Shown here: piece after piece, positions 1 to 64,000 of the stretch
How the letters are laid out: every line of letters begins with the position of its first letter
How positions within the stretch are numbered: the first letter of the stretch is position 1
Assembly: GCA_963840975.1 (NCBI GenBank)
Contig: CAWJBC010000021.1
Location: 568,862 to 632,861 of the forward strand
Source: an uncultured Bacteroidales bacterium
GTDB taxonomy: Bacteria; Bacteroidota; Bacteroidia; Bacteroidales; JAADJA01
Direction of reading: 5' to 3'
Length of the DNA: 64,000 nucleotides
The notes under the pieces: model-generated
What the model saw: the letters and a program-made list of their open reading frames with translations, nothing else
Databases searched by the model: none
What the model was told of the DNA's origin: nothing
Position numbers and translations under genes: made by a program

Positions 1-1617
1 CCAATCGAGAATTTTCCACACAGGTTTGTAAATGTTGTACCCAAGAGTCAGTTCATCCTTGATATAATTGTTGTAAAGCAAAAAGCCCATATCATTAGGG
101 TCGTATTGATCCGAATAAAAATCGTGTTCGCCGACAGCTATAAACTTCCCGCTGATTTTCCCACCAACCAACACGTATTTATATCCAAACACAGGTTGAA
201 ATCCCTGATTGTATTGCTGGCTAACTGAACCCAATCCGTAAAAAACGTATGTATTTGATTTATCAGCAAGCCTGAGTTCCGAACTGCTCACATTGGCTGA
301 ATAATGATTATCAGGACGGTAAACATTAGTATTAAAAAAATTTACAAAGGAATTGTTCTTCAAAGCCTGTTCGAGAATAAACATATTGTAATTGCTGAAA
401 GGCTCAGTTAATATTTTCCTCTTTTCACCCGTTAATGTATCTTCAACTTTGGCGTAGGTATTGGCCGTCATGCCATTAAAAATTCCTAATGCCAGCCCTT
501 TGTTGCTTTTGCCCGTAATCTTAGTTGCATTGATCAGTTGGGCTTCGGTAGGGTTTTCAATTATTATTTCGTTAGTATCTAATTGTTGGCTGACGTCATC
601 ATAACCGGAAGGCTCTGAACCCAGCCGACGGCTGTAAAACACATTTCCCTTATCGAAAAGTTCTGTTCCCTCCATAAAGAAAGGTCGTTTTTCATCATAG
701 TAAACTTCAAAAGGAGTGAGGTTGTAAATTTTGTCGTCGGATTGTACCTGACCGAAATCAGGAATTAACGTCATGTCGAGGGTATAGCTTTCGTTGATGC
801 CATATTTCAAGTCAAGCCCATAATTATAAGAGTAGCCCCACGATTTTGATTCAGGACTTTTTTCGACATATCCTGCAAGGTAGGGAACAAAAGATAACCT
901 GAGCGGTGGTTTGATGTTGGAAATGCCGTGTAATTCACCAGCCTGATTGTTGAGTCCATCTATTTCCCTGTTAATCAGGTTCCAGGTGGTGTTTTCGCGA
1001 TAACGCATGATATTCCTGAATATCTGCAAGCCCCAGACTTGTTCTTCCATTTTTGGAAATCTGATAGCGGAATAGGGTATCTTAAATTCCGCAACCCAGC
1101 CATTTTCAGTAATTGAAACCTCGCTCTGCCAAACGGCATCCCAACTTTCGTCTTCATCATCGCTTCCGGTTGATTTTAAATCCACCTGAACGCCGGAGGC
1201 TGTTGTTATAAATCCAAATGCAGTAAGATAATCGTTATAGCAATCTAAATAAACACCGAAATAATCCGCCATGTTGATGTCGTCCCTTTGGCTCAGTTCA
1301 GTTAAAATGCTGTCAGGATGTGGGTCGTAAAGCATTGCCCCGACATAAATTGCTATATCATCATACACAAATTTGACTTCAGAATTGAATGTTGCCGGAT
1401 TTCCGTTATAAGGAACAAACTGCACAAAATCAGTTGCGGGAGAAACTTCACTCCAGATCTGATCATCAAGCACACCATCAATTTTCGGAGGATTTTGTAT
1501 CCGAATGGCACTGACAGATTTCTTTGTAATATTTTGGGTAAAAACATGCTGTGGTAAAACCGAATTAACAGTTACCACTATCAAAAAAAACAATAAATAT
1601 TTAATTTGAGGTTGCAT
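1..1617 (-). CDS. DUF5916 / CBM9-like domain protein, secreted (3' end runs off the window)
   Basis: My own translation from ATG at 1617 (MQPQIKYLLFFLIVVTVNS..., signal-like) finds no stop down to position 1. It is absent from the ORF track because it is open-ended. Segments such as IRIQNPPKIDGVLDDQIW and LDMTLIPDFGQVQSDDKIYNLTPFEVYYDEKRPFF match this Bacteroidota family by recall. Confidence 0.6.
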   Translation of the reverse strand, partial: MQPQIKYLLFFLIVVTVNSVLPQHVFTQNITKKSVSAIRIQNPPKIDGVLDDQIWSEVSPATDFVQFVPYNGNPATFNSEVKFVYDDIAIYVGAMLYDPHPDSILTELSQRDDINMADYFGVYLDCYNDYLTAFGFITTASGVQVDLKSTGSDDEDESWDAVWQSEVSITENGWVAEFKIPYSAIRFPKMEEQVWGLQIFRNIMRYRENTTWNLINREIDGLNNQAGELHGISNIKPPLRLSFVPYLAGYVEKSPESKSWGYSYNYGLDLKYGINESYTLDMTLIPDFGQVQSDDKIYNLTPFEVYYDEKRPFFMEGTELFDKGNVFYSRRLGSEPSGYDDVSQQLDTNEIIIENPTEAQLINATKITGKSNKGLALGIFNGMTANTYAKVEDTLTGEKRKILTEPFSNYNMFILEQALKNNSFVNFFNTNVYRPDNHYSANVSSSELRLADKSNTYVFYGLGSVSQQYNQGFQPVFGYKYVLVGGKISGKFIAVGEHDFYSDQYDPNDMGFLLYNNYIKDELTLGYNIYKPVWKILDW

Positions 1618-1729
1618 AAAAATTCTGTTCAAAATTATAACAGATTCCTTATGAAATTGAATTTATATGGTTTTTGGTAAAATATCTTTTAATAAACTGA
1701 AATTCAATCAAGAAAGCCCGTGCTTATTA

Positions 1730-2239
1730 TTATAGACCTAATAAATTCCTGTACAGGAGGTAGTTTTCCTGATCAAAGCAAGCAAAGATAATTTTAGTGA
1801 CAGTCGTTTTAATTGTAATGAAATTTTCAACTTCTGTAATTGCAATTGTGGCAGCTTGCTCTTTTGGAAATCGGTAAATACCTGTGCTGATATTCGGGAA
1901 TGCAATAGATGTTACCTGATGTTCTTCTGCAAGTCTCAAACTGTTTTTATAGCAACTTCTCAGCAGATTTTCTTCATTGCTGATGCCTCCCTGCCAAACG
2001 GGACCAACGGTGTGGATAACATACCGTGCTGTCAACAGGTAGCCTTTGGTAATTTTTGCATCACCAGTGTTGCATCCGTTCAATGTTCTGCATTCTTCGA
2101 GAAGTAATGGACCTGCTGCGCGATGAATGGCTCCGTCAACACCGCCGCCGCCAAGCAAACTCCGGTTAGCAGCATTTACAATCGCATCCACCTCAAGCCT
2201 GGTTATATCTCCCTGAATGACCTGAATGTCAGTTTCCAT
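1730..2239 (-). CDS. ymdB: macro-domain protein, O-acetyl-ADP-ribose deacetylase (YmdB-like)
   Basis: The 169-aa ORF has [35 protein letters not shown]...HTVGPVW...[15 protein letters not shown], collinear with E. coli YmdB by recall. Confidence 0.85.
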
Positions 2240-2240
2240 T

Positions 2241-3593
2241 TTATTGAGCCTTCCGTACGATTAACTGTCCTGTTTGGTAGCCCGTAACTTTAACATTCGT
2301 TTCTTTCTCAATATATCCTGCTTCGGCGGTTGCATCATAGATGTCACCGTCAACCATCACTTTACCGGCCGGACGAAGAATTGTATGCGCCACACCTATT
2401 TTCCCGACCATACTTTTATAGTGGGAGTCGGAGGAGGTAAACCCATCTTCATGATTTTGCACAGAGTCGAGGGCAAGATGTCCAAAAGTAGTGGTTGTTA
2501 GTATCTTTCTGCCAAAATAAAAAGAAAGCACTATCGCCAGAAATCCGGCTATTACCACTATAAAAAAGGATTTGATAAGACCGATAACCTGAATACCTTC
2601 AAAGTTGAATCCCAGGTTGTAAGTCATGCTAAGTGTAAGTCCTGCCACAACAAAGATAATTCCCAGTATACCAGGAACTCCGAATCCCGGTATCACAAAA
2701 ATCTCTACGGCTAATAAAATTAATCCGACAATGAACAGTAAAATTTCCCAATGTTCGGCGAGTCCTTCAATATAGAGCGGTGCAAAATAGAGCATTGCAG
2801 CTATTGCGGATGCTGCAAGCGGAAATCCCACACCCGGGGTTTGCATTTCGAAATAGATGCCACCAATGATAATCATAATTAAAATTCCACTTACAAAAGG
2901 ATTGATCAGGAAACGGATGATTTTATCAGCCAGGTTCAACCTTTGCTCAATTATTTTATAATCTTTGATGTCGGCTATTTTAAGTACTTCCTCAACCGAT
3001 TCGGCAACTCCTTCGCAGTATTTGTATTTCATTGCTTCATTTGCAGTAAAAGTCAACACCTGACCTGTGTCGGTAATTCCTTCGATGTAAATCCTCGGAT
3101 CCACCATTGCCTGCGCAATATCAGGATCCCTGCCGGATGCTTCTGCTGTTGAGCGCATCATTGAACGCATGTACGATTGGTATTTATCAGGCAAAGGTTT
3201 TCCGGTTTGATCCACCACCGTTGCAGCACCAATATTTGCACCTGACCGCATATAGATTGAATCACAGGCAATTGAAATCAGAGCACCGGCTGAGGCAGCA
3301 TTGTTGTCAATAAAAACCCACACCGGAATTTCGGTATTTAATATTGCGGTCCTGATCGAATCAGCGGCATCCAGCATACCTCCGTAAGTATTCATGTGAA
3401 TGAGGATCAGGTCAGCCTTATTGTCGCGGGCTTCCTTGAATGCTTTCTTAGTCTTATGCCATACGGGAGGCGCTATTTCTTCCTTTATGTCAAATTTGTA
3501 AATAATTTGTGTGGTATCCTGTCCGAAAACAATTTGACAGGCTACTGCGGCAAGAATCAGGGTGAAGAAAAATCGTATAGTTATTTGTTTCAT
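2241..3593 (-). CDS. NfeD-family membrane-bound serine protease (ClpP class)
   Basis: The 450-aa ORF has a signal peptide and a ClpP-like N-terminal domain ([34 protein letters not shown]). It also has a multi-TM core and an NfeD OB-fold tail ([25 protein letters not shown]). Confidence 0.75.
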
Positions 3594-3636
3594 AATGGTT
3601 ACCTGGTTTCTATTTGGTGTATTATCAAATGCAAAC

Positions 3637-3978
3637 TTATTTCTGCTGGTTGTTGTGCATTGAGCGGTAAAGCTTTCGCCATGCTTTCTGCCGCCAGTAG
3701 TGGCGCTTCATAAATTTTCCCCAGTTGATGTTTGTCCAAAGCCGTTCATGCAAATAATAAAGAAAGATTTTAGAAGCAAATTCAAGTACCGTGACCACAG
3801 TAGCTCCTTCTAAAACATCAGCAAGCCCTTTTTCAGTATATTGTCTGAAAATTACAAAAGCAACCAGAAAGGTGGCACCTGACCCTAAAATTCTCCAGGT
3901 AATTGCCTTGGTCAGACTTCGTCCGGGAGTATCTTTTAAAATGGTTGCCTCATTTTGTTCATTCATTTCCTTTTTCAT
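3637..3978 (-). CDS. small membrane protein, DUF2061-like
   Basis: The 113-aa ORF has KAITWRILGSGATFLVAFVIF and YYLHERLWTNINWGK, which resemble the DUF2061 pattern by recall. Confidence 0.45.
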   Translation of the reverse strand: MKKEMNEQNEATILKDTPGRSLTKAITWRILGSGATFLVAFVIFRQYTEKGLADVLEGATVVTVLEFASKIFLYYLHERLWTNINWGKFMKRHYWRQKAWRKLYRSMHNNQQK

Positions 3979-4009
3979 TAAAAACCTCTATTTAAATTGA
4001 AAAATGATT

Positions 4010-4813
4010 TTAGCGCGATTGGGTAAAATGAGTTTTGATAATCGTTAACAATTCTTCATTAATAAAAGGATTGGTTGCCACCAATTCCCCTCCGAAAATA
4101 TATTGATCAGTATCTGAAAAATCACTGACTTTCCCGCCTGCTTCCCGCACTATCAATGATCCGGCGGCTACATCCCAAGGACTTAAACCATATTCATAAA
4201 ATCCTTCAAACCTGCCGCAGGCAGTATATGCCAGATCCACAGCAGCAGAGCCAAGCCTCCTCAATCCGTGTGTGTTTTCCATGAGATGCTTGAACAGTAG
4301 GATATATTCGTCAAGTTTTCCATAATCATAATACGGGAATCCGGTTGCCAGAAGGCTATCCTTCAGAATGTTTATTTGTGAAACCTCTATTTTGTGACCA
4401 TTAAGAAAAGCGCCTCCATTTTTCCATGCATAAAAACACTCCTGAAGATTGGGTTCGTAAATCACACCCAATACCACTTCATTTCTCTGCATAAGGGCAA
4501 TACTGATAGAAAACAAAGGAACATGGTGAATAAAATTAGTTGTTCCATCCAGAGGGTCCACCACCCAGTTGTAATGATCCTTTTTTCGCAAATCCTGATT
4601 TTCTTCCGCTATAAATCCAGCCTGGGGGAGTAATGAATGCAATTCTGTAACCAGCCTTTTCTCTGTGTTGGTGTCAACATAAGTCACAAAATTATTCAGC
4701 CCCTTGGTTTGAATATCCGAATTTTTTATTTTTTTGATTTCCGCTTTAAGCAAATTTCCGGTTATTCTTGTAATATTCACCACCTGCTTTGTCAAAAGCT
4801 CAAGATTTAGCAT
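4010..4813 (-). CDS. suhB: inositol monophosphatase family protein
   Basis: The 267-aa ORF has the WVVDPLDGTTNFIHHVP and GSAAVDLAYTACGRFEGFYEYGLSPWDVAAG motifs. Confidence 0.85.
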   Translation of the reverse strand: MLNLELLTKQVVNITRITGNLLKAEIKKIKNSDIQTKGLNNFVTYVDTNTEKRLVTELHSLLPQAGFIAEENQDLRKKDHYNWVVDPLDGTTNFIHHVPLFSISIALMQRNEVVLGVIYEPNLQECFYAWKNGGAFLNGHKIEVSQINILKDSLLATGFPYYDYGKLDEYILLFKHLMENTHGLRRLGSAAVDLAYTACGRFEGFYEYGLSPWDVAAGSLIVREAGGKVSDFSDTDQYIFGGELVATNPFINEELLTIIKTHFTQSR

Positions 4814-5198
4814 AGTATTTAAATTTAACTTACCCTGGTTTCAATTTTCTATCCAGAGATTAATTCTTTCAATTGGCAAAGATACAACAGTGTTTTGTTT
4901 TTTTGGGATAGTTTTAAAATCAAAACCACACAAATCTGATAAGGTGCCGGATGATTTCGTTAGTTTTTCCCTTATTTCTGATAAAAATAACTAAAATTAG
5001 CAAACCTGTTGATAAATTATTCCGTACAAGATTAGTAAAGGTATTCGTGATAGAACTCATGATTCAGATTTGAACTCATTTTATTTTTTTTTTGAGTTTA
5101 TCTATTACATTTGTGCATCAGGTCGAAAATTATATTAAGGCAGGAATTATCAGGATATTATTCTGGTTCAGTAAAATATTTATCCCAACTACGGCGAA

Positions 5199-8100
5199 AT
5201 GAAGAATAGTTACAAAAAATCAAATCATACCGTTAAAAAAGATTCAATAAGTATGACCGAAATAAGGGAGCTGCTTGATGCACTCAGGGAGAGTGAAGAA
5301 AAATACAGGCAACTTCAGGAAAATGTTCCGATTGGTTTGTATCAAAGTACACCCGAAGGGGAATTGACCTATGTGAACAAATGGGCAGCCAAAATTTTGG
5401 GTTATAATGACCCGGAAGAATTGATCAAAAAGAATACCCACGACCTTTATGCCGACCCGAAAGTAAGAGTTGAAATTGTTAATTCGCTGACAAAAAATGG
5501 TTTTCTCAACGATACGGAAGTTCGATTGAAATGCCAGGATAATAGTGAGATTTGGGCAGTGATCAATGCCAAAACGGTCTATAAAAATAAGGTTGCGAAA
5601 AATTTTGATGGTTATATTTATAATATTACCGAGCGCAAAAAGGCATTGGAGCAACTGAAAGACAGCGAAGAGATGTTCAGGACAATTTCCCATAACCTGA
5701 AAAGCGCACTCTTTATCTTTAACTCTGATGGAAAATTCGAGTACATCAATCCGGCGATGACTGAAATTACCGGGTATTCACGAATGGACCTGATAGGAAC
5801 TGAGTTTTATAAAATTGTACATCCCGACTATGTTGAAATAGTGAAGTCACGTGGGTTTAACCGGCTGTTGGGCATTGATGTTCCCAAATCCTATGAGTTT
5901 AAGATATTAACAAAAGGCGGAAAAGAAAAGTGGATCGAAATACTGGCTACAAAACTAATTTTGAAAGGGAAATCTGTTGTAATGGGGTTGGGCAAAGATA
6001 TTTCGGATCACAAGGATGCACTGCAAATTATCAGGAATAGTGAACAGAAGTATAAAACCCTTTATTCTGTTTTTCGATTGATGGCTGATAATGTAACAGA
6101 TATGATCTGGGCGAAAGACCTAACAGGGAAATACATTTTTGCCAATAAGGCTATGTGTGATAAACTGCTGATGGCTAAAAATGTGGAAGAACCTATTGGG
6201 AAGACCGATATGTTTTTTGCTGAACGTGAAAGGAGAAAGCATCCGGACAATACTGAATGGCATACTTTCGGGGAGATATGTGGAAATACTGATCTGGTGG
6301 TTTTAAAGAGTAAAAAGCCGGAACGCTTTGATGAATATGGCAATATCCGGGGTAAATTTTTATTTCTTGATGTTATCAAGGCTCCCTTTATGGATGAAAC
6401 AGGGCAAATGATAGGAACTGTAGGAAGTGCACGGGATGTGACAAAAGAACGGCAAACGGAACAGGAACACCTTAGAATAGAAAAATTACAATCTGTAATA
6501 TATCGAATAAGTGCCGCATCAGGCGCTACAAGGGATCTGAAAGAACTGATAACCGTCATCCGCAACGAATTGGGGCAGGTTTTAGACACCACTAATTTCT
6601 ATATTGCCCTGTATGACCATGAAAAAAATGAAATTCAACTTCCTTTTTTTGTTGATGAAAATGATGACTTTACCAGTTTTCCCAAAGGTAAATCACTCAC
6701 CGGTCTGGTCATCACCCAAAAGAAGTCACTCTTGCTAAAAGAGAAAAACATAAGGGAACTTGAGGACTCAGGGTTACTTGATGCAATGGGAACACCTTCA
6801 AAGGTTTGGATGGGGGTGCCACTGATTGTGAAAGAAAATGTCATTGGAGCCATTGTCGTCCAGAATTATGATAACAGTGAAGCTTTTAACATGAAAGACC
6901 TTGACCTGCTGGAATACGTTTCAAGCCAGTTAGGTTTTGCCATCACCCAGAAACAAGCCGATGATGAATTGAGGGAAAGTGAAAAAAGGTTGAGGCAGAT
7001 CATTGATACGGTTCCACACATGATTTATGCAAAAGACAAAAGCGGCACCTTTATTCTTGCAAATAAAATGACTGCCGAATCATACGGACTTCCGGTGGAA
7101 AGAGTTGAGGGTCTCAGGCAATCGGCACTCCACGGTTACAAGGAGGAAGCAAAAAAATATGACCAGGATGATCAGCTTCTTTTTGAACAAGCGGAGTTGT
7201 TTATTTCGACCGAAGAGAAGTTTACCGACTTCAAAGGCGAGGAGCACATCCTGCAAACCATTAAAATTCCCTTCAATACGAATAATAAAGAAAAGGGATT
7301 GCTAGGCGTATCCATTGATATTACGGATAGAAAGAAATTTGAAAAAGAACTCAAGTTTGCCAAAGAAAAAGCGGAGGAATCTGACCGCTTAAAGACGGCT
7401 TTCCTGGCGAATATGTCGCACGAGATACGCACCCCTATGAATGCTATCATTGGTTTTTCGGAATTGTTGAACGATAGCGACCTGACGGTTGAAACCCGAA
7501 GGGAGTTTGTAAGATTGATAAGCGAAAGCAGCAGGATGCTTCTGAATTTGATTGAGGATATAATTGATGTTGCAAAAATTGAAGCTGAACAATTGAAAAT
7601 GATTCAGGGTCTATGCCAGGTAAACAATATCCTTGATGGGTTGGAAAGGCAATTTAAGAGTGAATTGACCAAGGCAACCAATTCTAAAATAACCCTCCGG
7701 GTAAAGAAGGGAAACCCTGATCCCAATTTAACCTTTATCACTGATCCGTTGCGTTTTAAGCAAGTAATGAACAACCTGATCGGAAATGCTTTCAAATTTA
7801 CTGAGGAGGGGATAATTGAGTTCGGTTACGAAATTCTGGAGGAAAAAATAATTCAATTCTATATCAAAGATACGGGTATAGGTTTGCCGGCGGATAAACT
7901 TACCGTTATTTTCGAAAGGTTCAGGCAGGCGGAAGAAAGCACCACCAAGGAATATGGAGGAACGGGACTGGGCCTGACCATTTCAAGGAAACTCATCGAA
8001 TTGATGGGAGGTACAATTTGGGTTGAATCGGTTTTGCATGTGGGAAGCACATTTTACTTTACACTTCCGTTTAAAGAGGTAAAAGAAAATGAAAAATTGA

Positions 8101-8495
8101 AACCTTTTCGTGAGCTTTCCGATAAACATGATTGGTCAGGGAAAATAATATTGGTAGCTGAAGACGAAAATTCTAATTTTGAATTTCTAAAGGCAACACT
8201 TTCCAGGACCAAAGCCATGGTTTTGAGAGCCAAAAATGGAAAAGAAGCAGTTGAAATGTGTTTTAAAAATAGTATTGATTTGGTTTTAATGGATATTCGT
8301 ATGCCGGAAATGAATGGTTATGAAGCTACCCGTGCCATCAGGTCCAGATTGCCCGATTTGCCGATCGTTTCTTTGACAGCTTATGCGATGGCAGAGGATC
8401 GGGAAAGAAGTCTGGCAGAAGGTTGTAACGATCATCTTTCAAAACCTATCAAGCCCATTGAACTTATTTATAGAATCAGCAGATTTCTTGAATAA
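5199..8495 (+). CDS. hybrid sensor histidine kinase/response regulator (multiple PAS, GAF-like, HisKA, HATPase_c, REC)
   Basis: The 1098-aa ORF has the H-box FLANMSHEIRTPMNAIIGFSELL and the ATPase motif GGTGLGLTISRKLIELMGGTIWVES. Its receiver domain reads ILVAEDENSNFEFL...DLVLMDIRMPEMNGYEATRAIR...LSKP. Confidence 0.9.
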   Translation: MKNSYKKSNHTVKKDSISMTEIRELLDALRESEEKYRQLQENVPIGLYQSTPEGELTYVNKWAAKILGYNDPEELIKKNTHDLYADPKVRVEIVNSLTKNGFLNDTEVRLKCQDNSEIWAVINAKTVYKNKVAKNFDGYIYNITERKKALEQLKDSEEMFRTISHNLKSALFIFNSDGKFEYINPAMTEITGYSRMDLIGTEFYKIVHPDYVEIVKSRGFNRLLGIDVPKSYEFKILTKGGKEKWIEILATKLILKGKSVVMGLGKDISDHKDALQIIRNSEQKYKTLYSVFRLMADNVTDMIWAKDLTGKYIFANKAMCDKLLMAKNVEEPIGKTDMFFAERERRKHPDNTEWHTFGEICGNTDLVVLKSKKPERFDEYGNIRGKFLFLDVIKAPFMDETGQMIGTVGSARDVTKERQTEQEHLRIEKLQSVIYRISAASGATRDLKELITVIRNELGQVLDTTNFYIALYDHEKNEIQLPFFVDENDDFTSFPKGKSLTGLVITQKKSLLLKEKNIRELEDSGLLDAMGTPSKVWMGVPLIVKENVIGAIVVQNYDNSEAFNMKDLDLLEYVSSQLGFAITQKQADDELRESEKRLRQIIDTVPHMIYAKDKSGTFILANKMTAESYGLPVERVEGLRQSALHGYKEEAKKYDQDDQLLFEQAELFISTEEKFTDFKGEEHILQTIKIPFNTNNKEKGLLGVSIDITDRKKFEKELKFAKEKAEESDRLKTAFLANMSHEIRTPMNAIIGFSELLNDSDLTVETRREFVRLISESSRMLLNLIEDIIDVAKIEAEQLKMIQGLCQVNNILDGLERQFKSELTKATNSKITLRVKKGNPDPNLTFITDPLRFKQVMNNLIGNAFKFTEEGIIEFGYEILEEKIIQFYIKDTGIGLPADKLTVIFERFRQAEESTTKEYGGTGLGLTISRKLIELMGGTIWVESVLHVGSTFYFTLPFKEVKENEKLKPFRELSDKHDWSGKIILVAEDENSNFEFLKATLSRTKAMVLRAKNGKEAVEMCFKNSIDLVLMDIRMPEMNGYEATRAIRSRLPDLPIVSLTAYAMAEDRERSLAEGCNDHLSKPIKPIELIYRISRFLE

Positions 8496-8539
8496 ATAAG
8501 TCGCTTGGGTACTTTAATTTTCATTTTTTGGTAACGATT

Positions 8540-11450
8540 ATGAACCGGTTGGTTTATCTGTTGGGTATTCATTTGTTTTTAGCGACACAGGCTATTGCCG
8601 GTTCGGTATTCACCGGCGACCGGACCGAAATTGACAGCTTACTTAAACAACTTCCGCAATCCAACCCTAAACAAAAGATTGAAATCCTGCTTAACCTGTC
8701 AAATCAATACCTTTCCTTGTCAACCGATTCCTCAAAAGAATATGCGATGATGGCGCTCATAAACGCCAAAGAAATAAATGATCCGAGCCTCCATTGCCAA
8801 TGCCTATAAATTGCTGGGAAGCATCTATTATTACCAGGGAAACAACAACCAGGTAATCAGCTATTTTGATTCCAGCCTGGCAGCCTACAGTCAGGCAGGC
8901 GACTCTGCAGGAATAGCCAAAGTGTGGAACAATCTCGGTATCATATACCAGCATATCGGCGATTATGAAACATCTATTGAATACCATGTGAAATCGCTTA
9001 CCTATAAAACAAAAATTCAGGATACGCTGGGAATCATTAGTTCGAGCAATAACATCGGTTCCATTTATTACGACCTGGGCGAATACATACAATCTGAGGA
9101 ACAATTTTCAAAGGCGATGAATCTGGCAGAAAAAGTGAATGATTACAAATATCTTCAGAGTATTCTCAATAATCTGGGACTCATCAGTCAGGAATTACGC
9201 CGTTATGAAAAATCTATAGAGGAGTTGCAGAAATCCCTTACCCTTTGCAATCAATTGAATGATATGCCGGGCAGCGCAACCGTGCATCACAATTTAGGAA
9301 AAAGCTATTATTTATTGGGCGAATTTCAGCAGTCGCTCAAACATTATTTTAAAGCAGTGAAGTTGTACGAAAGCCTTGGCGTAAAGAACAGCCAGACCCT
9401 GAACAATATCGGGCAGGTTTACATTGAACTCGATTACTACCAGGAAGCGCAATTATACTTGAAAAAAGCCCTGAAAATTGCAAAGGAGAACAATCAGTTT
9501 ACTTCAATCAGGGACATTTATAATAACCTGGCTGTGGTTTATGAAAGGCTTGGGCAGTTTGACAAAGCGTATGCAAATTACATCCTGTACAATCAATATG
9601 ATGATTCAATAAAAAACCAGATGTTTACTCACCGGGTTCAAAACATCTATGACCAGGCGACACTTGAAAATGAGCGGAAAGAAATGGAAAAAGTTCACCT
9701 TGAAACCATGCTTATGCTCGAAAAAAAGGATTCCGATATCCGGCGGAGGAATTATCTTATCTATTCTTTTATTGCAGGTTTTATTTCCATTTTGGTTATT
9801 GCCCTTATCCTGCTCAAATTGTTCAGGCAAAAAACAAAAGCCAATACATTGCTAATGACCCAGAATGAGGAGATTATCAGGTCGGACAGCATCATTAAAA
9901 AAATCAATAAAGCCCTTACCGAAAATGAGGAGATGTTGCGAAGCATTTTTGATGCTTCTCCCTATTCAATCGTGGTTATTGATATTGACTCCATAATCAT
10001 TGATTGTAATAATGCCTGCCTTATCATGTTTGGAGCAACCAATAAACGCGAAATACTGAATAAAGAAATTGACGAACTATTTGTACCCGGCAATTTGAGA
10101 GAAGCAAAGGATCGTTTAAAGGCTGCCTTTGAAACGGCTGAACTTGCTAAATATGAGTATTTGATGGTGAGAAGAGACGGTTCAACTTTTAATTCAGAGG
10201 TTACCGGCGGATTGATAAAGGATAGTGCGGGTAAATATTCTACCTGTGTTCTGATCGTTACTGACATCACGGAGCGGCTTCATTTCATCGAAAACCTCGA
10301 ACATGCCAAAGCCGAAGCGGTAGAATCCGACCGTCTGAAAACTGCATTTCTTGCCAATATGTCGCACGAAATCAGGACACCGATGAACTCCATTATTGGT
10401 TTTTCCAATTTACTGAACGAGCCTGAGCTGAAACAGGATAAAAAAGAACAGTTTCTTCAACACATCTTGCACAGTAGTAATCATTTACTGAACCTGATTG
10501 ACGATATCATAGACATTTCAAAAATTGAAGCAGGTCAAATCAATATCAACCTGGTAGAATGTAAAATAAATGAAATTGTAAAAGACCTGTTCTTTTCAAC
10601 CCAGGCGACGATGAATAATGATGAGATTGAATTGCTTCTGAATTTGCCTAAAGATAGCGATGGTTTTGCTTTTAAATCTGATCCGCTGCGACTCCGTCAG
10701 ATTTTATCCAATCTTCTGGGGAATGCCTTAAAGTTTACTGAAAAAGGGTTGGTCGAAGTGGGCTATCATATCCAAAAGAGCGATTCAAAGAAGACCGTTG
10801 AATTTTATGTAAAAGATACGGGTATTGGAATTCCAAAAGATAAGCATGGAATTATCTTTGAACGCTTCAGGCAGGTAGACGATTCGCGTACAAGAAAGTT
10901 TGGAGGAACCGGTCTGGGATTAGCCATTTCGCAAAGGCTGGTTGACCTGCTGGGCGGCAGTATATGGGTGGAATCGGAAATAGGAGAGGGAGCTGTTTTC
11001 CATTTTACACTTCCGTTTGAAAATGGTCATCATGAAGAAATGATCCAGTCAGAGCCTTTTAACGGAATTAAATACGAGTGGAAGGACAAGACCATTCTGG
11101 TGGCTGAGGATGAAAATTCAAATTTTGAATTGCTCAAGGCCTCAATAATTCGGACAAAGGTAAGGATCATAAGGGCAATGAATGGAGAAGAGGCAGTGGA
11201 ATATGTGAAAAGAAACAACCACATAGACCTTGTGTTGATGGATATTCGCATGCCCAAACTCAATGGATATGATGCAACACGGCAGATTAAATCCTTAAAA
11301 CCTCATTTGCCGGTTATTTCAATTACCGCTTATGCCATGTCGGAAGATGAAACCAAAAGCATCGAAGCAGGCTGTGATATGTATATTTCCAAACCAATTC
11401 GCCCGTCAAATTTATTGACTTTACTAAATGAATTTCTGGGTTCTGAATGA
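8540..11450 (+). CDS. hybrid sensor histidine kinase/response regulator with N-terminal signal peptide and TPR repeats; frame-disrupted near 8790 as assembled
   Basis: ORFs 8528..8809 (probable ATG at 8540, MNRLVYLLGIHLFLATQAIAG) and 8778..11450 join as ...EINDPSL|IANAYKLLGS if one C near 8790-8792 is removed. The span is 2911 nt, which is 3n+1. It carries TPR-like repeats, a TM segment, a PAS domain, the H-box FLANMSHEIRTPMNSIIGFSNLL, HATPase_c and REC. Confidence 0.85.
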
Positions 11451-11459
11451 AACAAATAC

Positions 11460-12347
11460 CTATCGGGTCAGTTTCCTGCTGAAATGTTGAATGGCAATCC
11501 CGCAAATGATAAGCGCCAATCCTGCAATCGTTGAAAGAAGTATTTTTTCACCTATAACATTTCGGATAATGATTAAGGAGATAAATGGAGATAAGTAAAC
11601 CAGGTTGGAAATGATAGCCGTATTCGACGCCAATTTGAGTGCTTTAAGCCAGATTACATAAGTTAGTCCCATTTCGAACAAACCAATGTATAACGCACCC
11701 GACAATCCTTTGAGGTTAATCCCGCTAAAACCTGAAAAATAAACCAGTGCAAGGGATACATAAACAGTTCCGAAAATAAAATTCAATAACAGCTTGGCAA
11801 CTTCATCCCTTTTGTCTTTAAGATTGAAAATCCAGAAAAGCGCCCAAAAAATACTGCTGCTGATGGCTAACATTACACCCAATGGTTCATTGAATTCGAG
11901 GGACATGATTTTGCCTTCGGTCGAAATAATCATGATCCCTGTAAAACTGATAAGAATTGCTACTATGCTTAACCAGTGAATCTTCTGTTTAAGCAAAGGC
12001 ACTGAAAGTAGCACCAGGACAATGGGCCAGATATAGTTGAGGGTTCCGGCTTCCTGCGCCTTAAGTAAAGAATAGGCTTTAAATAATACAAGGTAATACA
12101 GAAAAGGATTGAGTAAACCCATAAATGCCGACCTCATCAGGTCTTTGCCCGTAGTTCGTTTTAATAGATAAAACTTACGCTGCGATATCAATAGTGTAAA
12201 CAGTACTAAGCATGAAAATAGAGAGGCGAAAAATAAAAGCTGAAAGTAATCGAGGTAGCTGAGCGACAACTTGAAAGCAGAAGCCATAGTTGACCATAAT
12301 AAAATGGTGATAATTGCATACAAGTAAGCTCGCTTTTGGTTTGTCAT
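11460..12347 (-). CDS. DMT superfamily (EamA-like) transporter
   Basis: The 295-aa polytopic membrane ORF has a two-EamA-repeat-like hydrophobic pattern. Confidence 0.7.
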   Translation of the reverse strand: MTNQKRAYLYAIITILLWSTMASAFKLSLSYLDYFQLLFFASLFSCLVLFTLLISQRKFYLLKRTTGKDLMRSAFMGLLNPFLYYLVLFKAYSLLKAQEAGTLNYIWPIVLVLLSVPLLKQKIHWLSIVAILISFTGIMIISTEGKIMSLEFNEPLGVMLAISSSIFWALFWIFNLKDKRDEVAKLLLNFIFGTVYVSLALVYFSGFSGINLKGLSGALYIGLFEMGLTYVIWLKALKLASNTAIISNLVYLSPFISLIIIRNVIGEKILLSTIAGLALIICGIAIQHFSRKLTR

Positions 12348-12374
12348 TGCCTGGGTTGAGGTTTTAATGCAACA

Positions 12375-13061
12375 TTAAAAAATTTTATCAATTTGATTGT
12401 TGAGAAAACTATAAATCAAAACCAGTTTGTTCCTTAGCTCATCTTTCAGAATTAAATTAAGTATATGGCTAAGAAATTCGTGGTGTACATCTTTGTACAA
12501 AATCCAATAATCATGAAACCTCGAAAGTGAGTACTGATAAGTTGCATAATATACATTGGGCAAATCTATCATAGTCGCTATCCGGAAAATATGCAAAGGA
12601 GAGCTGATAGCAACGATGGTATCAAAATTCAACTGTGCAGTGATTTTTTTGATTTCTCTGATATTGGTGACTGTGTTATAGGATAAAGAGTCATAAACGA
12701 TATCAGAGGCAGTAACCTGTTTTTCGATAAGGTACTTTCGCATCAGGTGGGGCTTCCCTTTCCATTCAGCGTATCTGTAGCCGCCTACACATATTATCTT
12801 TCTTATTTTCTGCGATTGATATAATCCGGCAGCACTGCCTGCCCGCATTTTGCTGTCGGGACCGAGTTCTTTTCCATCATTGATGTAATCACCGAAGAAA
12901 ACGACACCTGCATCCGCCTGATGAATTTCGGGTTGCCCAAGAATAAATGAATTTACATGCCGGTAGTAAACATAAACCGCCAGTATGTCAAGCGCAGCAA
13001 CGAATATAAATATTCCAGTTAACAGCAAGAATCCTTTTAACTCGGAACTGATTTTGTTCAT
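12375..13061 (-). CDS. YdcF/ElyC/SanA (DUF218) family protein
   Basis: The 228-aa ORF has an N-terminal TM segment followed by a DUF218-like core (AGVVFFGDY..., KIICVGGYRY..., LSYNTVTNIREIKKI). The call is by recall. Confidence 0.55.
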   Translation of the reverse strand: MNKISSELKGFLLLTGIFIFVAALDILAVYVYYRHVNSFILGQPEIHQADAGVVFFGDYINDGKELGPDSKMRAGSAAGLYQSQKIRKIICVGGYRYAEWKGKPHLMRKYLIEKQVTASDIVYDSLSYNTVTNIREIKKITAQLNFDTIVAISSPLHIFRIATMIDLPNVYYATYQYSLSRFHDYWILYKDVHHEFLSHILNLILKDELRNKLVLIYSFLNNQIDKIF

Positions 13062-13091
13062 TTTCTTTAATCTGTTCGAACTTATGGTCTG

Positions 13092-14498
13092 TTAAAACAG
13101 GTAACCTATACCGACATACAATCCATCTTTACCATCACGTTTATCGAGTGCAACCCCATAATCAACGGCTATTACAAAATTCCTGTTTAAAACCACCTTT
13201 AATCCGCCGCCTGCCGACCAGTGGAGTGATTCATCCTGTCCATAAATATTTAAGTTGGACACTTCTGGATCCACGTCATTCATGTTAATTTTTATTTTCT
13301 GAACTACGGCACCGACATCTGCAAAAGCATTTAATCCAAGATATAAATTTTGATTCCAAAGGGTGGTTTTTAAAAATTTCCAGCGGGCTTCAAAATTTCC
13401 ATAAACGATTCCGTCGCCGACTACCCTGTTTCGCAAAATTCCGCGTATTGTTTTTTCTCCACCCAATCCATCTGTAGTTGTGACCTTCGCAAACGAGGAG
13501 ATCATGTACGGTTGCATATAAAAAGGAACTTTTCCGGCGATAGTTCCCTGGTATCCTAAGCGATAAGCAAGACCTAGTTTGTCTTTTACAATAGTAAAAT
13601 ACTGACGATGGGTTACAGCTAACTTGATGTAAGAAAAATTTTTGTTGCCAAGTATTTCCGGAACCATAAACAGCAGCATTTCCGACCAGATACCTTTCAT
13701 CGGGTTGGTTTCGCTTTCGCGGGTATCATATACCAATCCTGCTTTTATATAAGGTATTTTACCACCGTCCCTTTCATTATCACTGATTATTCCCCATCTG
13801 ACATACTCATCGTACAGCAATAAGGTATCCGGCAATTTTTCGGCATCACTTTTTCCCTTATTCAATTTTTCGATGTTAACAGTAGCAACCCGTGTATCAA
13901 GATAACCCAATCCACCCAGCCATAATAATTTTTTTGTATATAATTTCCCCTGAAGATCAATGGTGAAGCGCGTAAAATTTCGTTGATGACGATAAAATAC
14001 CCTCGAAACATAGTCATCGTTTTTGTCGTTTTCCAGATCAGGATTATAGCTTGCTTCGTACCCATTGAATCCGTAAAAATTCAATGCAAGCTGGGTCAAA
14101 TAGCTTAGGTCGGCTGTAATCCTCAAATCCCAGGGAAGAAGATATTTTGAATCAAAAAATAATTGGTTAATCCCTCCGCCTTTTGTGGTGCGTGATATTT
14201 CGGTGTATATCGAATACTTGTAATCAGGGTATAACGATCCGTCACCGTAGTTATATAAGTCCAACAAAACTCCATATTGAAACCCAATGTCGGAATTGTA
14301 GCCGATTACCGGAAAAGGATTCCAATTAAGCCCTTTCTTTGATTTTTCTACAGTGAGATTGAGGATGCTGTCATTAGCGGTTTGGCTGTAGAGATTCATC
14401 CCTGTACAAACCCATTGAATGAGGATGAAAACAAACAGAACATGATTGCTCAATTTACAAACCTTATTTTCGCTAAAACCCATCAAGCAAGTTTTCAT
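13092..14498 (-). CDS. outer-membrane beta-barrel protein (Omp85/surface-antigen-like)
   Basis: The 468-aa ORF has a signal-like N-terminus, alternating beta-strand patterns and a C-terminal aromatic signature ...GLYVGIGYLF. Confidence 0.5.
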   Translation of the reverse strand: MKTCLMGFSENKVCKLSNHVLFVFILIQWVCTGMNLYSQTANDSILNLTVEKSKKGLNWNPFPVIGYNSDIGFQYGVLLDLYNYGDGSLYPDYKYSIYTEISRTTKGGGINQLFFDSKYLLPWDLRITADLSYLTQLALNFYGFNGYEASYNPDLENDKNDDYVSRVFYRHQRNFTRFTIDLQGKLYTKKLLWLGGLGYLDTRVATVNIEKLNKGKSDAEKLPDTLLLYDEYVRWGIISDNERDGGKIPYIKAGLVYDTRESETNPMKGIWSEMLLFMVPEILGNKNFSYIKLAVTHRQYFTIVKDKLGLAYRLGYQGTIAGKVPFYMQPYMISSFAKVTTTDGLGGEKTIRGILRNRVVGDGIVYGNFEARWKFLKTTLWNQNLYLGLNAFADVGAVVQKIKINMNDVDPEVSNLNIYGQDESLHWSAGGGLKVVLNRNFVIAVDYGVALDKRDGKDGLYVGIGYLF

Positions 14499-14690
14499 TT
14501 AAAATGGAGGCATAAAGATAATTCAGTTATTCCAGAAAAAAGTAATGAACGTTTTAAGATTTTTAAAAAGAAAATAATTTAACAACTCAAAAATTAAGGA
14601 TTCTAAATCATGTTGTTAATAATTAAAGCGGAATGATTTCTTAACTACCAAAAATTTATAGTTTTGTACGGAATTTAACGATCAGGATAT

Positions 14691-15635
14691 ATGAAAAAAT
14701 TGGCGGTGGTTGCTTTTGGTGGAAATGCCTTGTTGCAGGCCGGTCAGAAAGGGACAATTGATGAGCAGGAAACCAATGCTTATGAAGCCAGCAAGAATTT
14801 GTTAAATCTTCTGGTTAACAATTATAATATCGTCATCACACACGGTAATGGTCCGCAGGTGGGTAATATACTTCTTTCGGATCAGGCAGGGGGAAAAGTA
14901 TATGGTTTGCCGCCGATGCCGCTCGATATTTGTGTAGCTTATTCCCAGGGATTCATTGGATATATGATTGAGCAGCAACTACGAAACGTTTTGGCTTCAA
15001 ACGACATGGATCGTGATATTATGACCATTATCACTCAGGTACTGGTGAATAAGGATGATCCTGCATTTGAAAAACCAACCAAGCCGATAGGTCCTTATTA
15101 TACAAAGGAAGAAGCTGAGAAAATCATGAACGAAACAAGTTCCGTTTTTGTTGAGGATAAGAAAAGAGGTGGATGGAGAAAAGTAGTGGCATCCCCAAAA
15201 CCGCTGGTCATTAGTAATAAAAAGTCAATCGAACAACTTGCCCGGAGTGGTCAGATTGTAATTGCAGTGGGTGGCGGAGGAATTCCGGCTTTTTATGTTG
15301 CACCCAATAAATTACAGGGAATTGATGCAGTAATTGATAAAGACCTTGCTTCAGCTTTGCTTGCTAAACAAATTGGGGCTGATAAATTGTTCATCCTGAC
15401 TGATGTGGCTAAGGTTTGTTTGAATTATAACACCCCACAGGAAAAAACAATTGATAGTATGACGATTGCCAACGCAAGAAAATACCTCGCAGAGGGACAA
15501 TTTACGGAAGGAAGCATGGCGCCAAAAATTCGTGCAGCTATTGATTTTGTGGAAAATACCGGCAAAGATGCCATCATCACCAAAACCACCCTTTTGGGTG
15601 TGGATGATGGCGGAACCAGAATTATGATGGTTTGA
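14691..15635 (+). CDS. arcC: carbamate kinase
   Basis: The 314-aa ORF has MKKLAVVAFGGNALL...ITHGNGPQVGNILL...GGGGIP, typical of carbamate kinase. Confidence 0.9.
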   Translation: MKKLAVVAFGGNALLQAGQKGTIDEQETNAYEASKNLLNLLVNNYNIVITHGNGPQVGNILLSDQAGGKVYGLPPMPLDICVAYSQGFIGYMIEQQLRNVLASNDMDRDIMTIITQVLVNKDDPAFEKPTKPIGPYYTKEEAEKIMNETSSVFVEDKKRGGWRKVVASPKPLVISNKKSIEQLARSGQIVIAVGGGGIPAFYVAPNKLQGIDAVIDKDLASALLAKQIGADKLFILTDVAKVCLNYNTPQEKTIDSMTIANARKYLAEGQFTEGSMAPKIRAAIDFVENTGKDAIITKTTLLGVDDGGTRIMMV

Positions 15636-15690
15636 TAAACATTAAAAAAGCAAAATATTTATTAAAATAATACTCTAAATCGTAAATCAC

Positions 15691-16692
15691 ATGGGTTATA
15701 ATCTAAGAAACAGACATTTTTTGAAATTGCTGGATTTTACTCCGCAGGAGATAAAATTCCTGCTGGGTTTATCGGCTGATCTTAAAAAAGCGAAATATGC
15801 CGGTACAGAGCAACGCCGATTGAACGGTAAAAACATTGCGCTCATTTTTGAAAAAGCTTCAACACGAACAAGGTGCGCATTTGAAGTTGCGGCTTTCGAT
15901 CAGGGCGCTCAGGTTACTTACCTGGGACCATCGGGTTCACAAATCGGTCAAAAAGAAACCATGAAAGATACCGCTCGTGTATTGGGCAGGATGTATGATG
16001 GCATCGAATATCGTGGTTTTGGACAGGAAATCGTGGAAGAACTTGCACAATATGCAGGTGTCCCTGTGTGGAATGGACTCACAAATGAATTCCATCCCAC
16101 GCAGATTTTAGCCGATTTTCTTACCATGATGGAACATTCGGATAAACCATTGAATAAAATTTCATTTGCCTATTGCGGTGATGCGAGGAACAATATGGGA
16201 AATTCATTGATGGTTGGCGCTGCCAAGATGGGAATGGATTACCGGGCCGTAGCTCCCAAATCAGGTCATCCTGATAAAGCACTTGTGGATCAATGCCTTG
16301 AAATTGCAAAGTCAACAGGTGCAAAAATTACTATTACTGAAAATGTTGCAGAAGGCGTAAAAGGAGTTGACTTCATTTATACTGATGTTTGGCTTTCGAT
16401 GGGTGAGGATGCCTCACTTTGGGAAAAACGGATCAAAGAGATGTTGCCTTATCAGGTGAATACCGAAATGATGAAAAAAACAGGAAATCCGAAAGTGAAA
16501 TTCCTGCATTGCCTGCCAGCATTCCACAACAGGGATACGAAAGTAGGGGAGGATATTTATCAGAAGTACGGAATTGACGGGATGGAAGTAACGGAAGAGG
16601 TGTTCGAGTCGGAAGCCTCTATTGTATTTGACCAGGCTGAAAACAGGTTGCATACAATAAAGGCAGTGATGGTAGCCACACTGGGAGCGTGA
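15691..16692 (+). CDS. argF: ornithine carbamoyltransferase
   Basis: The 333-aa ORF has the [32 protein letters not shown] and HCLPAFH motifs. Confidence 0.9.
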
Positions 16693-16744
16693 AATTCGGT
16701 TCAATATTCAAAGTTCCAGGTTTCAAGTTCCAGGTTTAAGGTTG

Positions 16745-16905
16745 AGTCTTCTCCGAAAAGTATTTATTATGATTTTACCACATTAGGATCATAGGGCACA
16801 AAGATTTTCACATAGTTGATAATGAGGCAAAAACCTATGTGAATTCCTATGATTCTATGTGACTATGTGGTTCAAAATTACTATTCGGAGTGGACTAAAG
16901 GTTTC
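16745..16905. repeat. MITE-like long imperfect palindrome
   Basis: The left arm ...CTCCGAAAAGTATT..ACCACAT..ATCATAGGG..TTCACATAG mirrors the right arm CTATGTGAA..CCTATGAT..ATGTGGT..AATTACTATTCGGAG. It is bracketed by the 12-nt direct repeat AGGTTTCAAGTT at 16718-16729 and 16899-16910. Confidence 0.65.
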
Positions 16906-16975
16906 AAGTTATTCGGCTACTTACATCTAACCTCTATTATCTAATGTCTAATATCTAACATCTAATCTCTAAAAT

Positions 16976-17359
16976 ATGCGCACTACCGGAGAAAACAAGC
17001 TCAGAAACCTCATCGTGGTAGGGGATAAAATACTGATCAAACCTGTGAAGCACGATTCCAAATCGAAAGGTGGTTTATTGTTGCCGCCGGGATATAAGGA
17101 GAAAGAGGATGTGCAATCGGGTTATGTGATCAAAGCCGGACCGGGTTATCCCATTCCGATTCCTGCCGATGATGCCGACGAACCATGGAAAAAATCGGAT
17201 GAAAAGATTAGATACATCCCATTACAAGCCAAAGAGGGCGACCTTGCTATTTTTCTTCAAAAAGGGGCTGTGGAGGTGATCTATGAAAATGAAAAATATT
17301 ATATCGTGCCGCAATATTCAATCCTGCTGTTGGAAAGGGATGATGAACTTTTTGAATAG
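16976..17359 (+). CDS. GroES-like (Cpn10 family) co-chaperone paralogue
   Basis: The 127-aa ORF has VVGDKILIKPVK...SKGGLLLPPGYKEKEDVQSGYVIKAGPG...EGDLAIF, a Cpn10 fold pattern with an insertion. Confidence 0.65.
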   Translation: MRTTGENKLRNLIVVGDKILIKPVKHDSKSKGGLLLPPGYKEKEDVQSGYVIKAGPGYPIPIPADDADEPWKKSDEKIRYIPLQAKEGDLAIFLQKGAVEVIYENEKYYIVPQYSILLLERDDELFE

Positions 17360-17380
17360 CAACTCAATATCTGAACACTT

Positions 17381-17405
17381 AAAAGCCCCGTAAAAGGGGC
17401 TTTTT
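17381..17405. terminator. bidirectional rho-independent terminator
   Basis: The hairpin AAAAGCCCC-GTAA-AAGGGGCTTTTT lies between convergent genes that end at 17359 (+) and 17428 (-). Confidence 0.75.
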
Positions 17406-17427
17406 GATATAAGACGATAATATTTTT

Positions 17428-17955
17428 TTAGTCTGCTTTTACCAATACCGGGAACCTCAGTTGAGCAAGGTAAAATCCCCCGAAAAACAAGGTGCTGAAG
17501 AAAAGATCACCCAGAAATCCGTTGCTCAGGAAGGGTAAACCGGCTATGTAGCTTTCCATCAATCCTGCCGGATTTTGAGGATAGAAAGGACTTCCCAGCC
17601 ATATTGCAAAATTGGTAACAATGAAAAATAATAGGCTCGATACTACCGAAGCTGCAATCACACTCCCGACTCCAATACGCTGCCTGAGATAAATACCAAT
17701 AAAAACCACCACTGCAAAACTCGCATACACGGCTAACATGTACTGGTGCAAACCGAGAATTAAATCGCTTACAAGCAAAGCTGCCAGCGGTATGATGAAA
17801 GCCATATTTTTATTCTGAAAATAAGCGCCACCAAACAATGCCATCGCGGCGATAGGCGTAAAATTAGGCCAGTGCGGGATAAGGCGCATGAACGCACCAA
17901 ATAAGATCAGACCTGTAACGAAAACAAATCTTGCATTTAACTTCATAATATTCAT
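17428..17955 (-). CDS. polytopic membrane protein (DUF6580-like)
   Basis: The ORF track gives 17428..17979. I prefer the internal ATG (MNIMKLNARFVFVTGLILFGAFMRLIPHWPNFTPIAAMALFGGAYF). The family call is by recall only. Confidence 0.45.
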   Translation of the reverse strand: MNIMKLNARFVFVTGLILFGAFMRLIPHWPNFTPIAAMALFGGAYFQNKNMAFIIPLAALLVSDLILGLHQYMLAVYASFAVVVFIGIYLRQRIGVGSVIAASVVSSLLFFIVTNFAIWLGSPFYPQNPAGLMESYIAGLPFLSNGFLGDLFFSTLFFGGFYLAQLRFPVLVKAD

Positions 17956-18210
17956 TTGTGTAAACTTTTGAAAGAGCAAAAGTAATAAAAACCATATTCG
18001 TGTGAGATAAAAACAAAGATTGCTTTTAAAATGTTTTACACAATTGAAATTAATAATTATTGAAAGCAGGGCAAATGTATTTTGTTGAAAGGTGTATTGT
18101 GATCCAAATACTTCAAATATAATTCATTAACTGTGACCCTTATTAAGCCAAATAAATGGTACTTTTGCCGACACTTTTTTGTTATTATTTAGCGGTAAAT
18201 CAGGAGATAA

Positions 18211-19569
18211 ATGAAGGACCTCACCACCGGTAATGCAAGCAAACTGATCCTGCAGTTTGCGACACCCATGCTGCTAGGAAATGTTTTCCAGCAACTCTAC
18301 AACATTGTTGACAGCATTATCGTGGGTAATTTTATCGGCAAAGAAGCGCTTGCAGCGGTTGGAGCTTCGTTCCCTATTATTTTTACGCTCATCTCACTGG
18401 TTATTGGATTTGCGATGGGAGCTACCATCATCATTGCACAGTACTTTGGTTCGAAGCAAATGCAAAAAGTAAAACTCACAATTGATACGTTGTACATAGT
18501 TCTTTTTTATGCTTCAGTGGCGACAACCATTATTGGGATTTCACTTACAGGTCCGATTCTGAGGTTGATTCAGTTGCCCGAAGAAATTTTTCCGCAAGCA
18601 CGGCTATATCTCATCATTTATTTATCCGGTCTGGTTTTCTTTTTTGGATTCAATGGTACTTCGGCAATTTTAAGGGGGCTGGGAGATTCAAAAACTCCGC
18701 TCTATTTTTTGATCATCGCCACACTCGCCAACATTGTTTTGGACCTGCTTTTTGTTGTTGTATTCAAATGGGGAATTGCCGGCGTAGCCATCGCAACTGT
18801 AATTTCGCAGGGAGGGGCATTTTTTACAGCCATTATTTATCTGAACAGAACTCATCCTGTTATGCAATTTTCATTTTTCAAACTGAAGTTTGATAAAGAA
18901 ATATTCTGGCAAAGTGTGAGGATAGGGCTGCCATCAGGTTTGCAACAAACATTTGTTTCACTTGGCTTGTTGGCAATTACATGGATTGTGAATCTTTTTG
19001 GTGTGAATGTGATAGCCGCCTATTCTATTGCCATGCGGATTGATTCGCTGGCAGCGCTTCCGGCAATGAATTTTTCGGCAGCATTGTCAACTTTTGTGGG
19101 GCAAAACATCGGTGCGAATAAAATAGAAAGGGTAAGAGCCGGTCTGATTTCCACCCTTAAAATGACTACTTTGATTTCCGTTTTCTTTTCGGTTGTGGCT
19201 ATTTTGTTTTCAGGGTTTTTAATGGGATTATTCACTAATGATCAGGAGGTTATCGCCATCGGTAAAAAATACCTCATTATCGTCAGTTCATTTTATATCT
19301 TTTTCTCCACTTTATTTATCATTAACGGGGTAATGCGGGGAGCAGGCGACACGCTCATCCCTATGTTCATCACATTGTTTGCGCTATGGTTTGTCCGGGT
19401 GCCTGTTGCCTGGTTACTTTCGAGACAAATCGGCGAAACCGGTATCTGGTGGTCCATTCCCATCGGCTGGTTCATTGGTATGACCATGGGGATTTTCTAT
19501 TATTGGCTGGGACGGTGGAAAAAGAAATCGGTTATTAAACATGAAGAACCTTTTGCCGGGAGTGATTGA
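18211..19569 (+). CDS. MATE family efflux transporter
   Basis: The 452-aa 12-TM-like ORF starts ...ILQFATPMLLGNVFQQLYNIVDSIIVGNFIGKEALAAVG, typical of MATE/NorM. Confidence 0.85.
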   Translation: MKDLTTGNASKLILQFATPMLLGNVFQQLYNIVDSIIVGNFIGKEALAAVGASFPIIFTLISLVIGFAMGATIIIAQYFGSKQMQKVKLTIDTLYIVLFYASVATTIIGISLTGPILRLIQLPEEIFPQARLYLIIYLSGLVFFFGFNGTSAILRGLGDSKTPLYFLIIATLANIVLDLLFVVVFKWGIAGVAIATVISQGGAFFTAIIYLNRTHPVMQFSFFKLKFDKEIFWQSVRIGLPSGLQQTFVSLGLLAITWIVNLFGVNVIAAYSIAMRIDSLAALPAMNFSAALSTFVGQNIGANKIERVRAGLISTLKMTTLISVFFSVVAILFSGFLMGLFTNDQEVIAIGKKYLIIVSSFYIFFSTLFIINGVMRGAGDTLIPMFITLFALWFVRVPVAWLLSRQIGETGIWWSIPIGWFIGMTMGIFYYWLGRWKKKSVIKHEEPFAGSD

Positions 19570-19599
19570 ATTTTTTCGGTGTTGATTCAGCCCTGAATG

Positions 19600-20484
19600 T
19601 CAAATTACAGACGGTTTGGTTGTTTTGGCAAAATATGCCCGGCATTGTTTCCTGCCGTATTCTATCATTTCTTCTGAGCGGTGAAAACCGAAAATTTCGC
19701 ACGAATCCTTTGAAATCTCCAAGAGGATGTCGGGTTTGTGTTTTTCAAGAGCATATTGAGTCAATTTCATTTGCATGGTATAAATGGATTCGGTGATCAG
19801 ATCGAAATAACCAATTCCCTTATCGGTTTCCTTGCTTATGCTTGACCATTTCCGGTTAATCAACTCTTTTGCTTTCAGGTAGGTTGTTTCGTGTTCAACA
19901 ACGATTTTAGGCAACCTTGATTTTTGGTAGGGAATGTCGGAATTCAGATCAACCGCAACGAGCAGGTCGTTTTCAGTTCTTGCAACACAATCCAACGGCA
20001 GAGGATTTAATACGCCTCCATCCACCATGTCAATGCCATTGTACTCCATCGGTTTCAGGACGGTTGGAATGGAAACAGAAGCCCGGATAGCCTCAATCAG
20101 GTTGCCCGACTTAAATATAATTTCTTTGTGATTTTTAATGTCAACTGCCACAGCAGCATAAGGAATATTGAGATTTTCAATGTCTGTGTCCAATAGAAAT
20201 TCGTGAAGTTTGGTAAAAACTTTTTCTCCCTTGATGATCCCTTTTTTGCTTATGGCAAAATCCATCAGCTTAAATATATCATATTTGCCGATTTGGGTAA
20301 CCCAGGCTTTGAATTCAGGGAGTTTGCCCGAAGCATAAACACCTGCAACCAGTGATCCGATTGAAGTGCCCGCTACAGAGGTGATGACATATCCCCTTTT
20401 CTGCAATTCCTCAATGATGCCAATTTGCGCCATTCCCCTTGCACCTCCGCCGGATAAAACCAATGCCACATTTTTCGTTTCCAT
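19600..20484 (-). CDS. patatin-like phospholipase
   Basis: The 294-aa ORF has the oxyanion motif LVLSGGGARGMAQIG, the lipase motif GTSIGS and a downstream DGG motif. Confidence 0.85.
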   Translation of the reverse strand: METKNVALVLSGGGARGMAQIGIIEELQKRGYVITSVAGTSIGSLVAGVYASGKLPEFKAWVTQIGKYDIFKLMDFAISKKGIIKGEKVFTKLHEFLLDTDIENLNIPYAAVAVDIKNHKEIIFKSGNLIEAIRASVSIPTVLKPMEYNGIDMVDGGVLNPLPLDCVARTENDLLVAVDLNSDIPYQKSRLPKIVVEHETTYLKAKELINRKWSSISKETDKGIGYFDLITESIYTMQMKLTQYALEKHKPDILLEISKDSCEIFGFHRSEEMIEYGRKQCRAYFAKTTKPSVI

Positions 20485-20493
20485 CGCTTAATT

Positions 20494-21180
20494 TTATTTA
20501 CGGATAAAATCATCAACAATTATCCATTCAACTTTCTCTGTAAAATTATTTTTGAACGAACACACCGAAAGTTTATATCCCTTATCAAGTGGATATTGTC
20601 TGAAATAAGCGGATGGTTTCCCTGCTTTTCCTCTTTCCTTTATTCTGATATCAGCGCCTTTGTGGTAAATTGTAAATGAACTGAGAGAGCGGGTCAAACC
20701 GGTACCGATAAGTTTCAGATAACTCTCTTTTAACGTCCACAAGTCAAAAAAATAATCGAGTTTTTCGTCACCTGATTTAGAGTTTAATAACCTGACTTCT
20801 TCGGTTGAGAAAAATCGCTCTGCAATCCGGTAGTTAATGGGTCTGATCTCTTCCACATCAATCCCAACTTCTTCTTTACCATAAGCCATTACCACCCAGT
20901 TTCCGGAATGAGATAGATTGAACTGAGCCTGCTTGCTTTCTAGGAAAGGCTTTCCGTTTTTTGATTTATTATAAATGATTGCTTTGCCATCCAATCCTAA
21001 TTTTTGCTGCAGGATGAACCGCGATAAAAGCTCCCCGAAAAGTGATCGCTGCGCTCCGGCAGTCCTTTTAAACCGGGAGATAAAACTCCTGTTTGATTCG
21101 GGCAAAAGATCAAGCAGCAATTCCTTTTTGTCAAGGAAATCCTGATCATCGAGCAACCGGATGGCGAATACTTCAGTCAT
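20494..21180 (-). CDS. 4'-phosphopantetheinyl transferase (Sfp type)
   Basis: The 228-aa ORF has FNLSHSGNWVV, GIDVEEI and WTLKESYLK motifs. Confidence 0.8.
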   Translation of the reverse strand: MTEVFAIRLLDDQDFLDKKELLLDLLPESNRSFISRFKRTAGAQRSLFGELLSRFILQQKLGLDGKAIIYNKSKNGKPFLESKQAQFNLSHSGNWVVMAYGKEEVGIDVEEIRPINYRIAERFFSTEEVRLLNSKSGDEKLDYFFDLWTLKESYLKLIGTGLTRSLSSFTIYHKGADIRIKERGKAGKPSAYFRQYPLDKGYKLSVCSFKNNFTEKVEWIIVDDFIRK

Positions 21181-21183
21181 GTT

Positions 21184-21929
21184 TTAAAATTTTCCAATGG
21201 GCATGATGTACAACGGTTCTTCGTTGCCGGGCAACTGCATCACTATGCTCACCATGTCGTCAGTAAAAGCGCCTACCGCACAGGTTCCCAGGTTCAGGGC
21301 ATAAGCCTGGAGGTAAACATTTTGTGCCGAATGTCCCAGGTCAATGCAGACGTATCTCTCGCGTCCGCGCTTACCATATTTATTAGTGGTCCTGCTGAAA
21401 ACTGCTGAGTAAACGAGTGATACCGGCGCTGTTTCGATGAATTTCTGATCCGTGGCGGCTTGTGCAAGTTCTTTTCTTACATCACCTTTTGAAATCAATT
21501 CCAAGGTATGATTTTCGGAATGGTATTTATAAATCCCACTGCTCAAACCCGTTACTTTGCCGGCTACGAGGTAAATCTCCAGCGGATAAAGCCCTCCGGC
21601 AGACGGGGCTGTTCTGAGTCCTCCGCGCAAGAAAGATGGCGACGAACGATCCTCCGTAACGCCATAAGCAGCCCACAGCATTTGGGAAACCTGTTCAAGG
21701 GTAAGGGCTTCATCCTTAAATTCCCGATGGAGCGCCGGTTGAGCATGGATTCTTCCACCGAAACCTTCGATGTTAACCTGGGTTCGGGTAAGTCCACAGT
21801 TGTTCCGGATTGTGGATTGGGCGTTGCCTGCATAGTTTTTAAGTTTTGTTCGTCAGTATGAAAAGACACACTTAGTAAAAAAGCAAAAATAATCAATAAT
21901 GATCCGTAAACCCGTTCCTTTGTTTTCAT
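21184..21929 (-). CDS. SagB/ThcOx-type nitroreductase-family dehydrogenase with signal peptide; frame-disrupted near 21723 as assembled
   Basis: ORFs 21564..21935 (ATG at 21929, MKTKERVYGSLLIIFAFLL...VSVEESMLNRRSI) and 21184..21681 (...EFKDEALTLEQVSQMLWAAYGVT... in the other frame) join at ATCGGGAATTT. The span is 746 nt (3n+2), consistent with one missing base. Confidence 0.75.
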
Positions 21930-21991
21930 TTGCAAAAGTATTTAAATCCAAAAATAACTTAAAAAACCATAAGTCATGAATTCAATCACAG

Positions 21992-22125
21992 GAATGAAAC
22001 CACAAGGCAAATTTTGGAAACTTATTCCGCAGTAGAGATGAGGAGTATTAAACCTTCCGCCTGCGGCGGGATTGTTCAACTTATGCCACAGGCATCCATA
22101 AGGGACAAATTTCTCCTAATGAGTC
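21992..22125 (+). repeat. dispersed ~115-135-nt intergenic element, copy 1
   Basis: The element GAAAC.ACAA.GCAA.TTTTGGAAACTTATTCCGC.GTAGAG...GGGATTGTTCAACTTA.GC...ACAAATTTCT is shared with 58955-59070 in the same orientation. Confidence 0.7.
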
Positions 22126-22216
22126 CTTCGGACAATGCACTGCGTTTTTATCCCGAATATCGGGATGAGTTTCACGAATAAAATCTAAATTTGTACATCT
22201 TTAAAATTGATCTTTA

Positions 22217-23740
22217 ATGAAAAACCGGCTCATCGAAATGTGGGAACAGCAGCCCCTGAAACTGATACTGTTAGTGGCAATATTGTTGCGCCTTGTGGCA
22301 GCCATCTTTTCGAAGGGGTATGGTATGCACGATGATCATTTTCTGGTTCTTGAGCCTGCACAGTCGTGGGTTGACGGATACGACTACAACAAATGGCTTC
22401 CCGGAAGCAATGCTACTCCCAATCCTTCCGGTCACAGCTTTTTCTATGTCGGTGTCCACTATCTGATATTGCTTTTTATGAAGTACGCAGGTGTTTTCAA
22501 CCCGCAAACCAAAATGTTTATCATCCGTTTGCTACATGGGGCTTTCTCACTCATTACCGTTTATTTCGGGTACAGGATCACGTTAAAGCTTTCTGATCAG
22601 AAAACTGCACGGCTGACAGGTTTGTTGCTTGCTGTGTTATGGTTTATGCCCTTCCTCAGCGTCCGTAACCTTGTCGAAATAGTTTGCATTCCCTTTTTGA
22701 TTTATGGAACATGGCTGATCATTGATAACCTGGACAAGGAAAACCGCATGAAATATATCTTTTATGCAGGTTTAATCATCGGATTAGGCTTTTCAGTCCG
22801 GTTTCAAATCATCACCTTCGCCTTCGGGGTCGGTCTTGCATTACTTATAAAACTCAGGTGGAAAGAGGCATTACTTTACGGAGCCGGGTTTTTTCTTTCG
22901 GCTGTCGCCTTGCAGGGAGGCATTGACTATTTCGTTTGGGGCAAACCCTTCGTGGAGCTATCAGAATACATCCGGTACAATGCCGAAAATGCAACAGCTT
23001 ACATTACAAATTCGTGGTACAATTATATTTTGTTGATACTCGGAGCATTGATTCCTCCTGTGAGTATTTTTCTGTTTATCGGTTTTTTCAGGTCGTGGCG
23101 AAAGCAGCTCGTGCTTTTTCTACCGGCGTTTATATTTTTACTCTTTCATTCTGTTTTCCCCAACAAACAAGAGCGGTTCATCTTTCCGATCATACCTTTT
23201 ATTGTAATATTGGGAATGATCGGCTGGCAGGATTACCTGTTGAAGGGTAAGTTTTATAAACCCGGAGTAAAGTTCCTGAAAACTTCATGGATTATTTTCT
23301 GGCTAATAAACATTATTGTATTGTTTCCTGTTTCGGTAATGTATTCAAAAAAAGCACGGGTAGAAGCTATGTCGTTCTTGTCTCAATTTCAAAATGTCGA
23401 AAGGATTTTGGTCGAAAATTCGGTGAGCAATAACATTCCAATGAGCCCGGTTTTTTATACCGGTCAAAAGGTTTATGATTACTCGGTGACATCTGATAAT
23501 CCCCTGAGCAGCTTTTCGGAGAACGTAAGATTGGTGAGGGAATACCAGCCACGGTTTATCTTGTTTCTGGAACCTGAAAACCTCGATCGCCGTGTTTCCG
23601 CAATAAAAGAAGTGTACCCAAACATTGTTTATGAAACCACCATCAACCCGGGATTGATTGACAAAATATTGTACCAACTGAATCCGCGCAATGCAAATCA
23701 AACAATTGTAATTTATAGAAACAGGGATTTCTATCCTTAA
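22217..23740 (+). CDS. GT22/Alg9-like membrane mannosyltransferase family protein
   Basis: The 507-aa polytopic ORF has a first-loop motif GYGMHDDHFLVLEPAQSW, which resembles the HxDExFQxxE motif of the GT22/PMT_2 family by recall. Confidence 0.6.
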   Translation: MKNRLIEMWEQQPLKLILLVAILLRLVAAIFSKGYGMHDDHFLVLEPAQSWVDGYDYNKWLPGSNATPNPSGHSFFYVGVHYLILLFMKYAGVFNPQTKMFIIRLLHGAFSLITVYFGYRITLKLSDQKTARLTGLLLAVLWFMPFLSVRNLVEIVCIPFLIYGTWLIIDNLDKENRMKYIFYAGLIIGLGFSVRFQIITFAFGVGLALLIKLRWKEALLYGAGFFLSAVALQGGIDYFVWGKPFVELSEYIRYNAENATAYITNSWYNYILLILGALIPPVSIFLFIGFFRSWRKQLVLFLPAFIFLLFHSVFPNKQERFIFPIIPFIVILGMIGWQDYLLKGKFYKPGVKFLKTSWIIFWLINIIVLFPVSVMYSKKARVEAMSFLSQFQNVERILVENSVSNNIPMSPVFYTGQKVYDYSVTSDNPLSSFSENVRLVREYQPRFILFLEPENLDRRVSAIKEVYPNIVYETTINPGLIDKILYQLNPRNANQTIVIYRNRDFYP

Positions 23741-25797
<2,057 letters not shown>

Positions 25798-25970
25798 TTC
25801 GAGGTTTGACCCGCCCGACTGAACTCCGTCAGCCGTTCGGGCGGGAGTTGGAGATTCGAAGATTGACCATGCCTAAAAAAGGTTGACCGGCTTGGAAAAG
25901 TTCTAACCACAAGGTACACAATGGCTTTACACCAGGGGCACAAGAAAAAAGGTAACTCCTGAGAAGTGTG

Positions 25971-26240
25971 TTGCACGCAGAGGCGCGGAGGAATGATGAA
26001 GATTTTTGAAATTGGATTGGGCTGAGAATGATTTTAGGGAGGAGGTAGTCATGAAGACAATGCCCAACTAGTTCAAAAGGCTCCGTTAGGAGCGAAATGT
26101 TGGTAGAAAATAATGTCCTAATAAATTTTTACAGCGCCGTAGGTGCTGAATGTTTTTGTTGCACGCAGAGGCGCGGAGTCGCAGGGGAAAAATGATGATT
26201 TTCTGGAAGGATGCGGTTTTAGAGACTATGCCCAATAAGG
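25971..26240. repeat. two degenerate direct repeats headed by TTGCACGCAGAGGCGCGGAG, with REP-type hairpins between them
   Basis: An identical 20-mer lies at 25971-25990 and 26159-26178, and both tails share AATGATGA..TTTTAG..ATGCCCAA. The hairpins GCTCCGTTAGGAGC (26080-26093) and AGCGCCGTAGGTGCT (26133-26147) lie between them. Confidence 0.7.
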
Positions 26241-26654
26241 GATTACGAGGCGGATTTGGAGAGGAGAATCATTAAATCTTATCATATCTCATATCGGATT
26301 TTCAGGAAAGTTCATTCAGAAATGCATTTTCAGGACAAGACAACGCGAAAAACATTCGCCCAACCAACGATTCGACCGGCTCATTGCAGGTTTCAAGTAT
26401 CACCTCCCTAATCCCACCTTAAAGGAGGGAGTGAAAAACGAAGGAGATACCCACTCCCAAGCAAGAAAGTCTGCATAAACACTAAAGCATTAAAAAGATT
26501 TCAGTAACTCCCTGGAAAGCATCACGTATAACTATATGAAGAAGGCAAAGAAAGACATTATGATAAGATAGTGCCAAAAAATTTAAGTTTTGATGCCTGA
26601 CTGAAAACATAAAATAAATTATTGAAGACATCAAAAAACTTAATTCTTTGTCCG

Positions 26655-28279
26655 ATGAAAAAAGCAATCCTTTCATTCGCTGCAATTTTTGCTATCTCTT
26701 ATTTTTGTTCTGCACAAACCATAATTCCTGCAGGAAACGTCAGCGGAACCTGGTCACTTACCGGCTCACCTTATCTCATTGAGGGTGCAATTATGATACC
26801 CGACGGCTCCACGCTTAACATTGAGCCTGGAGTTACTGTGGATTTTCAAGGCGCTTACAAACTATACGTTCAGGGTCGTTTGCTTGCCATTGGAACGGTT
26901 GCCGATACAATAACTTTTACTTCTGCCGACACCACCAATGGATGGATAGGGATACAATTTGATAATACACCATCAACTAACGACACTTCCAAATTCTTTT
27001 ATTGCAAATTGCAATTCAGCAAAGCTACCGGCAGTAGCGGAGCTTTTTATCTTGTTGGTTTCTCCAAAGCAATTATTTCCAACAGCCTCATCTCTAATTG
27101 TATATCAAATGCATATCCAGGTGGAGGAGGAATTCTTTGTTCCGGAAGCAGTCCGATCATTACCAATAATACTATTTCGCACAACACCTCAGCCTTTGGT
27201 GGTGGTGCTATCTGTTGTGAAAACGGACATCCCACAATTACCAACAATATTATTTCGTACAACTCAACACCAGGCAGTGGCGGCGGAATTAATTGTTTTG
27301 GTATTTATAATGCCAGCAACGCGATTATTTCGAACAACATCATTTCACACAATTCGGCTTCTAATGGTGGCGGAATTTCCAGTTTTAATAACAGCCCGAT
27401 AATTACCAACAACTTCATATCAAACAATACGGCTTCTAATGGTGGTGGAATTAGCTGCGGTAGCGACGGAACTCCGAATATTTCCAGCAATACAATTTCG
27501 AACAATACGGCATCTGAAAGTGGTGGTGGGATTTATTGTGATTACACTTACGCCAGCCCGGCTTTTACAAACAATACCGTTGTCAACAACAGTGCTGCAA
27601 AAGGAGGTGCATTGTCTTGTTTTTTGTACAGTAATGTTAGCCTTTACAACACAATTTTGTGGGGCAATACTGCCAGTACAAGCGGACCGCAGGTTTATTT
27701 AGATGATGAAAACAGTGACCCCGGTTTCTATTATTGCGATGTACAGGGAGGCATAGCCGAAATTCGGTCTTAATTACGGCATCTTCTACACTGGTGTTTT
27801 TCATAATAATTTAGACACAATCCCTTTGTTCGTTTCGCCTTCAGCAGGAAGTGGCACAGAATTTAATGGAGTAACAAGCAATTGGTCTTTACAGGAAGCA
27901 TCACCATGCATAAACACAGGTACACCCGATACGACGGGTCTCGGTTTAACGGTTTTTGATTTAGCCGGAAACCCACGCATAAAAGGTGGTTGCATTGATA
28001 TGGGATGCATACGAATATCAGTCTCCTGATTTTATTAATGAAGTCAGAAGCAATATTGCAATGGACATTTATCCCAATCCAGCACTCAATTCTATTACAA
28101 TTGAAATTTCGAAAAATTCCGAAATAGAAATTTTAAATATCAATGGACATATTGTAAAAACAATTTATAATTACGAGAAAAATTCAACCATTGATTTAAG
28201 AAATTTATCAGGTGGAGTCTATCTAATAAAAGCAAAAACTGACAAAGGAATCGCTATAAAGAAATTTATAAAAGAGTAG
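26655..28279 (+). CDS. right-handed parallel beta-helix repeat protein with T9SS C-terminal sorting domain; two frame disruptions (~27760, ~28006) as assembled
   Basis: The signal peptide is MKKAILSFAAIFAISYFCSAQ, and repeats of the form ITNNxISxNxAxxGGGI follow. The three ORF pieces 26622..27773, 27826..28029 and 27986..28279 join as GGIAE|FGLNYG and IDMG|AYEYQSPD. The CTD reads IYPNPALNSITIEI...GVYLIKAKTDKG. The span is 1625 nt (3n+2). Confidence 0.8.
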
Positions 28280-28414
28280 CAGACAAGAGCATAAAAGCAT
28301 TTTCCATTCATTGGAAGGTAGGGGTTTGCATTGACAGAGAGGATATAACAAGGATGTTGCTAAAAGGTAATGTCTTCATTTCAGATTTTTCGGAACAGAC
28401 ACAATCATAAAAAA

Positions 28415-28432
28415 AGCCGGGCGAACCCGGCT
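28415..28432. terminator. bidirectional rho-independent terminator
   Basis: The hairpin AGCCGGG-CGAA-CCCGGCT is flanked by an A-run upstream and CTTTTTC downstream. It lies between gene ends at 28279 (+) and 28440 (-). Confidence 0.75.
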
Positions 28433-28439
28433 CTTTTTC

Positions 28440-29273
28440 TTATTTAAAGATCACCTCCCAATTGTACTTTCGGGGGTTGATGCACATCACCGGTATTTGC
28501 GAAGTGTTAAAAATCATTTCTTCATCGTAACTGCCAAGGATGAATTTGGTAAAACTCTTATCCGGGTTGGTCATGATCATGATCATGTCGGTAACATTGG
28601 CAGTAGCATAATCAATTACGCTTTTCGAGAAATTACTTCCATCCGCCTTAGAGATCGAATATTTTACACCCTCTTTTTCAAAGTGATTGGTAATGATCTT
28701 AACGGCATCATTCAATTCCGGAGTGTCAATCTGGTAAATGTGGATATGAGCGTCAAAGTTCTTTGCAATAAAACTTGCCCAGGTTGTTTTTTCCCAGGGA
28801 CCTGCATCAGAAGTTATCGGCAACACTATCTTTTTGTATCCTTCGGCGAAGGGTCGCTTTTGAACCACTACCACCGGAACCGGCGATGCAGTTACTACTT
28901 TCAGTGCAAAGCTGCCTGTTAATTTTTGCATTCCAACCTTGCCGTGCGTACCTAAGTACACAATGGATGCGCCCAGGTCCTTTGCCACCTCGCTGATGGT
29001 AGTAAAAATATCCCCTTCGATGGCGTGGGTCTCTGTTGTTACACCAAAATCGGCTTTTATTTTATCGGCTATGGTTTTCAGTTTTCCTGTAACTGAACCG
29101 GAATCTTCATGGCTTTTTTTAAGTTGCGCTTTTGTGTTTTTATCAATTACATGCAGCAGTGCAAGGTTATATTTCAGGTATCTGGCGGCTGCGGCAGCCT
29201 GATTCATTGCGTTTTCGCATACTTCCGAAAAATCAGTCGGAACCAGGATGATCTTATTCATTGTTGTGTCCAT
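28440..29273 (-). CDS. universal stress protein (tandem UspA domains)
   Basis: The 277-aa ORF has two Usp-like halves (ILVPTDFSEVCENAM...GTHGKVGMQKLTGSFALKVV and a second copy). Confidence 0.8.
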   Translation of the reverse strand: MDTTMNKIILVPTDFSEVCENAMNQAAAAARYLKYNLALLHVIDKNTKAQLKKSHEDSGSVTGKLKTIADKIKADFGVTTETHAIEGDIFTTISEVAKDLGASIVYLGTHGKVGMQKLTGSFALKVVTASPVPVVVVQKRPFAEGYKKIVLPITSDAGPWEKTTWASFIAKNFDAHIHIYQIDTPELNDAVKIITNHFEKEGVKYSISKADGSNFSKSVIDYATANVTDMIMIMTNPDKSFTKFILGSYDEEMIFNTSQIPVMCINPRKYNWEVIFK

Positions 29274-29350
29274 AAATTTTTATTTTGGGGTACTCCTATA
29301 TATTTGCAAACAAAAGTAAATATTTTTTGAAACGAAAAATGAAGCGTGTG

Positions 29351-29938
29351 TTATTTTTTTAAACACAACAGCGTTTCCAGTTGACGGATATTATCCTGTT
29401 TTGCTTCTTCCCTCAGTTTAGTTGCCGAAGCTGTAAAATATCTGTGGTTTTTAATAAATCTCAATTGCACCTCATGCCACTCGCGTATAGTGGAAATTTT
29501 TCCCCGTAACTTCCATTCATACTGAAGTTTTTGTCCCGTAAAGAAAATATCGTCCCGACCCAGGTAATCCAGGTCGGCGTCGGCCATGATCATTTCAAGG
29601 TGGTTTTTAGGTGTTTGAGGGATTTCGGTGCATTTTATCAGCCCCTCAACAATTTGAATATCTTCTTCGGAATACTCATAACCGGGTAAAACCTCTCTCG
29701 CTATCTTTATCGAGGCATTCTCATGTCCATCATAAGTTTCGCAAAACCCCAGGTCGTGAAACAAGGCGCCGGTCTTCAGGAGCATCAGTTCATGCCCGTT
29801 CACATTCTCCATTGCAGCAAGCCTGCCAGCGGCATCCAACACATCCAGCGTATGCTCGATGGAATGGTAGTAGAGTAGGGGACTCAGCTCCTTCCGGAGT
29901 TTCTCAATAACAAATCGTTTTACACCTTCAAAATCCAT
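29351..29938 (-). CDS. HD-domain phosphohydrolase
   Basis: The 195-aa ORF has YHSIEHTLDV...ALFHDLGF...ADADLDYLGR, an HD motif pattern. Confidence 0.75.
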   Translation of the reverse strand: MDFEGVKRFVIEKLRKELSPLLYYHSIEHTLDVLDAAGRLAAMENVNGHELMLLKTGALFHDLGFCETYDGHENASIKIAREVLPGYEYSEEDIQIVEGLIKCTEIPQTPKNHLEMIMADADLDYLGRDDIFFTGQKLQYEWKLRGKISTIREWHEVQLRFIKNHRYFTASATKLREEAKQDNIRQLETLLCLKK

Positions 29939-29997
29939 TTCATTGTATTATAAAAAATTGCAAAAGTAAATTAAACGTTTTACAGGTAATAAAGTTT

Positions 29998-32103
29998 TTA
30001 ATTCCATGAAATCGTTTCAATTCCATCCCAGTCAACCGGTACGCCATTGGATATAAAATTCCTGCACCGTCCGATGTAAATCTCCGCCGTCCGGTCGTGG
30101 TTATTGATCGCCAAAACCTCTTCAAATACCTTCAGCGCTTCGCTGAAATGTTGGGCTTTATAAAGGTTAACTGCTTTTGTGAAAGCGTCTTTGGTTTTCA
30201 GTTTGAGTTGGCGAATGTCGTCAGGATCGCCATCAATGATCTCGAAAATATACACTGCTTCCGATTTTCCTTTCACTTTTACGATGTCGAGAAAACGATA
30301 ATGATAATGCGATGGATTGTTCAGGCTGATGAGTGTATCCTGGCTGATGATGATTGCGCTGCCGTATATTTTGGTAAGCCCTTCAAGCCTGGCGGCAAGG
30401 TTGACGGCATCTGAAATCACTGTGCTGTCCATCCTGCCCTCTCCACCGACTATCCCCAGCATCAGCGAACCACTGTGAATCCCGATTCCGCTTTCAACTA
30501 TTGGTTTGTCGAACTGGTCCATCACCTGGTTGAACTGCGAAAGTTTGATCCTCATCTCGATCGCTGCATTGATTGCATCTTCGGCATTCATCCCGAACAA
30601 CGCCATGATGGAGTCGCCGATGTATTTGTCAATAAAACCGTTATTGTTCCTGATCACCGGTTCCATATAGCCCAGGTAATAATTGATAAAATCAAAGTTT
30701 TCCTTGGGTGTCATCTGTTCCGAAATCTCAGTGAAGGATCTTATATCGCTGAACATAACCGTCATTTCCTTCTGAACCTGATCGCCCAGTTTAATATCCA
30801 CATAGCTTTCCTTACCTAAAAAATCGAGAAATTGTTTGGGTACAAAGCGTGAATAAGCTTCGGTCATATTTGAAATATTCTGAATATACTCGCCGAGTTT
30901 ATGGGTCATGTCGTTGTAGCCTTCGGTCAGTTCGCCAATCTCGTCGTTGGTTCTTACTATCCCGAAATTATTCAGTTCGCCCCGTCCGGTTTTTCGCATA
31001 TTATCCAGCAATTCCTTAACAGGGTGAACGATGTCCTGCGTGGTCCATTTCACAAAAAAGATGATGTAAATAAATACGATGAAAATACTTCCGTAAATAC
31101 CGATAAACATTACAAAACTGTTGATTGCATTGATGTAAAACATTGACGATGGCGCTTTGAAGACACCGTTATCATCAGTAAAGATATCGTTGAACAAGCT
31201 GTAATCGCCAAAAAGTATCTTTTTCTGTTCATCATTGTAAGTTAATATTTTCAGTTCATCAAGGTAGGTAATGCTCAGGAAAAGATAGAGAATTACGATG
31301 GTTAACGGGAGCAGGGTGGTTACCATCGCCGATATGATCATGCGGTTCCTGATCCTTCCAACTTTCAGGTTGAATATCCTTTTGCGCAGTTCTTCTTCCG
31401 TAAAAATGTAATGGATATAACGAATGTGCACCCTGTGTTTTTCCCAGTAATAAATAAATATCAGCGAAAGGATGGAAGCGATAAGCGAGATAAAAAAGAA
31501 ATTGACAAAACGGCTTCTTTCTATCTCTGTTGTAACCTCATTGCTGATGTATAAAGCATAAAACATATAAATATGCACGATGATAAACGTAATGCCGATT
31601 ATACCCGCATTGATCAGCGGAGATTTGAGCAGGAACCGTTTGCAAAACTTAAATAGTTTGGGCGAAACCTGCCTTCCTTTTCTGATCCGTGAAAAGTATC
31701 GTTTGAAAGGCAGGTTGAAAATAAATCCCAGAAAAAAACTGATGAGTAAAAGGTTGAAAAGCAGATTGAATGAACGGCTTATCTGGCGGCTTTCACCGGT
31801 ATCGGGTTCCAGTCCCTCACCCTCGATTGTAATACCTTTACTTGGACTGATGTTGATCTGTTTGTTTTGGACGCTATCTGTTGCCTGCCCGGTCGCATTT
31901 CCTGCATTATCTTTAAGAGAATCCGTTATAGCCAACATACTTTTCGGTTGGACTATAGCTTTTTTCACGGTATCACTTATCCTGCCAAGCGTGTCGAAGG
32001 GAATTTCCGGGAAATTACGGCGGATTATTTTATCTTCATTGAATTTAGGGGCGTATTTGATGTACAGGATGAGGATAAAAGGGAGTACAAGACCATAATA
32101 CAA
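29998..32103 (-). CDS. membrane-bound class III adenylate/guanylate cyclase with HAMP and a C-terminal TPR-like tail
   Basis: The 701-aa ORF has TM segments and a HAMP-like linker. Its cyclase core reads MTVMFSDIRSFTEISEQM...DKYIGDSIMALFG...GIHSGSLMLGIVGG...VISDAVNLAARLE. Confidence 0.85.
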   Translation of the reverse strand: MYYGLVLPFILILYIKYAPKFNEDKIIRRNFPEIPFDTLGRISDTVKKAIVQPKSMLAITDSLKDNAGNATGQATDSVQNKQINISPSKGITIEGEGLEPDTGESRQISRSFNLLFNLLLISFFLGFIFNLPFKRYFSRIRKGRQVSPKLFKFCKRFLLKSPLINAGIIGITFIIVHIYMFYALYISNEVTTEIERSRFVNFFFISLIASILSLIFIYYWEKHRVHIRYIHYIFTEEELRKRIFNLKVGRIRNRMIISAMVTTLLPLTIVILYLFLSITYLDELKILTYNDEQKKILFGDYSLFNDIFTDDNGVFKAPSSMFYINAINSFVMFIGIYGSIFIVFIYIIFFVKWTTQDIVHPVKELLDNMRKTGRGELNNFGIVRTNDEIGELTEGYNDMTHKLGEYIQNISNMTEAYSRFVPKQFLDFLGKESYVDIKLGDQVQKEMTVMFSDIRSFTEISEQMTPKENFDFINYYLGYMEPVIRNNNGFIDKYIGDSIMALFGMNAEDAINAAIEMRIKLSQFNQVMDQFDKPIVESGIGIHSGSLMLGIVGGEGRMDSTVISDAVNLAARLEGLTKIYGSAIIISQDTLISLNNPSHYHYRFLDIVKVKGKSEAVYIFEIIDGDPDDIRQLKLKTKDAFTKAVNLYKAQHFSEALKVFEEVLAINNHDRTAEIYIGRCRNFISNGVPVDWDGIETISWN

Positions 32104-32394
32104 GTGTTATGGATGAAAGGTAAATCCTTAATCCATGAAAGCGAGGCACTTTTTTTACAGGTTTGATACCCATCCTTCAAAATTTATTCAAAGAAACTAA
32201 ATTTTTTAATTGGATGCACCCGATTACTGAATACAATTTTCTTAAAAATACTTCGCTTTATTGTTCACTGCTAATTATTGCGAGATTTTTTCAAAAGTTG
32301 ACCCTGTCAAGAAGGTTTGCATTAATTATTTATTTTTGAGGTTTGGGAGCAGACTCAAAATCTGGAATGACAATGTTGTTTAAACAAAGGACTT

Positions 32395-32907
32395 ATGATG
32401 AAATTCAGGGAATTGCATGTTAATAAAATACAGGACAATGTATTTGACCTGATCGGCGGGCAATGGATGCTGATCACCGCCGGGACAAAGGATAACTTCA
32501 ATACCATGACCGCATCGTGGGGCGGACTTGGCTTTCTCTGGAATATGCCAGTGGCATTTATATTTATCCGACCTCAGCGGTTTACTTTTCAGTTTGTTGA
32601 ATCAAATCCTTTTTTCACGCTCACTTTTTTTGATGCAAAGTATAAAAACATCCTCAATTATTGCGGTTCGCATTCAGGCAAAGATGTTGACAAAATAAAA
32701 GAGTGCGGGATGACACCGCTGATTACTGAAGAAGGTAATGTCTATTTTGAAGAGGCAAAAATGGTTCTTGAATGTTCAAAACTTTATCATGGCGATATTG
32801 ATCCACGCAACTTTGCTGATGCAAAGATTCAGCGGAACTATCCGAATCATGATTATCACCGGATGTACATCGGGAAGATTAACAGGTGCCAGGAAAAAAT
32901 TAAATAA
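32395..32907 (+). CDS. flavin reductase-like (FMN-binding split-barrel) protein
   Basis: The 170-aa ORF has LITAGTKDNFNTMTASWGGLGFLWNMPVAFIFIRPQRFT, typical of the family by recall. Confidence 0.7.
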   Translation: MMKFRELHVNKIQDNVFDLIGGQWMLITAGTKDNFNTMTASWGGLGFLWNMPVAFIFIRPQRFTFQFVESNPFFTLTFFDAKYKNILNYCGSHSGKDVDKIKECGMTPLITEEGNVYFEEAKMVLECSKLYHGDIDPRNFADAKIQRNYPNHDYHRMYIGKINRCQEKIK

Positions 32908-32972
32908 AACTTTTTTATCAACAATTGAGTATAATATATTAATTTTGAATGTTTAATCCCGGATAATTTATT

Positions 32973-33545
32973 ATGGGTGGTATAATAGAAAATATCAAAC
33001 GGTCAGCAGCCAACTATGTCCTTCGTAAGAAACTGGGCAAGATGAACCGTGATAAAAAGATGGTGAACCTGCATAATGCACGCACCATAGGTATCATTTA
33101 CAATGTAAATAGCCAAACCACTTTTCAAATCGTTAAAACACTGGTAAAAGATCTTACTTCGCGTCAGCGGCAGGTGATGGCTATTGGTTTTGTGAACCGA
33201 AAATCCATTCCAAACTATTGCATCGCTGCCAACTCAGGCTACCATTTTAACCTCCGCGATTTAAACTGGTATGGCGCTCCTAAGAATGATTATGTTCATG
33301 AATTCATCAATAAGGAATTTGATATTCTGATTGACCTGAGCCTTGACGACCTTTTTATTTTCAAATACATTGCAGGTTTGTCGCGATCGAAGTTTAAAGT
33401 GGGTCGCCACAACGATGCCCACCTCGATTGCTTCGATCTTTTAATTAAAATGGAACCCAATGTCAGCCTCGAAGCGCTGATCGAGCAGATCATCCATTAC
33501 CTTGTCGTACTGAAATCTCCTGAACAAAAAGCAGCTTCTGGTTAA
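32973..33545 (+). CDS. hypothetical protein
   Basis: The 190-aa ORF has no overlap with better ORFs, and I recognise no motif. Confidence 0.5.
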   Translation: MGGIIENIKRSAANYVLRKKLGKMNRDKKMVNLHNARTIGIIYNVNSQTTFQIVKTLVKDLTSRQRQVMAIGFVNRKSIPNYCIAANSGYHFNLRDLNWYGAPKNDYVHEFINKEFDILIDLSLDDLFIFKYIAGLSRSKFKVGRHNDAHLDCFDLLIKMEPNVSLEALIEQIIHYLVVLKSPEQKAASG

Positions 33546-33673
33546 GAGTCTTGCATCTCCAAACAGCTTTTTATAATTCATTCCACAGGCAACCTTTTAC
33601 AGGTTAGCGCTGTCAAATCAGCAAAAAAATAAAGTCATATTTCTTTTATTGAATCAGTTAAAATTCGTTTAAA

Positions 33674-36255
33674 ATGAGAGTTGGGAAAATTTACGCGGCT
33701 ATAATTGTTTTGTTTACAATTGTTTCAATTGTTGCTTCAGGTCAGACAAGGAATGATCTTCTTTCACAGTTGTTTAAGGAAAGGAAAGAACTCTATTTTA
33801 AATTTGAAATCAACACGCCAAAAGAACTAATGTCCCTTACCCATCTCATCTCTTTGGACAACGTTAAGGGCACCACGGTTTTTGCTTATGCCAATCAAAA
33901 AGAATTTTCGGATTTTCTTGATTTGGGTTATAGTTATGAACCGCTCACTCCCCCAAGTATGCTGATCATCCCCGAAATGAGGGAATCGGTTACCGTTAAA
34001 GGAATTACCGATTGGGATTTTTACCCTACCTACCAGGCTTATGTTGACATGATGTACCAGTTCCAGACTAGATTACCCTGATTTGTGCCAGGTGGTCAGC
34101 ATTGGGCAATCTGTAGAGGGCCGCCAACTTCTGTTTGCAAGGATTTCGGATAATGTGAGTCAGGAAGAAGGGGAACCTCAGTTTTTGTACACCGGAACCA
34201 TTCACGGCGACGAGACAACCGGTTTTATACTATTATTGCGTTTGATAGATTATCTTTTGACGAATTATGGTAGCGACCCGCGCATAACCGGCATGGTGAA
34301 TGGTCTTGACATCTGGATCAATCCTGCATCTAACCCCGATGGCACTTACCATGGCGGAAACAATTCGGTGTATGGAGCAACCCGTTACAATGCCAATGGT
34401 GTTGATATGAACAGAAATTATCCTGATCCTCAGGCGGGCCCGCATCCCGATGGCAATGCGTGGCAACCGGAAACAATTTTATTCATGAACTTTGCCGAGA
34501 GCCATCATTTCGTCAGCTCTGTAAATACTCACGGCGGCACCGAAGTGTGCAATTATCCCTGGGATACCTGGTCGAACTTTCATGCTGATGATCAGTGGTG
34601 GCAATATGTGTGTCACGAATATGCCGATACGGCGCAAGCCCATTCGCCATCGAACTATATGAATGAATATGATGATGGAATTACAAACGGCTATGCCTGG
34701 TACACCATCACCGGCGGACGACAGGATTATATGACCTATTTTCATCAGTGCCGTGAATTTACACTTGAATTGTCCGATACAAAGCTTCTGCCTGCCAGTC
34801 AATTACCCGCACTTTGGGAATACAACTACCGCTCCCTGCTGAATTATATGGAGCAGACAATGTTCGGGATTAGCGGAACGGTAACGGATGCAAATACAGG
34901 AAATCCCGTTAAGGCTGAAATTTATATAGCCAGTCATGACGAAGACAGTTCATGGGTTTATTCCAGCATGACCACCGGAAAATATTTCAGGCTGATCCAT
35001 GCCGGGACTTACGACCTTACTTTCAGTGCTCCGGGATATTATCCCCAAACCATTCAGAATGTCATTGTGGTCAACCGCCAGTTAACAACTTTGAATGTTC
35101 AGTTAAGCTCAGGAACGCTGATTGCAGATTTTACAGCAAGCGCCACCAATATCCCTGTGGGTTCTGCCATCAGTTTTACCGATCTCTCCTTTCGGAAGTC
35201 CGGTAAGCTGGCAATGGACTTTTGAAGGAGCTACTCCTTCGTCCTCCTCAGTTCAAAACCCTACCAATATTTTATATCCAACAGAAGGAACTTATGATGT
35301 TTCACTTACAGTTTCTGATGGAACTGACACCCAAACAATCACCAAGCAAAATTACATCACCGCCAGCGTTGAATTCGTTATGCAAAATACTACCATTACC
35401 ACCTGCAATGGTGTTTTCTATGATTCAGGCGGCGCCTCCTCAGGTTACCAAAACAATGAAAATTATACTATGGTGTTTATGCCCGGTCAGTCCGGGGCTA
35501 AAATCGAATGCCAGTTTACATCATTCAGTATTGAAGAAGAACCCGATTGCGATTACGACTGGTTAAAAATTTACAACGGTCCAAATGCCTCATCTCCTTT
35601 GATAGGAACCTATTGCGGAAACAATTCACCGGGAACGGTGACGGCTACCAACACACAGGGTGCACTTACTTTTGTATTCTATTCTGATGGGTCGGTAACC
35701 AATAGCGGCTGGGCAGCGAATGTTAGTTGTGCCGGGATTGTCCTTCCTCCTGTTGCTGATTTTATAGCGGATGAAACAAGCATACTGGAAGGAGAAACTG
35801 TTCATTTCACAGATGTATCTGTTAATGAACCATCATCATGGTCATGGACTTTTGAAGGAGGAACACCCTCAGCATCTACGCTCGAAAACCCTGTGGTTGT
35901 ATATGATCTGGAAGGCGTTTATGATGTTACACTTACTGTGACCAATGAGGGCGGAACCAATACCCTGACGAAACAGGAATATATAACGGTTTATCACTTA
36001 ACCGGGCAGAAGGAAAACCTGGCGGGTCAAATCACTTTGTTCCCCAACCCTGCTAAGGATGCACTGAAAATCCATTCACCTGAAATCATTCAAACTGTAT
36101 CAATCGTCAATATTCTTGGTTCTGTTGAACTCGAAAACACTCCTAACGCATACTCCTGCAATCTCAATCTGTCGGGCTTTGATGCCGGTATTTACTTTGT
36201 CAGGATACAAACCGGAAATGGAGCGATTACCAAAAAGCTGCAAGTGAGGAAGTAG
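33674..36255 (+). CDS. secreted M14 zinc carboxypeptidase with PKD / CUB-like / PKD domains and a T9SS C-terminal domain; two frame disruptions (~34070, ~35190) as assembled
   Basis: Three ORFs join as YQFQT|DYPDLCQVVSIGQSVEGRQL and FTDLS|FGSPVSWQWTFEG. The M14 motifs are GTIHGDETTG, NPDG and VNTHGG. PKD-like repeats read WxWTFEGGTPS...YDVSLTVS. The CTD reads LFPNPAKDALKIH...GIYFVRIQTGNG. The span is 2582 nt (3n+2). Confidence 0.85.
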
Positions 36256-36302
36256 GCTGAGGCTGAGGCTGAGGCTAAGGCTAAGGCTGAGGCTAAGGCT
36301 AA
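36255..36302. repeat. hexanucleotide microsatellite (GGCTRA) x8
   Basis: GGCTGA and GGCTAA units start inside the stop codon of the carboxypeptidase gene. Confidence 0.95.
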
Positions 36303-36354
36303 GGGAGGAGGTTAGCTTTTGTTCTTTGCTTTTGCCCACTGTGGACTGTTTTGT

Positions 36355-36380
36355 GTTCTGAGTTCTGAGTTCTGAGTTCC
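36355..36380. repeat. heptanucleotide microsatellite (GTTCTGA) x3.7
   Basis: GTTCTGAGTTCTGAGTTCTGAGTTCC is read directly. Confidence 0.95.
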
Positions 36381-36856
36381 GTTTTGCCGACTTCCTATTG
36401 TTCTCAGTTGTCTACTGCCGAATTTGTTCTGCCACTTTCTCTACTCCTGCCGCTGCTACTATAATTTCTACCAATCCTTACCCATGCTATGTACTTTTCC
36501 ACCCTGTTAATTTCCCGGTAATAAAAAAATATTTGACCACGCATTTATTTCTGGAAGAAGTTAATAAATTTGCTGGTATGGATGGATTGTATACTTAATA
36601 ATTAGCCTGAGCATACAAAGAGGTAGGGTTTAAAAACAGAAGTGAATAGATAATCGAACTTTTAGTGCGGAAATAAAAAAGCTTTAAGAACAAGTTTAAA
36701 AAAGACTAAAACACCGAACTAAGTGCCCGCCCCCAGATAGTTTTTCTGCAACAATAAAAAAAGAGAACAGAAAAACTATACAAAAGGATTGACACCGAAA
36801 CCCGGACAATCTGGAAAATATCATAAGTTTCTTTTAATACTAAAAAATTAAGCAAA

Positions 36857-38224
36857 ATGAAAAACGTAATTTACATTATCACATTGCTCGCCGTATTTGG
36901 CTTGAGCAACACCTGTAATGCACAGACCATTGCAGGAGGCAGAGCTTTTTCTCTGGCGGTTTGCGACAATAATACCGTTAAGTCCTGGGGTGCCAATATT
37001 GCTGGTCAACTTGGAAATGGAACCTTTACCGACAGCAATGTTCCTGTTGCAGTAAGTTCTATTACCGGCATCACAGCCGTTGCATGTGGTGACCGTCATT
37101 CCCTTGCCCTGAAAAATGATGGTACAGTATGGGCATGGGGAGACAATAGCAATGGCGCACTTGGAAATGGTACCACCGCAAACAGCAATGTTCCCGTAGC
37201 AGTAAGTTCTCTCACCGGCATCACCGCCATTGCCGGCGGGCGTTACCATTCCGTTGCCCTCAAAAATGACAGCACTGTTTGGGCCTGGGGATTTAATGGT
37301 GAAGGTGCCCTTGGAAACGGAACTTACACCAATAGCAATGTCGCTGTTCCTGTAAGCTCGTTGACCGGCGTTATTGCCATTGCAGCGGGAACAAATTTCT
37401 CACTTGCCCTTAAAATTGATGGCACAGTATGGGCCTGGGGCTTCAATAATGATGGTGAGCTTGGAAATGGAACCAACACCAAAAGCAATGTTCCTGTTCC
37501 TGTAAACTCTCTCACAGGCATAACCAGTATATCAGCCGGATATTTTCATGGGCTTGCACTGAAAAATGATGGCAATGTCTGGGCTTGGGGATTTAATGCC
37601 AATGGCCAGCTTGGTAACGGGAATTACATCAATAGCAATATCCCTGTAGCAGTAATTTCACTGACAGGTGTTAATAAAATTGCTGCTGGAAGGTATCATT
37701 CGCTTGCCATAAAAAACAATGCAGTTTGGGCGTGGGGAAGAAATAATAGTGGCCAGTTGGGAAATGGAACCTTCGTCGGCGGCAATGTTCCGGTCCAGGT
37801 AAGTTCTCTTTTTAGTGTTACTAATATTGCAGCTGGTGAAGCACATTCTCTTTCCCGCGCAAGTGACAGTACTGCATGGGTTTGGGGAAGCAATGGCAAT
37901 GGTGAACTTGGAAACGGAACCAATACCAATAGCAATCTTCCTCTGCAAGTCTCGGAATTGTGCCCCGTATTATCTGTAAATGAAGTTGCTGTGCAGCTTT
38001 CCGCATCTGTTTTTCCTAACCCAAACAACGGACACTTTACATTAGCCCTTTCTACAGAAAAGGGAACTGTTGAAATGTTTAATCTGCTTGGAGAAAGAGT
38101 TTATCGTTCTGAAATTAAAAATCAGAATTCAGCAATTGATTTATCACACCAATCTAAAGGAATTTATTTTGTGAAGATTCGTGATGGGCAGCAAATGCAG
38201 ACAGTAAAGATAGTGATAGAGTAA
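36857..38224 (+). CDS. RCC1/BLIP-II repeat beta-propeller protein with T9SS C-terminal domain
   Basis: The 455-aa ORF has a signal peptide and about 7 repeats of HSLALKNDGTVWAWGxNxxGxLGNGT. The CTD reads VFPNPNNGHFTLAL...GIYFVKIRDG. Confidence 0.85.
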   Translation: MKNVIYIITLLAVFGLSNTCNAQTIAGGRAFSLAVCDNNTVKSWGANIAGQLGNGTFTDSNVPVAVSSITGITAVACGDRHSLALKNDGTVWAWGDNSNGALGNGTTANSNVPVAVSSLTGITAIAGGRYHSVALKNDSTVWAWGFNGEGALGNGTYTNSNVAVPVSSLTGVIAIAAGTNFSLALKIDGTVWAWGFNNDGELGNGTNTKSNVPVPVNSLTGITSISAGYFHGLALKNDGNVWAWGFNANGQLGNGNYINSNIPVAVISLTGVNKIAAGRYHSLAIKNNAVWAWGRNNSGQLGNGTFVGGNVPVQVSSLFSVTNIAAGEAHSLSRASDSTAWVWGSNGNGELGNGTNTNSNLPLQVSELCPVLSVNEVAVQLSASVFPNPNNGHFTLALSTEKGTVEMFNLLGERVYRSEIKNQNSAIDLSHQSKGIYFVKIRDGQQMQTVKIVIE

Positions 38225-38248
38225 GGATTTTACGAATGAATTAAAAAA

Positions 38249-38272
38249 TAGCAAGCCAGTAACAGTGGCTTG
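38249..38272 (+). terminator. stem-loop downstream of the RCC1-repeat gene
   Basis: The hairpin GCAAGCCA-GTAACAG-TGGCTTGC lies 25 nt after the stop. Its T-tract is weak. Confidence 0.5.
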
Positions 38273-38333
38273 CGTTAATACTGTTTCTGCTTAGCAGGCG
38301 AGCTAATGCTGGAGTGCTTCATGACGCTCAATA

Positions 38334-38414
38334 GCATTCCTGAAAACCAATAGGTTTATCAGGAATCCAGTAAAGGCTGTCGTTGTGGATTCCAGCCTAT
38401 GTAGGAATGCTTTC
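38334..38414. repeat. GC-rich hairpin modules (GCATTCCTGAAAACC.ATAGGTTTATCAGGAATCC plus GGATTCC.GCCT....AGGAATGC)
   Basis: The same two modules recur at 42896-43006 in the opposite order, and the first recurs at 44293-44330. Confidence 0.75.
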
Positions 38415-38447
38415 AGTGAAACAAGGGCATTCCTAAGAATCCGGTTG

Positions 38448-38544
38448 GGCGTAAACTGTGTCTGCATCCAAAATAATCCATAGTTTTGAACTATGAATTG
38501 GATTTAATTTGCTGAATTTGGGATTGGAAAGAAAGTAAACCCCT
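38448..38544 (+). repeat. ~95-nt leader-like repeat, copy A
   Basis: GGCGTAAACTGTGTCTGCATCCAAAATAATCCATAG...GCTGAATTTGGGATTGGAAAGAAAGTAAACCCC aligns with 39111-39203 at about 75% identity by eye. A partial copy lies at 57905-57940. Confidence 0.7.
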
Positions 38545-38681
38545 ACCGGCAGCTATTCCAAAGGATCACCCGGAAGAATAAATCCGACTGTCGAAAATGT
38601 ATTCTGCAAAGGTGGGCAAGTATGCTAAGTCTTCGTCAGTTGCCGGACAAGTTGTATCTTTGTATGGACTAACATTCGGTT

Positions 38682-39068
38682 ATGAGAAAACTATTCACGT
38701 TACGGGTTTTGCGCATGCTATCGATTGAAGTATTATGGATCGGAGCCTGTATTTCAATCGCCTTCGTATACAGCGAAGGCCATAACAATGATTCACTTCT
38801 GCTAAAAATGCTTTTCCTGTTCTGGGTTGCTTCGCCATTTATCCTGCTGTCAGCGGCTTATTTTATTTCCAAAACCTGGTCGGTGCCAAGCATTAAAGCG
38901 CTCTGCATCCTGATGATGGTTATCGCATTAGCTTCTGTGGCTGGTTACAGCGGAATATTAATCCCTCCCGGAACGAAACCGGCTTTTATTTTCCTTATCT
39001 TACCCCTTGTATCATGGCTTCTAATGGCCGTGGTGATGCCAATAATTTATCGCAAGCGAAAGGTTTGA
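38682..39068 (+). CDS. small 4-TM membrane protein, hypothetical
   Basis: The 128-aa ORF is strongly hydrophobic. Confidence 0.55.
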   Translation: MRKLFTLRVLRMLSIEVLWIGACISIAFVYSEGHNNDSLLLKMLFLFWVASPFILLSAAYFISKTWSVPSIKALCILMMVIALASVAGYSGILIPPGTKPAFIFLILPLVSWLLMAVVMPIIYRKRKV

Positions 39069-39110
39069 TTATAGGTTGTCCCTCACGAATCCATAATTTC
39101 TCCGAAGTCA

Positions 39111-39203
39111 GGCATAAACTCTGTCTGCGTCCAAAATATTCTATAGATTTACACCATGATTTGTAATGTGCTGAATCTGGGATTGAAAAGAATGTAATAC
39201 CCG
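39111..39203 (+). repeat. ~95-nt leader-like repeat, copy B
   Basis: GGCATAAACTCTGTCTGCGTCCAAAATATTCTATAG...GCTGAATCTGGGATTGAAAAGAATGTAATACCC ends 2 nt before the GNAT start codon. Confidence 0.7.
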
Positions 39204-39205
39204 TA

Positions 39206-39742
39206 ATGATGATAAACGCAAAAAACTATACTGCACCCGAAACCCTTAAGAACGGGTTGAAGGTAACGGTGCGGGCCATCAGGCCTGCCGACAGGGATGA
39301 ATTCACAACTGCGATTAATGAACTCGACGAGCGTTCAGTCTACATGCGATTCTTTACTGCCCGGAAAAATTTTTCAGATAAAGAGCTTACGCTGGCAACT
39401 GACGTTGACTTTGTTAAGATTGTCGCACTCGTCACCTGCCTCCGTGATGATGACGGGGAAAAAATCATCGGCGGAGCGCGCTATTTTGCTTTTGGCAATG
39501 CCAATCCTCCCGACAAAGCCGAAGTATCCTTCACCGTAAGGAATGGCTACCAGAGTTTAGGAATAGCCGGCATGATGCTCAGGCACCTCGCCCGCATTGC
39601 GAAAGAAATGGGTATAAAGGAATTAAATGCTGAAGTATTGAAAGCCAACACAGGCATGCTCACGGTTTTCAAACGCAGCGGTTTTCCAATGACACTCGAA
39701 TACCAAGCTGACGTGGCGCATGTAGCGCTCAATATCGCATAA
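39206..39742 (+). CDS. GNAT family N-acetyltransferase
   Basis: The 178-aa ORF has ...VRNGYQSLGIAGMMLRHLARIAKEMGIKELNAEVLKANTGMLTVFKRSGF, which resembles acetyl-CoA motif A. Confidence 0.75.
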   Translation: MMINAKNYTAPETLKNGLKVTVRAIRPADRDEFTTAINELDERSVYMRFFTARKNFSDKELTLATDVDFVKIVALVTCLRDDDGEKIIGGARYFAFGNANPPDKAEVSFTVRNGYQSLGIAGMMLRHLARIAKEMGIKELNAEVLKANTGMLTVFKRSGFPMTLEYQADVAHVALNIA

Positions 39743-39820
39743 GCGAAATGAATTTAACCGTTGATTCTATTTTGAATAACCGCCACTCTTGTTGAAGTAT
39801 GAAGATTAGCAGGTGCATTT

Positions 39821-40158
39821 GCCTGCGCAGTAATGCTTCGTCGTCAAAGAGGATTCCACAATTAATTCTTGTCAATCTTAATTTTAGTCAATTTAGTCAT
39901 TGTGCTGGTTTCCTGCCTGCCCGACTGCATCATTAAGGCGGGCCTGCCCGACTGCGTCATTCCCGTCCGTTCCGGAACGGGCGGACAGGCGGGCCTGCGC
40001 AGTAATGCCACGTCGTCAAAGAGGAATCCACAATTAATTCTTGTCAATCTTAATTTTAGTCAATTTAGTCATTGTGCTGGTTTCCTGCCTGCCCGACTGC
40101 GTCATTCCCGTCCGTTCCGGAACGGACGGACAGGCGGGCCTGTGCAGGAATGCTTCGT
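39821..40158. repeat. tandem composite GC-rich repeat (2 units of 172 and 145 bp plus a partial third head)
   Basis: Unit heads GCCTG(C/T)GCAG lie at 39821, 39993 and 40138. Each unit runs ...CCACAATTAATTCTTGTCAATCTTAATTTTAGTCAATTTAGTCATTGTGCTGGTTTCCTGCCTGCCCGACTGC[27-bp module]GTCATTCCCGTCCGTTCCGGAACGG.CGGACAGGCGGGC. Unit 1 has one 27-bp module and unit 2 has none. Confidence 0.9.
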
Positions 40159-40441
40159 AAAGAATTGCTATCTGACGGTGATCAACTTGTATCATCCGAT
40201 ACTCAACCAAACAGATAACTTCCCAGATGACATTCATCCCAATGAAATGCTGAAAATAAATGTGGGTATCATTGCCAGCGAATTGAAAAAGTAACCTTAT
40301 CGGAGCAGCTTATCAGAATATCTTCAATTTTATAATGATAGTTGCGATGATAAATTCAGTATTTTTGGTCGTTGCATCGTCATCGATTGAAGATTACTAT
40401 TCAGAATAATTGGGTGTTGTTTAATCTTAAATAAAACAAAA

Positions 40442-42832
40442 ATGAAAAAATTTTACTTCTTTTTAGCATTATTGCTGATGATCGTAATGGTCAGCAAAAC
40501 CTATTCGCAAATTGGTTCTCAAACGTTTACATCATCCGGTGTTTTCACTGTACCTGCCGATATCACAATTATAACCATCGAATTAGTTGGTGCAGGTGGA
40601 GAAGGAGGTGTCAATGGCGGTGGTGGTGGAGGCGGCGGAGGTTATGCCAAAGGAGTTTATACTGTTGTGCCATTCACAGATTATACAGTAACGATTGGAA
40701 TAGCCGGCGGAGGAGCATCAGGAGGTACGACAAGTGTGGGTGATTTGATTTCAGCCACAGGGGGTGAAAACGGAACATGGGTTCCCAATCCCAATTTAGG
40801 TGGTGGTGGTACAGGAGGAGTTGGAATGAATGGGACCATTGCTAACAGAACAGGCGGAACAGGAGGAGGAGGATACTGGACTTATTTTGGTGGAGGCGGA
40901 GGTGGCGCTGCAGGTTCCTTAAGCGATGGTTATGAAGGGGGTAACACGATTACCTGGTCTGGAAATTGCCTTACACCGGGAGGTGCGGCGGGATTGAGCG
41001 GCGGTACACCCGGAGGCGCAGGAGGAAAAGGCGCTGGATTTACGGATGTAAATTGTAACGGAACCGACCCTGCAGGTGACGGTGAAAATTATGGAGGCGG
41101 AGGCGGAGGTGGAAATGGCAACGGCGGAGTCAAGGGAACCGGAAAAGGGGGTTATGTTTTTATCTCCTGGGGCACTGCTTCGGAAAACTGTTGCGATTAT
41201 GCTAATATTGGACAGAATATAGGTATCGAAGGCGAATCGTTTGGGGTAGCTTTGGGCGACTTCGACGGAGACAACGACCTCGACGCCGTGAAAGTGGATG
41301 CCTATAATGATATTGAAGTATACGAAAATGACGGGAACGCTTCATTCACGCTGATGCAGAATTTGGGGCAGGATGGCTGGAGGTATGGAGTTAAAATTGA
41401 AGATGTGGATATGGATATGGATTTGGATATTGTAACAGCCGGATTTGGTATGAGTTTTGGCTGCGAGGTTTATAAGAACAATGGTTCCGGAAATTTTATC
41501 TTGGCTCAGGATGGTATTGCAACCAATCTGACGGTCAATAAATTTGATATGGCTGATCTGAATGGTGACACCTATCCTGATTTGTTTTTACCTGCCTATT
41601 CCGGTGGTGGAAGCCAGGTTTGGTTTAACAATGGAAACGGGCACTTCACCAATTCCAATCAAAACCTTACCGGACAGTCCTGCACTGAAGTTGCACTGGG
41701 CGACCTTGACGGAGATGGTGATGCAGATGCTTTTGTTTCCTGCACCAATTCTGCTCCGAGCATGGTTTGGATGAACGATGGATCAGGAGTATTTACCGAT
41801 AGCGGACAGGCACTTGGAACCGGCAACAGCTATGGGGTGGCAATGGCAGACCTGGATAATGACGGAGATAATGATGTGGTTTGCGCCAATTGGACGGTTC
41901 CATCACAGGTTTGGCTGAATGATGGTGCCGGAAATTTTACCGAAGGTTTTGTAATCAATAATAACAATTATGCTAAATCCGTCAGGCTGGTTGATCATGA
42001 TTACGATCATCTTGTTGACATTTTTATCGGGAGCTATGGTTCACATGGATTACAGATTTGGCACAACTTAGGTTCAGGCAATTTTGATCTTTGCTATGAA
42101 AATACGGCGGATGTTTATGCCCATGATCTTGCCGTAGGAGATTTAAATAATGACCTGATGCCGGATGTTTACCTTGGAAATTTCAGTTCAAACGATGGAG
42201 ACCAGGTTTACACTAAAGCTTCGACAGTTATTGTTAATGAAAATGCAGCTATTTGTCTGGGCGACAGTATCTATCTCGGAGGAGATTGGCAGCATTCGGC
42301 TGGTAATTACATCGATGCGTTGAATTGCGATACGATTATTCAAACCATGCTTGCTGTAACTGTGGTCGACACATCGGTAACAGTAAACGGATCAACACTG
42401 ACAGCCAATGCTGCAGACGCATCTTATCAATGGATTGATTGTCTGACCTGGCTTCCGGTGGAAGGCGCAACATCTCAATCCTTTATTCCTGCTGAAACCG
42501 GAAATTATGCCGTTGAAGTAACCCAGGAAAGTTGTTCTGATACTTCAGGCTGCTATTTTGTCAACCTCACCGGGCTATCGGATGATCAGGATTTGCAAAA
42601 ATTACTTGTATATCCCAATCCATCACACAATAAACTTTTTATTGAAACACGAGGCAAAACCGGATGGATGGAAATCAGGATAACTGATTTGATGGGTTTG
42701 GAAGTTCTAAAGCTTAATTCTGTTTCAGCCGGATCATTAATATTGGATGTTTCCGAATTGAAAAAAGGATGCTATTTCCTGCATATTCAATATGGAGGAT
42801 CCTCCACCACCAAAAAAGTGCTTATTTACTGA
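40442..42832 (+). CDS. T9SS-secreted FG-GAP/VCBS-repeat protein with an N-terminal glycine-rich domain
   Basis: The 796-aa ORF has a signal peptide and poly-Gly tracts (GGGGGGGGYAKGVYTV). Repeats of the form GDFDGDNDLD / GDLDGDGDAD / ADLDNDGDNDVV follow. The CTD reads VYPNPSHNKLFIE...GCYFLHIQYGG. Confidence 0.85.
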   Translation: MKKFYFFLALLLMIVMVSKTYSQIGSQTFTSSGVFTVPADITIITIELVGAGGEGGVNGGGGGGGGGYAKGVYTVVPFTDYTVTIGIAGGGASGGTTSVGDLISATGGENGTWVPNPNLGGGGTGGVGMNGTIANRTGGTGGGGYWTYFGGGGGGAAGSLSDGYEGGNTITWSGNCLTPGGAAGLSGGTPGGAGGKGAGFTDVNCNGTDPAGDGENYGGGGGGGNGNGGVKGTGKGGYVFISWGTASENCCDYANIGQNIGIEGESFGVALGDFDGDNDLDAVKVDAYNDIEVYENDGNASFTLMQNLGQDGWRYGVKIEDVDMDMDLDIVTAGFGMSFGCEVYKNNGSGNFILAQDGIATNLTVNKFDMADLNGDTYPDLFLPAYSGGGSQVWFNNGNGHFTNSNQNLTGQSCTEVALGDLDGDGDADAFVSCTNSAPSMVWMNDGSGVFTDSGQALGTGNSYGVAMADLDNDGDNDVVCANWTVPSQVWLNDGAGNFTEGFVINNNNYAKSVRLVDHDYDHLVDIFIGSYGSHGLQIWHNLGSGNFDLCYENTADVYAHDLAVGDLNNDLMPDVYLGNFSSNDGDQVYTKASTVIVNENAAICLGDSIYLGGDWQHSAGNYIDALNCDTIIQTMLAVTVVDTSVTVNGSTLTANAADASYQWIDCLTWLPVEGATSQSFIPAETGNYAVEVTQESCSDTSGCYFVNLTGLSDDQDLQKLLVYPNPSHNKLFIETRGKTGWMEIRITDLMGLEVLKLNSVSAGSLILDVSELKKGCYFLHIQYGGSSTTKKVLIY

Positions 42833-42895
42833 TTCTGAATGTAGATAATTACTTAACTCACAGGCAAACCAACAATTAATGCCAGGCATTATCCT

Positions 42896-43006
42896 GGATT
42901 CCTGCCTGCGCAGGAATGCTTCGTCGTAGCAAGGGAATTCATGGCTACGAAAGCATTCATGGACACAAAAGCATTCCTGAAAACCGATAGGTTTATCAGG
43001 AATCCA
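42896..43006. repeat. GC-rich hairpin modules (same family as 38334-38414)
   Basis: The region contains GGATTCCTGCCTGCGCAGGAATGCTTCGTCGT ... GCATTCCTGAAAACCGATAGGTTTATCAGGAATCC. Confidence 0.75.
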
Positions 43007-43206
43007 TAAAGAAAATGTGGTTATGTTCTTCATTTTTATTTCCCTTTCCTAAATCTTCTCCTGCAATCCCACTATTTAGAACCCTTTCAAAACATTAACA
43101 AATATTTAACATTTAAAAATCAACAACTTATGATCTATATGTGATATTTTTGTGTTTGATGTCAAAACAAAAAACTATTAATGTTTAAAGTTAATTTATT
43201 CTGAAT

Positions 43207-44052
43207 ATGAAGAGTGGTATTATCATTATCGTTACATTGGTTGTATATGCACAATCCTCCTTAATGTTTGGTCAAACTGCAGAGAACAACTCCGCAAACA
43301 TTCCTGTTGTTTCAACAGCACCTGTGAGTTACAGAGTTAATGAAAGTGGCAGTATTCTGCATGGCTATTATAAAAAAGGATATAATCTGTCAATTTATGG
43401 AGACTCATCCGCAATCGGTTACAGAGCCGACTGTGACATGGATGATGATTGGTCGGGAGCAAATGCAGGCGGCACAACACAATCTTCAAATAGCTTTGAA
43501 TCCGCCTATAAATGTGTTTTCAACCCACATAATTTATATGGTACTGTTTTGCCGGGTAATAAAGCAGGACAGAATCATTTTGATAAATTAAAAAAACTGG
43601 GGGTTGGAATAGGAGATTTGACAATAACATACAAACTTGACAAGTTTAATAAACCCATAGACTCAGTTATCGGAGTTGTATTTGACAGAGGGCCGCATAA
43701 TCAACCCGGGGAGTCAAGTGTGGCGACTTGCAATAAATTTAAAAACACATTGGATAATAATCAATTTATCTACATAGTTTTTCCAAATACAGCGAAATAT
43801 GTAAAGCAAGTCATTGGAACAAAACCAAATATCAATACGCTGAAAAGAGACCCTACAAACGATGACTTTGATCAGGCATTTAAATTGATGTTGAATGAAA
43901 ATACTGCAAACGATAGAAATGTAATGAAGAAAAATTTGATGAACCTTTTATCTCAGATTCCTGTTTTGTCAAATTTTGACAATGCTACTGCTCAGGAAAA
44001 AGCAGAAGGAAAACTCAAAGCAAAAAATAATGACAGAAATCTAAACGAGTAA
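43207..44052 (+). CDS. secreted hypothetical protein (possible GH75 chitosanase-like fold, weak)
   Basis: The 281-aa ORF has a signal peptide. ADCDMDDDWSG and IGVVFDRGPHNQPGESSVATCNKF loosely recall the DMDxDCDG and xxGDxGPxxxxGExSxxxA motifs of GH75. This is from memory only. Confidence 0.5.
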   Translation: MKSGIIIIVTLVVYAQSSLMFGQTAENNSANIPVVSTAPVSYRVNESGSILHGYYKKGYNLSIYGDSSAIGYRADCDMDDDWSGANAGGTTQSSNSFESAYKCVFNPHNLYGTVLPGNKAGQNHFDKLKKLGVGIGDLTITYKLDKFNKPIDSVIGVVFDRGPHNQPGESSVATCNKFKNTLDNNQFIYIVFPNTAKYVKQVIGTKPNINTLKRDPTNDDFDQAFKLMLNENTANDRNVMKKNLMNLLSQIPVLSNFDNATAQEKAEGKLKAKNNDRNLNE

Positions 44053-44292
44053 TAAGGAATTGAAATTAAACTGAATAAAAATTACCTGCTGCCAGCAGCG
44101 GTTTGTCAAAAGGCTGGCTGACGTGCTTCGTATGAACATTTGTGCTGAAAGCCCATCCTTCGCCAAGTGCCAAAACCGTTAATAATAATATCCCTTCACT
44201 TTTCTTACAGACTCAATCCAAAGCATAAGTCTTCTGACGAGTTATCACTAAATATAAAAGGAACGCCTTCCGGTATTCCTTTCTTTTCCACT

Positions 44293-44586
44293 AAGCATTC
44301 CTGAAAACCGATAGGCTTATCAGGAATCCACAATCCACAATTAATTCTTGTCATTCTTAATTATAGTCAATTTAGTCATTGTGCTGGTTTCCTGCCTGCC
44401 CGACTGCATCATTAAGGCGGGCCTGCCCGACTGCATCATTAAAGCGGGCCTGCCCGACTGCGTCATTCCCGTCCGTTCCGGAACGGGCGGACAGGCGGGC
44501 CTGCGCAGGAATGCCACGTCGTCAGAAGGGAATCCACAATTAATTCTTGTCAATCTTAATTTTAGTCAATTTAGTCATTATGCTGG
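44293..44586. repeat. second locus of the composite GC-rich repeat (about 1.4 units; the 27-bp module is present twice)
   Basis: The GCATTCCTGAAAACCGATAGGCTTATCAGGAATCC module comes first. The unit follows with CTGCCCGACTGC[ATCATTAAGGCGGGCCTGCCCGACTGC][ATCATTAAAGCGGGCCTGCCCGACTGC]GTCATTCCC.... The unit head then restarts at 44500-44586. Confidence 0.9.
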
Positions 44587-44683
44587 ATTCCTGTTCCCAC
44601 CTTACCCTAACCACCTTACCACCCCGGCTTCCTTACCCTTGCCATCACCCAACAAAAAAAGGAACCCCTTTCGGAATTCCTCT
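44582..44683 (+). repeat. ~100-nt repeat ending in a terminator-like hairpin, copy 1
   Basis: GCTGGATTCCTGTTCCCACCTTACCCTAACCACCTTACCACCCCGGCTTCCTTACCCTTGCC...AAAAAAAGGAACCCCTTTCGGAATTCCT is near-identical to 45862-45970. Confidence 0.85.
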
Positions 44684-44762
44684 CGAGCATTTCTTATGAA
44701 AACCTAATAATTTCTAGCCAATGGTAATGCCATGATTGCTGTCGGCAATCCATACGTGTTTT

Positions 44763-45071
44763 CTATCCGACAAAACGTTTATGGATGTCATCCCAGGTAA
44801 TGTATTGCGCCCAGCAGTGCTCTGAAACAAATTTTAGGTACATAATTGCCATTTCCGGCTTATGTCTTTTATAGAATTCATATACTTTTCGCTTTCCTTT
44901 GTGGCTGTATATTGTTATCAGGCCCGTTTGTTCCTTGTTTGTCGGCATATCAATACGAAGAACTTCATCCCCTAACTGGTTTAAATTTTCCAGTGACTGG
45001 GTGCTGTGAACGACTTCCATTAATCCAGCATTTCTTTTGTCTTTTGCGAAAATTTGTTTTGTAGCTTCCAT
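44763..45071 (-). CDS. hypothetical protein
   Basis: The 102-aa ORF has no recognised motif. Confidence 0.45.
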   Translation of the reverse strand: MEATKQIFAKDKRNAGLMEVVHSTQSLENLNQLGDEVLRIDMPTNKEQTGLITIYSHKGKRKVYEFYKRHKPEMAIMYLKFVSEHCWAQYITWDDIHKRFVG

Positions 45072-45109
45072 GACAGATATATTTTTAGTTATTTTATCAG
45101 TTATCTATT

Positions 45110-45544
45110 TTAAATTTTAGAAAAGTTAAGGTAATCGGTACCGCCGTTTCCTCCGCTCACATCTTCCAGCTTAATGACTGACGATCTCTGTTCAATTACA
45201 TGCCAGTCATCTGTAATTTCGTCAAAAGGAGACATCCCTGTAAATGTGATATACAATTTCACCTGGCTGTCATCATTGCCGGTGCTCCATGTTCCTGTTT
45301 CAGTTATTGAACCATTGGTTGCAGTAATGGTCCCATTGCTCCCGAAATTAAAGGTGTAACCGTTAAATTTGTAAGTTTCATCCTTGCCGGAATCATTGAA
45401 ATATTCAACTTTCCAGGTACCCTGGGTAATTGTTCCACTGGTATTATCAGGGGATACTGAGTCATCACTTTTATTAGTGCAGCCAATCATGATTGCCAGC
45501 ATGACCAAAAAGGTCAGAATTGATTGTTTGTTTATCGTTCTCAT
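45110..45544 (-). CDS. lipoprotein, hypothetical
   Basis: The 144-aa ORF has a signal peptide plus lipobox (LAIMIGCTNKSDD). Confidence 0.6.
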   Translation of the reverse strand: MRTINKQSILTFLVMLAIMIGCTNKSDDSVSPDNTSGTITQGTWKVEYFNDSGKDETYKFNGYTFNFGSNGTITATNGSITETGTWSTGNDDSQVKLYITFTGMSPFDEITDDWHVIEQRSSVIKLEDVSGGNGGTDYLNFSKI

Positions 45545-45861
45545 ATTATTACGTTTTAAGTTTATTTATAAAATGTCTGATTCTCTCTTTTATGCTTAAT
45601 TACTTTTTATTACCATGATTCACTTTCCGTATTTCAACCTTATCAAATAATAATTTACAAGCAAATTAATGATCAATACAGAAGGATAAAAAATTTAATT
45701 CGGTCAATCGGTAAATGCTGCTATTGAACCGGGATAATTTGAGCTTCAAGGGAAATTTCCTTATGTCATACGAAGTGTATGCGGTGGCCATTGTTATTCA
45801 ATCCGGTCTATCCTTCGATGCTTCGACAAGCTCAGCAGGACCTCATGATGACCGGCATTGT

Positions 45862-45970
45862 TCTGGATTCCTGTTCCCACCTTACCCCTACCACCTTACC
45901 ACCCCGGCTTCTTTACCCTTGCCTTTTTCCTTAATAAAAAAAGGAACCCCTTCCGGAATTCCTTTCTTCC
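45862..45970 (+). repeat. ~100-nt repeat ending in a terminator-like hairpin, copy 2
   Basis: The sequence is TCTGGATTCCTGTTCCCACCTTACCCCTACCACCTTACCACCCCGGCTTCTTTACCCTTGCC...AAAAAAAGGAACCCCTTCCGGAATTCCTTTCTTCC. On the minus strand the hairpin is followed by T7, downstream of gene 46113..47102. Confidence 0.85.
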
Positions 45971-46112
45971 TTTGTGCTTTCCCTGTTAGGAAAGTTCAGG
46001 ATAAACATCAAATGTTTTTACAAATTTAAAAGAACGGACACCAAAGCATCAACCCTTTAATAGTTCAACATCTAACATCATACTTCTAACATTTATCATC
46101 ATCCGTCTCTTC

Positions 46113-47102
46113 CTATTCTTCTTCCTGGTCTATCAGCAAAAAGCTGTATTCCCCCTCATTTATTTCATCAGGGTTATAAACCATCAGGAACAGGTTGGTA
46201 TCGGCCCCAAGGTCAGAAGCAAATACTTCCGACTCATCGCCCGGAACAAGCTCTATAGCCGAACCCGGAACAGGGTCGGTAGGCAGCTTTGCCGTATAAA
46301 ATTTGAGCGATGTACCGCCAATGTTTGCAAGACTAAAATATGAATTGGCATCAAAGCCACCCTCAAGTATCGTAACCGATGCCAGTGCAGCTACCTTACC
46401 CGTTACGGGTTCGGGTGCCGGAGTGGAACCGTTTCCGTTTGCAGTGGAACGAAGCAAGCGCAGGTCGAAGAATTTTTCGATGAGCGACGGATTATCTTTG
46501 TATTTATCCATCAAGCTCCCCAGGTTGCCATAGAGCGTGTCGGCAGCTACCTTCCTTTTTATTTCCAGGATATCCGAAGCATCCTTGGTCAGTTCTTCGC
46601 AATGCGTCTGAACATTTCGTATTCCTAAAATATCTGTATGAAATTGATCCACATCTGTTTTTGTTGCCAACAGGGCAGCATAAGGTTTCAGGGCGGTGCC
46701 CATGGCATTGATGTTGCTGATCCTGATGTCGTAGGGTCCTTCGCGGAAACCGCTGCGTCCGTTAGGAAATATCTTTTTATAATCGGCAGTATCCTCAAGG
46801 TGTACTGCTCTAACCTGGGCGTCCCACTGTTTAATTTTAACATCAACAAGTTCTTCCAACTTCTCATTAAACCTAAAGGTTTCGCCCTCCCAGTTGCCTT
46901 TAGCAGCCGTCCAGCCGCTGTAGGCAATAGAATAATCCTCGTACACGGGAGTGGTACGGGTGAACAGAACTTCAATGTCCGGATCGGACTTCATTGCTTC
47001 CAGTTTCGAATAGCAATCCGTAATCAACAGAAGCATTTTCTTGTAACTGTTTTTTGTTGCGGTATCGAATAAATTCGATATGTACCGCCAAACTTTTTTC
47101 AT
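46113..47102 (-). CDS. hypothetical protein
   Basis: The 329-aa ORF has no signal peptide and no recognised motif. It has an acidic C-terminus. Confidence 0.6.
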   Translation of the reverse strand: MKKVWRYISNLFDTATKNSYKKMLLLITDCYSKLEAMKSDPDIEVLFTRTTPVYEDYSIAYSGWTAAKGNWEGETFRFNEKLEELVDVKIKQWDAQVRAVHLEDTADYKKIFPNGRSGFREGPYDIRISNINAMGTALKPYAALLATKTDVDQFHTDILGIRNVQTHCEELTKDASDILEIKRKVAADTLYGNLGSLMDKYKDNPSLIEKFFDLRLLRSTANGNGSTPAPEPVTGKVAALASVTILEGGFDANSYFSLANIGGTSLKFYTAKLPTDPVPGSAIELVPGDESEVFASDLGADTNLFLMVYNPDEINEGEYSFLLIDQEEE

Positions 47103-47289
47103 ACTTGAAAAAATTTAGTGAATAATTAAAAATTTCAATTCGAACAGTTGATGCTTTGATGTTATTTGCTAATACTTTTTGAAAAGAAAAAAGGTTTCAA
47201 AAAAAGTTAAAAATTTTATTTTTTTTTTACTGACTTCTTGTCAGTTTTTGGCTTATTTTTTCAAACCCGCGCCAATTGCGTCAGTGAAC

Positions 47290-47480
47290 GGTATTTTTAT
47301 TTGTGAACCTGTTTTTCGACGTCGAAAATGGCAATCTTCAATTGCAGATCACGTTTTTCGATGTCGAAAATGGCAGTTTTTATTTGTGAACCTGTTTTTC
47401 GACGTCGTAAAAGGCAATCTTGATTTGCGAATAGGGTTTTTCGACGCCGATAAAGGCAATTTTCATTTGAGGATTGCCTT
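47290..47480. promoter_or_regulatory. array of 4.5 direct repeats of 41-42 bp, each centred on a TTTTCGACGTCGAAAA-type palindrome (operator- or iteron-like)
   Basis: Units start at 47311, 47353, 47394 and 47436, with a partial unit at 47290-47310. The array lies in the divergent intergenic region between gene starts at 47102 (-) and 47956 (+). Confidence 0.6.
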
Positions 47481-47955
47481 TTATGCCGCCTTGCCGGGCA
47501 TTTGATATCCTTACTTATTTCCAATAATTAACCAAATATGATAGTATGGGTGAACAAAGCAGAAATAAATATAAACAGGCGGGTGGTAATAAATATAATT
47601 GCGATTTTAATTGTTGGTGAAAGGGAAGTTTATATATTTGCTGGACTATACTACTTATTTAATAGGACTTAAAAATTGATATACATAACTACCTGAAGTC
47701 TATATAATATCTAAACAAAGTTACATAAGCTAATAGTCGAACCTGAATTATTTAAGAATTAATATTCCTTGAAATAATAAAATAGTTGAAAAGGTAAATG
47801 TATAAATACGTTATGGGTGACAGATATAGAAACCAATTTCCTTCAAAATTTAATTAGAAAATTATCTAAAATAAGTATTGTAATTGATTGATTCTTTATG
47901 ACATTCTTACTGCGGAAATTTTTGATTAATGATTTAATGTAATAAAACTATAAAA

Positions 47956-49230
47956 ATGAAAACATTTTATTTTGTTCTATTGATTAGCCTCTGTTTGACA
48001 AGTTTGGCACAAGAATATACAATTTTTAGTGAACGTGAAGGCGTTAAGGAGCAACCTGTATTTAATATTTATCAAGAACAATCTGGAAGTATTATTTTTC
48101 AAGGAAATAAAGGGATTAATAGATGGGATGGTAAGAGTTGGTCCTTTTTTAACTTTAAAAACCCAGCAATGGGTAAAAAGTATCCTAAAGAATTTCCTGA
48201 TATACTTTCAAATAAAAATGGTTATGTTCTAATTCAAGTTAATGATACCGGTAGTATAGAATTAAATTCATTAGTGGGATATGATACGAAAATTGATAAT
48301 GAAGGAAACCTTTGGTTTCATGATTGGTTATCCCAAAAAATGTTGTACAAAATTGTGGGAAAAGAATGGGTACCTGTCGTCGATTTTCCTAAATCATCGT
48401 CTATTGCTATCGGAGAAGAGTTTGGTAAAGATGATGCAAGAATGTTTATTGATAGTAAAAACAATATTTGGATTCCAACATCAAAGGGTCTTTTTATGTA
48501 CGATTCAAATAAATTGATATCTTTTGGGGAGACATCTAATCTGCCAATTAGGGGTAATTGTACTTTTATGGAAGATTTAACAGGAAATATTTGGATTAGT
48601 TCCAAACATACCGGAATATACAAATATGATGGCATTAAGTGGGAACAGTATAATTCTGCAAATGCTGGGATTGTCAACAACCATATATGTTCTACTATTA
48701 TTGACAAGAATGGAAAAGTATGGGCTGCTCACTATAAAGGAGGTGTGAGCTTTTTTGATGGAAATAAATGGGTGAAAGAAGAACTAGGTGAAAATTATTA
48801 TGCTCCGGGTTTAAATGGAATAAGTGCAGGAGATATAATAATAGGATTAGCTGATGGAAGTGACTGGGACAAATTTCCTTCTCAAATAATTGCTGACAAC
48901 TTAAATAATATCTGGTATGCAGCAACAGGAGGAGGGCTTTTCAAATATGATGGTGCAAAATGGGAACAAATTCAAAAAGTTTCTCCCAATTCTTCTATTG
49001 AAATGATAATTGATTCAAAGGGAAATATTTGGTTTACCAATTATGCAAATATTGGTTCACAACCAGCTGAAGGATTATTTAAATTTGATATAAAAAATAA
49101 TACATGGAATTCCATCTTAAAGAAGAACATTCATAATCTTTTTGAAGATAAAAGTGGAAGTATTTGGTGTACTAGTCGTATAAACGGTCCGATAAGTGAA
49201 GAAGAAATATATTATTTCAAAAACAATTAA
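47956..49230 (+). CDS. secreted beta-propeller protein with two-component-regulator-propeller (Reg_prop)-like repeats
   Basis: The 424-aa ORF has a signal peptide and about 7 repeats of the type GNIWISSKHTGIYKYDGIKWEQY / NNIWYAATGGGLFKYDGAKWEQI. The gene is AT-rich; two 60-nt lines count 37-38% GC. Confidence 0.7.
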   Translation: MKTFYFVLLISLCLTSLAQEYTIFSEREGVKEQPVFNIYQEQSGSIIFQGNKGINRWDGKSWSFFNFKNPAMGKKYPKEFPDILSNKNGYVLIQVNDTGSIELNSLVGYDTKIDNEGNLWFHDWLSQKMLYKIVGKEWVPVVDFPKSSSIAIGEEFGKDDARMFIDSKNNIWIPTSKGLFMYDSNKLISFGETSNLPIRGNCTFMEDLTGNIWISSKHTGIYKYDGIKWEQYNSANAGIVNNHICSTIIDKNGKVWAAHYKGGVSFFDGNKWVKEELGENYYAPGLNGISAGDIIIGLADGSDWDKFPSQIIADNLNNIWYAATGGGLFKYDGAKWEQIQKVSPNSSIEMIIDSKGNIWFTNYANIGSQPAEGLFKFDIKNNTWNSILKKNIHNLFEDKSGSIWCTSRINGPISEEEIYYFKNN

Positions 49231-49642
49231 TGCCTGTTTTAATTATCCCTGTCATGTTTGAAAAAATTGGCTGTGACATGAGGTATCTCTTAAAAATGCC
49301 CCAACCATTTAATGTTACCAAACCATAAATTAGAAACAAAAACTAAAAATAACTCACTCCATGCCCCTCTTCCAAAACTCCGTCATAACAAAGTACCTGC
49401 AAGCCCAAAACAGGGAAAGGATTGCAGCGCAATGGAATGTATTTAAATCGCATTTCCTCAATCCGGTTATTCAGGAGAATATCAGACTAAGCAAGGAAGA
49501 ACAATACCAGGGGGAGTTCCTGATTGATTTGTTTGTAAAGGTACTGGGGTATACTAAAAATCCGGAACCGAACTTTAACCTCACCACCGAATACAAGAAC
49601 ATCAAGGACAGCAAAAAGGCGGATGGTGCCATCTTATTACAA

Positions 49643-49710
49643 CAAGGGGCTTCAGCCCCTTGCAAAAATGAAACCGGAGATGTTTCGAAGCAAGTAATTT
49701 CAGCCCCTTG
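49643..49710 (+). repeat. in-frame palindromic element pair (CAAGGGGCTTCAGCCCCTTG plus a half copy)
   Basis: A perfect 8-bp stem with a 4-nt loop lies at 49643-49662, and the half copy TTTCAGCCCCTTG lies at 49698-49710. The region translates as QQGASAPCKNETGDVSKQVISAPC. Confidence 0.9.
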
Positions 49711-50651
49711 TGTGGTTGGGGTGATTGAACTGAAAGGAACGAATACCACCGACCTGGGCAAGATTGAAACGCAGGCTTTCGGGTACAAGAACAACCAGCC
49801 CGATTGTGTTTATGTGATCACGTCGAACTTCGAGAAGCTGCGGTTTTATATTGACAATGCCATCGAGCACATCGAGTTTAATTTGTTTGCCCTCACGGAA
49901 AAGGATTTTGAATTGCTGTGGCTTTGCCTGGCTTATGAGAACATCGAAAAGGGAATTGCGAAAAAGATAAAGGATGAATCGGTCGGGCGGGAAGATGAAA
50001 TTACGAAGCAGCTTTATAAGGATTATTCGCTGTTCAAGCGGGAACTGCATCAAAACCTCGTGGCGCTGAATGCGGGTTACGGGGCGCTGGAACTTTTTAA
50101 GAAATCGCAGAAGCTGCTCGACCGGTTTTTGTTTTTGTTCTTTGCCGAGGATCGCATGTTGTTGCCTCCCAATTCGGTTAAGCTGGTGCTGAACGACTGG
50201 AAAGATTTGCAGGAAAGGGATGTGGACGTAACGCTTTACGAACGGTTTAAAAAGTATTTCGAATACCTGAACACCGGCTTTAAAGGCAAACGGTACGATG
50301 TGTATGCTTATAACGGCGGGTTGTTTAAACCGGATGCGGTGCTGGATGCCGTGAAGATTGACAGTGAACTGCTTTACCGGCATACGCACAGGCTTTCGGA
50401 ATATGATTTTGTGAGCGAGGTGGATGTGAACATACTGGGGCATATTTTTGAGAACTCGCTGAATGAGCTGGACGAAATAAAGGCGCAACTGGAGGGGAAG
50501 GAAATTGACAAGAGCAAGACCAAGCGCAAAAAGGACGGTGTGTTTTACACGCCCAAATACATTACCAAGTACATTGTGGATAATACCGTTGGCAAACTGT
50601 GCAGCGAAAAGAAAACCGAACTGCAGATAAACGAGGAGGAATACACATCAA

Positions 50652-50713
50652 CAAGGGGCTTCAGCCCCTTGCAGGAAAAGGACGCAAAACAAACAAGAGG
50701 CTTCAGCCCTTTG
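50652..50713 (+). repeat. in-frame palindromic element pair
   Basis: CAAGGGGCTTCAGCCCCTTG lies at 50652-50671 and CAAGAGGCTTCAGCCCTTTG at 50694-50713. The region translates as TRGFSPLQEKDAKQTRGFSPLP. Confidence 0.9.
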
Positions 50714-51139
50714 CCTAAAAAGGAAAAACAAAAGCAATTAGATAAACTAAATGAATATCGCAACTGGCTTTTGCAGCTTACCATTTGCGACCCGGCTTGT
50801 GGTTCGGGGGCTTTCCTGAACCAGGCTTTGGATTTCCTGATCAGGGAACACAAATACATTGATGAACTGCATGCCAAGCTGTTTGGCGATGCGCTGGTGC
50901 TGAGCGATATTGAAAACAGCATACTCGAAAACAATTTGTTCGGGGTGGACCTGAACGAGGAAAGCGTGGAGATAGCCAAGCTTTCGTTGTGGCTGCGAAC
51001 GGCACAACCCAACCGCAAGCTGAACGACCTGAACAACAACATCAAATGCGGCAACTCGCTGATTGATGACCCGGCAGTGGCAGGAGATAAAGCTTTTAAC
51101 TGGCAGAAGGAGTTTCCGAAGGTTTTTAAAGAGAAGAAT

Positions 51140-51658
51140 AAAAAGATATGGCATGTAACTACCGTCACACATGATACACGGACTTCGCAACGAATGATAG
51201 ACTACAAGGTACGGGAGCGAAGGTCTGACGGAGAAATGCATGTTGACCGATCTATCTTCTTGAATGACGAAGAATCGCTAAAACTTACCGAAATTATTTG
51301 CGATGTCATAATTGAAAATGAATTTAACTGCCTTGCCTACAATGTTTGCGGCGATCATGTTCATTTGATCCTGGTTTGCGAAGAAGATGAATTACCGGAA
51401 ATTGTACGAAAGCTGAAAGGCAAGTCGGCACAAAAGTTTAAGGAATACAAAGGAATAAATAAGGAAGAAACTTTCCATTTGTGGGCTCAAAAATTCAACA
51501 GCAAAGAAATTACCGGCGATGAGCAATTGAGTTCTACGATAAACTATATTGCGACAAACAGGGAAAAACATGAACTGCCCGACATCAACAAGGGGCTGCA
51601 GCCCCTTGTAAAGAAAATGACATGCACACTGGAACACGCATTTCGGACTGAGTATAAG
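51140..51658 (+). mobile_element. HUH (Y1) transposase-like module nested in-frame in the R-M gene
   Basis: The module reads IWHVTTVTHDTR..., GDHVHLIL (HUH at 51356-51364), KLKGKSAQKF, HLWAQKFNSKEI and INYIATNREKH (Tyr codon 51545-51547). It is flanked by MTase sequence: EFPKVFKEK upstream and KGGFDVVIGNPPY downstream. Confidence 0.65.
51589..51608 (+). repeat. in-frame palindromic element
   Basis: CAAGGGGCTGCAGCCCCTTG translates as NKGLQPLV. It shares the 5' flank ACATCAACAAGGGGC with the 50652 copy. Confidence 0.9.
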
Positions 51659-52792
51659 GGAGGGTTTGATGTGGTGATTGGGAATCCGCCGTATGTGGAG
51701 CAAGTTTAAATGAAGAGGATATTAACTATCTTTAGAAAAATTTACTTGACAGTTATAGATCATTCTGAGGTTTATTACTTATTCATTGAAAAAGCAGTAA
51801 ATGTTTTAGCAAAAAATGATGGCTATATTGGATATATTACACCAAATGCATGGTTGTCGAACAAATATGCAAAAAAATTACGTGAATTATTACTATATGA
51901 AACTACTTTTTTGAATATTGATTAATTTCAATCGAAAAATTGTTTTTGAGGAAGCAAATGTTGAAACTGCAATATTTATTTCGAAAAAAGTTTGACAATT
52001 AACAGAACATTTAGTTTTAGTTGGGCAAGATTTGAATAATTTATATCAATATGATTAAAATGAATGGAAACAAAATAATAACTACCTCATATCTATTGCG
52101 CCTGATCAGAAAATAAATCAAATAATTAAGAAAATAAATCTGGCAGAATATAGACTTGAAGATAAACTTGATATTTCTAATGGATTTAAACCATATCAAG
52201 TTGGATATGGAATAAACTTACAAGGTATTCCCTTAACTATTGAAGATGTTAACAGTCGTATCTATCATTCTGAATAAAAATGAAGATAATACTTTCAGGA
52301 GAGAAATTAAAGGGAAAGGTATGTAATAGATATTCTTTCAAATGGGAAGAAGAATTATATAAATTGGGGTAAATGGTTAGATGTCACCTAGAGAAGCATT
52401 CATTATTTGAACAACCAAAAATTATTAATCAGACAAGTTATTAGTGATTATTTCTATGCATTTTTGGATAAGGATAAATATTTTGCAGATCAATACGTTA
52501 TATGTATGCACTAATTATAATGGATAAAGAAAAGGAAAATTTAGAATATCTATTTATGTCTAATTAAACAGCAAATTATATCGGTTTTTATCATTAGAAA
52601 GTTATATTCAGAAGAAGATCGATTTATTTCCAAAAATAAAGGTTAATGAGTTAAAAAATCTTCCAATAAAGAAATTAGAAAAAGAAAATCAACAACCTTT
52701 TATCGAGAAAGCAGACCTAATGCTTTCCTTAAACAAGGAATTGCAGGAAACCTCACAAAAATTCCAAAGGACCTTACAGCGAAGACTGGAAA

Positions 52793-52812
52793 CAATGGGC
52801 TTCAGCCCATTG
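52793..52812 (+). repeat. in-frame palindromic element (variant with symmetric arm changes)
   Basis: CAATGGGCTTCAGCCCATTG translates as MGFSPLW. Changes on both arms keep the palindrome perfect. Confidence 0.9.
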
Positions 52813-53269
52813 TGGGATAATGTGCCTAAAAAGCTTGAGGAATGGTATTTATTAAGCTATGCAGAGTTCATCAAAGAATTGGGCAAGAAGAAAATAAAGC
52901 TATCGCTGAGTGATGAAGCGGAATGGGAAAGCTACTTTACCCAGGAAGCCACCAAAGCACTTGAATTAAAATCGAAAATAGAAGCAACTGATAAAGAAAT
53001 AGATGGGATGGTTTATGGGTTGTATGGGTTGACGGAGGAGGAGGTAAAAATTGTAGAAGGGGGATATTGATTTTGAATAAAATAATATACACCTTTATGC
53101 AGCAAAAGTATACTAATACCACAGACGCTTGTTTGATATTTATAGCTGTTTAAAGATTGAGGTTTATATATAAGCAAGTTGTGCGTCGGCATGACGGAAG
53201 AACATGGCGAGTACAAAGGTCAACTGAACTTGAAAATAGAGATATTATTCCGATTGAATAAAAAACAAA

Positions 53270-54253
53270 ATGGCGGTTGATTTAAATGATTTTAAGCGAA
53301 AAGCTGAATGCAATTACAAAAATGAACGTTACTCAGTTCGGGATAACGGAGCAGTTTTTCGTCATCCTCGCGAAAACAAACCATTGCGAAGAAATGATAA
53401 TCAGTGGACTTTTGGAACACCAAACAATAATGGTTATATGCTTATAGCTTCGGAAGTCGTTCATCGCATCGTAGCATACGCTTTTTTAGGAGAACCACCA
53501 ACTACTCAACATATTGTTGACCATATAGATACAAATCGTCAAAACAATCGCCCTGAAAACCTTCGTTGGCTAACAAAGTTGGAAAACAACCTGAAGAATC
53601 CAATAACTGTAAAAAAAATTGTACTCCACTGTGGGAGTATCGAAGCTTTTCTTAAAGACCCATCAATTTTAAGAAATCATGTGAACGAAGACCCTAATTT
53701 TAGTTGGATGAGGACTGTCACTCCAAAAGAGGCTCAAATATCTTGGGAACGCTTGAGTAATTGGGCAAATACGGATAGTATTTCGACAAAAGGCGGTTCA
53801 TTGGGTGAATGGATATTTAAGAATAACCAAAACACACCCTCATTTCAAGAAACGTCAGAATTTGTAACTTCCGATACGCCAAATGCGATTCAAAAGGATT
53901 GGAAAACTCCGTCCGTATTTCCTTGTTGCCCAAAGGAAAGAACCGATAATCCGATTGATACCTATACTGCAAATTTAGATGTTGAAAAAATATTTTCACA
54001 AAATCAATATTCAAACTCAATTATTGAGGATTTTGCAACATCCAAAGACAAGAAAAAATTGTGGGTTATGTGTAAAAGTAGTGATGATAACGCAATAAAA
54101 CCTTGGTCATTGGCACAAGTAACCTATGAAAATGAATTATTTGTTCATAAAAACCTTGGTAGTTTTATCCAAAAAGACGGTGCAGAAAAACAGTTTACTA
54201 TTGTGCAAGGACTTGAATGGACAGGTGGTCAGACTTTTGATGACTTATGTTAA
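53270..54253 (+). CDS. HNH homing-type endonuclease (NUMOD4-like N-terminus plus HNH_3) with a C-terminal extension of unknown function
   Basis: The 327-aa ORF has YSVRDNGAVF..., NGYMLIASEVVHRIVAYAFLG...HIVDHIDTNRQNNRPENLRWLTKLEN. One 60-nt line counts 30% GC. Confidence 0.75.
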   Translation: MAVDLNDFKRKAECNYKNERYSVRDNGAVFRHPRENKPLRRNDNQWTFGTPNNNGYMLIASEVVHRIVAYAFLGEPPTTQHIVDHIDTNRQNNRPENLRWLTKLENNLKNPITVKKIVLHCGSIEAFLKDPSILRNHVNEDPNFSWMRTVTPKEAQISWERLSNWANTDSISTKGGSLGEWIFKNNQNTPSFQETSEFVTSDTPNAIQKDWKTPSVFPCCPKERTDNPIDTYTANLDVEKIFSQNQYSNSIIEDFATSKDKKKLWVMCKSSDDNAIKPWSLAQVTYENELFVHKNLGSFIQKDGAEKQFTIVQGLEWTGGQTFDDLC

Positions 54254-54278
54254 ACGAAAAATTAATGAAATATTTAAA

Positions 54279-54373
54279 CCCCCGCACCCGTGAGTGTTCC
54301 GCAGGATCACTTGTTGGAATAGGCCCGCCTGAATGAAGCAGTCGGGCAGGTAAGCAAAGTTTTTAACTTTGCC
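54279..54373 (+). repeat. left direct repeat bracketing the 54.5-55.6 kb cassette
   Basis: The sequence is CCCCCGCACCCGTGAGTGTTCCGCAGGATCACTTGTTGGAATAGGCCCGCCTGAATGAAGCAGTCGGGCAGGTAAGCAAAGTTTTTAACTTTGCC. Confidence 0.85.
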
Positions 54374-54548
54374 AGCATAAGCATAGCTCGCTTGCGATTG
54401 TATCGCGGGATTTAAAGTTTATCAGAATTACCCCGGTTTGGGATTGGAATCTGGTTACTTCCAAAATAATCAAATAATTTTGAACCAGATTGAGAAGAAC
54501 GGGAAATGAAGGAGGTTTCACTTTTGGGAAATATTGTATTTTTGTTAA

Positions 54549-54863
54549 ATGAAACTGATTGATTCAAATAAAGACAGGCTTATCGAACTTTGCATTAACC
54601 ACAAGGTAAAAGAATTGTATTTGTTTGGTTCGGCATTAACTGATAGATTTCAGGATTCCAGCGATATTGATATGCTGATCCAGTTTTATCCGGACGATTT
54701 AATGGACTATTTCACCTACCCAAAAGTGGCTGTTCAGTGGTTAAATGAAGCTTTGTGCTTTTATCAAAGTTTGTGCTTGGTTGACAATGAAGTGCTCCGA
54801 AATCACCACCTTCGGGTAGCGCAAAACGTTGTAGGCAATTTAATAAACAAACTTCTATTATGA
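54549..54863 (+). CDS. nucleotidyltransferase-domain protein (MNT/MntA-like)
   Basis: The 104-aa ORF has ELYLFGSALTDRFQDSSDIDMLIQF, a pol-beta-type GS...DxD motif. The C-terminal half is divergent. Confidence 0.6.
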   Translation: MKLIDSNKDRLIELCINHKVKELYLFGSALTDRFQDSSDIDMLIQFYPDDLMDYFTYPKVAVQWLNEALCFYQSLCLVDNEVLRNHHLRVAQNVVGNLINKLLL

Positions 54864-55561
54864 AATACTTTGCATTAATGACTTTGATAGTTCTTGTAAG
54901 TTGCGGAAAGAAAGATAATATTGATGAAAATCCTAATGGGATTGTTCAACCCAAAAGTGATACCTTATCCGTAGAATTAATAAATGGTAACTTAAGGATA
55001 GTTATTGATACATTTCACCCCTTAGAATATCTCCCGGTTTTTCCAGGTTCTTATTGGAAATATGCAGACAATAATAATGATACTATAACAAGTACTACTT
55101 CCTTAAATTTTCTGCCTGACAGTTTCAGCGCAAATAGAACGACTTGGGTGAATACTATCAGTTGGGTTCCCTTTCTTGATGGAATGGGTATTTGGGGATA
55201 TGGTCGTAATGATTGTGGTGTTCATATTAACGGAGGCTGTGAGTTAACACAGCTACTTAATGTTCAGATACCGGTTGGTTCGGTTTGGCTTACCGAATAT
55301 TTTTCTCCAGGACCTCATTTAACAAAGACTTATAGAGAAATTATGACAATGGATACATCATTACTAATAAATAGTGTAGTATATGATTCTGTTGTTAAAA
55401 TCAAAGAGTACGTTGAATATTTATATAGTAATGATCCTCCTCCAAGAGTAACATTTGAATATTACAGCAAAAATGTCGGACTAGTGAAGTTAATAGAATA
55501 TAATAATTGGGACAGTAGTGTTTATGAAAAGAACATTATTGATTACTTTATCAATAAATAA
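54860..55561 (+). CDS. lipoprotein, hypothetical
   Basis: The 233-aa ORF has the lipobox LIVLVSCGKKDN. Its start overlaps the upstream stop (ATGA). Confidence 0.6.
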   Translation: MKYFALMTLIVLVSCGKKDNIDENPNGIVQPKSDTLSVELINGNLRIVIDTFHPLEYLPVFPGSYWKYADNNNDTITSTTSLNFLPDSFSANRTTWVNTISWVPFLDGMGIWGYGRNDCGVHINGGCELTQLLNVQIPVGSVWLTEYFSPGPHLTKTYREIMTMDTSLLINSVVYDSVVKIKEYVEYLYSNDPPPRVTFEYYSKNVGLVKLIEYNNWDSSVYEKNIIDYFINK

Positions 55562-55629
55562 AACTGTACATAATAGCCGCTTACTAGCCAGTGCGACGGG
55601 TTTCGCTAGACTTCAAAGTTTTCGGTTGA

Positions 55630-55774
55630 CCCCCGCACCCGCGAGTGTTCCGCAGGATCACTCGTGGGAATAAACCCGCCTGAATGACTAATTCGGGTAG
55701 GCCCACCTGTCCGCCCGTTCCGGAACGGACGGGAATGAAGCAGTCGGGCAGGTAAGCAAAGTTTTTAACTTTGC
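55630..55774 (+). repeat. right direct repeat bracketing the cassette (with an extra internal palindrome module)
   Basis: The sequence is CCCCCGCACCCGCGAGTGTTCCGCAGGATCACTCGTGGGAATAAACCCGCCTGAATGA[...GGCCCACCTGTCCGCCCGTTCCGGAACGGACGGGAATGA]AGCAGTCGGGCAGGTAAGCAAAGTTTTTAACTTTGC. The bracketed part is the reverse complement of the core of the 39.8/44.4 kb repeat. Confidence 0.85.
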
Positions 55775-55933
55775 ATGCGTGAGTATACAGAATTGAAACA
55801 ATGGGCTAATCCGGTTAACAATGGAATGAAGTATGAAATGAAACCCACAAGTCAACGCCATCACATAAGGCAAGGCAGGAAAACATTCGGGTGGTGAGAT
55901 CAAAGCTGTGACTGTTAAATACCCGTGGTCAGG

Positions 55934-56908
55934 TTAATCTTTTATCAGTAATTTCCTGGAATATTCTTTATTCCTGATTACTGTCTTCAGAAAATATACC
56001 CCGGCATTTAAATGATCAACATTCAACCTGTATTCCTTTTCGGGAAAAGCCTGTACGCCTTCATGCCCGAACACCGGTTCCCCGAAAATATTAAATATCA
56101 TGATTGAATTTATCTCATCCTGAAATCCGCTTAAATTAAGCGTAACATAATTTTGTGCCGGGTTGGGATACAGCTGTATGCTGTTGCCATCCGTCTCTCC
56201 AATGCCGGTATTTTCGCAGATATATACCATAATCGTATCCTGGTATTGGCAGTTGTTTGTATCCAAAACCGTAACGGAAAATTCATGTAAACCGACGTCA
56301 TAAACGGACCCGCTCACTAATAAATATTGTTCAGTTGATCCATCCTGCCATTCATAGGAAACGTAATTATCACCTGCATTGAGTATAAGCGTATCATATT
56401 CACAAATGATGGTATCATTACCAAGCTCAAGTGCATCAGCGGTGAAATCAACATAAATCGAGTCCGAACCTATACAACCATGTACGTCAACCACCGTTAC
56501 AAAATAAAGCCCTTCTTCCGTTACAATATGAAATGGCAAGGTGGAACCATTGATCCACAAATAAGAGATGAAAACGGGTGGCGGTTCCAAAATGAGAGAG
56601 TTGCCGAAACAAATAAGCGTATCATTGCCCAGCTCGGGATCGGGATAGGGCCAGTAACCGATGTTGATCGTATCGGAATAAAGGGTCGTCCCGATGAAGG
56701 CATGCACCCAAAAAGTTCCGCCCTCAGTTACCATAAATGTTTGTAATGTGGAGCCATCCTGCCAGAGATAGCTGTCGAATCCGGGTCCGGCATCCAGAAT
56801 GTGAATATAGCCGATACACAAATTAATGTCCGGCCCCAAATTTATTGTAGTTTGCGAAAAGGAGATAACAGGCAGGCAAAAGATCAAAAGGATAAAAATC
56901 TTTTTCAT
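55934..56908 (-). CDS. T9SS C-terminal-domain protein with three YxWxxGST repeat modules
   Basis: The 324-aa ORF has a signal peptide and the repeats FDSYLWQDGSTLQTFMV, ISYLWINGSTLPFHIV and VSYEWQDGSTEQYLLV. The CTD reads LYPNPAQNYVTLNL...GVYFLKTVIRNK. Confidence 0.8.
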   Translation of the reverse strand: MKKIFILLIFCLPVISFSQTTINLGPDINLCIGYIHILDAGPGFDSYLWQDGSTLQTFMVTEGGTFWVHAFIGTTLYSDTINIGYWPYPDPELGNDTLICFGNSLILEPPPVFISYLWINGSTLPFHIVTEEGLYFVTVVDVHGCIGSDSIYVDFTADALELGNDTIICEYDTLILNAGDNYVSYEWQDGSTEQYLLVSGSVYDVGLHEFSVTVLDTNNCQYQDTIMVYICENTGIGETDGNSIQLYPNPAQNYVTLNLSGFQDEINSIMIFNIFGEPVFGHEGVQAFPEKEYRLNVDHLNAGVYFLKTVIRNKEYSRKLLIKD

Positions 56909-57147
56909 GACATTTTTAATAATTATCCTTCAAAATTAAACAATAGTAAAATACCAACCAGGTATTATCCTGATTATGGCATAATTATATATTGATGTGC
57001 TAAACAAAGAATTGTTGAATTCTGTTGTAAAAGAAATCGCGAATCTCACGTATCTCAATCTAAAGCGATAAGGGCTGTATTTTTTGTGATTTGCACAGAT
57101 TATGGAATCAGATTTAATAAATGTTATTGCCGGGGTTTGTCCCATTT

Positions 57148-57793
57148 TGCCCGTAGGGCATGAATATCAATAGAAAATTAATTCGCATGAAATTTCTTTC
57201 CCATAGGGAATGTACAACATGCAATCATTCAAGCTAAAGGATCAATATCTATTCAACAAGCTTAAAAATGTATCGTTCGTCATATTCAATATCATATTCT
57301 TTAAGAAACTGAAGGTATTCTTCACGAAAGGATACTTTCTTATGATGCTGTTGTTGGTCTTCAATATATTTGATTTTTTCAGGTAATTGTGATTTACCGA
57401 GTGAAAATGCTCCAAATCCCTCCTGCCACGAAAACTTTCCAACTGATAAATGGTTTTGATTTATCCATAAGGATGTACTTCTTTTTAAATGATACATCAA
57501 ATCCGAAGGTGCTTGTTTTGGGCTCATACTGATCAATATATGAATATGATCGCTCATCCCGTTGATTATATACAATTTATGTCCTTGTTGAATAATAATG
57601 CCATTCATGTATTTGTAAATGTCCTCTTGCCATTTTCGATGGATAAGGCATAAACGATCCTGAACTGCAAAAACATAATGAATGTACAATTGGGTATAGG
57701 TATTAGCCATATTTTTATTGTTTTTGTTAATGTCCTACGGACAATTTATTTTGTTTATTTATTTGTTCTATTGACATATAAGCCCTACGGGCT
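57148..57793 (-). mobile_element. RAYT/IS200-like unit: a Y1 transposase gene flanked by inverted REP hairpins
   Basis: The left flank reads TGCCCGTAGGGCATGAATATCAATAGAAAA (57148-) plus TTCCCATAGGGAA (57198-57210). The reverse complement of the right flank reads AGCCCGTAGGGCTTATATGTCAATAGAACA (to 57793), with TGTCCTACGGACA at 57731-57743. Confidence 0.7.
57249..57710 (-). CDS. IS200/RAYT-family Y1 (HUH) transposase
   Basis: The 153-aa ORF has YTQLYIHYVFAVQDR, the HUH motif SDHIHILIS, WQEGFGAFS and KYIEDQQQHH. Confidence 0.85.
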   Translation of the reverse strand: MANTYTQLYIHYVFAVQDRLCLIHRKWQEDIYKYMNGIIIQQGHKLYIINGMSDHIHILISMSPKQAPSDLMYHLKRSTSLWINQNHLSVGKFSWQEGFGAFSLGKSQLPEKIKYIEDQQQHHKKVSFREEYLQFLKEYDIEYDERYIFKLVE

Positions 57794-58014
57794 AATAAAT
57801 TCTTATCACACGAAATTAAGATTTTAATCATTGTAGTCAATACTAAATCGTCACATCATAAAAAAGCAGAATTAAGCACATCAAAATAAAATATAGCCCT
57901 GATTATAATCCATAGTTTTGAACTTAGATTTGAATTTACCCTGTACAAAGGAGTTCCGCAGGATCACTCATGAACACAAAAGCAATTACAAAAGACTATC
58001 TTTGAATCAAATTA

Positions 58015-58924
58015 ATGTTGATGGAAAAAGTAAAATTAGCCGAAGGACTTGAGTTTTCAAGAATTATCCACGGGCAAATGCGGATCCGGGACTGGAATAT
58101 GCCGGACAGGGAGTTGCTGAAGTTCATGGAACAGATCATGGAATTGGGTATTGATACGTTTGATACAGCTAACATTTATGGCGATTACAGTTGCGAAGAA
58201 TTGGCAGGTAAGGCATTGCAACTGAAGCCATCCATTCGCAGCCGGATGATCATTGTAACCAAATGTGGCATTAAGATCATGTCGGGTAAATTCCCAAAGC
58301 AAAAAATTCAGTATTACGATTATACATACGATTACATTATCGGCGAGGCTGAAAAATCGCTGAGGAATCTCAGAACAGATCATATTGACGTTTTATTGCT
58401 GCACCGCCCGTCCGACTTCATGAATCCGGAAGAAGTGGCAAAAGCATTTGACCGGTTGAAAAAAGAAGGGAAGGTTCGTTACTTCGGCGTATCCAATTTC
58501 TTACCCCACGATTATTCGATGCTGCAATCTTACCTTGACGGGAAATTAGTAACCAACCAGGTTGAAATATCTCCCTATACCCTTACTCATTTTGAAAACG
58601 GAAATATGAACTTCTTCCTCGAAAAAAGGATCAAACCGATGGCATGGTGCCCAATGGCATGGGGAAAACTCATTACACCCAGTGACGAAAAATCGGAAAG
58701 AATCGTAAACATATTGAAGGAAATAGCAGGAGAACTCAATGCTGACGGTATTGATAAAGTAATTTACAGCTGGCTGTTGATGCACCCATCGACGATCATG
58801 CCCATTAACGGAAGCGGAAACATTGAGCACATACAGAAGAACCACTGAAGCCTTAAATCTTAAGATGAGTGTTGAACAATGGTCAAGAATATTAGCCGCA
58901 TCGAGAGGAATTGCATTGCCTTAA
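58015..58924 (+). CDS. aldo/keto reductase family oxidoreductase; frame disruption near 58839 as assembled
   Basis: ORF 58015..58848 has GIDTFDTANIYGDY, DVLLLHRPS and YFGVSNF. It continues in the +1 frame as ...IQK|TTEALNLKMSVEQWSRILAASRGIALP* to 58924. The span is 910 nt (3n+1). Confidence 0.8.
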
Positions 58925-58954
58925 AAAATGGGTTTGCCGGTATTTAAAATCTCG

Positions 58955-59070
58955 GAGATGAAACACCAAAGCAAGTTTTGGAAACTTATTCCGCTGTAGA
59001 GCATCAAACCCTCGATGGGATTGTTCAACTTAAGCTGCATTCATCTCTAAAGTACAAATTTCTAAACAAG
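58955..59070 (+). repeat. dispersed ~115-135-nt intergenic element, copy 2
   Basis: It aligns with 21992-22125. Both copies lie about 90-175 nt upstream of a plus-strand gene. Confidence 0.7.
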
Positions 59071-59242
59071 CAGTCGCTCAAGTCAATTTTGTTTTTGAAT
59101 GATGCGTGCTTTCTCATAGAAATACCACTTTCATGTTATTGTTAGTGTATTTTTCCTGTCCTATTTTTGTTTGCTTTCTTAAACGAAAATGATCGCCTTT
59201 TTTGATAATTCACTGTAATATCACAACAAAATAAAAAAACAA

Positions 59243-61318
59243 ATGAAAAAAAATCCGATTATCCAAATTACTTTTTGTCTCATTCTGTTATCCGGGGTCA
59301 AAGGTTTTGCCCAGATGGATACTGTTTTTTACGACAATTTCGATGATAACCGAAACGAATGGCTGGTTACCAATTCAGAATATTCATACTCCGACTTTGC
59401 CGACGGATCGTTTACCATGCAACGCAAAGTGAAAGGAAATTCTCTCAGGGATCAGTATGTATTCTTTGACCGGGAAGCAGATTTTTCGATCGAAGCTAAA
59501 ATTAAGGTTGAAGATTCTGGTGAATACGGTCTTCTTTGGGGTTCGGAAGACGAGGACAACAATTTTAACTTTATGATCCAAAAGAAAAAATTTGAAATCT
59601 TTAAATACATTGACGAGGAATATATCCTCACAAAAGATTTTACGGTAAGCGATGCCATCCAGGCGGAATCGAACACCCTGAAAATTGTTCGCGAAAAAGA
59701 CAGGGTTTCTTATTTCATTAACAACACAAAGGTTTTTGAGGAGCCTTATCAAAAAATGCAGGGAAGGAATTTTGGATTTACGCTATGGAACCAAACCAAA
59801 GTGAAAGCTGATTATATCCTGATCATGGGAAGGAAGATGCCGATCAACCTGATCCCCGGTTTGGTGTACAACTCGGAACCTGAAAACCTCGGGGAATCAG
59901 TCAATTCCAGGTATGATGAATTGTTGCCGGTGATATCGCCGGATGGAAACACCCTTTATATCTGCCGCAGCGAGTCGCCGGATAATACAGGAGGTATTGA
60001 GGATTATAGTGATGTTTTTTATTCAAAGCGATGGAAAGATGGCTGGACTCCTGCCATCAATATCAAATCGCCGCTCAACGATGCTGATCCCAACGCTGTT
60101 TGCTCAGTTTCGCCCGATGGTAACTTTCTCATTATGATGAACAGTTACGATGACAAGAATACAGGGGTTTCCTGTTCGATTAAAATAGCCGATGGCTGGA
60201 GCATGCCGGTGAGCCTTATGATTCAGGATTTCTATAACAAGGCTGATGATCAGGAATATTTTCTGGCAAACGATACCAGAGTATTGCTAATGACTGTTGA
60301 GAGGGATGATTCTTATGGCAAGAAAGATATTTACGCCTCCTTTTATCAGGATAATCTCAGCTATAGTGTGCCTTTAAATCTGGGACCCATTGTCAATACA
60401 GATGAAACGGAGATGTCCCCCTTCCTCGCTTCCGACGGTGTTACCCTTTATTATTCAAGCGACGGGCTTCCGGGTTATGGTTCGAACGATATTTATGTAA
60501 CCCGCCGGCTTGACGATACATGGACCAACTGGTCAACGCCTCAGAATATAGGAAAGCCTGTCAACACTAAGGGTTGGGATGCGTATTACACCATTCCCGC
60601 TTCGGGCGAATATGCTTATTTTGTTTCGTATGAAAATTCATTGGGAGAAGCGGATATTTTCAGAATAAAGCTGCCTGAGAAAGCAAAGCCAAGACCTGTT
60701 GTTCTGATTTCGGGAAGGGTATTGAATGCAAAGACCAATCAGCCTGCTGAAAGTTCAATCCATTACGAATTTCTTCCTGAAGGCATTGAGGCAGGAGCCG
60801 CCAGAACGGATCCTGCATCAGGTGAATATAAAATCGTACTTGCTTACGGAAGAAATTATGGTTTTTCGGCAAATGCGACAGGATACATACCTGTTTCGGA
60901 TAACATGGATTTGACAGATATTGCCGAATACAAAGAGATTAACCGCGATCTCTATCTTGTTCCCATCGAAGTGGGCGAAGTGGTCAGGTTGAATAATATA
61001 TTCTTCGACTTTGGAAAATCTTCCCTTCGTGCCGAATCCTATCCTGAACTTAACCGCGTTGTGAAGCTGCTGAACGAAAACCAGAATATGCAAATTGAAA
61101 TTGCTGGTCATACTGACAACGTTGGAGCTGACGACGTTAATTTAAAACTTTCCGCCGACCGTGCAAAAGCTGTGAAAGGTTATATTGTTTCGAAAGGAAT
61201 AAGCGATACCCGGATTGTATCAAAAGGCTACGGCAAAACAAAACCTTTAGCCGGAAACGAAACCGAAGAAGGTAAACAATTGAACCGGCGTGTGGAATTT
61301 ACAATTTTGAATATTTAG
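59243..61318 (+). CDS. OmpA-family protein with a jelly-roll-like N-terminal domain, TolB-like WD40/PD40 repeats and a CarboxypepD_reg-like domain
   Basis: The 691-aa ORF has a signal peptide and the OmpA C-terminal domain NNIFFDFGKSSLRAESYPELNRVVKLL...IEIAGHTDNVG...NLKLSADRAKAV...NRRVEFTI. Confidence 0.85.
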   Translation: MKKNPIIQITFCLILLSGVKGFAQMDTVFYDNFDDNRNEWLVTNSEYSYSDFADGSFTMQRKVKGNSLRDQYVFFDREADFSIEAKIKVEDSGEYGLLWGSEDEDNNFNFMIQKKKFEIFKYIDEEYILTKDFTVSDAIQAESNTLKIVREKDRVSYFINNTKVFEEPYQKMQGRNFGFTLWNQTKVKADYILIMGRKMPINLIPGLVYNSEPENLGESVNSRYDELLPVISPDGNTLYICRSESPDNTGGIEDYSDVFYSKRWKDGWTPAINIKSPLNDADPNAVCSVSPDGNFLIMMNSYDDKNTGVSCSIKIADGWSMPVSLMIQDFYNKADDQEYFLANDTRVLLMTVERDDSYGKKDIYASFYQDNLSYSVPLNLGPIVNTDETEMSPFLASDGVTLYYSSDGLPGYGSNDIYVTRRLDDTWTNWSTPQNIGKPVNTKGWDAYYTIPASGEYAYFVSYENSLGEADIFRIKLPEKAKPRPVVLISGRVLNAKTNQPAESSIHYEFLPEGIEAGAARTDPASGEYKIVLAYGRNYGFSANATGYIPVSDNMDLTDIAEYKEINRDLYLVPIEVGEVVRLNNIFFDFGKSSLRAESYPELNRVVKLLNENQNMQIEIAGHTDNVGADDVNLKLSADRAKAVKGYIVSKGISDTRIVSKGYGKTKPLAGNETEEGKQLNRRVEFTILNI

Positions 61319-61350
61319 AGACTGTTTAATAATGTTAAACTCTTGATTTA

Positions 61351-61443
61351 TTACACAGAGTTGCACAGAGAAGTCAAAGAAAAATGCTGAGATAAAACTT
61401 TAAAATAAAATAAACCAAATTTCCTCTGTGTAACTCTGTAAAA
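61351..61443. repeat. inverted-repeat (CACAGAG-type) palindromic element
   Basis: TTACACAGAGTTGCACAGAGAA pairs with TTCCTCTGTGTAACTCTGTAAA across an AT-rich loop of about 48 nt. Confidence 0.7.
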
Positions 61444-61829
61444 CCCTCAGTGGTTCTCAGTGTAACAAATAGTTATATTACAGAATTGCACGAAGAAAAT
61501 ATTCATTTTCCGCACTTTGTGTTTTGTTCGAGTCCTGGGGACTTTGTGGCAAAGGGTAAAGTTAAATGTTTCACAGAATTTTAAACAGATGCTTAATTCC
61601 TACCGCACGTAAGTACTTCACCTTATTAAGCGGGGGAATTTATTTGTCTGTTATGTAGGGATTGATGGGTAACCCTATTTACCGCAAAACTGGAATTGTG
61701 TAACTTTGAATGCTTTTACAATTAATGATGAACGGTGTGTTGCGTTGGTCTGTCGGTAAAACCTTGTTGTTCGGCAATACTGGTGAAATGAAAAAAAACC
61801 TGCTAAATGAAAATTAAACATATTAAACG

Positions 61830-62162
61830 ATGATAACCTTTGACGATTTTGAAAAGTTGGATATAAGGGTAGGAATTGTATTAGAAGCAGAACAATTCCC
61901 GGAGGCGAAAAACCCTTCGTATAAACTCAAAATTAATCTTGGCAGCGAAATCGGTATTAAGAAATCGTGCGCACAGCTTAATCAAAACTATACGGCTGAA
62001 GAACTTATCGGCAAACAGGTTTTGTGTGTAGTAAATTTTCCTCCGCGCCAGATTGGACCTGCAATTTCGGAAGTACTCACCCTCGGTGTCCCCGACGATA
62101 AACAGGAGTGTATCCTTATTGTTCCTGACAGGATGGTGCCGGCGGGAGGGCGATTGTATTGA
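61830..62162 (+). CDS. tRNA-binding domain protein (CsaA/YgjH-like)
   Basis: The 110-aa ORF has FEKLDIRVGIVLEAEQFPEAKNPSYKLKINLG...LIGKQVLCVVNFPPRQIGP, a tRNA_bind OB-fold pattern. Confidence 0.8.
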   Translation: MITFDDFEKLDIRVGIVLEAEQFPEAKNPSYKLKINLGSEIGIKKSCAQLNQNYTAEELIGKQVLCVVNFPPRQIGPAISEVLTLGVPDDKQECILIVPDRMVPAGGRLY

Positions 62163-62300
62163 GAGAAGGGCTAAGATGATTTATGGTTTCGTATTGTTAA
62201 CGCGAATCAAGAGTTAAAAGATTAATGCCACGAAGTCTCCAAAACACTAAGAATCACCAAATTCTTTTTAGAGCATACGAAATTTTCTTTGTGTAACTTT

Positions 62301-62349
62301 TGCCATAGGCATCCCTATGGGAGAGTATTTCTGACTTTTGCCATAGGCA
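62301..62349. repeat. REP-type hairpin cluster
   Basis: The hairpins are TGCCATAGGCA (62301-62311), TCCCTATGGGA (62312-62322) and TGCCATAGGCA (62339-62349). They have the same NNCC-NTA-GGNN style as the hairpins around the RAYT gene. Confidence 0.6.
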
Positions 62350-62523
62350 TTCCTTTGGAGGTGGCTAAAAATGAATTAATTGTAATTTCAACCCTTGATT
62401 CATATTGTTATTAATTTTTTAAAAAGCCTTTGGTATAAGAAAAAAAACTCAAGTAACTTTGCGTTTTCTATCAGGTATAGCAGTTAACAATTAAATAATG
62501 ATGCTATAATAGTTTGCAGGCGG

Positions 62524-63000
62524 ATGAAAGAAAAGGAACTGTACATAGATTTTGAGCCTCAACAGTCGGTTTATTATGTTGAAAAGGATGATGAGTCGTA
62601 CGGACCTGTTGTGAGCGGATCGCAGCTTGCGAAGAATTATCTCAACGATTTCTATGAAAAAAGAGCAAAGCAGGAGAAAGGTCTTCGCGAGCAATTGAAG
62701 AAGGGAGAGATCAGCCCGGTTTATTATTATCTGATCATGCAGGAATATGGAGAGGGCGACCTGGCATCAAGAGCAGGAGTTTCGCTGAGAAAAATGAGAA
62801 AGCATTACAAAATGGAGAACTTTATAAAATTGCGATTGACGCAATTGAAGAAATATGCTGAGGCTTTCGATGTGCCGATCGTTAAAATGTTCAGTCTGTT
62901 TCTTACAAAACTTGAAAATACCGGAAAGTTCTCAGTTGAATATGCCGAAACCGCCAATCCTTATTTTGTTATGGCTAAAATAGAAGCAGTAAAGGAATGA
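62524..63000 (+). CDS. hypothetical protein (possible HTH-containing)
   Basis: The 158-aa ORF has a stop that overlaps the next start (ATGA), so the two are probably co-transcribed. Confidence 0.55.
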   Translation: MKEKELYIDFEPQQSVYYVEKDDESYGPVVSGSQLAKNYLNDFYEKRAKQEKGLREQLKKGEISPVYYYLIMQEYGEGDLASRAGVSLRKMRKHYKMENFIKLRLTQLKKYAEAFDVPIVKMFSLFLTKLENTGKFSVEYAETANPYFVMAKIEAVKE

Positions 63001-64000
63001 AAGAGATCGCTTTTACACATAAGATGGCAGCCCATTGCGAAACGGGAACAGTAACCGCTTTGCTCAACCATTCGGGACTGGAAATTACAGAACCTATGGT
63101 GTTTGGCATTTCGAGCGGAATTTTCTTCGGATATTTTGAATCGTCTAATTTTTCATTCCCCACTTTTATTGTCCGCAACAAACCCGGTTCGATACGCGAA
63201 AACATCGCGAAACGGCTGGGAGTAAAATTTGAAACCCTTAAATTTAAAGACCATGATAAGGGTGAACGGGCGTTGAATGAGCTGATAATGAAAGATATTC
63301 CCACTGCCGCCCAGGTTGATTTTTATTACATGGATTACATGCCCGAATACCAAAGGGTTCATATCAATGTTCATTTTATCAACGTGGTAGGGTTGAACGA
63401 AACCAATTACCTTATCAGCGACAGTTATTATCCAAAAAAAACAGAACTGAAAAAGCAAACCCTTAACAAGGCAAGGTTTGCGGGTGGTTTCATGGAGCCA
63501 AAAGGATTCCTTTTTTACCCAACCTACATTCCAAAGGAAATTAATTACGAAAAAGCCATAGTCACAGGAATCAAAAAAGCATCTTACAATATGCTGAAGC
63601 TGCCCGTTCCATTTGTCGGGATAAAAGGGATGCGCAAGTTTGGTAAAAAAGTTAAGGATTGGAATAAGATAGCCAGGGACACCGATCATCTTTCGCATGA
63701 AGTGATGCGCATCAATATATTACTTGAAGACCAGGGAACCGGTGGTGCGGGATTCCGTTATCTTTATGCGACCTTTCTGCAGCAGGCGGCAAGTTTACTC
63801 AACGATAACCAGTTGAAAGAGTTGTCGAAACAAATGATGCTGATTGGCGATAACTGGAGAAATATTTCCTATTTTGCAGCCAAAATCGGTAAGAATCGGG
63901 ATCTGGGACCCGAAAGACTCAACGAACTTAGTGAAATGATCTTTGCCCGTGCTGATGAAGAGCAAAAATTTTTCGGCGAACTGGCAAAGGCTGTGAAATG
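62997..64000 (+). CDS. BtrH_N / DUF4872-like protein (3' end runs off the window)
   Basis: My own translation from ATG at 62997 reads MKEIAFTHKMAAHCETGTVTALLNHSGLEITEPMVFGISSGIFFGY.... It stays open to the window end. The N-terminus matches the BtrH_N (C39-like) pattern by recall. Confidence 0.65.
   Translation, partial: MKEIAFTHKMAAHCETGTVTALLNHSGLEITEPMVFGISSGIFFGYFESSNFSFPTFIVRNKPGSIRENIAKRLGVKFETLKFKDHDKGERALNELIMKDIPTAAQVDFYYMDYMPEYQRVHINVHFINVVGLNETNYLISDSYYPKKTELKKQTLNKARFAGGFMEPKGFLFYPTYIPKEINYEKAIVTGIKKASYNMLKLPVPFVGIKGMRKFGKKVKDWNKIARDTDHLSHEVMRINILLEDQGTGGAGFRYLYATFLQQAASLLNDNQLKELSKQMMLIGDNWRNISYFAAKIGKNRDLGPERLNELSEMIFARADEEQKFFGELAKAVK

Follow-up and report, generated by a model that had tools for sequence, protein, structure and literature searches.

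Palindromic 42-bp repeats upstream of an uncharacterised Bacteroidota gene family as candidate sites for a dimeric DNA-binding protein

Between two divergent genes in a 64,000-nt stretch of an uncultured Bacteroidales genome (the whole stretch analysed, hereafter the window) lies an array of direct repeats, each with a short palindrome at its core, followed by AT-rich DNA. The initial annotation offered three readings, namely operator sites for a dimeric regulator, iterons beside an unwinding region, and a transcribed series of hairpins closed by a terminator, and the question is which of these, if any, the array supports and to which neighbouring gene it belongs. Our tentative answer, plausible rather than probable, is that the array is a conserved upstream control region of the adjacent 329-aa gene, composed of dyad-symmetric candidate sites for a dimeric DNA-binding protein. 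Judged from the sequence comparisons, a protein-binding control region is most likely the right class of explanation, favoured over a replication origin, a mobile repeat or a terminator-capped RNA.

Units of the array and their surroundings

The features of the locus are given below; loci from other genomes carry L numbers.

46113-47102, minus strand: 329-aa gene, the sole array partner conserved across lineages
47103-47228, minus strand: AT-rich DNA directly upstream of the 329-aa gene, presumed to hold its promoter and 5′ UTR
47229-47245: short palindrome ACTGAC-TTCTT-GTCAGT between gene and array, with a T-run after the stem on the plus strand only
47263-47272, plus strand: AAACCCGCGC motif at the array edge nearest the gene
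47269-47310: unit 0, degenerate and gene-proximal, with a B-type tail TTTTTATTTGTGAACCT at 47294-47310 (from the register print-out; identical in L003)
47311-47352: unit 1, A-type, 42 bp; palindrome TTTTCGAC/GTCGAAAA at 47313-47328 without mismatch; GGCAAT at 47330-47335; second small inverted repeat GCAAT-N5-ATTGC at 47331-47345, perfect
47353-47393: unit 2, B-type, 41 bp; palindrome at 47355-47370 with 1 mismatch
47394-47435: unit 3, A-type, 42 bp; palindrome at 47396-47411 with 1 mismatch; GGCAAT at 47413
47436-47481: unit 4; palindrome at 47438-47453 with 2 mismatches; GGCAAT at 47455
47490-47955: AT-rich block, the upstream region of the low-GC 424-aa gene; present in L003, not in L015
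47956-49230, plus strand: gene of 31.5% GC for a 424-aa Reg_prop (two-component regulator propeller) protein, whose N-terminus has a signal-like segment

The unit starts originally reported (47311, 47353, 47394 and 47436, with periods of 42, 41 and 42) are the same in the sequence, and the divergent reading frames do begin at 47102 (-) and 47956 (+). A partial unit placed at 47290-47310 is also present, although its start lies further back, at about 47269. TRF describes the array both as period 42 x 4.1 with 75% matches (47299-47469) and as period 83 x 2.1 with 82% matches (47293-47469); together with two 83-nt copies of 83% identity from a repeat search, the latter bears out the higher-order repeat of about 83 bp, which arises because two unit subtypes alternate, A (units 1, 3 and 4) and B (units 0 and 2). 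The perfect 16-bp palindrome described for unit 1 (TTTTCGACGTCGAAAA, 47313-47328) and the changes described for units 2-4 (1, 1 and 2 mismatches respectively) were likewise recovered. The 23-mer core GTTTTTCGACGTCGAAAAWGGCA has four matches at two or fewer mismatches, and none in any of 100 shuffles. Among A-type units, the second small inverted repeat is perfect in unit 1 and imperfect in unit 3, and in unit 4 it takes the form GGCAAT-N12-ATTGCC. A 42-bp period corresponds to 4.0 helical turns at 10.5 bp per turn, with one 41-bp unit tolerated, and a search for further single operator-like sites elsewhere in the window found none.

Neither of two familiar repeat classes fits. A CRISPR array was rejected, as the 26 bp between palindromes are also repeated (in the A and B subtypes) and the repeat is the whole 42/83-bp unit; a dispersed repeat or MITE was rejected, as the 64-kb window has the unit at a single locus. 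Dispersal as an ordinary MITE, the outcome that the initial annotation said would count against it, was sought with the 23-mer pattern in the window and in sequence collections, and the array proved not to be dispersed. A degenerate 23-mer fitting all four units gave two single chance matches among GTDB representatives (Marinospirillum and a Lacipirellulaceae MAG), and none in JGI metagenomes or in IMG/VR, the source genome itself being absent from the collections searched. The array shares with REP/BIME elements and MITEs short palindromic units in intergenic DNA, but its copies are all direct, none alternating, and it is syntenic with one gene family. Other dispersed palindromic repeats abound in the window, which also has IS200-like Y1 transposase genes.

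Much of what lies on the far side of the array does not belong to it. The hairpin reported in the last unit exists (AAAGGCAAT at 47452-47460, 12 nt, then ATTGCCTTT at 47473-47481), yet the inverted repeat AAAGGCAAT-N12-ATTGCCTTT (47452-47481) is strain-specific: it has no counterpart in L003, from which the window differs beyond AAAGGCAAT, a 60-nt indel included. Because it is missing there despite a 99% identical gene copy, the terminal "terminator" hairpin is evidently outside the conserved module. For the AT-rich block, the earlier GC counts of 18/60 and 17/60 are exact; 47490-47955 as a whole has 25.3% GC, among the lowest in the window. The block is found in the window, L003 and L004 and not in L015, whose array directly adjoins the terminator of the gene upstream; since L015 has an array without it, the block is evidently the upstream region of the 424-aa gene and no conserved part of the module. 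The Reg_prop gene itself adjoins the array in the window and L003 only, and therefore is not part of the module either.

On the gene side, several elements recur. Palindromes analogous to that at 47229-47245 stand in the same place in L004 (TGTCAA-ATCA-TTGACA) and, as read from the sequence, in L018 (CTATGTAA..TTACATAG); the decamer AAACCCGCGC is also found in L018, with AAACCC variants at the same edge in L004, L013 and L016. The gene-strand sequence TTTTTTTGAAACC (about 47193-47205) aligns to TTTTGTAACC in L004, L005 and L006. The strict Bacteroidota -7 box TAnnTTTG was absent near the genes, so that the promoter is placed only by inference; a sigma-70 promoter scan of the window, L004 and L018 stayed at chance level, and a sigma-54 promoter (GG-N10-GC) gave no fit by eye, the array unit having GG-N12-GC.

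Arrays upstream of homologous genes in other lineages

Arrays with a 42-bp period stand upstream of homologues of the 329-aa gene, in the same orientation, in six of the eight lineages with sufficient upstream DNA. By autocorrelation and TRF, these are the window/L003, L004, L013/L014, L015, L016/L017 and L018-L019, with protein identity to the window gene ranging from 99% down to approximately 37%. They are the sole TRF arrays of period 42/84 in their loci, lie 80-320 bp from the gene, and hold 3-8 copies that are 73-87% alike within one array. The gene across the array varies, from the Reg_prop gene in the window to a type I RM gene in L004, a T9SS-tail protein gene with a terminator in L015 (within a 502-kb chromosomal contig), and small called ORFs in L018, where a fragment of a phage-integrase gene lies further out. 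The array is thus linked to the 329-aa gene family only, with conserved orientation, and the recurrence of 42-bp arrays with lineage-specific palindromes is a new result of this comparison, whose base is six array lineages against about 1900 family clusters. L005 and L006 have no array; the upstream sequence of L006 spans only 386 bp, and in L005 the region is taken by a dispersed GC-rich repeat. A metagenome search for related loci returned four contigs, each ending at the gene start.

While period and position are kept, the unit sequence is not. Over all rotations, the window and L004 consensus units agree at 36 of 42 positions, whereas other pairs agree at 16-19 of 42, except L015-L016 at 23 of 42, compared with a null mean of 17.8 and a 95th percentile of 20; apart from the window and L004, unit sequences have diverged to chance level between lineages. 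A palindrome is nonetheless found in each: TTTTCGAC/GTCGAAAA in the window, TTATTAAC/GTTAATAA in L013, CAAAGGA-GT-TCCTTTG in L015, AATAAC/GTTATT in L016, and GGCAAATT-TTTG-AATTTGCC in L018. Each is uncommon by chance: per 5000 shuffles of the same unit, palindromes arose 40 times for the window, 6 for L013, 19 for L015, 511 for L016, and 29 for L018. From the window to L013, two positions of the arms have changed together with their partners (C..G to T..A and G..C to A..T). A hexamer, GRCAAW, is repeated every 42 bp in the window, L003, L015, L016 and L018, invariably on the opposite strand to the gene.

The gene that accompanies these arrays belongs to a large, uncharacterised family of 1872 clusters at 50% identity. 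Its product is acidic (pI 4.75; homologues 4.6-5.5), with a predicted structure of a helical N-terminal domain (two helices of about 60 aa) and a C-terminal beta-sandwich. Searches against Pfam, NCBIfam, PHROG and PADLOC returned no matches, and a PDB sequence profile search nothing below E = 0.5. Foldseek comparison of the model with PDB and BFVD gave generic jelly-roll/beta-sandwich or long-helix matches with whole-chain TM below 0.3, and the model contains no helix-turn-helix, ParB or other recognised DNA-binding fold. A tblastn search with the family found no matches in 72,556 plasmids and 50,697 phages, nor were there any in IMG/VR.

Proposed protein-binding sites weighed against other accounts

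An array that drifts in sequence might be a functionless satellite, with a single origin upstream of the ancestral gene, maintained by unequal crossing-over and gene conversion and with its palindromes as by-products. Decayed edge units around homogenised central ones would suit a neutral tandem array, as would the two arrayless lineages and a distal boundary that varies even between strains with 99% identical gene copies. Neutrality would not, however, be expected to keep an exact 42-bp period at 37-44% protein identity while the unit sequences randomise, to hold GRCAAW in strand and 42-bp spacing, or to leave a palindrome in every lineage, for which the joint probability is far below 1e-8 with the window and L004 counted once. 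We therefore consider a satellite improbable.

Since 42 is 3 x 14, the array might instead be a present or recent gene, divergently transcribed and encoding 14-residue repeats, with the window copy a pseudogene. Peptides such as FFDVENGNLQLQIT (window) and VFEVENSNPQLQIR (L004) illustrate what it would encode. The period is divisible by three in all lineages, and open frames span the array in four lineages, one of about 103 aa in L013, called genes of 69 aa in L004 and 70 aa in L018, and a further one in L015. Differences between L004 units cluster at third codon positions (111, against 62 and 55 at the others), and none of the 10 invariant columns falls at a third position (p about 0.009, uncorrected). 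That signal is lost, though, on correction for 18 tests, and the other five arrays have no clear codon-position bias. Any 42-bp unit is expected to give at least one open frame in six, and the frames found do not agree: those of the window and L003 are broken by the 41-bp unit and a TGA, that of L015 is in another register relative to the palindrome, called ORFs lie on the gene strand in L016 and on the opposite strand in L004 and L018, and peptides of different lineages are unrelated in sequence and charge. In addition, an Asp-to-Asn change (GAC to AAC) comes together with a silent one (GTC to GTT) by which the palindrome is regained, and this points to selection on the DNA dyad. A repeat-encoding gene is accordingly very unlikely.

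Palindromic repeats next to AT-rich DNA also recall replication and partition sites, and the array might be the remnant of a plasmid, phage or integrated element, either iterons forming an origin with the AT-rich element or a centromere-like site in the manner of sopC. At ori lambda, palindromic iterons lie beside an AT-rich block; the 25% GC block adjoining the window array gives a similar picture. In the F plasmid, sopC consists of 12 43-bp repeats, each with a 16-bp inverted repeat and bound by SopB (PMC3177203). The likeness is striking: the repeats of sopC, 43 bp long against 42 bp here, likewise have a 16-bp inverted repeat in each and a single orientation, and adjoin the genes that they serve (PMC3177203), as the array adjoins a gene that it may serve. 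Unlike sopC, it comes without sopA/sopB (ParA/ParB) or a plasmid context, its linked protein has no ParB fold or HTH, and its degenerate units number 3-8 rather than 12, upstream of a single chromosomal gene. The four palindromic O-binding iterons of ori lambda, ParR/parC and the heptad arrays of omega protein have periods of 7-24 bp and a cognate binder encoded alongside. Such plasmid and phage arrays resemble ours as helically phased dimer sites upstream of controlled genes that form a higher-order complex, but the period here is 42 bp and no cognate binder was found alongside.

Against an origin or partition site, no Rep gene, for which a search had been proposed as a check, and no ParA or ParB gene was found among the 19 window ORFs scanned (about 30.0-61.3 kb), and 47100-47955 has no DnaA box (TTWTNCACA). 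The gene family has no matches in the plasmid, phage and IMG/VR collections, the L015 array sits in its 502-kb chromosomal contig without an AT block, and the block of the window runs on into a low-GC gene. The suggestion of iterons beside an unwinding region is thus not supported, the array accompanying the 329-aa gene and not the AT block; this reading appears already largely refuted, and we rate it as highly improbable.

Closer in layout are type III toxin-antitoxin loci, in which tandem repeats, a short palindrome and a gene follow one another, with repeats of 31-62 nt in 1.9-5.6 copies, gaps of up to 340 bp, repeat sequences that differ widely among homologues, and frequent defence contexts (PMC3401426). 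The array could then be transcribed, its 42-nt units being an RNA partner of the 329-aa protein. Layout, repeat length, copy number and gap all fall within the type III range (PMC3401426), the window, L004 and L018 each have a short palindrome separating array from gene, and unit sequence co-varies with protein lineage. A unit cut at the palindrome centres would form an 8-bp stem, and there are defence neighbours, if anecdotally so (type IIG RM and HNH in the window, type I RM and GmrSD in L004, CD-NTase in L016). What toxIN, cptIN and tenpIN share with the array is repeats upstream of a protein gene, a palindrome between, and divergence of the repeats; what sets the array apart is its imperfect repeats, its perfect dyads of DNA type, some almost A-T only, and a protein of about 320 aa.

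Several findings speak against an RNA partner. The intervening palindrome is no terminator on the gene strand: in the window the T-run falls on the other strand, and L004 and L018 have no predicted terminator there. The protein has no similarity to ToxN, CptN or TenpN, is acidic and is twice the usual toxin size, and units within an array are just 73-87% alike. Between array and gene, the window, L004, L005 and L006 share a sequence block that reads as promoter-like, which suggests that the gene has its own promoter. Palindrome mismatches comprise 25 of other kinds, 9 A-C and 5 G-T, the ratio expected by chance, so that stems have no G-U bias; the cores of L013 and L016 consist almost wholly of A-T (A-U in RNA), and single units from these two fold weakly, at only -3.1 to -6.7 kcal/mol. 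Whole arrays do have lower folding energies than their shuffles, whichever strand is taken (z from -2.5 to -5.9), but these scores are uninformative because any palindrome array behaves in this way. An Rfam covariance model search of the array gave only a spurious mir-304 match at E = 0.3, far under the gathering score. Nor did the proposed hairpin array with a terminator find support in its stated form, the terminal hairpin being missing in L003 and no terminator-like site flanking the L004 and L018 arrays. Overall, we regard an RNA partner as unlikely.

Recognition of double-stranded DNA by a dimeric protein is favoured, since palindromes persist, their mismatches are without G-U bias, and some cores are almost A-T only. 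A fixed outer half-site with a variable centre is typical of protein-DNA recognition, and the conservation of GRCAAW would count for it on the same ground. The operator reading of the initial annotation is thus the best fit to the exact 42-bp period, the kept palindromes and the lack of wobble bias across six lineages, although its regulator was not found.

As we picture such a control region, a dimeric sequence-specific protein would bind double-stranded DNA at each dyad, and the repeat of four helical turns would place all sites on one face of the helix. One-faced sites may allow cooperative occupancy, or wrapping into a single nucleoprotein complex, which in turn would set expression of the adjacent 329-aa gene. 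The binder might be the 329-aa family protein itself or an unlinked regulator. The array would be ancient in the gene family, its homogeneity kept by concerted evolution, with site sequence drifting jointly with the specificity of the binding factor. Such drift implies a dedicated, co-evolving factor, an awkward requirement for one encoded elsewhere. It also counts against a protein-binding control region that the array has no linked DNA-binding protein, its sole conserved neighbour being acidic and without a recognised fold of that kind. Edge units also decay as they do in any tandem array, L005 and L006 are arrayless, and the promoter of the 329-aa gene could not be placed.

A bolder and less probable proposal, though one that we would not dismiss, is that the array and the protein of about 320 aa form an undescribed two-part module, widespread in Bacteroidota to judge by the roughly 1900 protein clusters, in which the protein recognises the units of its own lineage as RNA or as DNA. 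As RNA, processed units would make this a new toxin-antitoxin or abortive-infection class unrelated to ToxN; as DNA, it would be a self-assembling nucleoprotein array whose protein has a fold so far not linked to nucleic-acid binding.

Implications for the gene family

For annotation, gene callers repeatedly put spurious ORFs of 60-170 aa on 42-bp arrays. Were the array indeed an RNA partner, it would define a new system of RNA and protein akin to type III toxin-antitoxins. If the protein-binding reading is true, the array would define a conserved cis-element architecture in which the period is exactly 42 bp, every unit holds one dyad and the sequence drifts from lineage to lineage. It would then offer a clean test system for the co-evolution of helically phased multi-site arrays and their binding factors outside plasmids, and would give a large uncharacterised Bacteroidota family its first functional handle, in the form of a predicted cognate nucleic-acid site that co-varies with clade.

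Array architecture in the window

The four full units described in the initial annotation were seen in the sequence at 47311, 47353, 47394 and 47436 (periods 42, 41 and 42), and ORF calls bore out the divergent starts at 47102 (-) and 47956 (+) on either side. The partial unit is present as a degenerate copy, but it starts further back than 47290. TRF assigned period 42 × 4.1 to 47299-47469 and period 83 × 2.1 to 47293-47469, and a repeat search aligned two 83-nt copies at 83% identity, in agreement with the proposed 83-bp higher-order repeat, which arises because A-type units (ending GGCAATCTTCAATTGCAG) alternate with B-type units (ending GGCAGTTTTTATTTGTGAACCT). The 23-nt core GTTTTTCGACGTCGAAAAWGGCA is present in four copies with no more than 2 mismatches, against a match of any kind in 0 of 100 shuffles.

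Features of the array locus
46113-47102 (-): gene for a 329-aa protein
47229-47245 (+): ACTGAC-TTCTT-GTCAGT followed by T5, between the array and the 329-aa gene; sole terminator-like site given by the scan
about 47269: start of degenerate unit 0
47313-47328: perfect 16-bp palindrome TTTTCGACGTCGAAAA in unit 1
47452-47481: end hairpin AAAGGCAAT-N12-ATTGCCTTT
47490-47955: AT block, 25.3% GC as a whole
47956-49230 (+): gene for a 424-aa Reg_prop protein (two-component regulator propeller), 31.5% GC versus 40% for the window

The palindrome, its altered forms in units 2-4 (1, 1 and 2 mismatches), the end hairpin and two GC counts within the AT block were all as first described. Unit 1 holds a second small inverted repeat, GCAAT-N5-ATTGC, which is imperfect in unit 3 and becomes GGCAAT-N12-ATTGCC in unit 4. 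The Reg_prop gene looks compositionally foreign, and the identical protein occurs in Logan run ERR12035938 and ENA ERZ25039527. Within the window, 450-nt windows below 27% GC are confined to 47500-48300 and a second very AT-rich stretch at 51700-52750, directly 3' of a shortened restriction-methylase gene.

Conservation at homologous loci

Arrays of 42-bp period lie upstream of homologues of the 329-aa gene in six lineages, the window's included. These six are the array-bearing lineages that the comparison covered, with array positions read in gene-relative orientation.

Arrays at homologous loci on other contigs (protein identity to the window; repeat; palindrome)
L004: 76%; 42 bp × 4.5 and 84 bp × 2.9, about 8 units by register; TTTTCGA-AG-TCGAAAA
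L013/L014: 69%; TRF 42 bp × 6.3; TTATTAAC/GTTAATAA
L015 (502-kb contig): 41%; TRF 42 bp × 4.1; CAAAGGA-GT-TCCTTTG
L016/L017: 37%; TRF 42 bp × 4.1; AATAAC/GTTATT
L018/L019: 44% over 42% of the query; TRF 42 bp × 3.4; GGCAAATT-TTTG-AATTTGCC

For L004, L013 and L015, autocorrelation run independently of TRF pointed to a lag of 42 (0.80-0.85 identity). The lag was 83 in the window and in L003, a contig (ENA ERZ25039527) whose strain of origin carries a 99% identical copy of the 329-aa gene. Four loci (L020-L023) encode the same protein (P0019) as L018/L019 and have upstream DNA too short to enter the comparison; two more, with 705-760-bp upstream intergenic regions, lay outside it. Two lineages showed no array: L006, over the 386 bp of upstream sequence present, and L005, where the upstream region is filled by a dispersed GC-rich repeat whose family abounds in the window too. 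What lies on the far side of the array is different at every locus (Reg_prop; a type I RM gene; a T9SS-tail protein and its terminator; small called ORFs with an integrase fragment beyond), so that linkage is to the 329-aa gene and does not extend to the AT block or the right-hand gene.

All six lineages share a period of exactly 42 bp, and every lineage's unit contains a dyad. Window and L004 units are identical at 36/42 positions; other pairs reach 16-19/42 over all rotations and both strands, with the sole exception of L015-L016 (23/42), which exceeds the 95th percentile of a shuffled-unit null (20; mean 17.8). Unit sequences, window-L004 apart, are not conserved between lineages. Shuffles of each lineage's own consensus unit that reached the observed arm length numbered, per 5000, 40 for the window, 112 for L004, 6 for L013, 19 for L015, 511 for L016 and 29 for L018. 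Two arm positions differ between the window and L013, each altered on both sides with symmetry retained. On the strand opposite the gene, GRCAAW reappears every 42 bp in the window, L003, L015, L016 and L018, and AAACCC(G), read from the sequence, marks the gene-proximal array edge in five lineages.

Stand-alone palindromes, different in sequence each time, lie between array and gene in three lineages, and each could be an extra operator.

Stand-alone palindromes
window 47229-47245: ACTGAC-N5-GTCAGT
L004, about 5828-5845: TGTCAA-N4-TTGACA
L018, about 974-995: CTATGTAA-TT-TTACATAG

Coding, RNA and dispersal readings

As 42 is 3 × 14 and gene callers place ORFs on the arrays, each array might be a mini-gene for a 14-aa-repeat protein, but we regard this as very unlikely. 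Public calls of 63-174 aa on or beside the arrays (L004 5609-5818; L018 783-995 and 992-1183; L016 3402-3926) are inconsistent in strand, opposite the gene in L004 and L018 and on its strand in L016, and their repeat peptides (VFEVENSNPQLQIR, GQIFEFAGYEKFIT, NNVICLIPDKKSNM) are unrelated. The frame is broken in the window, where a 41-bp unit and an in-frame TGA interrupt all frames, and in L003, and the open frame of L015 takes another register relative to the dyad. An excess of third-position variation appears in L004 only (111/62/55) and is lost after multiple-test correction. The calls are likely annotation artefacts of repeat DNA with a period that is a multiple of three. An Asp-to-Asn change (GAC to AAC) is balanced by a silent change, GTC to GTT, and the palindrome is thereby restored, which points to selection on the dyad itself. 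That the array is a neutral satellite seems improbable.

[quoted passage not shown] Folding z-scores are negative on both strands because the units are palindromes. Mismatches within dyads (25 other, 9 A-C, 5 G-T) follow the chance ratio, so wobble tolerance is not apparent on either strand. In L013 and L016 the core is almost purely A-T, and the best single-unit folds come to just -3.1 to -6.7 kcal/mol. A terminator-capped hairpin array, as initially suggested, did not hold up: L003 matches units 0-4 but for one base, then departs right after AAAGGCAAT of unit 4 with 60 extra nt, including a decayed fifth unit, before identity returns, so the end hairpin and TTAT are strain-specific. No conserved terminator was found on either side of the arrays, a promoter search for the 329-aa gene gave no location, and the array belongs to no Rfam family.

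A relic origin, raised initially as iterons beside an unwinding region, or a centromere is scarcely credible: Rep, ParA and ParB are absent among 19 window ORFs scanned (about 30.0-61.3 kb), all of a kind usual for Bacteroidota chromosomes (T9SS-tailed proteins, peptidase, GNAT, type IIG RM, HNH, IS200-like transposases), and 47100-47955 holds no DnaA box. Nor does the unit behave as a dispersed MITE, with no copy elsewhere in the 64-kb window even at 3 mismatches on the 16-mer. A degenerate 23-mer fitting all four units had 2 isolated chance matches in 185,579 GTDB genomes and 0 in JGI metagenomes and IMG/VR, all collections without the source genome. The window contains other repeats and mobile elements.

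Other repeats and mobile elements
39743-40175, 44334-44640, 54278-54385, 55629-55787, and L005 1475-1538: GC-rich family (CCTGCCCGACTGC... / AGGCCCGCCTGAATGAAG...), both orientations, including a 27-bp × 2.7 tandem at 44394-44467
44576-44660, 45856-45940: small dispersed family
38329-38369, 42966-43006, 44290-44330: small dispersed family
44250-44283, 44651-44684, 45933-45966: small dispersed family
49641, 50650, 50692, 51587, 52791: REP-like palindrome AACAAGGGGCTTCAGCCCCTTGC
49361-51709 (+): type IIG restriction-methylase gene
57249-57710 (-): free-standing IS200-like Y1 transposase gene (Pfam Y1_Tnp, E = 2e-25)
36994-37647: 150-bp-period tandem repeat, coding for RCC1 repeats of a T9SS-secreted protein (36857-38224)

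The three small families lie in intergenic DNA left of the 329-aa gene, and one is a hairpin, CATTCCTGAAAACC-ATAGG-TTTATCAGGAATCCA, placed after genes like a terminator. Residues 1-590 of the type IIG product match only the first half of the PADLOC profile (1-554/1066); an in-frame IS200-like Y1 transposase domain (aa 630-732) sits between methylase motif I and NPPY, with a stop right after NPPY. Four of the five AACAAGGGGCTTCAGCCCCTTGC copies fall within this ORF and are translated in frame (e.g. TRGFSPLQ), reminiscent of in-frame palindromic insertions; the free-standing transposase may be what mobilises the palindromic repeats of the window.

Protein family and preferred explanation

The 329-aa product has no match in Pfam, PHROG, NCBIfam or PADLOC, yet homologues occur in metagenomes. 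Searching 1.84 billion cluster representatives with a profile yielded 1872 clusters at E <= 1e-3, of which 648 reached E <= 1e-30, nearly all of 315-330 aa. The few that bear a name are annotated "hypothetical protein" and come from Bacteroidales or Bacteroidota MAGs. No member of the family is in plasmid, phage or IMG/VR collections. The AlphaFold2 model (mean pLDDT 84.5) predicts a pair of helices, each about 60 residues long (41-100, 142-200), and short helices connecting them; an eight-strand beta-sandwich (233-324) follows, and the chain ends in an acidic tail. Foldseek matches were only of a generic jelly-roll kind (PirA, Ena, cupins, small phage proteins) or to long helices, whole-chain TM staying below 0.3, and HTH, ParB and ToxN-like folds were absent. 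The family as a whole is acidic (pI 4.6-5.5), the N-terminal domain being neutral to basic in many members, and the C-terminal domain is exchanged in some relatives, e.g. for a PKD-like domain. Defence-type neighbours (type IIG RM and HNH in the window, type I RM and GmrSD in L004, CD-NTase in L016) lend several neighbourhoods an anecdotal defence-island flavour.

The closest known architecture is F-plasmid sopC, 12 × 43-bp repeats each with a 16-bp inverted repeat to which SopB binds (PMC3177203), and the array would work like such a site array. It differs from sopC in lacking ParA/ParB and a plasmid and in its partner protein, and membership therefore fails. Since the array fell outside type III toxin-antitoxin systems, iteron origins, REP/BIME, CRISPR and Rfam families alike, it was classed as a putative phased protein-binding repeat array on an uncharacterised gene family.

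No gene for a DNA-binding protein is linked to the array. The cooperative-operator reading favoured initially is the best fit of those considered, and we hold it tentatively. Several features are those expected of a dimeric DNA-binding protein on one helix face: the dyads are perfect and loop-free, a recognisable outer half-site persists around a variable centre, and the spacing is exactly 4.0 helical turns with a 41-bp unit tolerated. Dyad operators in helical phase would stand in a row upstream of the 329-aa gene, where a dimeric factor would occupy them cooperatively and control that gene; concerted evolution would maintain the array, and the site sequence would co-drift with the factor.

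What the first reader, a model, noticed from the sequence alone, without database searches (positions are those of the whole stretch)
49643..52812. Gene-restricted family of 20-nt perfect palindromes inserted in-frame (RPE/REP-like) in all three reading frames
Seen in sequence:
- CAAGGGGCTTCAGCCCCTTG lies at 49643-49662 and 50652-50671.
- Three variants are present. CAAGAGGCTTCAGCCCTTTG lies at 50694-50713 and CAAGGGGCTGCAGCCCCTTG at 51589-51608. CAATGGGCTTCAGCCCATTG lies at 52793-52812, and paired changes on both arms keep it perfect.
- A half copy lies at 49698-49710.
- All copies lie inside the R-M reading frame without stops, and they use three different frames: QGASAPC; TRGFSPLQ / TRGFSPLP / MGFSPLW; NKGLQPLV.
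- Two occur as direct pairs 42-48 nt apart.
- The first pair splits the presumed nuclease motif: KKADGAILL[24 aa]VGVIELKG.
- I did not see this palindrome anywhere else in the 64 kb by eye.

Established knowledge: Rickettsia palindromic elements insert in-frame into ORFs, and REPs are substrates of RAYT HUH enzymes.

Inference: these hairpins may be the cognate substrates of the HUH module nested in the same gene.
Basis: partly seen in the sequence, partly recalled or inferred. Interest (0 to 1): 0.7.

Follow-up and report, generated by a model that had tools for sequence, protein, structure and literature searches.

The report
Tiny hairpin repeats colonising a restriction gene
The palindromes are copies of a 21-22-base mobile DNA hairpin that travels with a transposase-like (HUH) domain built into a restriction-modification gene, and because one unit is exactly seven stop-free codons it adds short loops to the protein instead of breaking it.

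Summary
Five copies, plus a sixth decayed one, of (A)CAAGGGGCTKCAGCCCCTTG(Y) lie at 49643-52813 and nowhere else in the 64 kb. They are 9-bp-stem hairpins; only the 51588-51609 copy is a fully perfect palindrome.

They are REP-like hairpin repeats. They are associated, and inferred to be cognate, with a distinct RAYT-like Y1 HUH clade. Here that HUH is nested in the methyltransferase fold of an MmeI/Eco57I-type IIG R-M gene.

- All 120 listed 90%-identity clusters of that R-M family share this nested architecture.
- In that family, hairpin-derived peptides pile up at six permissive sites.
- One site shows a clean 21-nt (7-codon) insertion; another shows an exact 42-nt tandem duplication.
- In loci selected on the HUH protein alone, 63 of 80 carry a family hairpin within 300 nt of it.
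- The hairpins are about 10-fold denser inside the R-M gene than in its flanks.
- The same 20-mer also occurs in more than 15 phyla, where it is mostly extragenic.
- The HUH catalytic residues are invariant, and dN/dS is 0.03.

HUH-catalysed mobilisation is inferred, not shown. This is a new variant of the REP/RAYT kind: nested in an R-M gene, without a GTAG/CGTC tag, and cross-phylum. The R-M gene in this window is a pseudogene because its TRD has decayed.

The parts
49361..51709 (+). N-terminal ORF (782 aa) of an MmeI/Eco57I-type IIG R-M gene. It carries the PD-ExK nuclease (D88, E123, K125), a helical spacer, MTase motif I (DPACGSG, 50789-50809), the nested HUH, and motif IV (GNPPY, 51683-51694).
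   Evidence: Pfam Eco57I, MmeI_Mtase, N6_Mtase and Y1_Tnp. P0008 is 100% identical; intact homologues are about 1220 aa.
49642..49663 (+). Hairpin copy 1 (site A, nuclease beta-hairpin loop): A-CAAGGGGCTTCAGCCCCTTG-C, read as QGASAPC.
   Evidence: (dG -9.0, z -4.1). The loop has pLDDT <50 in the AF2 model. The orthologous copy in L124 carries a compensatory C8>T/G13>A change.
49691..49710 (+).
   Evidence: P0010 (89% identical) has only one copy at this site.
50651..50714 (+). Site B pair, before MTase motif I. An intact copy lies at 50652-50671 and a degraded copy at 50694-50713. Together they form an exact 42-nt (14-codon) tandem duplication.
   Evidence: Alignment with L124 shows a single 42-nt gap. 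P0010 has 0 copies here, P0009 has 1 and the window has 2. pLDDT is <50.
51140..51583 (+). Nested Y1 HUH (RAYT-like) module. The HUH motif is H666/H668 (GDHVH, 51350-51364) and the catalytic Tyr is Y729 (INYIATNREKH, 51539-51571). It is inserted between EFPKVF (51110-51127) and GGFDVVIGNPPY (51659-51694).
   Evidence: Pfam Y1_Tnp scores 48.6 bits against a gathering score of 23. H666, H668 and Y729 are invariant in 50 family members. dN/dS is 0.034. The AF2 model is confident here. The top PDB fold match is 4ER8, a RAYT-REP complex.
51588..51609 (+). Hairpin copy at site D, immediately 3' of the HUH core: ACAAGGGGCTGCAGCCCCTTGT, a perfect 22-nt palindrome read as NKGLQPLV.
   Evidence: A hairpin at this position (about +410 to +460 from the HUH start) recurs in stand-alone and nested HUH genes. 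It is modelled as part of a helix.
51710..52719 (+). Decayed second half of the MTase plus the target-recognition domain of the R-M gene. It is 25% GC and has stops in all frames.
   Evidence: best match is the TRD of P0071, 46-48% identity, spread over different frames.
52720..53070 (+). Surviving C-terminal ORF (116 aa) of the R-M gene, ending ...YGLYGLTEEEVKIVEGGY.
   Evidence: tblastn gives 73% identity to the C-terminus of P0010.
52792..52813 (+). Hairpin copy at site E: ACAATGGGCTTCAGCCCATTGT, read as TMGFSPL, with a compensatory G4>T/C17>A change. It is a clean 21-nt insertion.
   Evidence: The window and L124 carry exactly 21 extra nt relative to seven homologues.

Best explanation
The palindromes are copies of a very small REP-like hairpin element. 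One unit is R-A-CAAGGGG-NNNNNN-CCCCTTG-Y, about 21-22 nt, with a palindromic centre. Its partner is a distinct clade of RAYT-like Y1 HUH proteins.

**Shown**
- In its simplest form the HUH gene is flanked by the hairpins, about 80 nt upstream and at its 3' end. This is a REPtron/IS200-like layout.
- In this window, and in all 120 listed clusters of the related R-M family, the HUH unit sits in frame inside a surface loop of the methyltransferase domain of a type IIG (MmeI-like) R-M gene. There it has been kept under purifying selection.
- Hairpin copies accumulate in cis at six permissive sites of that gene.
- One site holds a simple 21-nt insertion and another a tandem duplication (42 nt at site B).

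**Inferred**
- The HUH domain binds the hairpin on single-stranded DNA and nicks and rejoins it. This seeds new copies close to its own gene.
- Replication slippage at the hairpins then duplicates them.
- Copies survive in coding DNA for three reasons. One unit is 7 codons. The TTCA orientation has no stop in any frame. The tolerated sites are disordered loops.
For: **Reality and structure of the hairpin**
- There are 5 copies plus 1 decayed copy in 3.2 kb and none elsewhere in the window.
- Four copies fold at -9 to -10 kcal/mol with z about -4.
- Among 201 instances the inner stem pair 8:13 is C:G 158 times, T:A 30 times and other combinations 13 times, 7 of them unpaired.
- An orthologous copy shows a compensatory change.

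**Unit boundaries**
- Only positions -2 (R), -1 (A) and +1 (Y) are conserved outside the 20-mer.
- The 122 unique flanks are otherwise unrelated to one another.

**Insertion and duplication**
- Site E is a clean 21-nt insertion.
- Site B is a 42-nt tandem duplication, with 0, 1 and 2 copies among proteins about 90% identical.
- Six sites have minimal lengths of 11/20/49/13/24/12 aa. Five expand to 32/25/94/204/91 aa; site E also expands, but its upper values are anchor-matching artefacts.

**Link to the HUH**
- tblastn finds the HUH in 6 of 120 hairpin-selected loci. In each the hairpins flank it or lie inside it.
- 63 of 80 HUH-selected metagenome loci have a family hairpin within 300 nt. The density is 1.23 per kb there against 0.107 per kb elsewhere.
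- Density is 0.47 per kb inside against 0.044 per kb outside the R-M span in 63 loci.
- No hairpin occurs within 10 kb of the gene, outside it, in L124, L125, L126 or the window.
- Hairpin subtype tracks HUH subclade: 24 vs 1, 65 vs 1 and 95+46 vs 0.

**HUH competence**
- H666, H668 and Y729 are invariant.
- dN/dS is 0.034.
- The fold matches RAYT-REP 4ER8, then the ISDra2 and IS608 TnpA structures.

**Permissive loops**
- Sites A and B have pLDDT <50.

**Precedent**
- In-frame REP insertions inside tnpA-REP genes of subclass 2.4 are described in PMC6006769.
- Intragenic REPs and RPEs are described in PMC3733652.
Against: - No biochemical or population evidence of cleavage, excision or transposition exists. 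The association could partly reflect shared ancestry, with hairpins inherited within gene lineages.
- If the HUH were an active disperser, neutral copies would be expected in the intergenic flanks. Almost none are seen, so either its action is extremely local or spread inside the gene is mostly slippage or gene conversion.
- 17 of 80 HUH loci have no detectable family hairpin near the HUH.
- The HUH falls below the curated NCBIfam cut-offs for both RAYT (56 vs 80 bits) and IS200 (35 vs 55 bits).
- The hairpin lacks the GTAG/CGTC tag of described REPs.
- Only 64 kb of the source genome was visible, so 'absent elsewhere in this genome' is untested.
- At sites A and B, homologues are too diverged to define the original insertion boundaries.
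Confidence: 0.68

Rival explanations
1. Domesticated function. The nested HUH and its hairpins are a working part of the R-M enzyme or gene. The HUH would use the intragenic hairpins for programmed rearrangement: module or TRD exchange, on/off switching, or loop diversification. Alternatively it would give the enzyme an activity on single-stranded hairpin DNA. On this reading it is not a selfish repeat system.
For: - The architecture is stable. All 120 best R-M homologues (at least 60% identity) keep the HUH at the same position. So do all 10 long HUH proteins tested and the distant R-M lineages L047 and L074 (28% identity).
- The catalytic residues are invariant, and dN/dS of 0.034 is lower than for the rest of the protein.
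- Hairpin sites D and E bracket the TRD region. That region is completely different in P0009, P0010 and the window despite about 90% identity elsewhere.
Against: - The similarity breakpoints of the TRD swap lie right after GNPPYV and about 25-30 codons before hairpin E, not at the hairpins. That pattern fits ordinary homologous recombination.
- Hairpin positions and numbers vary freely between close relatives, and many copies decay. This is not expected for fixed recombination sites.
- Stand-alone HUH genes with the same hairpins exist outside any R-M gene.
- The same hairpin is scattered, mostly extragenic, in many phyla.
Confidence: 0.15
2. HUH-independent origin. The hairpins spread inside the gene only by replication slippage, template switching or gene conversion at palindromes, or they arrive by recombination with other alleles. 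The HUH would be linked to them merely through shared descent from an old REPtron that was captured by the R-M gene and is no longer active on them.
For: - The only events resolved to the nucleotide here are a tandem duplication (42 nt) and tandem arrays elsewhere: L065 with a 36-nt period, L083 with 33 nt and L102 with about 130 nt.
- Repeats of 3' half-copies occur in L019, L047, L055, L061 and L074.
- Dispersal into the flanking DNA is almost absent.
- The co-variation of hairpin subtype with HUH subclade could be phylogenetic inertia.
Against: - The clean 21-nt solitary insertion at site E is not a duplication of neighbouring sequence. Nor are the 122 copies with unrelated flanks.
- Strong purifying selection on the HUH catalytic residues is hard to explain if the domain does nothing.
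- Copies sit at six separate sites of one gene, and at further sites in relatives. This needs a way to move over hundreds of bases.
Confidence: 0.12
3. Selection at the peptide or RNA level. The repeated unit would be kept because the encoded peptide (GFSPL, KGLQPL) or an mRNA hairpin is useful. The DNA palindrome would be incidental.
For: The site D peptide NKGLQPLV is widely conserved at the end of the HUH module and is modelled in a helix.
Against: - The same DNA is read in three frames, giving unrelated peptides.
- It occurs on both strands and mostly outside long ORFs in other genomes.
- Changes are compensatory at the DNA-pairing level.
- Sites A and B are predicted to be disordered.
- In the TTCA subfamily the closing position is A..C on the sense strand, that is G.T on the antisense strand, in 55 of 126 copies. 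This does not favour an mRNA hairpin.
- No Rfam family matches.
Confidence: 0.03

Closest known systems
REP/RAYT systems (REPtrons): E. coli TnpA-REP and Pseudomonas REPIN-RAYT (PMC3479197, PMC3116915, PMC5581495)
   Same: - A Y1 HUH protein is paired with a short GC-rich hairpin repeat.
- The HUH gene is flanked by the hairpins.
- The best structural match of the HUH is the RAYT-REP complex 4ER8.
- Copies are mostly extragenic in genomes where they are dispersed.
- JGI pipelines already label the domain 'REP element-mobilizing transposase RayT'.
   Different: - There is no GTAG or CGTC tag; the conserved foot is RA-CAAGGGG.
- The HUH scores below the curated RAYT cut-off.
- Its motifs are GDH[VI]H and YIxxNRxKH rather than YIxxNP.
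- The same hairpin sequence recurs in more than 15 phyla, whereas REPs are usually lineage-specific and REPIN-RAYT systems are inherited vertically.
- The HUH is a domain nested in an R-M protein, and in those genomes the repeats sit almost only inside that gene.
TnpA-Y1 subclass 2.4 (= RAYT group 4) and subclass 1.2 of Quentin et al. 2018 (PMC6006769)
   Same: [quoted passage not shown] This corresponds to site C here. It is found in Cyanobacteria, Bacteroidetes and scattered phyla.
- Subclass 1.2: it has a DH[IV]H motif, a Y---Q--HH-type Y motif, a specific C-terminal extension and low copy number, and is found in Cyanobacteria plus Bacteroidetes. The present clade resembles this.
   Different: - Subclass 2.4 has NH[IFV]H and YIxNNP motifs and REPs with a GT[AG]G foot. 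Neither is seen here.
- Subclass 1.2 was reported without REPs.
- Long fusion proteins were discarded in that study, so the R-M-nested form is not described there.
- Membership in either subclass could not be tested against their sequences.
Rickettsia palindromic elements (RPE) and intragenic REPs (PMC3733652)
   Same: Palindromic repeats are inserted in frame into ORFs that stay open. They add short peptide segments at tolerated sites, and several insertions can occur per gene.
   Different: - From my own knowledge, RPEs are about 100-150 bp, restricted to Rickettsia, and have no known dedicated enzyme.
- The unit here is 21-22 nt and is linked to an HUH encoded in the same gene.
- The described intragenic REPs carry GTAG/CGTC tags.
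IS200/IS605 insertion sequences (IS608, ISDra2)
   Same: - Both use a Y1 HUH transposase that recognises subterminal hairpins on single-stranded DNA.
- The stand-alone units here have the layout hairpin - about 165-aa HUH - hairpin.
- The ISDra2 and IS608 TnpA structures are the next-best fold and sequence matches.
   Different: - The HUH scores below the curated IS200 cut-off.
- No multicopy full-length element was seen.
- Both ends carry the same palindrome.
- The solitary 21-nt hairpins far outnumber the HUH genes.
MmeI-family type IIL/IIG restriction-modification enzymes (PMC2582602, PMC4833311)
   Same: The host gene has the N-terminal PD-ExK nuclease, helical spacer, gamma-class N6A MTase and TaqI_C-type TRD order of this family.
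   Different: - A roughly 150-aa HUH domain splits the MTase between motif III/GNSL and motif IV (NPPY).
- No paper in the searchable library combines Y1_Tnp/PF01797 with MmeI, Eco57I, type IIG or PglX.
- The copy in this window has a decayed TRD.

Membership tests
Y1 HUH transposase superfamily (Pfam PF01797, Y1_Tnp) | Profile match above Pfam's gathering score | tested here: met
   48.6 bits against a cut-off of 23, over residues 630-732.
Y1 HUH transposase superfamily (Pfam PF01797, Y1_Tnp) | HUH metal-binding motif and a single catalytic Tyr on the C-terminal helix; the characteristic fold | tested here: met
   - GDHVH (H666, H668) and Y729 in INYIATNREKH are invariant in 50 homologues.
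- The AF2 model matches 4ER8, 2XMA and 2A6O at probability 1.0 and TM about 0.5.
RAYT / TnpA-REP | Curated family model (NCBIfam NF047646, REP_Tyr_transpos) above its cut-off | tested here: not met
   56.5 bits against a cut-off of 80. It is still the best-scoring NCBIfam model, ahead of IS200 at 35.5 bits against 55.
RAYT / TnpA-REP | Gene flanked by copies of a hairpin repeat that also occurs elsewhere (REPtron arrangement) | tested here: met
   - Stand-alone genes have a hairpin about 80 nt upstream and one at about +410.
- 63 of 80 HUH loci have one within 300 nt.
- Solitary copies occur in more than 120 genomic loci.
RAYT / TnpA-REP | In vitro cleavage and rejoining of the cognate REP | not testable with these tools
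   Needs purified protein and oligonucleotides.
REP (repetitive extragenic palindrome) | Short (20-40 nt) imperfect palindrome forming a stable stem-loop, repeated many times | tested here: met
   The unit is 21-22 nt. dG is -9 to -10 kcal/mol. Stem covariation is seen. There are 211 copies in 120 loci.
REP (repetitive extragenic palindrome) | Conserved GTAG or CGTC tetranucleotide at the foot (the super-families of PMC3733652) | tested here: not met
   The flank profile shows only R(-2), A(-1) and Y(+1). The foot is CAAGGGG.
REP (repetitive extragenic palindrome) | Predominantly extragenic location | tested here: inconclusive
   In other genomes 81% of copies lie outside ORFs of at least 200 aa. 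In this window and other R-M/HUH loci the copies are almost all intragenic.
Rickettsia palindromic elements (RPE) | In-frame insertion into ORFs that remain open | tested here: met
Rickettsia palindromic elements (RPE) | Element of about 100-150 bp belonging to the RPE sequence families of Rickettsia | tested here: not met
   The unit is 21-22 nt. The RPE size is from my own knowledge; sequence similarity to RPEs was not tested.
IS200/IS605 | Curated IS200 transposase model above its cut-off; multicopy element with distinct left and right subterminal hairpins, often with tnpB | tested here: not met
   NF033573 scores 35.5 bits against a cut-off of 55. No tnpB or second full copy was seen in the loci examined. 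Both ends carry the same palindrome.
MmeI/Eco57I type IIG (IIL) R-M enzyme | Single polypeptide with a PD-ExK nuclease, a gamma N6A MTase (motif I, NPPY) and a C-terminal TRD | tested here: inconclusive
   The nuclease motif, motif I and NPPY are present. Intact homologues have TaqI_C. In this window the TRD part is decayed, so this copy is very probably non-functional as an R-M enzyme.

The most novel reading that the evidence does not exclude
A RAYT-like HUH unit with its own 21-nt hairpins behaves as an in-frame, domain-like genetic element. It has been taken up stably by a large family of type IIG R-M enzymes at one fixed loop of the methyltransferase fold.

On this reading the enzyme has a third catalytic activity, single-stranded hairpin nicking and joining. 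That activity acts on its own gene. It would seed 7-codon cassettes that remodel surface loops and might mediate module exchange, making this a self-diversifying R-M gene.

The interleaving of nested and stand-alone HUHs in the tree would then reflect repeated site-specific entry into, or exit from, MTase genes.
Probability: 0.2. Interest if true: 0.85.

Novelty: new variant of a known kind. Interest (0 to 1): 0.66.

Why it matters
- It links a very small repeat unit (21-22 nt) to a specific HUH clade in a setting where enzyme and substrate lie a few hundred bases apart in one gene. That makes the long-debated question of whether RAYT-type enzymes really mobilise REPs directly testable with one protein and one oligonucleotide.
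- It shows why such an element can colonise coding DNA. The unit is 7 codons long and free of stops in one orientation.
- It exposes an undescribed but common three-domain R-M architecture of nuclease, split MTase and HUH. This matters for annotation, where such proteins are now labelled 'transposase', 'N-6 DNA methylase' or 'PglX'. It also matters for anyone engineering MmeI-type enzymes.
- The conservation of one hairpin sequence across more than 15 phyla contrasts with the vertical, lineage-specific picture of REPIN-RAYT systems.

Tried and rejected
**Literature**
- A full-text search for the 20-mer or its core found no paper.
- A search combining PF01797/Y1_Tnp with MmeI, Eco57I, type IIG or PglX returned no paper with a Y1_Tnp/PF01797 term.

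**Other origins considered**
- Known RNA family: Rfam gives nothing relevant in 49000-53500.
- Phage-borne spread: there are only 7 hits in 2.9 million viral contigs, none with the HUH or the R-M gene.
- TRD cassette exchange at the hairpins: rejected as the simplest reading, because the breakpoints lie at GNPPYV and upstream of hairpin E.

**Analyses that led nowhere**
- Taxonomy of stand-alone HUH clusters through cluster look-up: no names were returned.
- Exact boundaries of the original insertions at sites A, B and B0: homologues are too diverged, and only site E and the site B duplication are clean.
- Single origin versus repeated nesting of the HUH:
  - The NJ tree of a 150-aa domain interleaves nested and stand-alone forms.
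  - Several 'stand-alone' proteins are fragments of broken R-M genes.
  - The question is left open.
- The word-indexed protein search with the HUH alone found only 7 proteins. The exhaustive profile search was needed.
- DNA for P0010, the closest homologue lacking the site B hairpin, could not be fetched.

Full report
**1. The observation**

A search with up to three mismatches finds the 20-mer at 49643 and 50652 (exact), 50694 (2 mismatches), 51589 (1) and 52793 (2). It finds nothing else in the 64 kb, against zero matches in 100 shuffles.

A general scan for GC-rich stem-loops finds no other member of this family in the window.

The common form is a 9-bp stem around a central TC. Only 51588-51609 (ACAAGGGGCTGCAGCCCCTTGT) is a perfect palindrome.

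Four copies fold as single-stranded DNA at -9 to -10 kcal/mol with z about -4. The other two have decayed:
- The 50694 copy has two changes that do not pair with each other (dG -2.1).
- The 'half copy' is a full copy at 49691-49710 that has lost its 5' arm. A 90%-identical homologue has CATGAGACTGAAGCCCCTTG at the same spot.

**2. The host gene**

ORF 49361-51709 (782 aa) is an MmeI/Eco57I-type IIG R-M protein. It has a PD-ExK nuclease, a helical spacer and MTase motif I. An IS200-like Y1 HUH domain (residues about 594-741) sits between EFPKVF and GGFDVVIGNPPY.

The ORF stops right after NPPY. The next kilobase (51710-52719) is 25% GC, has stops in all frames and matches specificity domains of relatives only in pieces.

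The conserved C-terminus survives as ORF 52720-53070 and holds the fifth copy. The gene in this window is therefore a pseudogene. 'All copies in one reading frame' is only true of the ancestral gene.

**3. The copies are insertions with rapid turnover**

Intact relatives are about 1220 aa.

- **Nuclease loop (site A).** The family minimum between KKADG and ELKG is 11 aa. P0010 has one hairpin there, and the window and P0009 have two (32 aa).
- **Before motif I (site B).** P0010 has none, P0009 has one and the window has two. The DNA alignment with P0009's locus (L124) shows a single exact 42-nt gap, which is a tandem duplication.
- **Near the C-terminus (site E).** The window and L124 carry exactly 21 extra nucleotides (A plus the 20-mer) relative to seven homologues. 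No target duplication is apparent.

Across 120 family members, hairpin-derived peptides pile up at six sites. Their minimal lengths are 11, 20, 49, 13, 24 and 12 aa. Five expand to 32, 25, 94, 204 and 91 aa. Site E also expands, but its largest values are anchor-matching artefacts. These sites include a loop inside the HUH domain and the segment just after it. A seventh site was seen in some relatives.

In an AlphaFold model of the window ORF, sites A and B are low-confidence loops, while the HUH domain is confidently folded.

**4. Why coding DNA tolerates the element**

The flank profile of 122 copies with unique flanks shows conservation only at -2 (R), -1 (A) and +1 (Y). The unit is therefore 21-22 nt.

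Twenty-one nucleotides are seven codons. The TTCA orientation has no stop codon in any frame, while the reverse orientation has one TGA frame; this is read directly from the sequence. A simple insertion is therefore frame-preserving by construction.

**5. The hairpin is not gene-restricted in general**

These came from:
- Cyanobacteria (Pseudanabaena, Limnothrix, Nostoc, Spirulina, Leptolyngbya);
- Bacteroidota, including Ignavibacteria, Saprospirales, Ferruginibacter and Tenacibaculum;
- Chloroflexota, Planctomycetota, Alphaproteobacteria, Desulfobacterota, Spirochaetota, Actinomycetota, Deinococcota, Hydrogenedentota, Acidobacteriota, Nitrospirota and others.

The flanks are unrelated to one another, both orientations occur, and tandem arrays and 3'-half repeats are common.

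Inner stem positions co-vary. Pair 8:13 is C:G 158 times, T:A 30 times and unpaired 7 times.

Only 19% of copies lie well inside stop-to-stop ORFs of at least 200 aa, against 66% of random positions. Elsewhere the element therefore behaves like a mostly extragenic REP.

It is rare in viral contigs, with 7 hits and none carrying the HUH.

**6. The link to the HUH**

*Starting from the hairpin.* Six of the 120 loci encode a relative of the nested HUH.
- Four are R-M genes with the HUH at the same position. Two of these are only 28% identical to the window's R-M.
- Two are stand-alone ORFs of about 190 aa.
- In all six the hairpins flank or invade the HUH.

*Starting from the protein.* An exhaustive profile search finds 137 clusters at E<1e-30, both stand-alone (160-250 aa) and nested (700-1270 aa). 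All ten long ones tested are Eco57I/MmeI MTases split by Y1_Tnp.

*Loci selected on the HUH protein alone.* In 80 metagenome loci:
- 63 have a family hairpin (CAA-N-GG...CC-N-TTG, palindromic) within 300 nt of the HUH.
- The density is 1.23 per kb there, against 0.107 per kb elsewhere.
- Stand-alone genes show one hairpin about 80 nt upstream and one at about +410.

*Inside versus outside the R-M gene.* In 63 R-M-type loci the density is 0.47 per kb inside the R-M span and 0.044 per kb outside. In L124, L125 (Flavobacterium sp. 83), L126 (CP065006) and the window, no copy lies within 10 kb of the gene outside it.

*Hairpin subtype follows HUH subclade.* The central octamer, as inferred from the encoded peptides, sorts as follows:
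- GCTKCAGC with the window's clade (24 motifs against 1).
- AGCATGCT with the HNSRYS clade (65 against 1).
- GCTTAAGC and GTTTAAAC (95 motifs together) with the HDSRTS clade, which also carries 46 AGCATGCT-type motifs.

The DNA of L124, L125 and L126 agrees with this.

**7. The HUH is maintained**

H666, H668 and Y729 are invariant in 50 family members.

Between the window and L124, dN/dS is 0.034 for the HUH and 0.082 for the rest of the ORF.

The domain passes Pfam Y1_Tnp. It stays below the curated NCBIfam cut-offs for RAYT (56 against 80) and IS200 (35 against 55).

Its AlphaFold model matches the E. coli RAYT-REP complex 4ER8 best, followed by the ISDra2 and IS608 TnpA structures.

**8. 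Interpretation**

The simplest reading is a REPtron-like pair. A RAYT-like HUH and its hairpin have become lodged in frame in a permissive loop of a type IIG MTase, and the pair has stayed there through the diversification of a large R-M family.

New hairpin copies appear mainly within the same gene, and copies in disordered loops persist. One nucleotide-resolved event is a solitary 21-nt insertion and another is a tandem duplication. That the HUH catalyses the solitary insertions is an inference from the behaviour of Y1 enzymes (IS608, ISDra2, TnpA-REP; PMC3479197, PMC6006769).

The near absence of copies in the flanking DNA is not explained by a freely dispersing enzyme. It points to very local action, or to slippage and conversion as the main route of spread.

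Rival readings are set out separately: a domesticated role in R-M gene rearrangement, HUH-independent spread, and peptide- or RNA-level selection. Whether the nesting happened once or repeatedly is unresolved.

**9. Comparison with what is known**

- In-frame palindromic insertions are known from RPEs and from intragenic GTAG/CGTC REPs (PMC3733652).
- REPs inserted in frame inside the transposase gene itself are known for TnpA-Y1 subclass 2.4 (PMC6006769).
- The present HUH has different motifs (GDH[VI]H, YIxxNRxKH) and resembles subclass 1.2 of that study, which was reported without REPs.
- That study discarded long fusion proteins.
- I found no paper describing the R-M-nested architecture or this hairpin sequence. 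Pipelines already label such proteins 'methylase/RayT'.

I therefore rate the finding a new variant of a known kind. It is REP/RAYT-like in how it seems to work. By curated threshold or by REP tag it is not a demonstrated member of RAYT.

**10. Limits**

- Only 64 kb of the source genome was visible.
- The census of hairpin types in proteins is inferred from peptides.
- The tree is a crude NJ tree of a short domain.
- No enzymology was possible.

Noticed in passing
window 51710-52719: The MTase C-half and TRD part of the R-M gene is 25% GC, against about 45% for the rest of the gene. It is full of stops and frameshifts, and its best match is the TRD of P0071 at 46-48% identity. P0009 and P0010, about 90% identical to the window upstream, carry completely different TRDs. 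The TRD therefore behaves as an exchangeable cassette, and the copy in this window is dead.
   Followed up: partly
window 39967, 40112, 44473, 55715: The 14-nt perfect palindrome CCGTTCCGGAACGG occurs four times, against 0.07 expected. At 40108-40129 it extends to a 22-nt palindrome. It is unrelated to the CAAGGGG family and may be a second repeat or an operator-like site.
   Followed up: partly
window 39743-40175, 42904-43009, 44250-44684, 45856-45966: Several families of intergenic direct repeats are scattered over about 6 kb upstream of the R-M gene. They include units of about 170 nt at 67-97% identity and shorter pieces of 34-107 nt.
   Followed up: no
window 54278-54385 and 55629-55787: Two copies (86-91% identity) of an element of about 110-160 nt, each ending in the hairpin GCAAAGTTTTTAACTTTGC. 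They flank the ORFs at 54549-55561, just downstream of an HNH_3 endonuclease gene (53270-54253).
   Followed up: no
L137:about 3320-3345 (site B0 of an R-M/HUH homologue): A clean 21-nt in-frame insertion of a different palindrome (CCTGCCTG-TCCGG-CAGGCAGG) relative to nine homologues. Other hairpin families also enter this gene family in 7-codon steps.
   Followed up: no
Loci L014, L060, L081, L087, L090, L115, L117 (positions): In a subset of extragenic copies the locus-specific flanks are themselves inverted repeats, extending the stem by 5-13 bp. About 5% of copies have at least 5 extra pairs, against about 0.1% expected. This suggests either insertion into the apex of pre-existing palindromes such as terminators, or an inverted target duplication. 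It is unexplained.
   Followed up: partly
Loci L025, L037, L038, L056, L057, L059, L063, L076, L093, L094, L105, L118, L120 (Oscillatoriales PH2015_14S, Limnothrix): In these cyanobacteria the hairpin sits in the middle of a longer dispersed repeat with conserved arms (...ctgattccaccgt..gatcgtgagggg[hairpin]ttacgacgattgggg..ggaaaatcaacc). This looks like a composite, REPIN- or MITE-like element built around the same hairpin.
   Followed up: no
TTCA-subtype copies in all loci: When oriented by the asymmetric loop, the closing position is A..C in 55 copies, A..T in 36 and G..T in only 12. The element therefore has a polarity, and the extra G.T wobble pair can form only on the TGAA strand. In the window that is the antisense strand of the R-M gene.
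   Followed up: partly

What the first reader, a model, noticed from the sequence alone, without database searches (positions are those of the whole stretch)
51140..51658. HUH/Y1 transposase-like module nested in-frame between methyltransferase motifs of a type IIG R-M gene
Seen in sequence:
- About 173 codons inside ORF 49361..51709 translate to KIWHVTTVTHDTRTSQRM...LKLTEIICDVIIENEFNCLAYNVCGDHVHLILVCEEDELPEIVRKLKGKSAQKF...FHLWAQKFNSKEITGDEQLSSTINYIATNREKH.
- The order and spacing match Y1 HUH transposases (IS200/RAYT). The first strand is hHVxxVT..R, and the HUH triad lies at 51356-51364. A KGxS motif, W-x-x-x-F and a YIxxN Tyr helix (Tyr codon 51545-51547) follow.
- The flanks are methyltransferase sequence. 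NWQKEFPKVFKEK lies upstream and KGGFDVVIGNPPY downstream (NPPY at 51683-51694).
- The module is in the host frame and has no stop. The one line counted inside it (51601-51660) is 47% GC. It ends about 50 nt after a copy of the gene-specific 20-nt palindrome.

Established knowledge, by recall: in gamma-class N6-adenine MTases of the Eco57I/type IIG family these two flanks are separated by only a few residues.

Inference: this is either an IS200/RAYT-like gene captured as a domain fusion, or an insertion that must be bypassed in an IStron-like way. I know of no described example of either arrangement.
Basis: partly seen in the sequence, partly recalled or inferred. Interest (0 to 1): 0.8.

Follow-up and report, generated by a model that had tools for sequence, protein, structure and literature searches.

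The report
Hairpin-cutting transposase nested in restriction gene
A small transposase-type domain sits in-frame inside the methylase part of a restriction-modification gene, its matching DNA hairpins are written into that gene's own coding sequence, and the same arrangement turns up in well over a hundred Bacteroidota genes yet in none of the papers I could search.

Summary
Codons 594-766 of ORF 49361..51709 are a Y1 HUH (IS200/RAYT-type) domain: Pfam PF01797 at 51 bits against a cut-off of 23.

It is neither a recent IS insertion nor an assembly artefact. All 138 related fused proteins I examined carry the module in the same loop, and 137 keep HUH and 136 keep the Tyr motif. dN/dS is 0.04.

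About 18 close homologues lack the module and read ...FPQVFEK|GGFDVVIGNPPY. The module's phylogeny does not follow that of the host gene, so it behaves as an exchangeable cassette.

The "gene-specific palindrome" is the module's cognate REP-like hairpin. Stand-alone relatives of the module are solitary genes flanked by the same CAAGGGG...CCCCTTG palindromes. 55 of 57 module-bearing genes contain such palindromes in-frame, against 0 of 18 module-less genes.

The window's own copy is broken. A TAA follows NPPYVEQV, and the target-recognition region (51710-52719) is decayed.

Best reading: a RAYT/REP-type element nested in a type IIG restriction-modification gene. Its benefit to the host is unknown. 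No bypass is needed, and Rfam finds no intron. I found no publication describing this arrangement.

The parts
49361..51709 (+). Intact 782-aa ORF: the N-terminal two thirds of an Eco57I/MmeI-like type IIG restriction-modification gene. It holds the PD-ExK nuclease, the helical spacer, MTase motifs I to IV, and the nested Y1 module.
   Evidence: Eco57I, MmeI_Mtase, MmeI_hel and N6_Mtase hits. (D88, E123, K125, DPACGSG and NPPY are invariant). (homologue P0003 scores 958 bits against PADLOC REase_MTase_IIG).
51131..51657 (+). Nested Y1 HUH (RAYT/IS200-type) module. Its borders are known to within about 2 codons: VFK-[EKNKKIWH...AFRTEY]-KGGFDV.
   Evidence: Pfam PF01797 at 51.4 bits. Empty-site homologues define the borders. 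The module spans a whole stand-alone protein. The AF2 model has pLDDT 86.9, and the 30 best PDB matches are all IS200/IS605 TnpA or TnpA_REP.
51356..51364 (+). HUH triad (His-Val-His).
   Evidence: Sequence. [DE]HxH is kept in 137 of 138 fused proteins. It aligns to the HUH of ISDra2 TnpA.
51545..51547 (+). Putative catalytic Tyr (Y729) in the motif Y-I-x-x-N-R-x-K-H.
   Evidence: Sequence. The motif is kept in 136 of 138 fused proteins. It aligns to 'KYIES' of ISDra2 TnpA.
49643..49662 (.). REP-like palindrome CAAGGGGCTTCAGCCCCTTG, in-frame in the nuclease loop between D88 and E123-x-K125. A 48-nt insert ending in a second right arm follows, up to 49710.
   Evidence: -9 kcal/mol, z -4.2. L081 shows a compensatory C-G to T-A change here.
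50652..50671 (.). REP-like palindrome, in-frame in the linker before MTase motif I.
   Evidence: -9 kcal/mol, z -4.1.
50694..50713 (.). Degenerate REP copy with 2 mismatches. It is the second unit of a 42-nt tandem duplication that L081 lacks.
   Evidence: no stable hairpin.
51588..51609 (.). REP-like palindrome ACAAGGGGCTGCAGCCCCTTGT inside the C-terminal tail of the Y1 module, where it encodes NKGLQPLV.
   Evidence: -10 kcal/mol. The same 22-mer occurs in the REP array beside a stand-alone Y1 gene in L083. 20 of 57 fused genes have a REP at this tail site.
51683..51694 (+). MTase motif IV (NPPY).
51707..51709 (+). Premature in-frame TAA, placed where full-length homologues continue into the target-recognition region.
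51710..52719 (+). Decayed remainder of the MTase and the target-recognition domain. It is AT-rich and has at least 4 frameshifts and many stops.
   Evidence: Composition. tblastn gives 47% identity to the TRD of P0064 across the stops. Three-frame translation.
52720..53070 (+). Intact ORF for the conserved C-terminal helical end of the gene.
   Evidence: 86% nucleotide identity to the 3' end of the L081 gene. dN/dS 0.18.
52793..52812 (.). REP-like palindrome CAATGGGCTTCAGCCCATTG, in-frame in the C-terminal ORF, where it encodes MGFSPLW.
   Evidence: -9.3 kcal/mol, z -3.8.

Best explanation
**What it is.** The segment is a complete RAYT-like Y1 HUH transposase. It belongs to the IS200/IS605 superfamily and to a clade whose free-living members are solitary genes flanked by CAAGGGG...CCCCTTG hairpins. 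It is nested in-frame in a surface loop of the methyltransferase domain of a type IIG restriction-modification enzyme, just before motif IV. This is a conserved and widespread architecture in Bacteroidota.

**How it works (inferred, not shown).**
- The domain keeps its metal-binding HUH and its nucleophilic Tyr.
- It binds, and nicks and rejoins, its cognate hairpins on single-stranded DNA, mostly near its own gene.
- Because that neighbourhood is now an ORF, only copies that are in-frame, free of stops and located in protein loops survive.
- Module plus hairpins behave as a nested, largely self-interested RAYT/REP element that rides on a horizontally mobile restriction-modification gene.
- The module is exchanged between alleles as a cassette, either by recombination or by its own precise insertion.

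**This window.** The copy here is a dead allele. Its target-recognition part has decayed.
For: **Shown.**
- Domain identity: Pfam hit, PDB sequence hits and fold hits.
- Same insertion site in 138 of 138 fused proteins; 137 keep HUH and 136 keep the Tyr motif; 106 of 138 are at least 1150 aa.
- dN/dS for the module is 0.042, against 0.037 for the MTase N-half.
- Empty-site alleles read VF(E/A)K|GGFDV.
- More distant, plasmid-borne relatives match aa 1-591 only, so they also lack the module.
- Y1-bearing and Y1-less alleles share about 90% identical N-termini.
- Module distances do not correlate with N-terminal distances (Spearman 0.01 over 780 pairs). The window's module is 71% identical to L017, whose N-terminus is 63% identical. 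Alleles with 78-80% identical N-termini have modules only 46-47% identical.
- The switch in affinity falls at the module's left border.
- Hairpins: 55 of 57 Y1-bearing genes contain them, against 0 of 18 Y1-less genes (Fisher p = 2e-15).
- Hairpin density is 0.80 per kb inside Y1-bearing genes, against 0.083 per kb in their flanks.
- 75 of 156 copies lie inside the module. Copies occur in all three frames. Compensatory changes keep the stems.
- Stand-alone relatives cover the whole module. They are flanked by the same hairpins, and L083 has an array of at least 6.
- A verified stand-alone gene in Polaribacter batillariae is 75% identical to fused modules.
- There are no hairpin remnants in Y1-less alleles.

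**Inferred.** Hairpin binding and cleavage, action in cis, and the selfish character of the element.
Against: - There is no biochemical evidence.
- Strong purifying selection on a single-copy domain fits a host-beneficial role as well as it fits a selfish one.
- The exact 22-mer hairpin also occurs in 45 metagenome contigs with no Y1 ORF in the stored flanks. The hairpins are therefore not confined to Y1 genes.
- The module has no hairpin at its left border. It is not a complete IS200-type unit as it stands.
- The trees are neighbour-joining trees on the 80 best loci, chosen with a Y1-bearing query. The direction of change (gain or loss) and the number of events are not settled.
- Cassette exchange could be plain homologous recombination. 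The target-recognition domains are swapped just as often between Y1-less alleles.
Confidence: 0.6

Rival explanations
1. Exapted defence domain. The Y1 domain has been recruited by the restriction enzyme for a host function. It might recognise or nick single-stranded or hairpin DNA of invaders such as ssDNA phages, conjugating plasmids or rolling-circle replicons. It might instead act as a sensor or regulator of the enzyme. On this reading the intragenic hairpins are a side effect.
For: - dN/dS is 0.042, and the catalytic motifs are kept in at least 98% of 138 fused proteins.
- Most fused genes are full-length, with intact nuclease and MTase motifs.
- The architecture persists across Bacteroidales, Flavobacteriales, Chitinophagales and Sphingobacteriales.
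- The full-length AF2 model folds confidently, with the module as a compact unit.
Against: - Close Y1-less alleles are intact and common. The enzyme does not need the domain.
- The module is shuffled independently of the host gene.
- Stand-alone relatives sit among housekeeping genes with no defence context.
- No PADLOC family matches the module.
Confidence: 0.22
2. Diversification or regulation device. The Y1 domain and the hairpins drive programmed rearrangement of the gene, such as swapping specificity or module cassettes. Alternatively they regulate its expression through hairpins in DNA or mRNA.
For: - The gene is a mosaic. Target-recognition regions differ completely between alleles that are 90-98% identical elsewhere.
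- Hairpins lie near several module borders.
- Several truncated alleles end just after NPPY.
Against: - Target-recognition cassettes are swapped just as sharply between Y1-less alleles that have no hairpins: L048/L051, L055/L056, L059/L061 and L070/L079.
- In the window the breakpoints lie 83-87 nt from the nearest hairpins. They coincide with the ends of conserved protein motifs.
- No silent cassettes were seen next to the genes.
Confidence: 0.1
3. Recent IS200-type insertion that disrupts the gene and must be bypassed (IStron-like), or an assembly chimera joining transposase sequence to methylase sequence.
For: - The module is a complete transposase-type ORF.
- The window's gene is indeed broken downstream of it.
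Against: - The same in-frame junctions occur in at least 138 proteins from independent assemblies and in isolate genomes, including Flavobacterium restrictum, F. psychrotolerans, Jejuia pallidilutea and Pedobacter changchengzhani.
- Module divergence goes down to about 40% identity with dN/dS 0.04, so the fusion is old and translated.
- Rfam finds no intron or other family.
- Pfam finds no Hint/intein domain.
- The breaks in the window lie outside the module.
Confidence: 0.02

Closest known systems
RAYT / REP systems (REP-associated tyrosine transposases, for example E. coli TnpA_REP, PDB 4ER8)
   Same: - Y1 HUH fold with HUH and Tyr.
- One copy per locus rather than many.
- Associated with short GC-rich hairpins that cluster next to the gene. 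Stand-alone relatives have arrays of them.
- Hairpin stems are kept by compensatory change.
- JGI already labels the proteins RayT.
- 4ER8 ranks third in the fold search and has the longest alignment.
   Different: - Here the transposase is a domain nested inside another enzyme.
- Its hairpins lie in-frame in the host ORF.
- No dense genome-wide REP population was seen. There are none in the other 60 kb of the window, and few in 600 kb of flanks.
- The hairpins lack the GTAG or CGTC tags of the classical REP super-families (PMC3733652; sequence inspection).
- By sequence the module is closer to IS200/IS605 TnpA (E = 1e-7) than to TnpA_REP (E = 1e-3).
IS200/IS605 TnpA (ISDra2, IS608)
   Same: - Best sequence and fold matches. 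HUH and the Tyr helix align.
- A hairpin lies near the 3' end of the coding unit, like a right-end hairpin.
- Module-less alleles show no scar, and this family is known for precise insertion and excision (established knowledge).
   Different: - There is no left-end hairpin at the module border.
- No TnpB partner is present.
- The module is not multi-copy.
- It carries an extra conserved N-terminal strand (hHITxxTHxSRxSxRM) and a C-terminal tail.
- It lies within a host ORF.
Intragenic palindromic elements (Rickettsia RPEs; intragenic REPs of Di Nocera et al. 2013, PMC3733652)
   Same: Short palindromes inserted in-frame in protein-coding genes, tolerated in loops, and adding 7-30 residues.
   Different: Those elements are scattered over many unrelated genes. 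Here they are concentrated in the one gene that encodes their putative enzyme, at 0.80 per kb against 0.083 per kb in the flanks.
Inteins carrying homing endonucleases, and IStrons (analogy only)
   Same: - A selfish nuclease-coding unit inside a conserved site of a host gene.
- Presence/absence polymorphism among close alleles.
- A phylogeny that does not follow the host gene's.
   Different: - There is no Hint splicing domain and no group I intron.
- The module is not removed. It stays as a folded domain of the mature protein.
Type IIG/IIL restriction-modification enzymes (MmeI 5HR4, BpuSI 3S1S, DrdV 7LO5; BREX PglX)
   Same: The host protein has the N-terminal PD-ExK nuclease, the helical spacer, a gamma-class MTase and a TaqI_C-type target-recognition domain. 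Fold and profile matches support this.
   Different: No characterised member carries a domain between motif III and motif IV. Plasmid-borne and other close relatives have a 37-residue connection there.

Membership tests
Y1 HUH transposase superfamily (Pfam Y1_Tnp PF01797; IS200/IS605 TnpA) | Significant profile match above the curated cut-off | tested here: met
   51.4 bits against a cut-off of 23, E = 1.4e-13. A profile of the clade hits 2XM3, 2A6M, 2EC2 and 4ER8.
Y1 HUH transposase superfamily (Pfam Y1_Tnp PF01797; IS200/IS605 TnpA) | HUH metal-binding motif and a single catalytic Tyr on the C-terminal helix | tested here: met
   H-V-H at 51356-51364 and Y at 51545-51547. Kept in 137 and 136 of 138 fused proteins. 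Both align to the ISDra2 motifs.
Y1 HUH transposase superfamily (Pfam Y1_Tnp PF01797; IS200/IS605 TnpA) | TnpA fold | tested here: met
   AF2 model with pLDDT 86.9. The 30 best Foldseek PDB hits are all IS200/IS605 TnpA or TnpA_REP, with target-normalised TM 0.52-0.68.
Y1 HUH transposase superfamily (Pfam Y1_Tnp PF01797; IS200/IS605 TnpA) | Element bounded by subterminal left-end and right-end hairpins | tested here: inconclusive
   A hairpin lies in the 3' tail of the module (51588-51609). None lies at the left border (z = -0.36). Stand-alone relatives do have hairpins on both sides.
Y1 HUH transposase superfamily (Pfam Y1_Tnp PF01797; IS200/IS605 TnpA) | ssDNA cleavage and strand-transfer activity | not testable with these tools
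   Needs biochemistry.
RAYT (REP-associated tyrosine transposase) | Single-copy Y1 gene physically associated with cognate REP hairpins | tested here: met
   55 of 57 fused genes contain the hairpins, against 0 of 18 module-less genes. Stand-alone relatives are flanked by the same hairpins.
RAYT (REP-associated tyrosine transposase) | Abundant genome-wide REP or REPIN population | tested here: inconclusive
   There are none outside the gene in the 64-kb window, and almost none in 600 kb of flanks. The same 22-mer is scattered singly in 45 other metagenome contigs. Whole genomes were not available.
RAYT (REP-associated tyrosine transposase) | Placement in one of the described RAYT sequence groups (Bertels et al. 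2017, PMC5581495) | not tested
   Reference sequences for the groups were not available here. E. coli TnpA_REP is a weaker sequence hit than IS200 TnpA.
Type IIG restriction-modification enzyme (Eco57I/MmeI-like) | N-terminal PD-(D/E)xK nuclease, and gamma-class MTase motifs I and IV, in one polypeptide | tested here: met
   D88, E123-x-K125, DPACGSG and NPPY are invariant. Pfam hits Eco57I, MmeI_Mtase and MmeI_hel. PADLOC REase_MTase_IIG scores 958 bits for P0003.
Type IIG restriction-modification enzyme (Eco57I/MmeI-like) | Intact MTase C-half and target-recognition domain | tested here: not met
   In the window, 51710-52719 carries a premature TAA, at least 4 frameshifts and many stops. Full-length homologues have TaqI_C PF12950.
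IStron / group I intron-borne IS | Group I intron ribozyme flanking the transposase | tested here: not met
   No Rfam family reaches gathering score in 44000-58000.
Intein | Hint splicing domain with a Cys/Ser/Thr at each junction | tested here: not met
   No Hint or intein Pfam hit. The junctions read EK-NKK and EYK-GG.

The most novel reading that the evidence does not exclude
The module is an ORF-preserving 'domain transposon'. On this reading, a Y1 HUH transposase inserts itself precisely and in-frame at the ...GAAAAA|GG... (EK|GG) codon junction of naive alleles of this restriction-modification gene family. It can also leave, to become a stand-alone REP-flanked gene. It therefore homes like an intein-borne endonuclease, but stays in the mature protein. 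It then seeds in-frame copies of its hairpin in its host's coding sequence, possibly by fold-back, templated synthesis that builds perfect palindromes partly from host sequence.
Probability: 0.2. Interest if true: 0.85.

Novelty: new variant of a known kind. Interest (0 to 1): 0.7.

Why it matters
RAYTs are a long-standing puzzle. They are single-copy, conserved transposase relatives with no agreed function.

This clade offers an unusually tractable test case for three reasons:
- The transposase is a domain of an enzyme whose other activities, restriction and methylation, are easy to assay.
- Its hairpin substrates lie inside the same gene.
- Natural alleles with and without the domain exist at about 90% identity, several of them in cultured isolates.

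It also shows that a transposase can persist for a long time as an in-frame passenger inside a defence gene. It shows, too, that REP-type hairpins can colonise coding sequence in all three frames. Both points bear on how mobile elements and defence genes become entangled, and on how proteins gain inserted domains and loops.

There is a practical consequence for annotation. These genes are inconsistently labelled 'transposase', 'RayT', 'BREX PglX' or 'N-6 methylase'.

Tried and rejected
- **IStron or intron bypass.** Rfam found nothing, and the module is in-frame everywhere.
- **Assembly chimera.** The same junctions occur in at least 138 independent sequences.
- **Alternative genetic code for the stops in 51710-52719.** Rejected. 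There are frameshifts as well as stops, and more than one stop type.
- **Y1 and hairpins needed for swapping of target-recognition cassettes.** Rejected. Y1-less, hairpin-less allele pairs show the same sharp swaps.
- **Y1 travels together with the MTase N-half, bounded by the hairpins at about nt 1290 and 2250.** Rejected. The affinity switch is at the module's own left border.
- **Independent capture of a different stand-alone lineage in L009.** Not supported. Its module is equidistant (53-57% identity) from fused and free forms.
- **The whole restriction-modification gene as a hairpin-bounded transposon.**
  - Window and L081 homology ends at the ORF edges without terminal hairpins.
  - Only L018 has flanking hairpins.
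- **Plasmid or phage carriage of the fused gene.** None found. Plasmid relatives lack the module, and the phage hits are ordinary IS200 transposases of Nodularia phages.
- **Source organism of the window.**
  - The exact look-up of P0001 found no record.
  - T9SS Por_Secre_tail proteins in the window indicate Bacteroidota.
- **Literature.**
  - Six searches and three papers gave no description of the fusion.
  - Intragenic REPs in general are known (PMC3733652).
Full report
**1.

ORF 49361..51709 (+, 782 aa) is present.

The 173 codons 51140-51658 match Pfam Y1_Tnp (PF01797) at 51.4 bits against a cut-off of 23 (E = 1.4e-13). The flanks match Eco57I, MmeI_Mtase and N6_Mtase. The Eco57I profile is split: positions 1-73 lie before the module, and positions 102-162 lie in the next ORF.

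A profile of the module's clade hits the solved IS200/IS605 transposases ISDra2 (E = 1e-7), IS608 and the Sulfolobus enzymes. It also hits the E. coli REP-associated transposase 4ER8. HUH and the Tyr helix are aligned in these matches. An AlphaFold model of the module has pLDDT 86.9. Its 30 best PDB matches are all from these families.

**2. It is a conserved architecture, not an accident of this genome**

- The 120 best homologues listed are mostly about 1200 aa. All but two carry a PF01797 hit between the Eco57I halves, followed by a TaqI_C target-recognition domain. They come from Flavobacterium, Lutibacter, Bacteroidales, Paludibacteraceae and other Bacteroidota.
- The two exceptions, P0044 and P0075, also show the module when aligned.
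- Of 138 fused proteins, all have the insert between KCGNSL and GNPPY. 137 keep [DE]HxH, 136 keep Y..N[RK]xKH, and 106 are at least 1150 aa.
- The nuclease residues D88 and E123-x-K125, and MTase motifs I and IV, are invariant.
- Between the window and its 87%-identical relative L081, dN/dS is 0.042 for the module and 0.037 for the MTase N-half.
- A full-length model of P0003 folds with pLDDT 82.8, and 88-93 in the module core (residues 600-670). Its best matches are BrxX/PglX, CamA, BpuSI, MmeI and DrdV.
- PADLOC files the protein under type IIG, in a 1066-position model that corresponds to the module-less form.

**3. Module-less alleles exist, and the module is a cassette**

A scan of one genome per species gave 556 relatives, of which 80 were kept.

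- About 18 of the 80 have only 37 residues between KCGNSL and GNPPY, reading ...FPQVF(E/A)K|GGFDVVIGNPPY.
- The module-bearing genes read VFKEK-NKKxWH...AFRxEYK-GGFDV. This sets the borders at about 51131 and 51657, to within 2 codons.
- More distant, plasmid-borne relatives (33-39% identity) match residues 1-591 only. The module-less state is therefore probably ancestral.
- Module-bearing and module-less alleles are interleaved in a tree of the N-terminal 590 residues. Several such pairs share about 90% identity there: L008/L062, L038/L053, L006/L069 and L026/L065.
- Module distances are uncorrelated with N-terminal distances (Spearman 0.01 over 780 pairs).
  - The window's module is 71% and 68% identical to those of L017 and L019, whose N-termini are 62-63% identical.
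  - Alleles with 78-80% identical N-termini carry modules only 46-47% identical.
- The change of affinity falls at the module's left border.
- Three loci carry an unrelated 108-aa coiled-coil insert in the same loop, and one carries a 77-aa insert. The loop is permissive.

**4. The palindrome is the module's cognate hairpin**

*In the window.* The palindrome occurs at five sites plus a half site. All are inside this gene and none is elsewhere in the 64 kb. The search gave 10 strand-matches against 0.07 expected. Four copies are stable DNA hairpins.

*Across loci.*
- 55 of 57 module-bearing genes contain GC-containing perfect palindromes of this type, against 0 of 18 module-less genes (p = 2e-15).
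- Density is 0.80 per kb in the genes and 0.083 per kb in their flanks.
- Copies within one gene resemble each other. Copies in different genomes differ in the central bases, for example GGGGCTGCAGCCCC, GGGGTTTAAACCCC, GGGAGCATGCTCCC and GGGGATTAATCCCC, while remaining palindromic.
- Close pairs show compensatory changes.
- Copies occur in all three frames, with counts of 48, 65 and 43. Nearly half (75 of 156) lie inside the module. The rest lie in the nuclease loop, the helical spacer, the linker before motif I, and the C-terminal region.

*Stand-alone relatives.*
- A search of 1.84 billion representative proteins found 437 relatives at E no greater than 0.001. Many are stand-alone proteins of 155-195 aa that align over the whole module.
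- Three of these were examined, and each sits alone among housekeeping genes.
- The KSB1 gene (L083) is flanked by an array of TACAACAAGGGG-N6-CCCCTTGTTGTA hairpins. One contains the same 22-mer as window 51588-51609.
- The Polaribacter batillariae gene has one hairpin about 30 nt upstream and one just after the stop codon. It is 75% identical to fused modules of Flavobacteriaceae, so free and nested forms interconvert.

*A caveat.* The exact 22-mer occurs in 55 metagenome contigs, and only 10 of them show a Y1 ORF in the stored flanks. The other 45 are mostly single intergenic hairpins in genomes of 32-69% GC. The hairpin family is strongly enriched at Y1 genes but is not confined to them.

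**5. What the evidence says about function**

- Target-recognition cassettes are swapped as sharply between module-less, hairpin-less alleles as between module-bearing ones. The module is therefore not needed for that.
- Module-less alleles carry no hairpin remnants in their N-terminal framework. Their density is 0.21 per kb, which is background. Yet relatives with about 90% identical N-termini have hairpins there. This favours gain of the module, followed by hairpins, in naive alleles. Wholesale recombination is the alternative.
- At some loops the palindrome is built partly from host sequence. I could not explain this.

I conclude that the most likely reading is a nested RAYT/REP-type element riding on a mobile restriction-modification gene. 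Catalysis and action in cis are inferred by homology. An exapted host function remains a serious rival, because selection on the domain is strong.

**6. The window's copy is dead**

- A TAA at 51707-51709 follows NPPYVEQV.
- 51710-52719 is AT-rich, with GC as low as 23-29% against 46% upstream. It is homologous to the target-recognition region of P0064 (47% identity) and carries at least 4 frameshifts and many stops.
- The last 116 codons (52720-53070) are intact, and they are 86% identical at the nucleotide level to L081.
- Homology to L081 stops at the ORF edges.
- The surrounding genes include T9SS-sorted proteins, which points to a Bacteroidota genome.

**7. Novelty**

No paper in the searchable library describes a Y1/RAYT domain nested in a restriction-modification enzyme. 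In-frame intragenic REPs as such are known (PMC3733652), as are RAYT/REP systems and type IIG enzymes. I therefore rate this a new variant of a known kind.

**8. Limits**

- There is no experimental evidence.
- The trees are neighbour-joining trees built on loci chosen with a module-bearing query.
- Structures are predictions.
- Whole genomes could not be scanned.

Noticed in passing
window 47293-47469: Intergenic tandem repeat with a 42-nt period and 4.1 copies. Each unit holds the palindrome TTTTTCGACGTCGAAAAA. It is unrelated to the REP-like family in the restriction-modification gene.
   Followed up: no
window 53270-54253 (+): A 327-aa ORF with an HNH_3 domain (PF13392, E = 2e-17). It also matches a PADLOC homing-endonuclease model. 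It lies directly downstream of the broken restriction-modification gene.
   Followed up: partly
window 49663-49710 and 50650-50733: Two local rearrangements at the hairpins. The first is a 48-nt insert that ends in a second copy of the right arm TCAGCCCCTTG, and L081 shares it. The second is a 42-nt tandem duplication of the hairpin unit, which is single in L081.
   Followed up: partly
L067, L071, L080 (108 aa) and L074 (77 aa), between KCGNSL and GNPPY: Unrelated inserts occupy exactly the same MTase loop as the Y1 module. The 108-aa insert looks like a coiled coil (PDYLKLIKEK...AEQA...). The loop is therefore a general hot spot for insertions.
   Followed up: no
L018 (Parasediminibacterium sp. 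JCM 36343), 7852, 7888 and 11663: This module-bearing gene has no palindrome inside it. Two lie just upstream, in opposite orientation, and one lies just downstream.
   Followed up: no
L086-L140 (metagenome contigs): The exact 22-mer ACAAGGGGCTGCAGCCCCTTGT occurs as single copies in many unrelated genomes of 32-69% GC. In L127 it follows a tRNA 3' end and precedes a T-run. In L103 it lies in-frame in an unrelated 482-aa ORF.
   Followed up: partly
REP-like palindromes in 57 module-bearing genes (L001-L081 and the window): 120 of 156 copies are perfect through the centre (GCATGC, TTTAAA, ATTAAT, CTTAAG, TTGCAA or CTGCAG). Among the imperfect centres, the coding strand reads TTCA 12 times and TGAA never.
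   Followed up: partly
L008 vs L062, L012/L016 vs L076, L026 vs L065 (nuclease loop and the linker before motif I): Where a module-bearing allele has a palindrome and a close module-less allele does not, part of the stem is pre-existing host sequence and only its complement is new. This suggests templated (fold-back) formation rather than simple insertion.
   Followed up: partly
P0016, P0045, P0079, P0120 and the window's P0001: Several truncated alleles from different assemblies end at or within about 40 residues of the NPPY motif. That is the left edge of the swappable target-recognition cassette.
   Followed up: no
window 54549-54863 (+): A small nucleotidyltransferase ORF (Polbeta/NTP_transf_2) lies next to the HNH gene. 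It may be part of a toxin-antitoxin-like pair.
   Followed up: no
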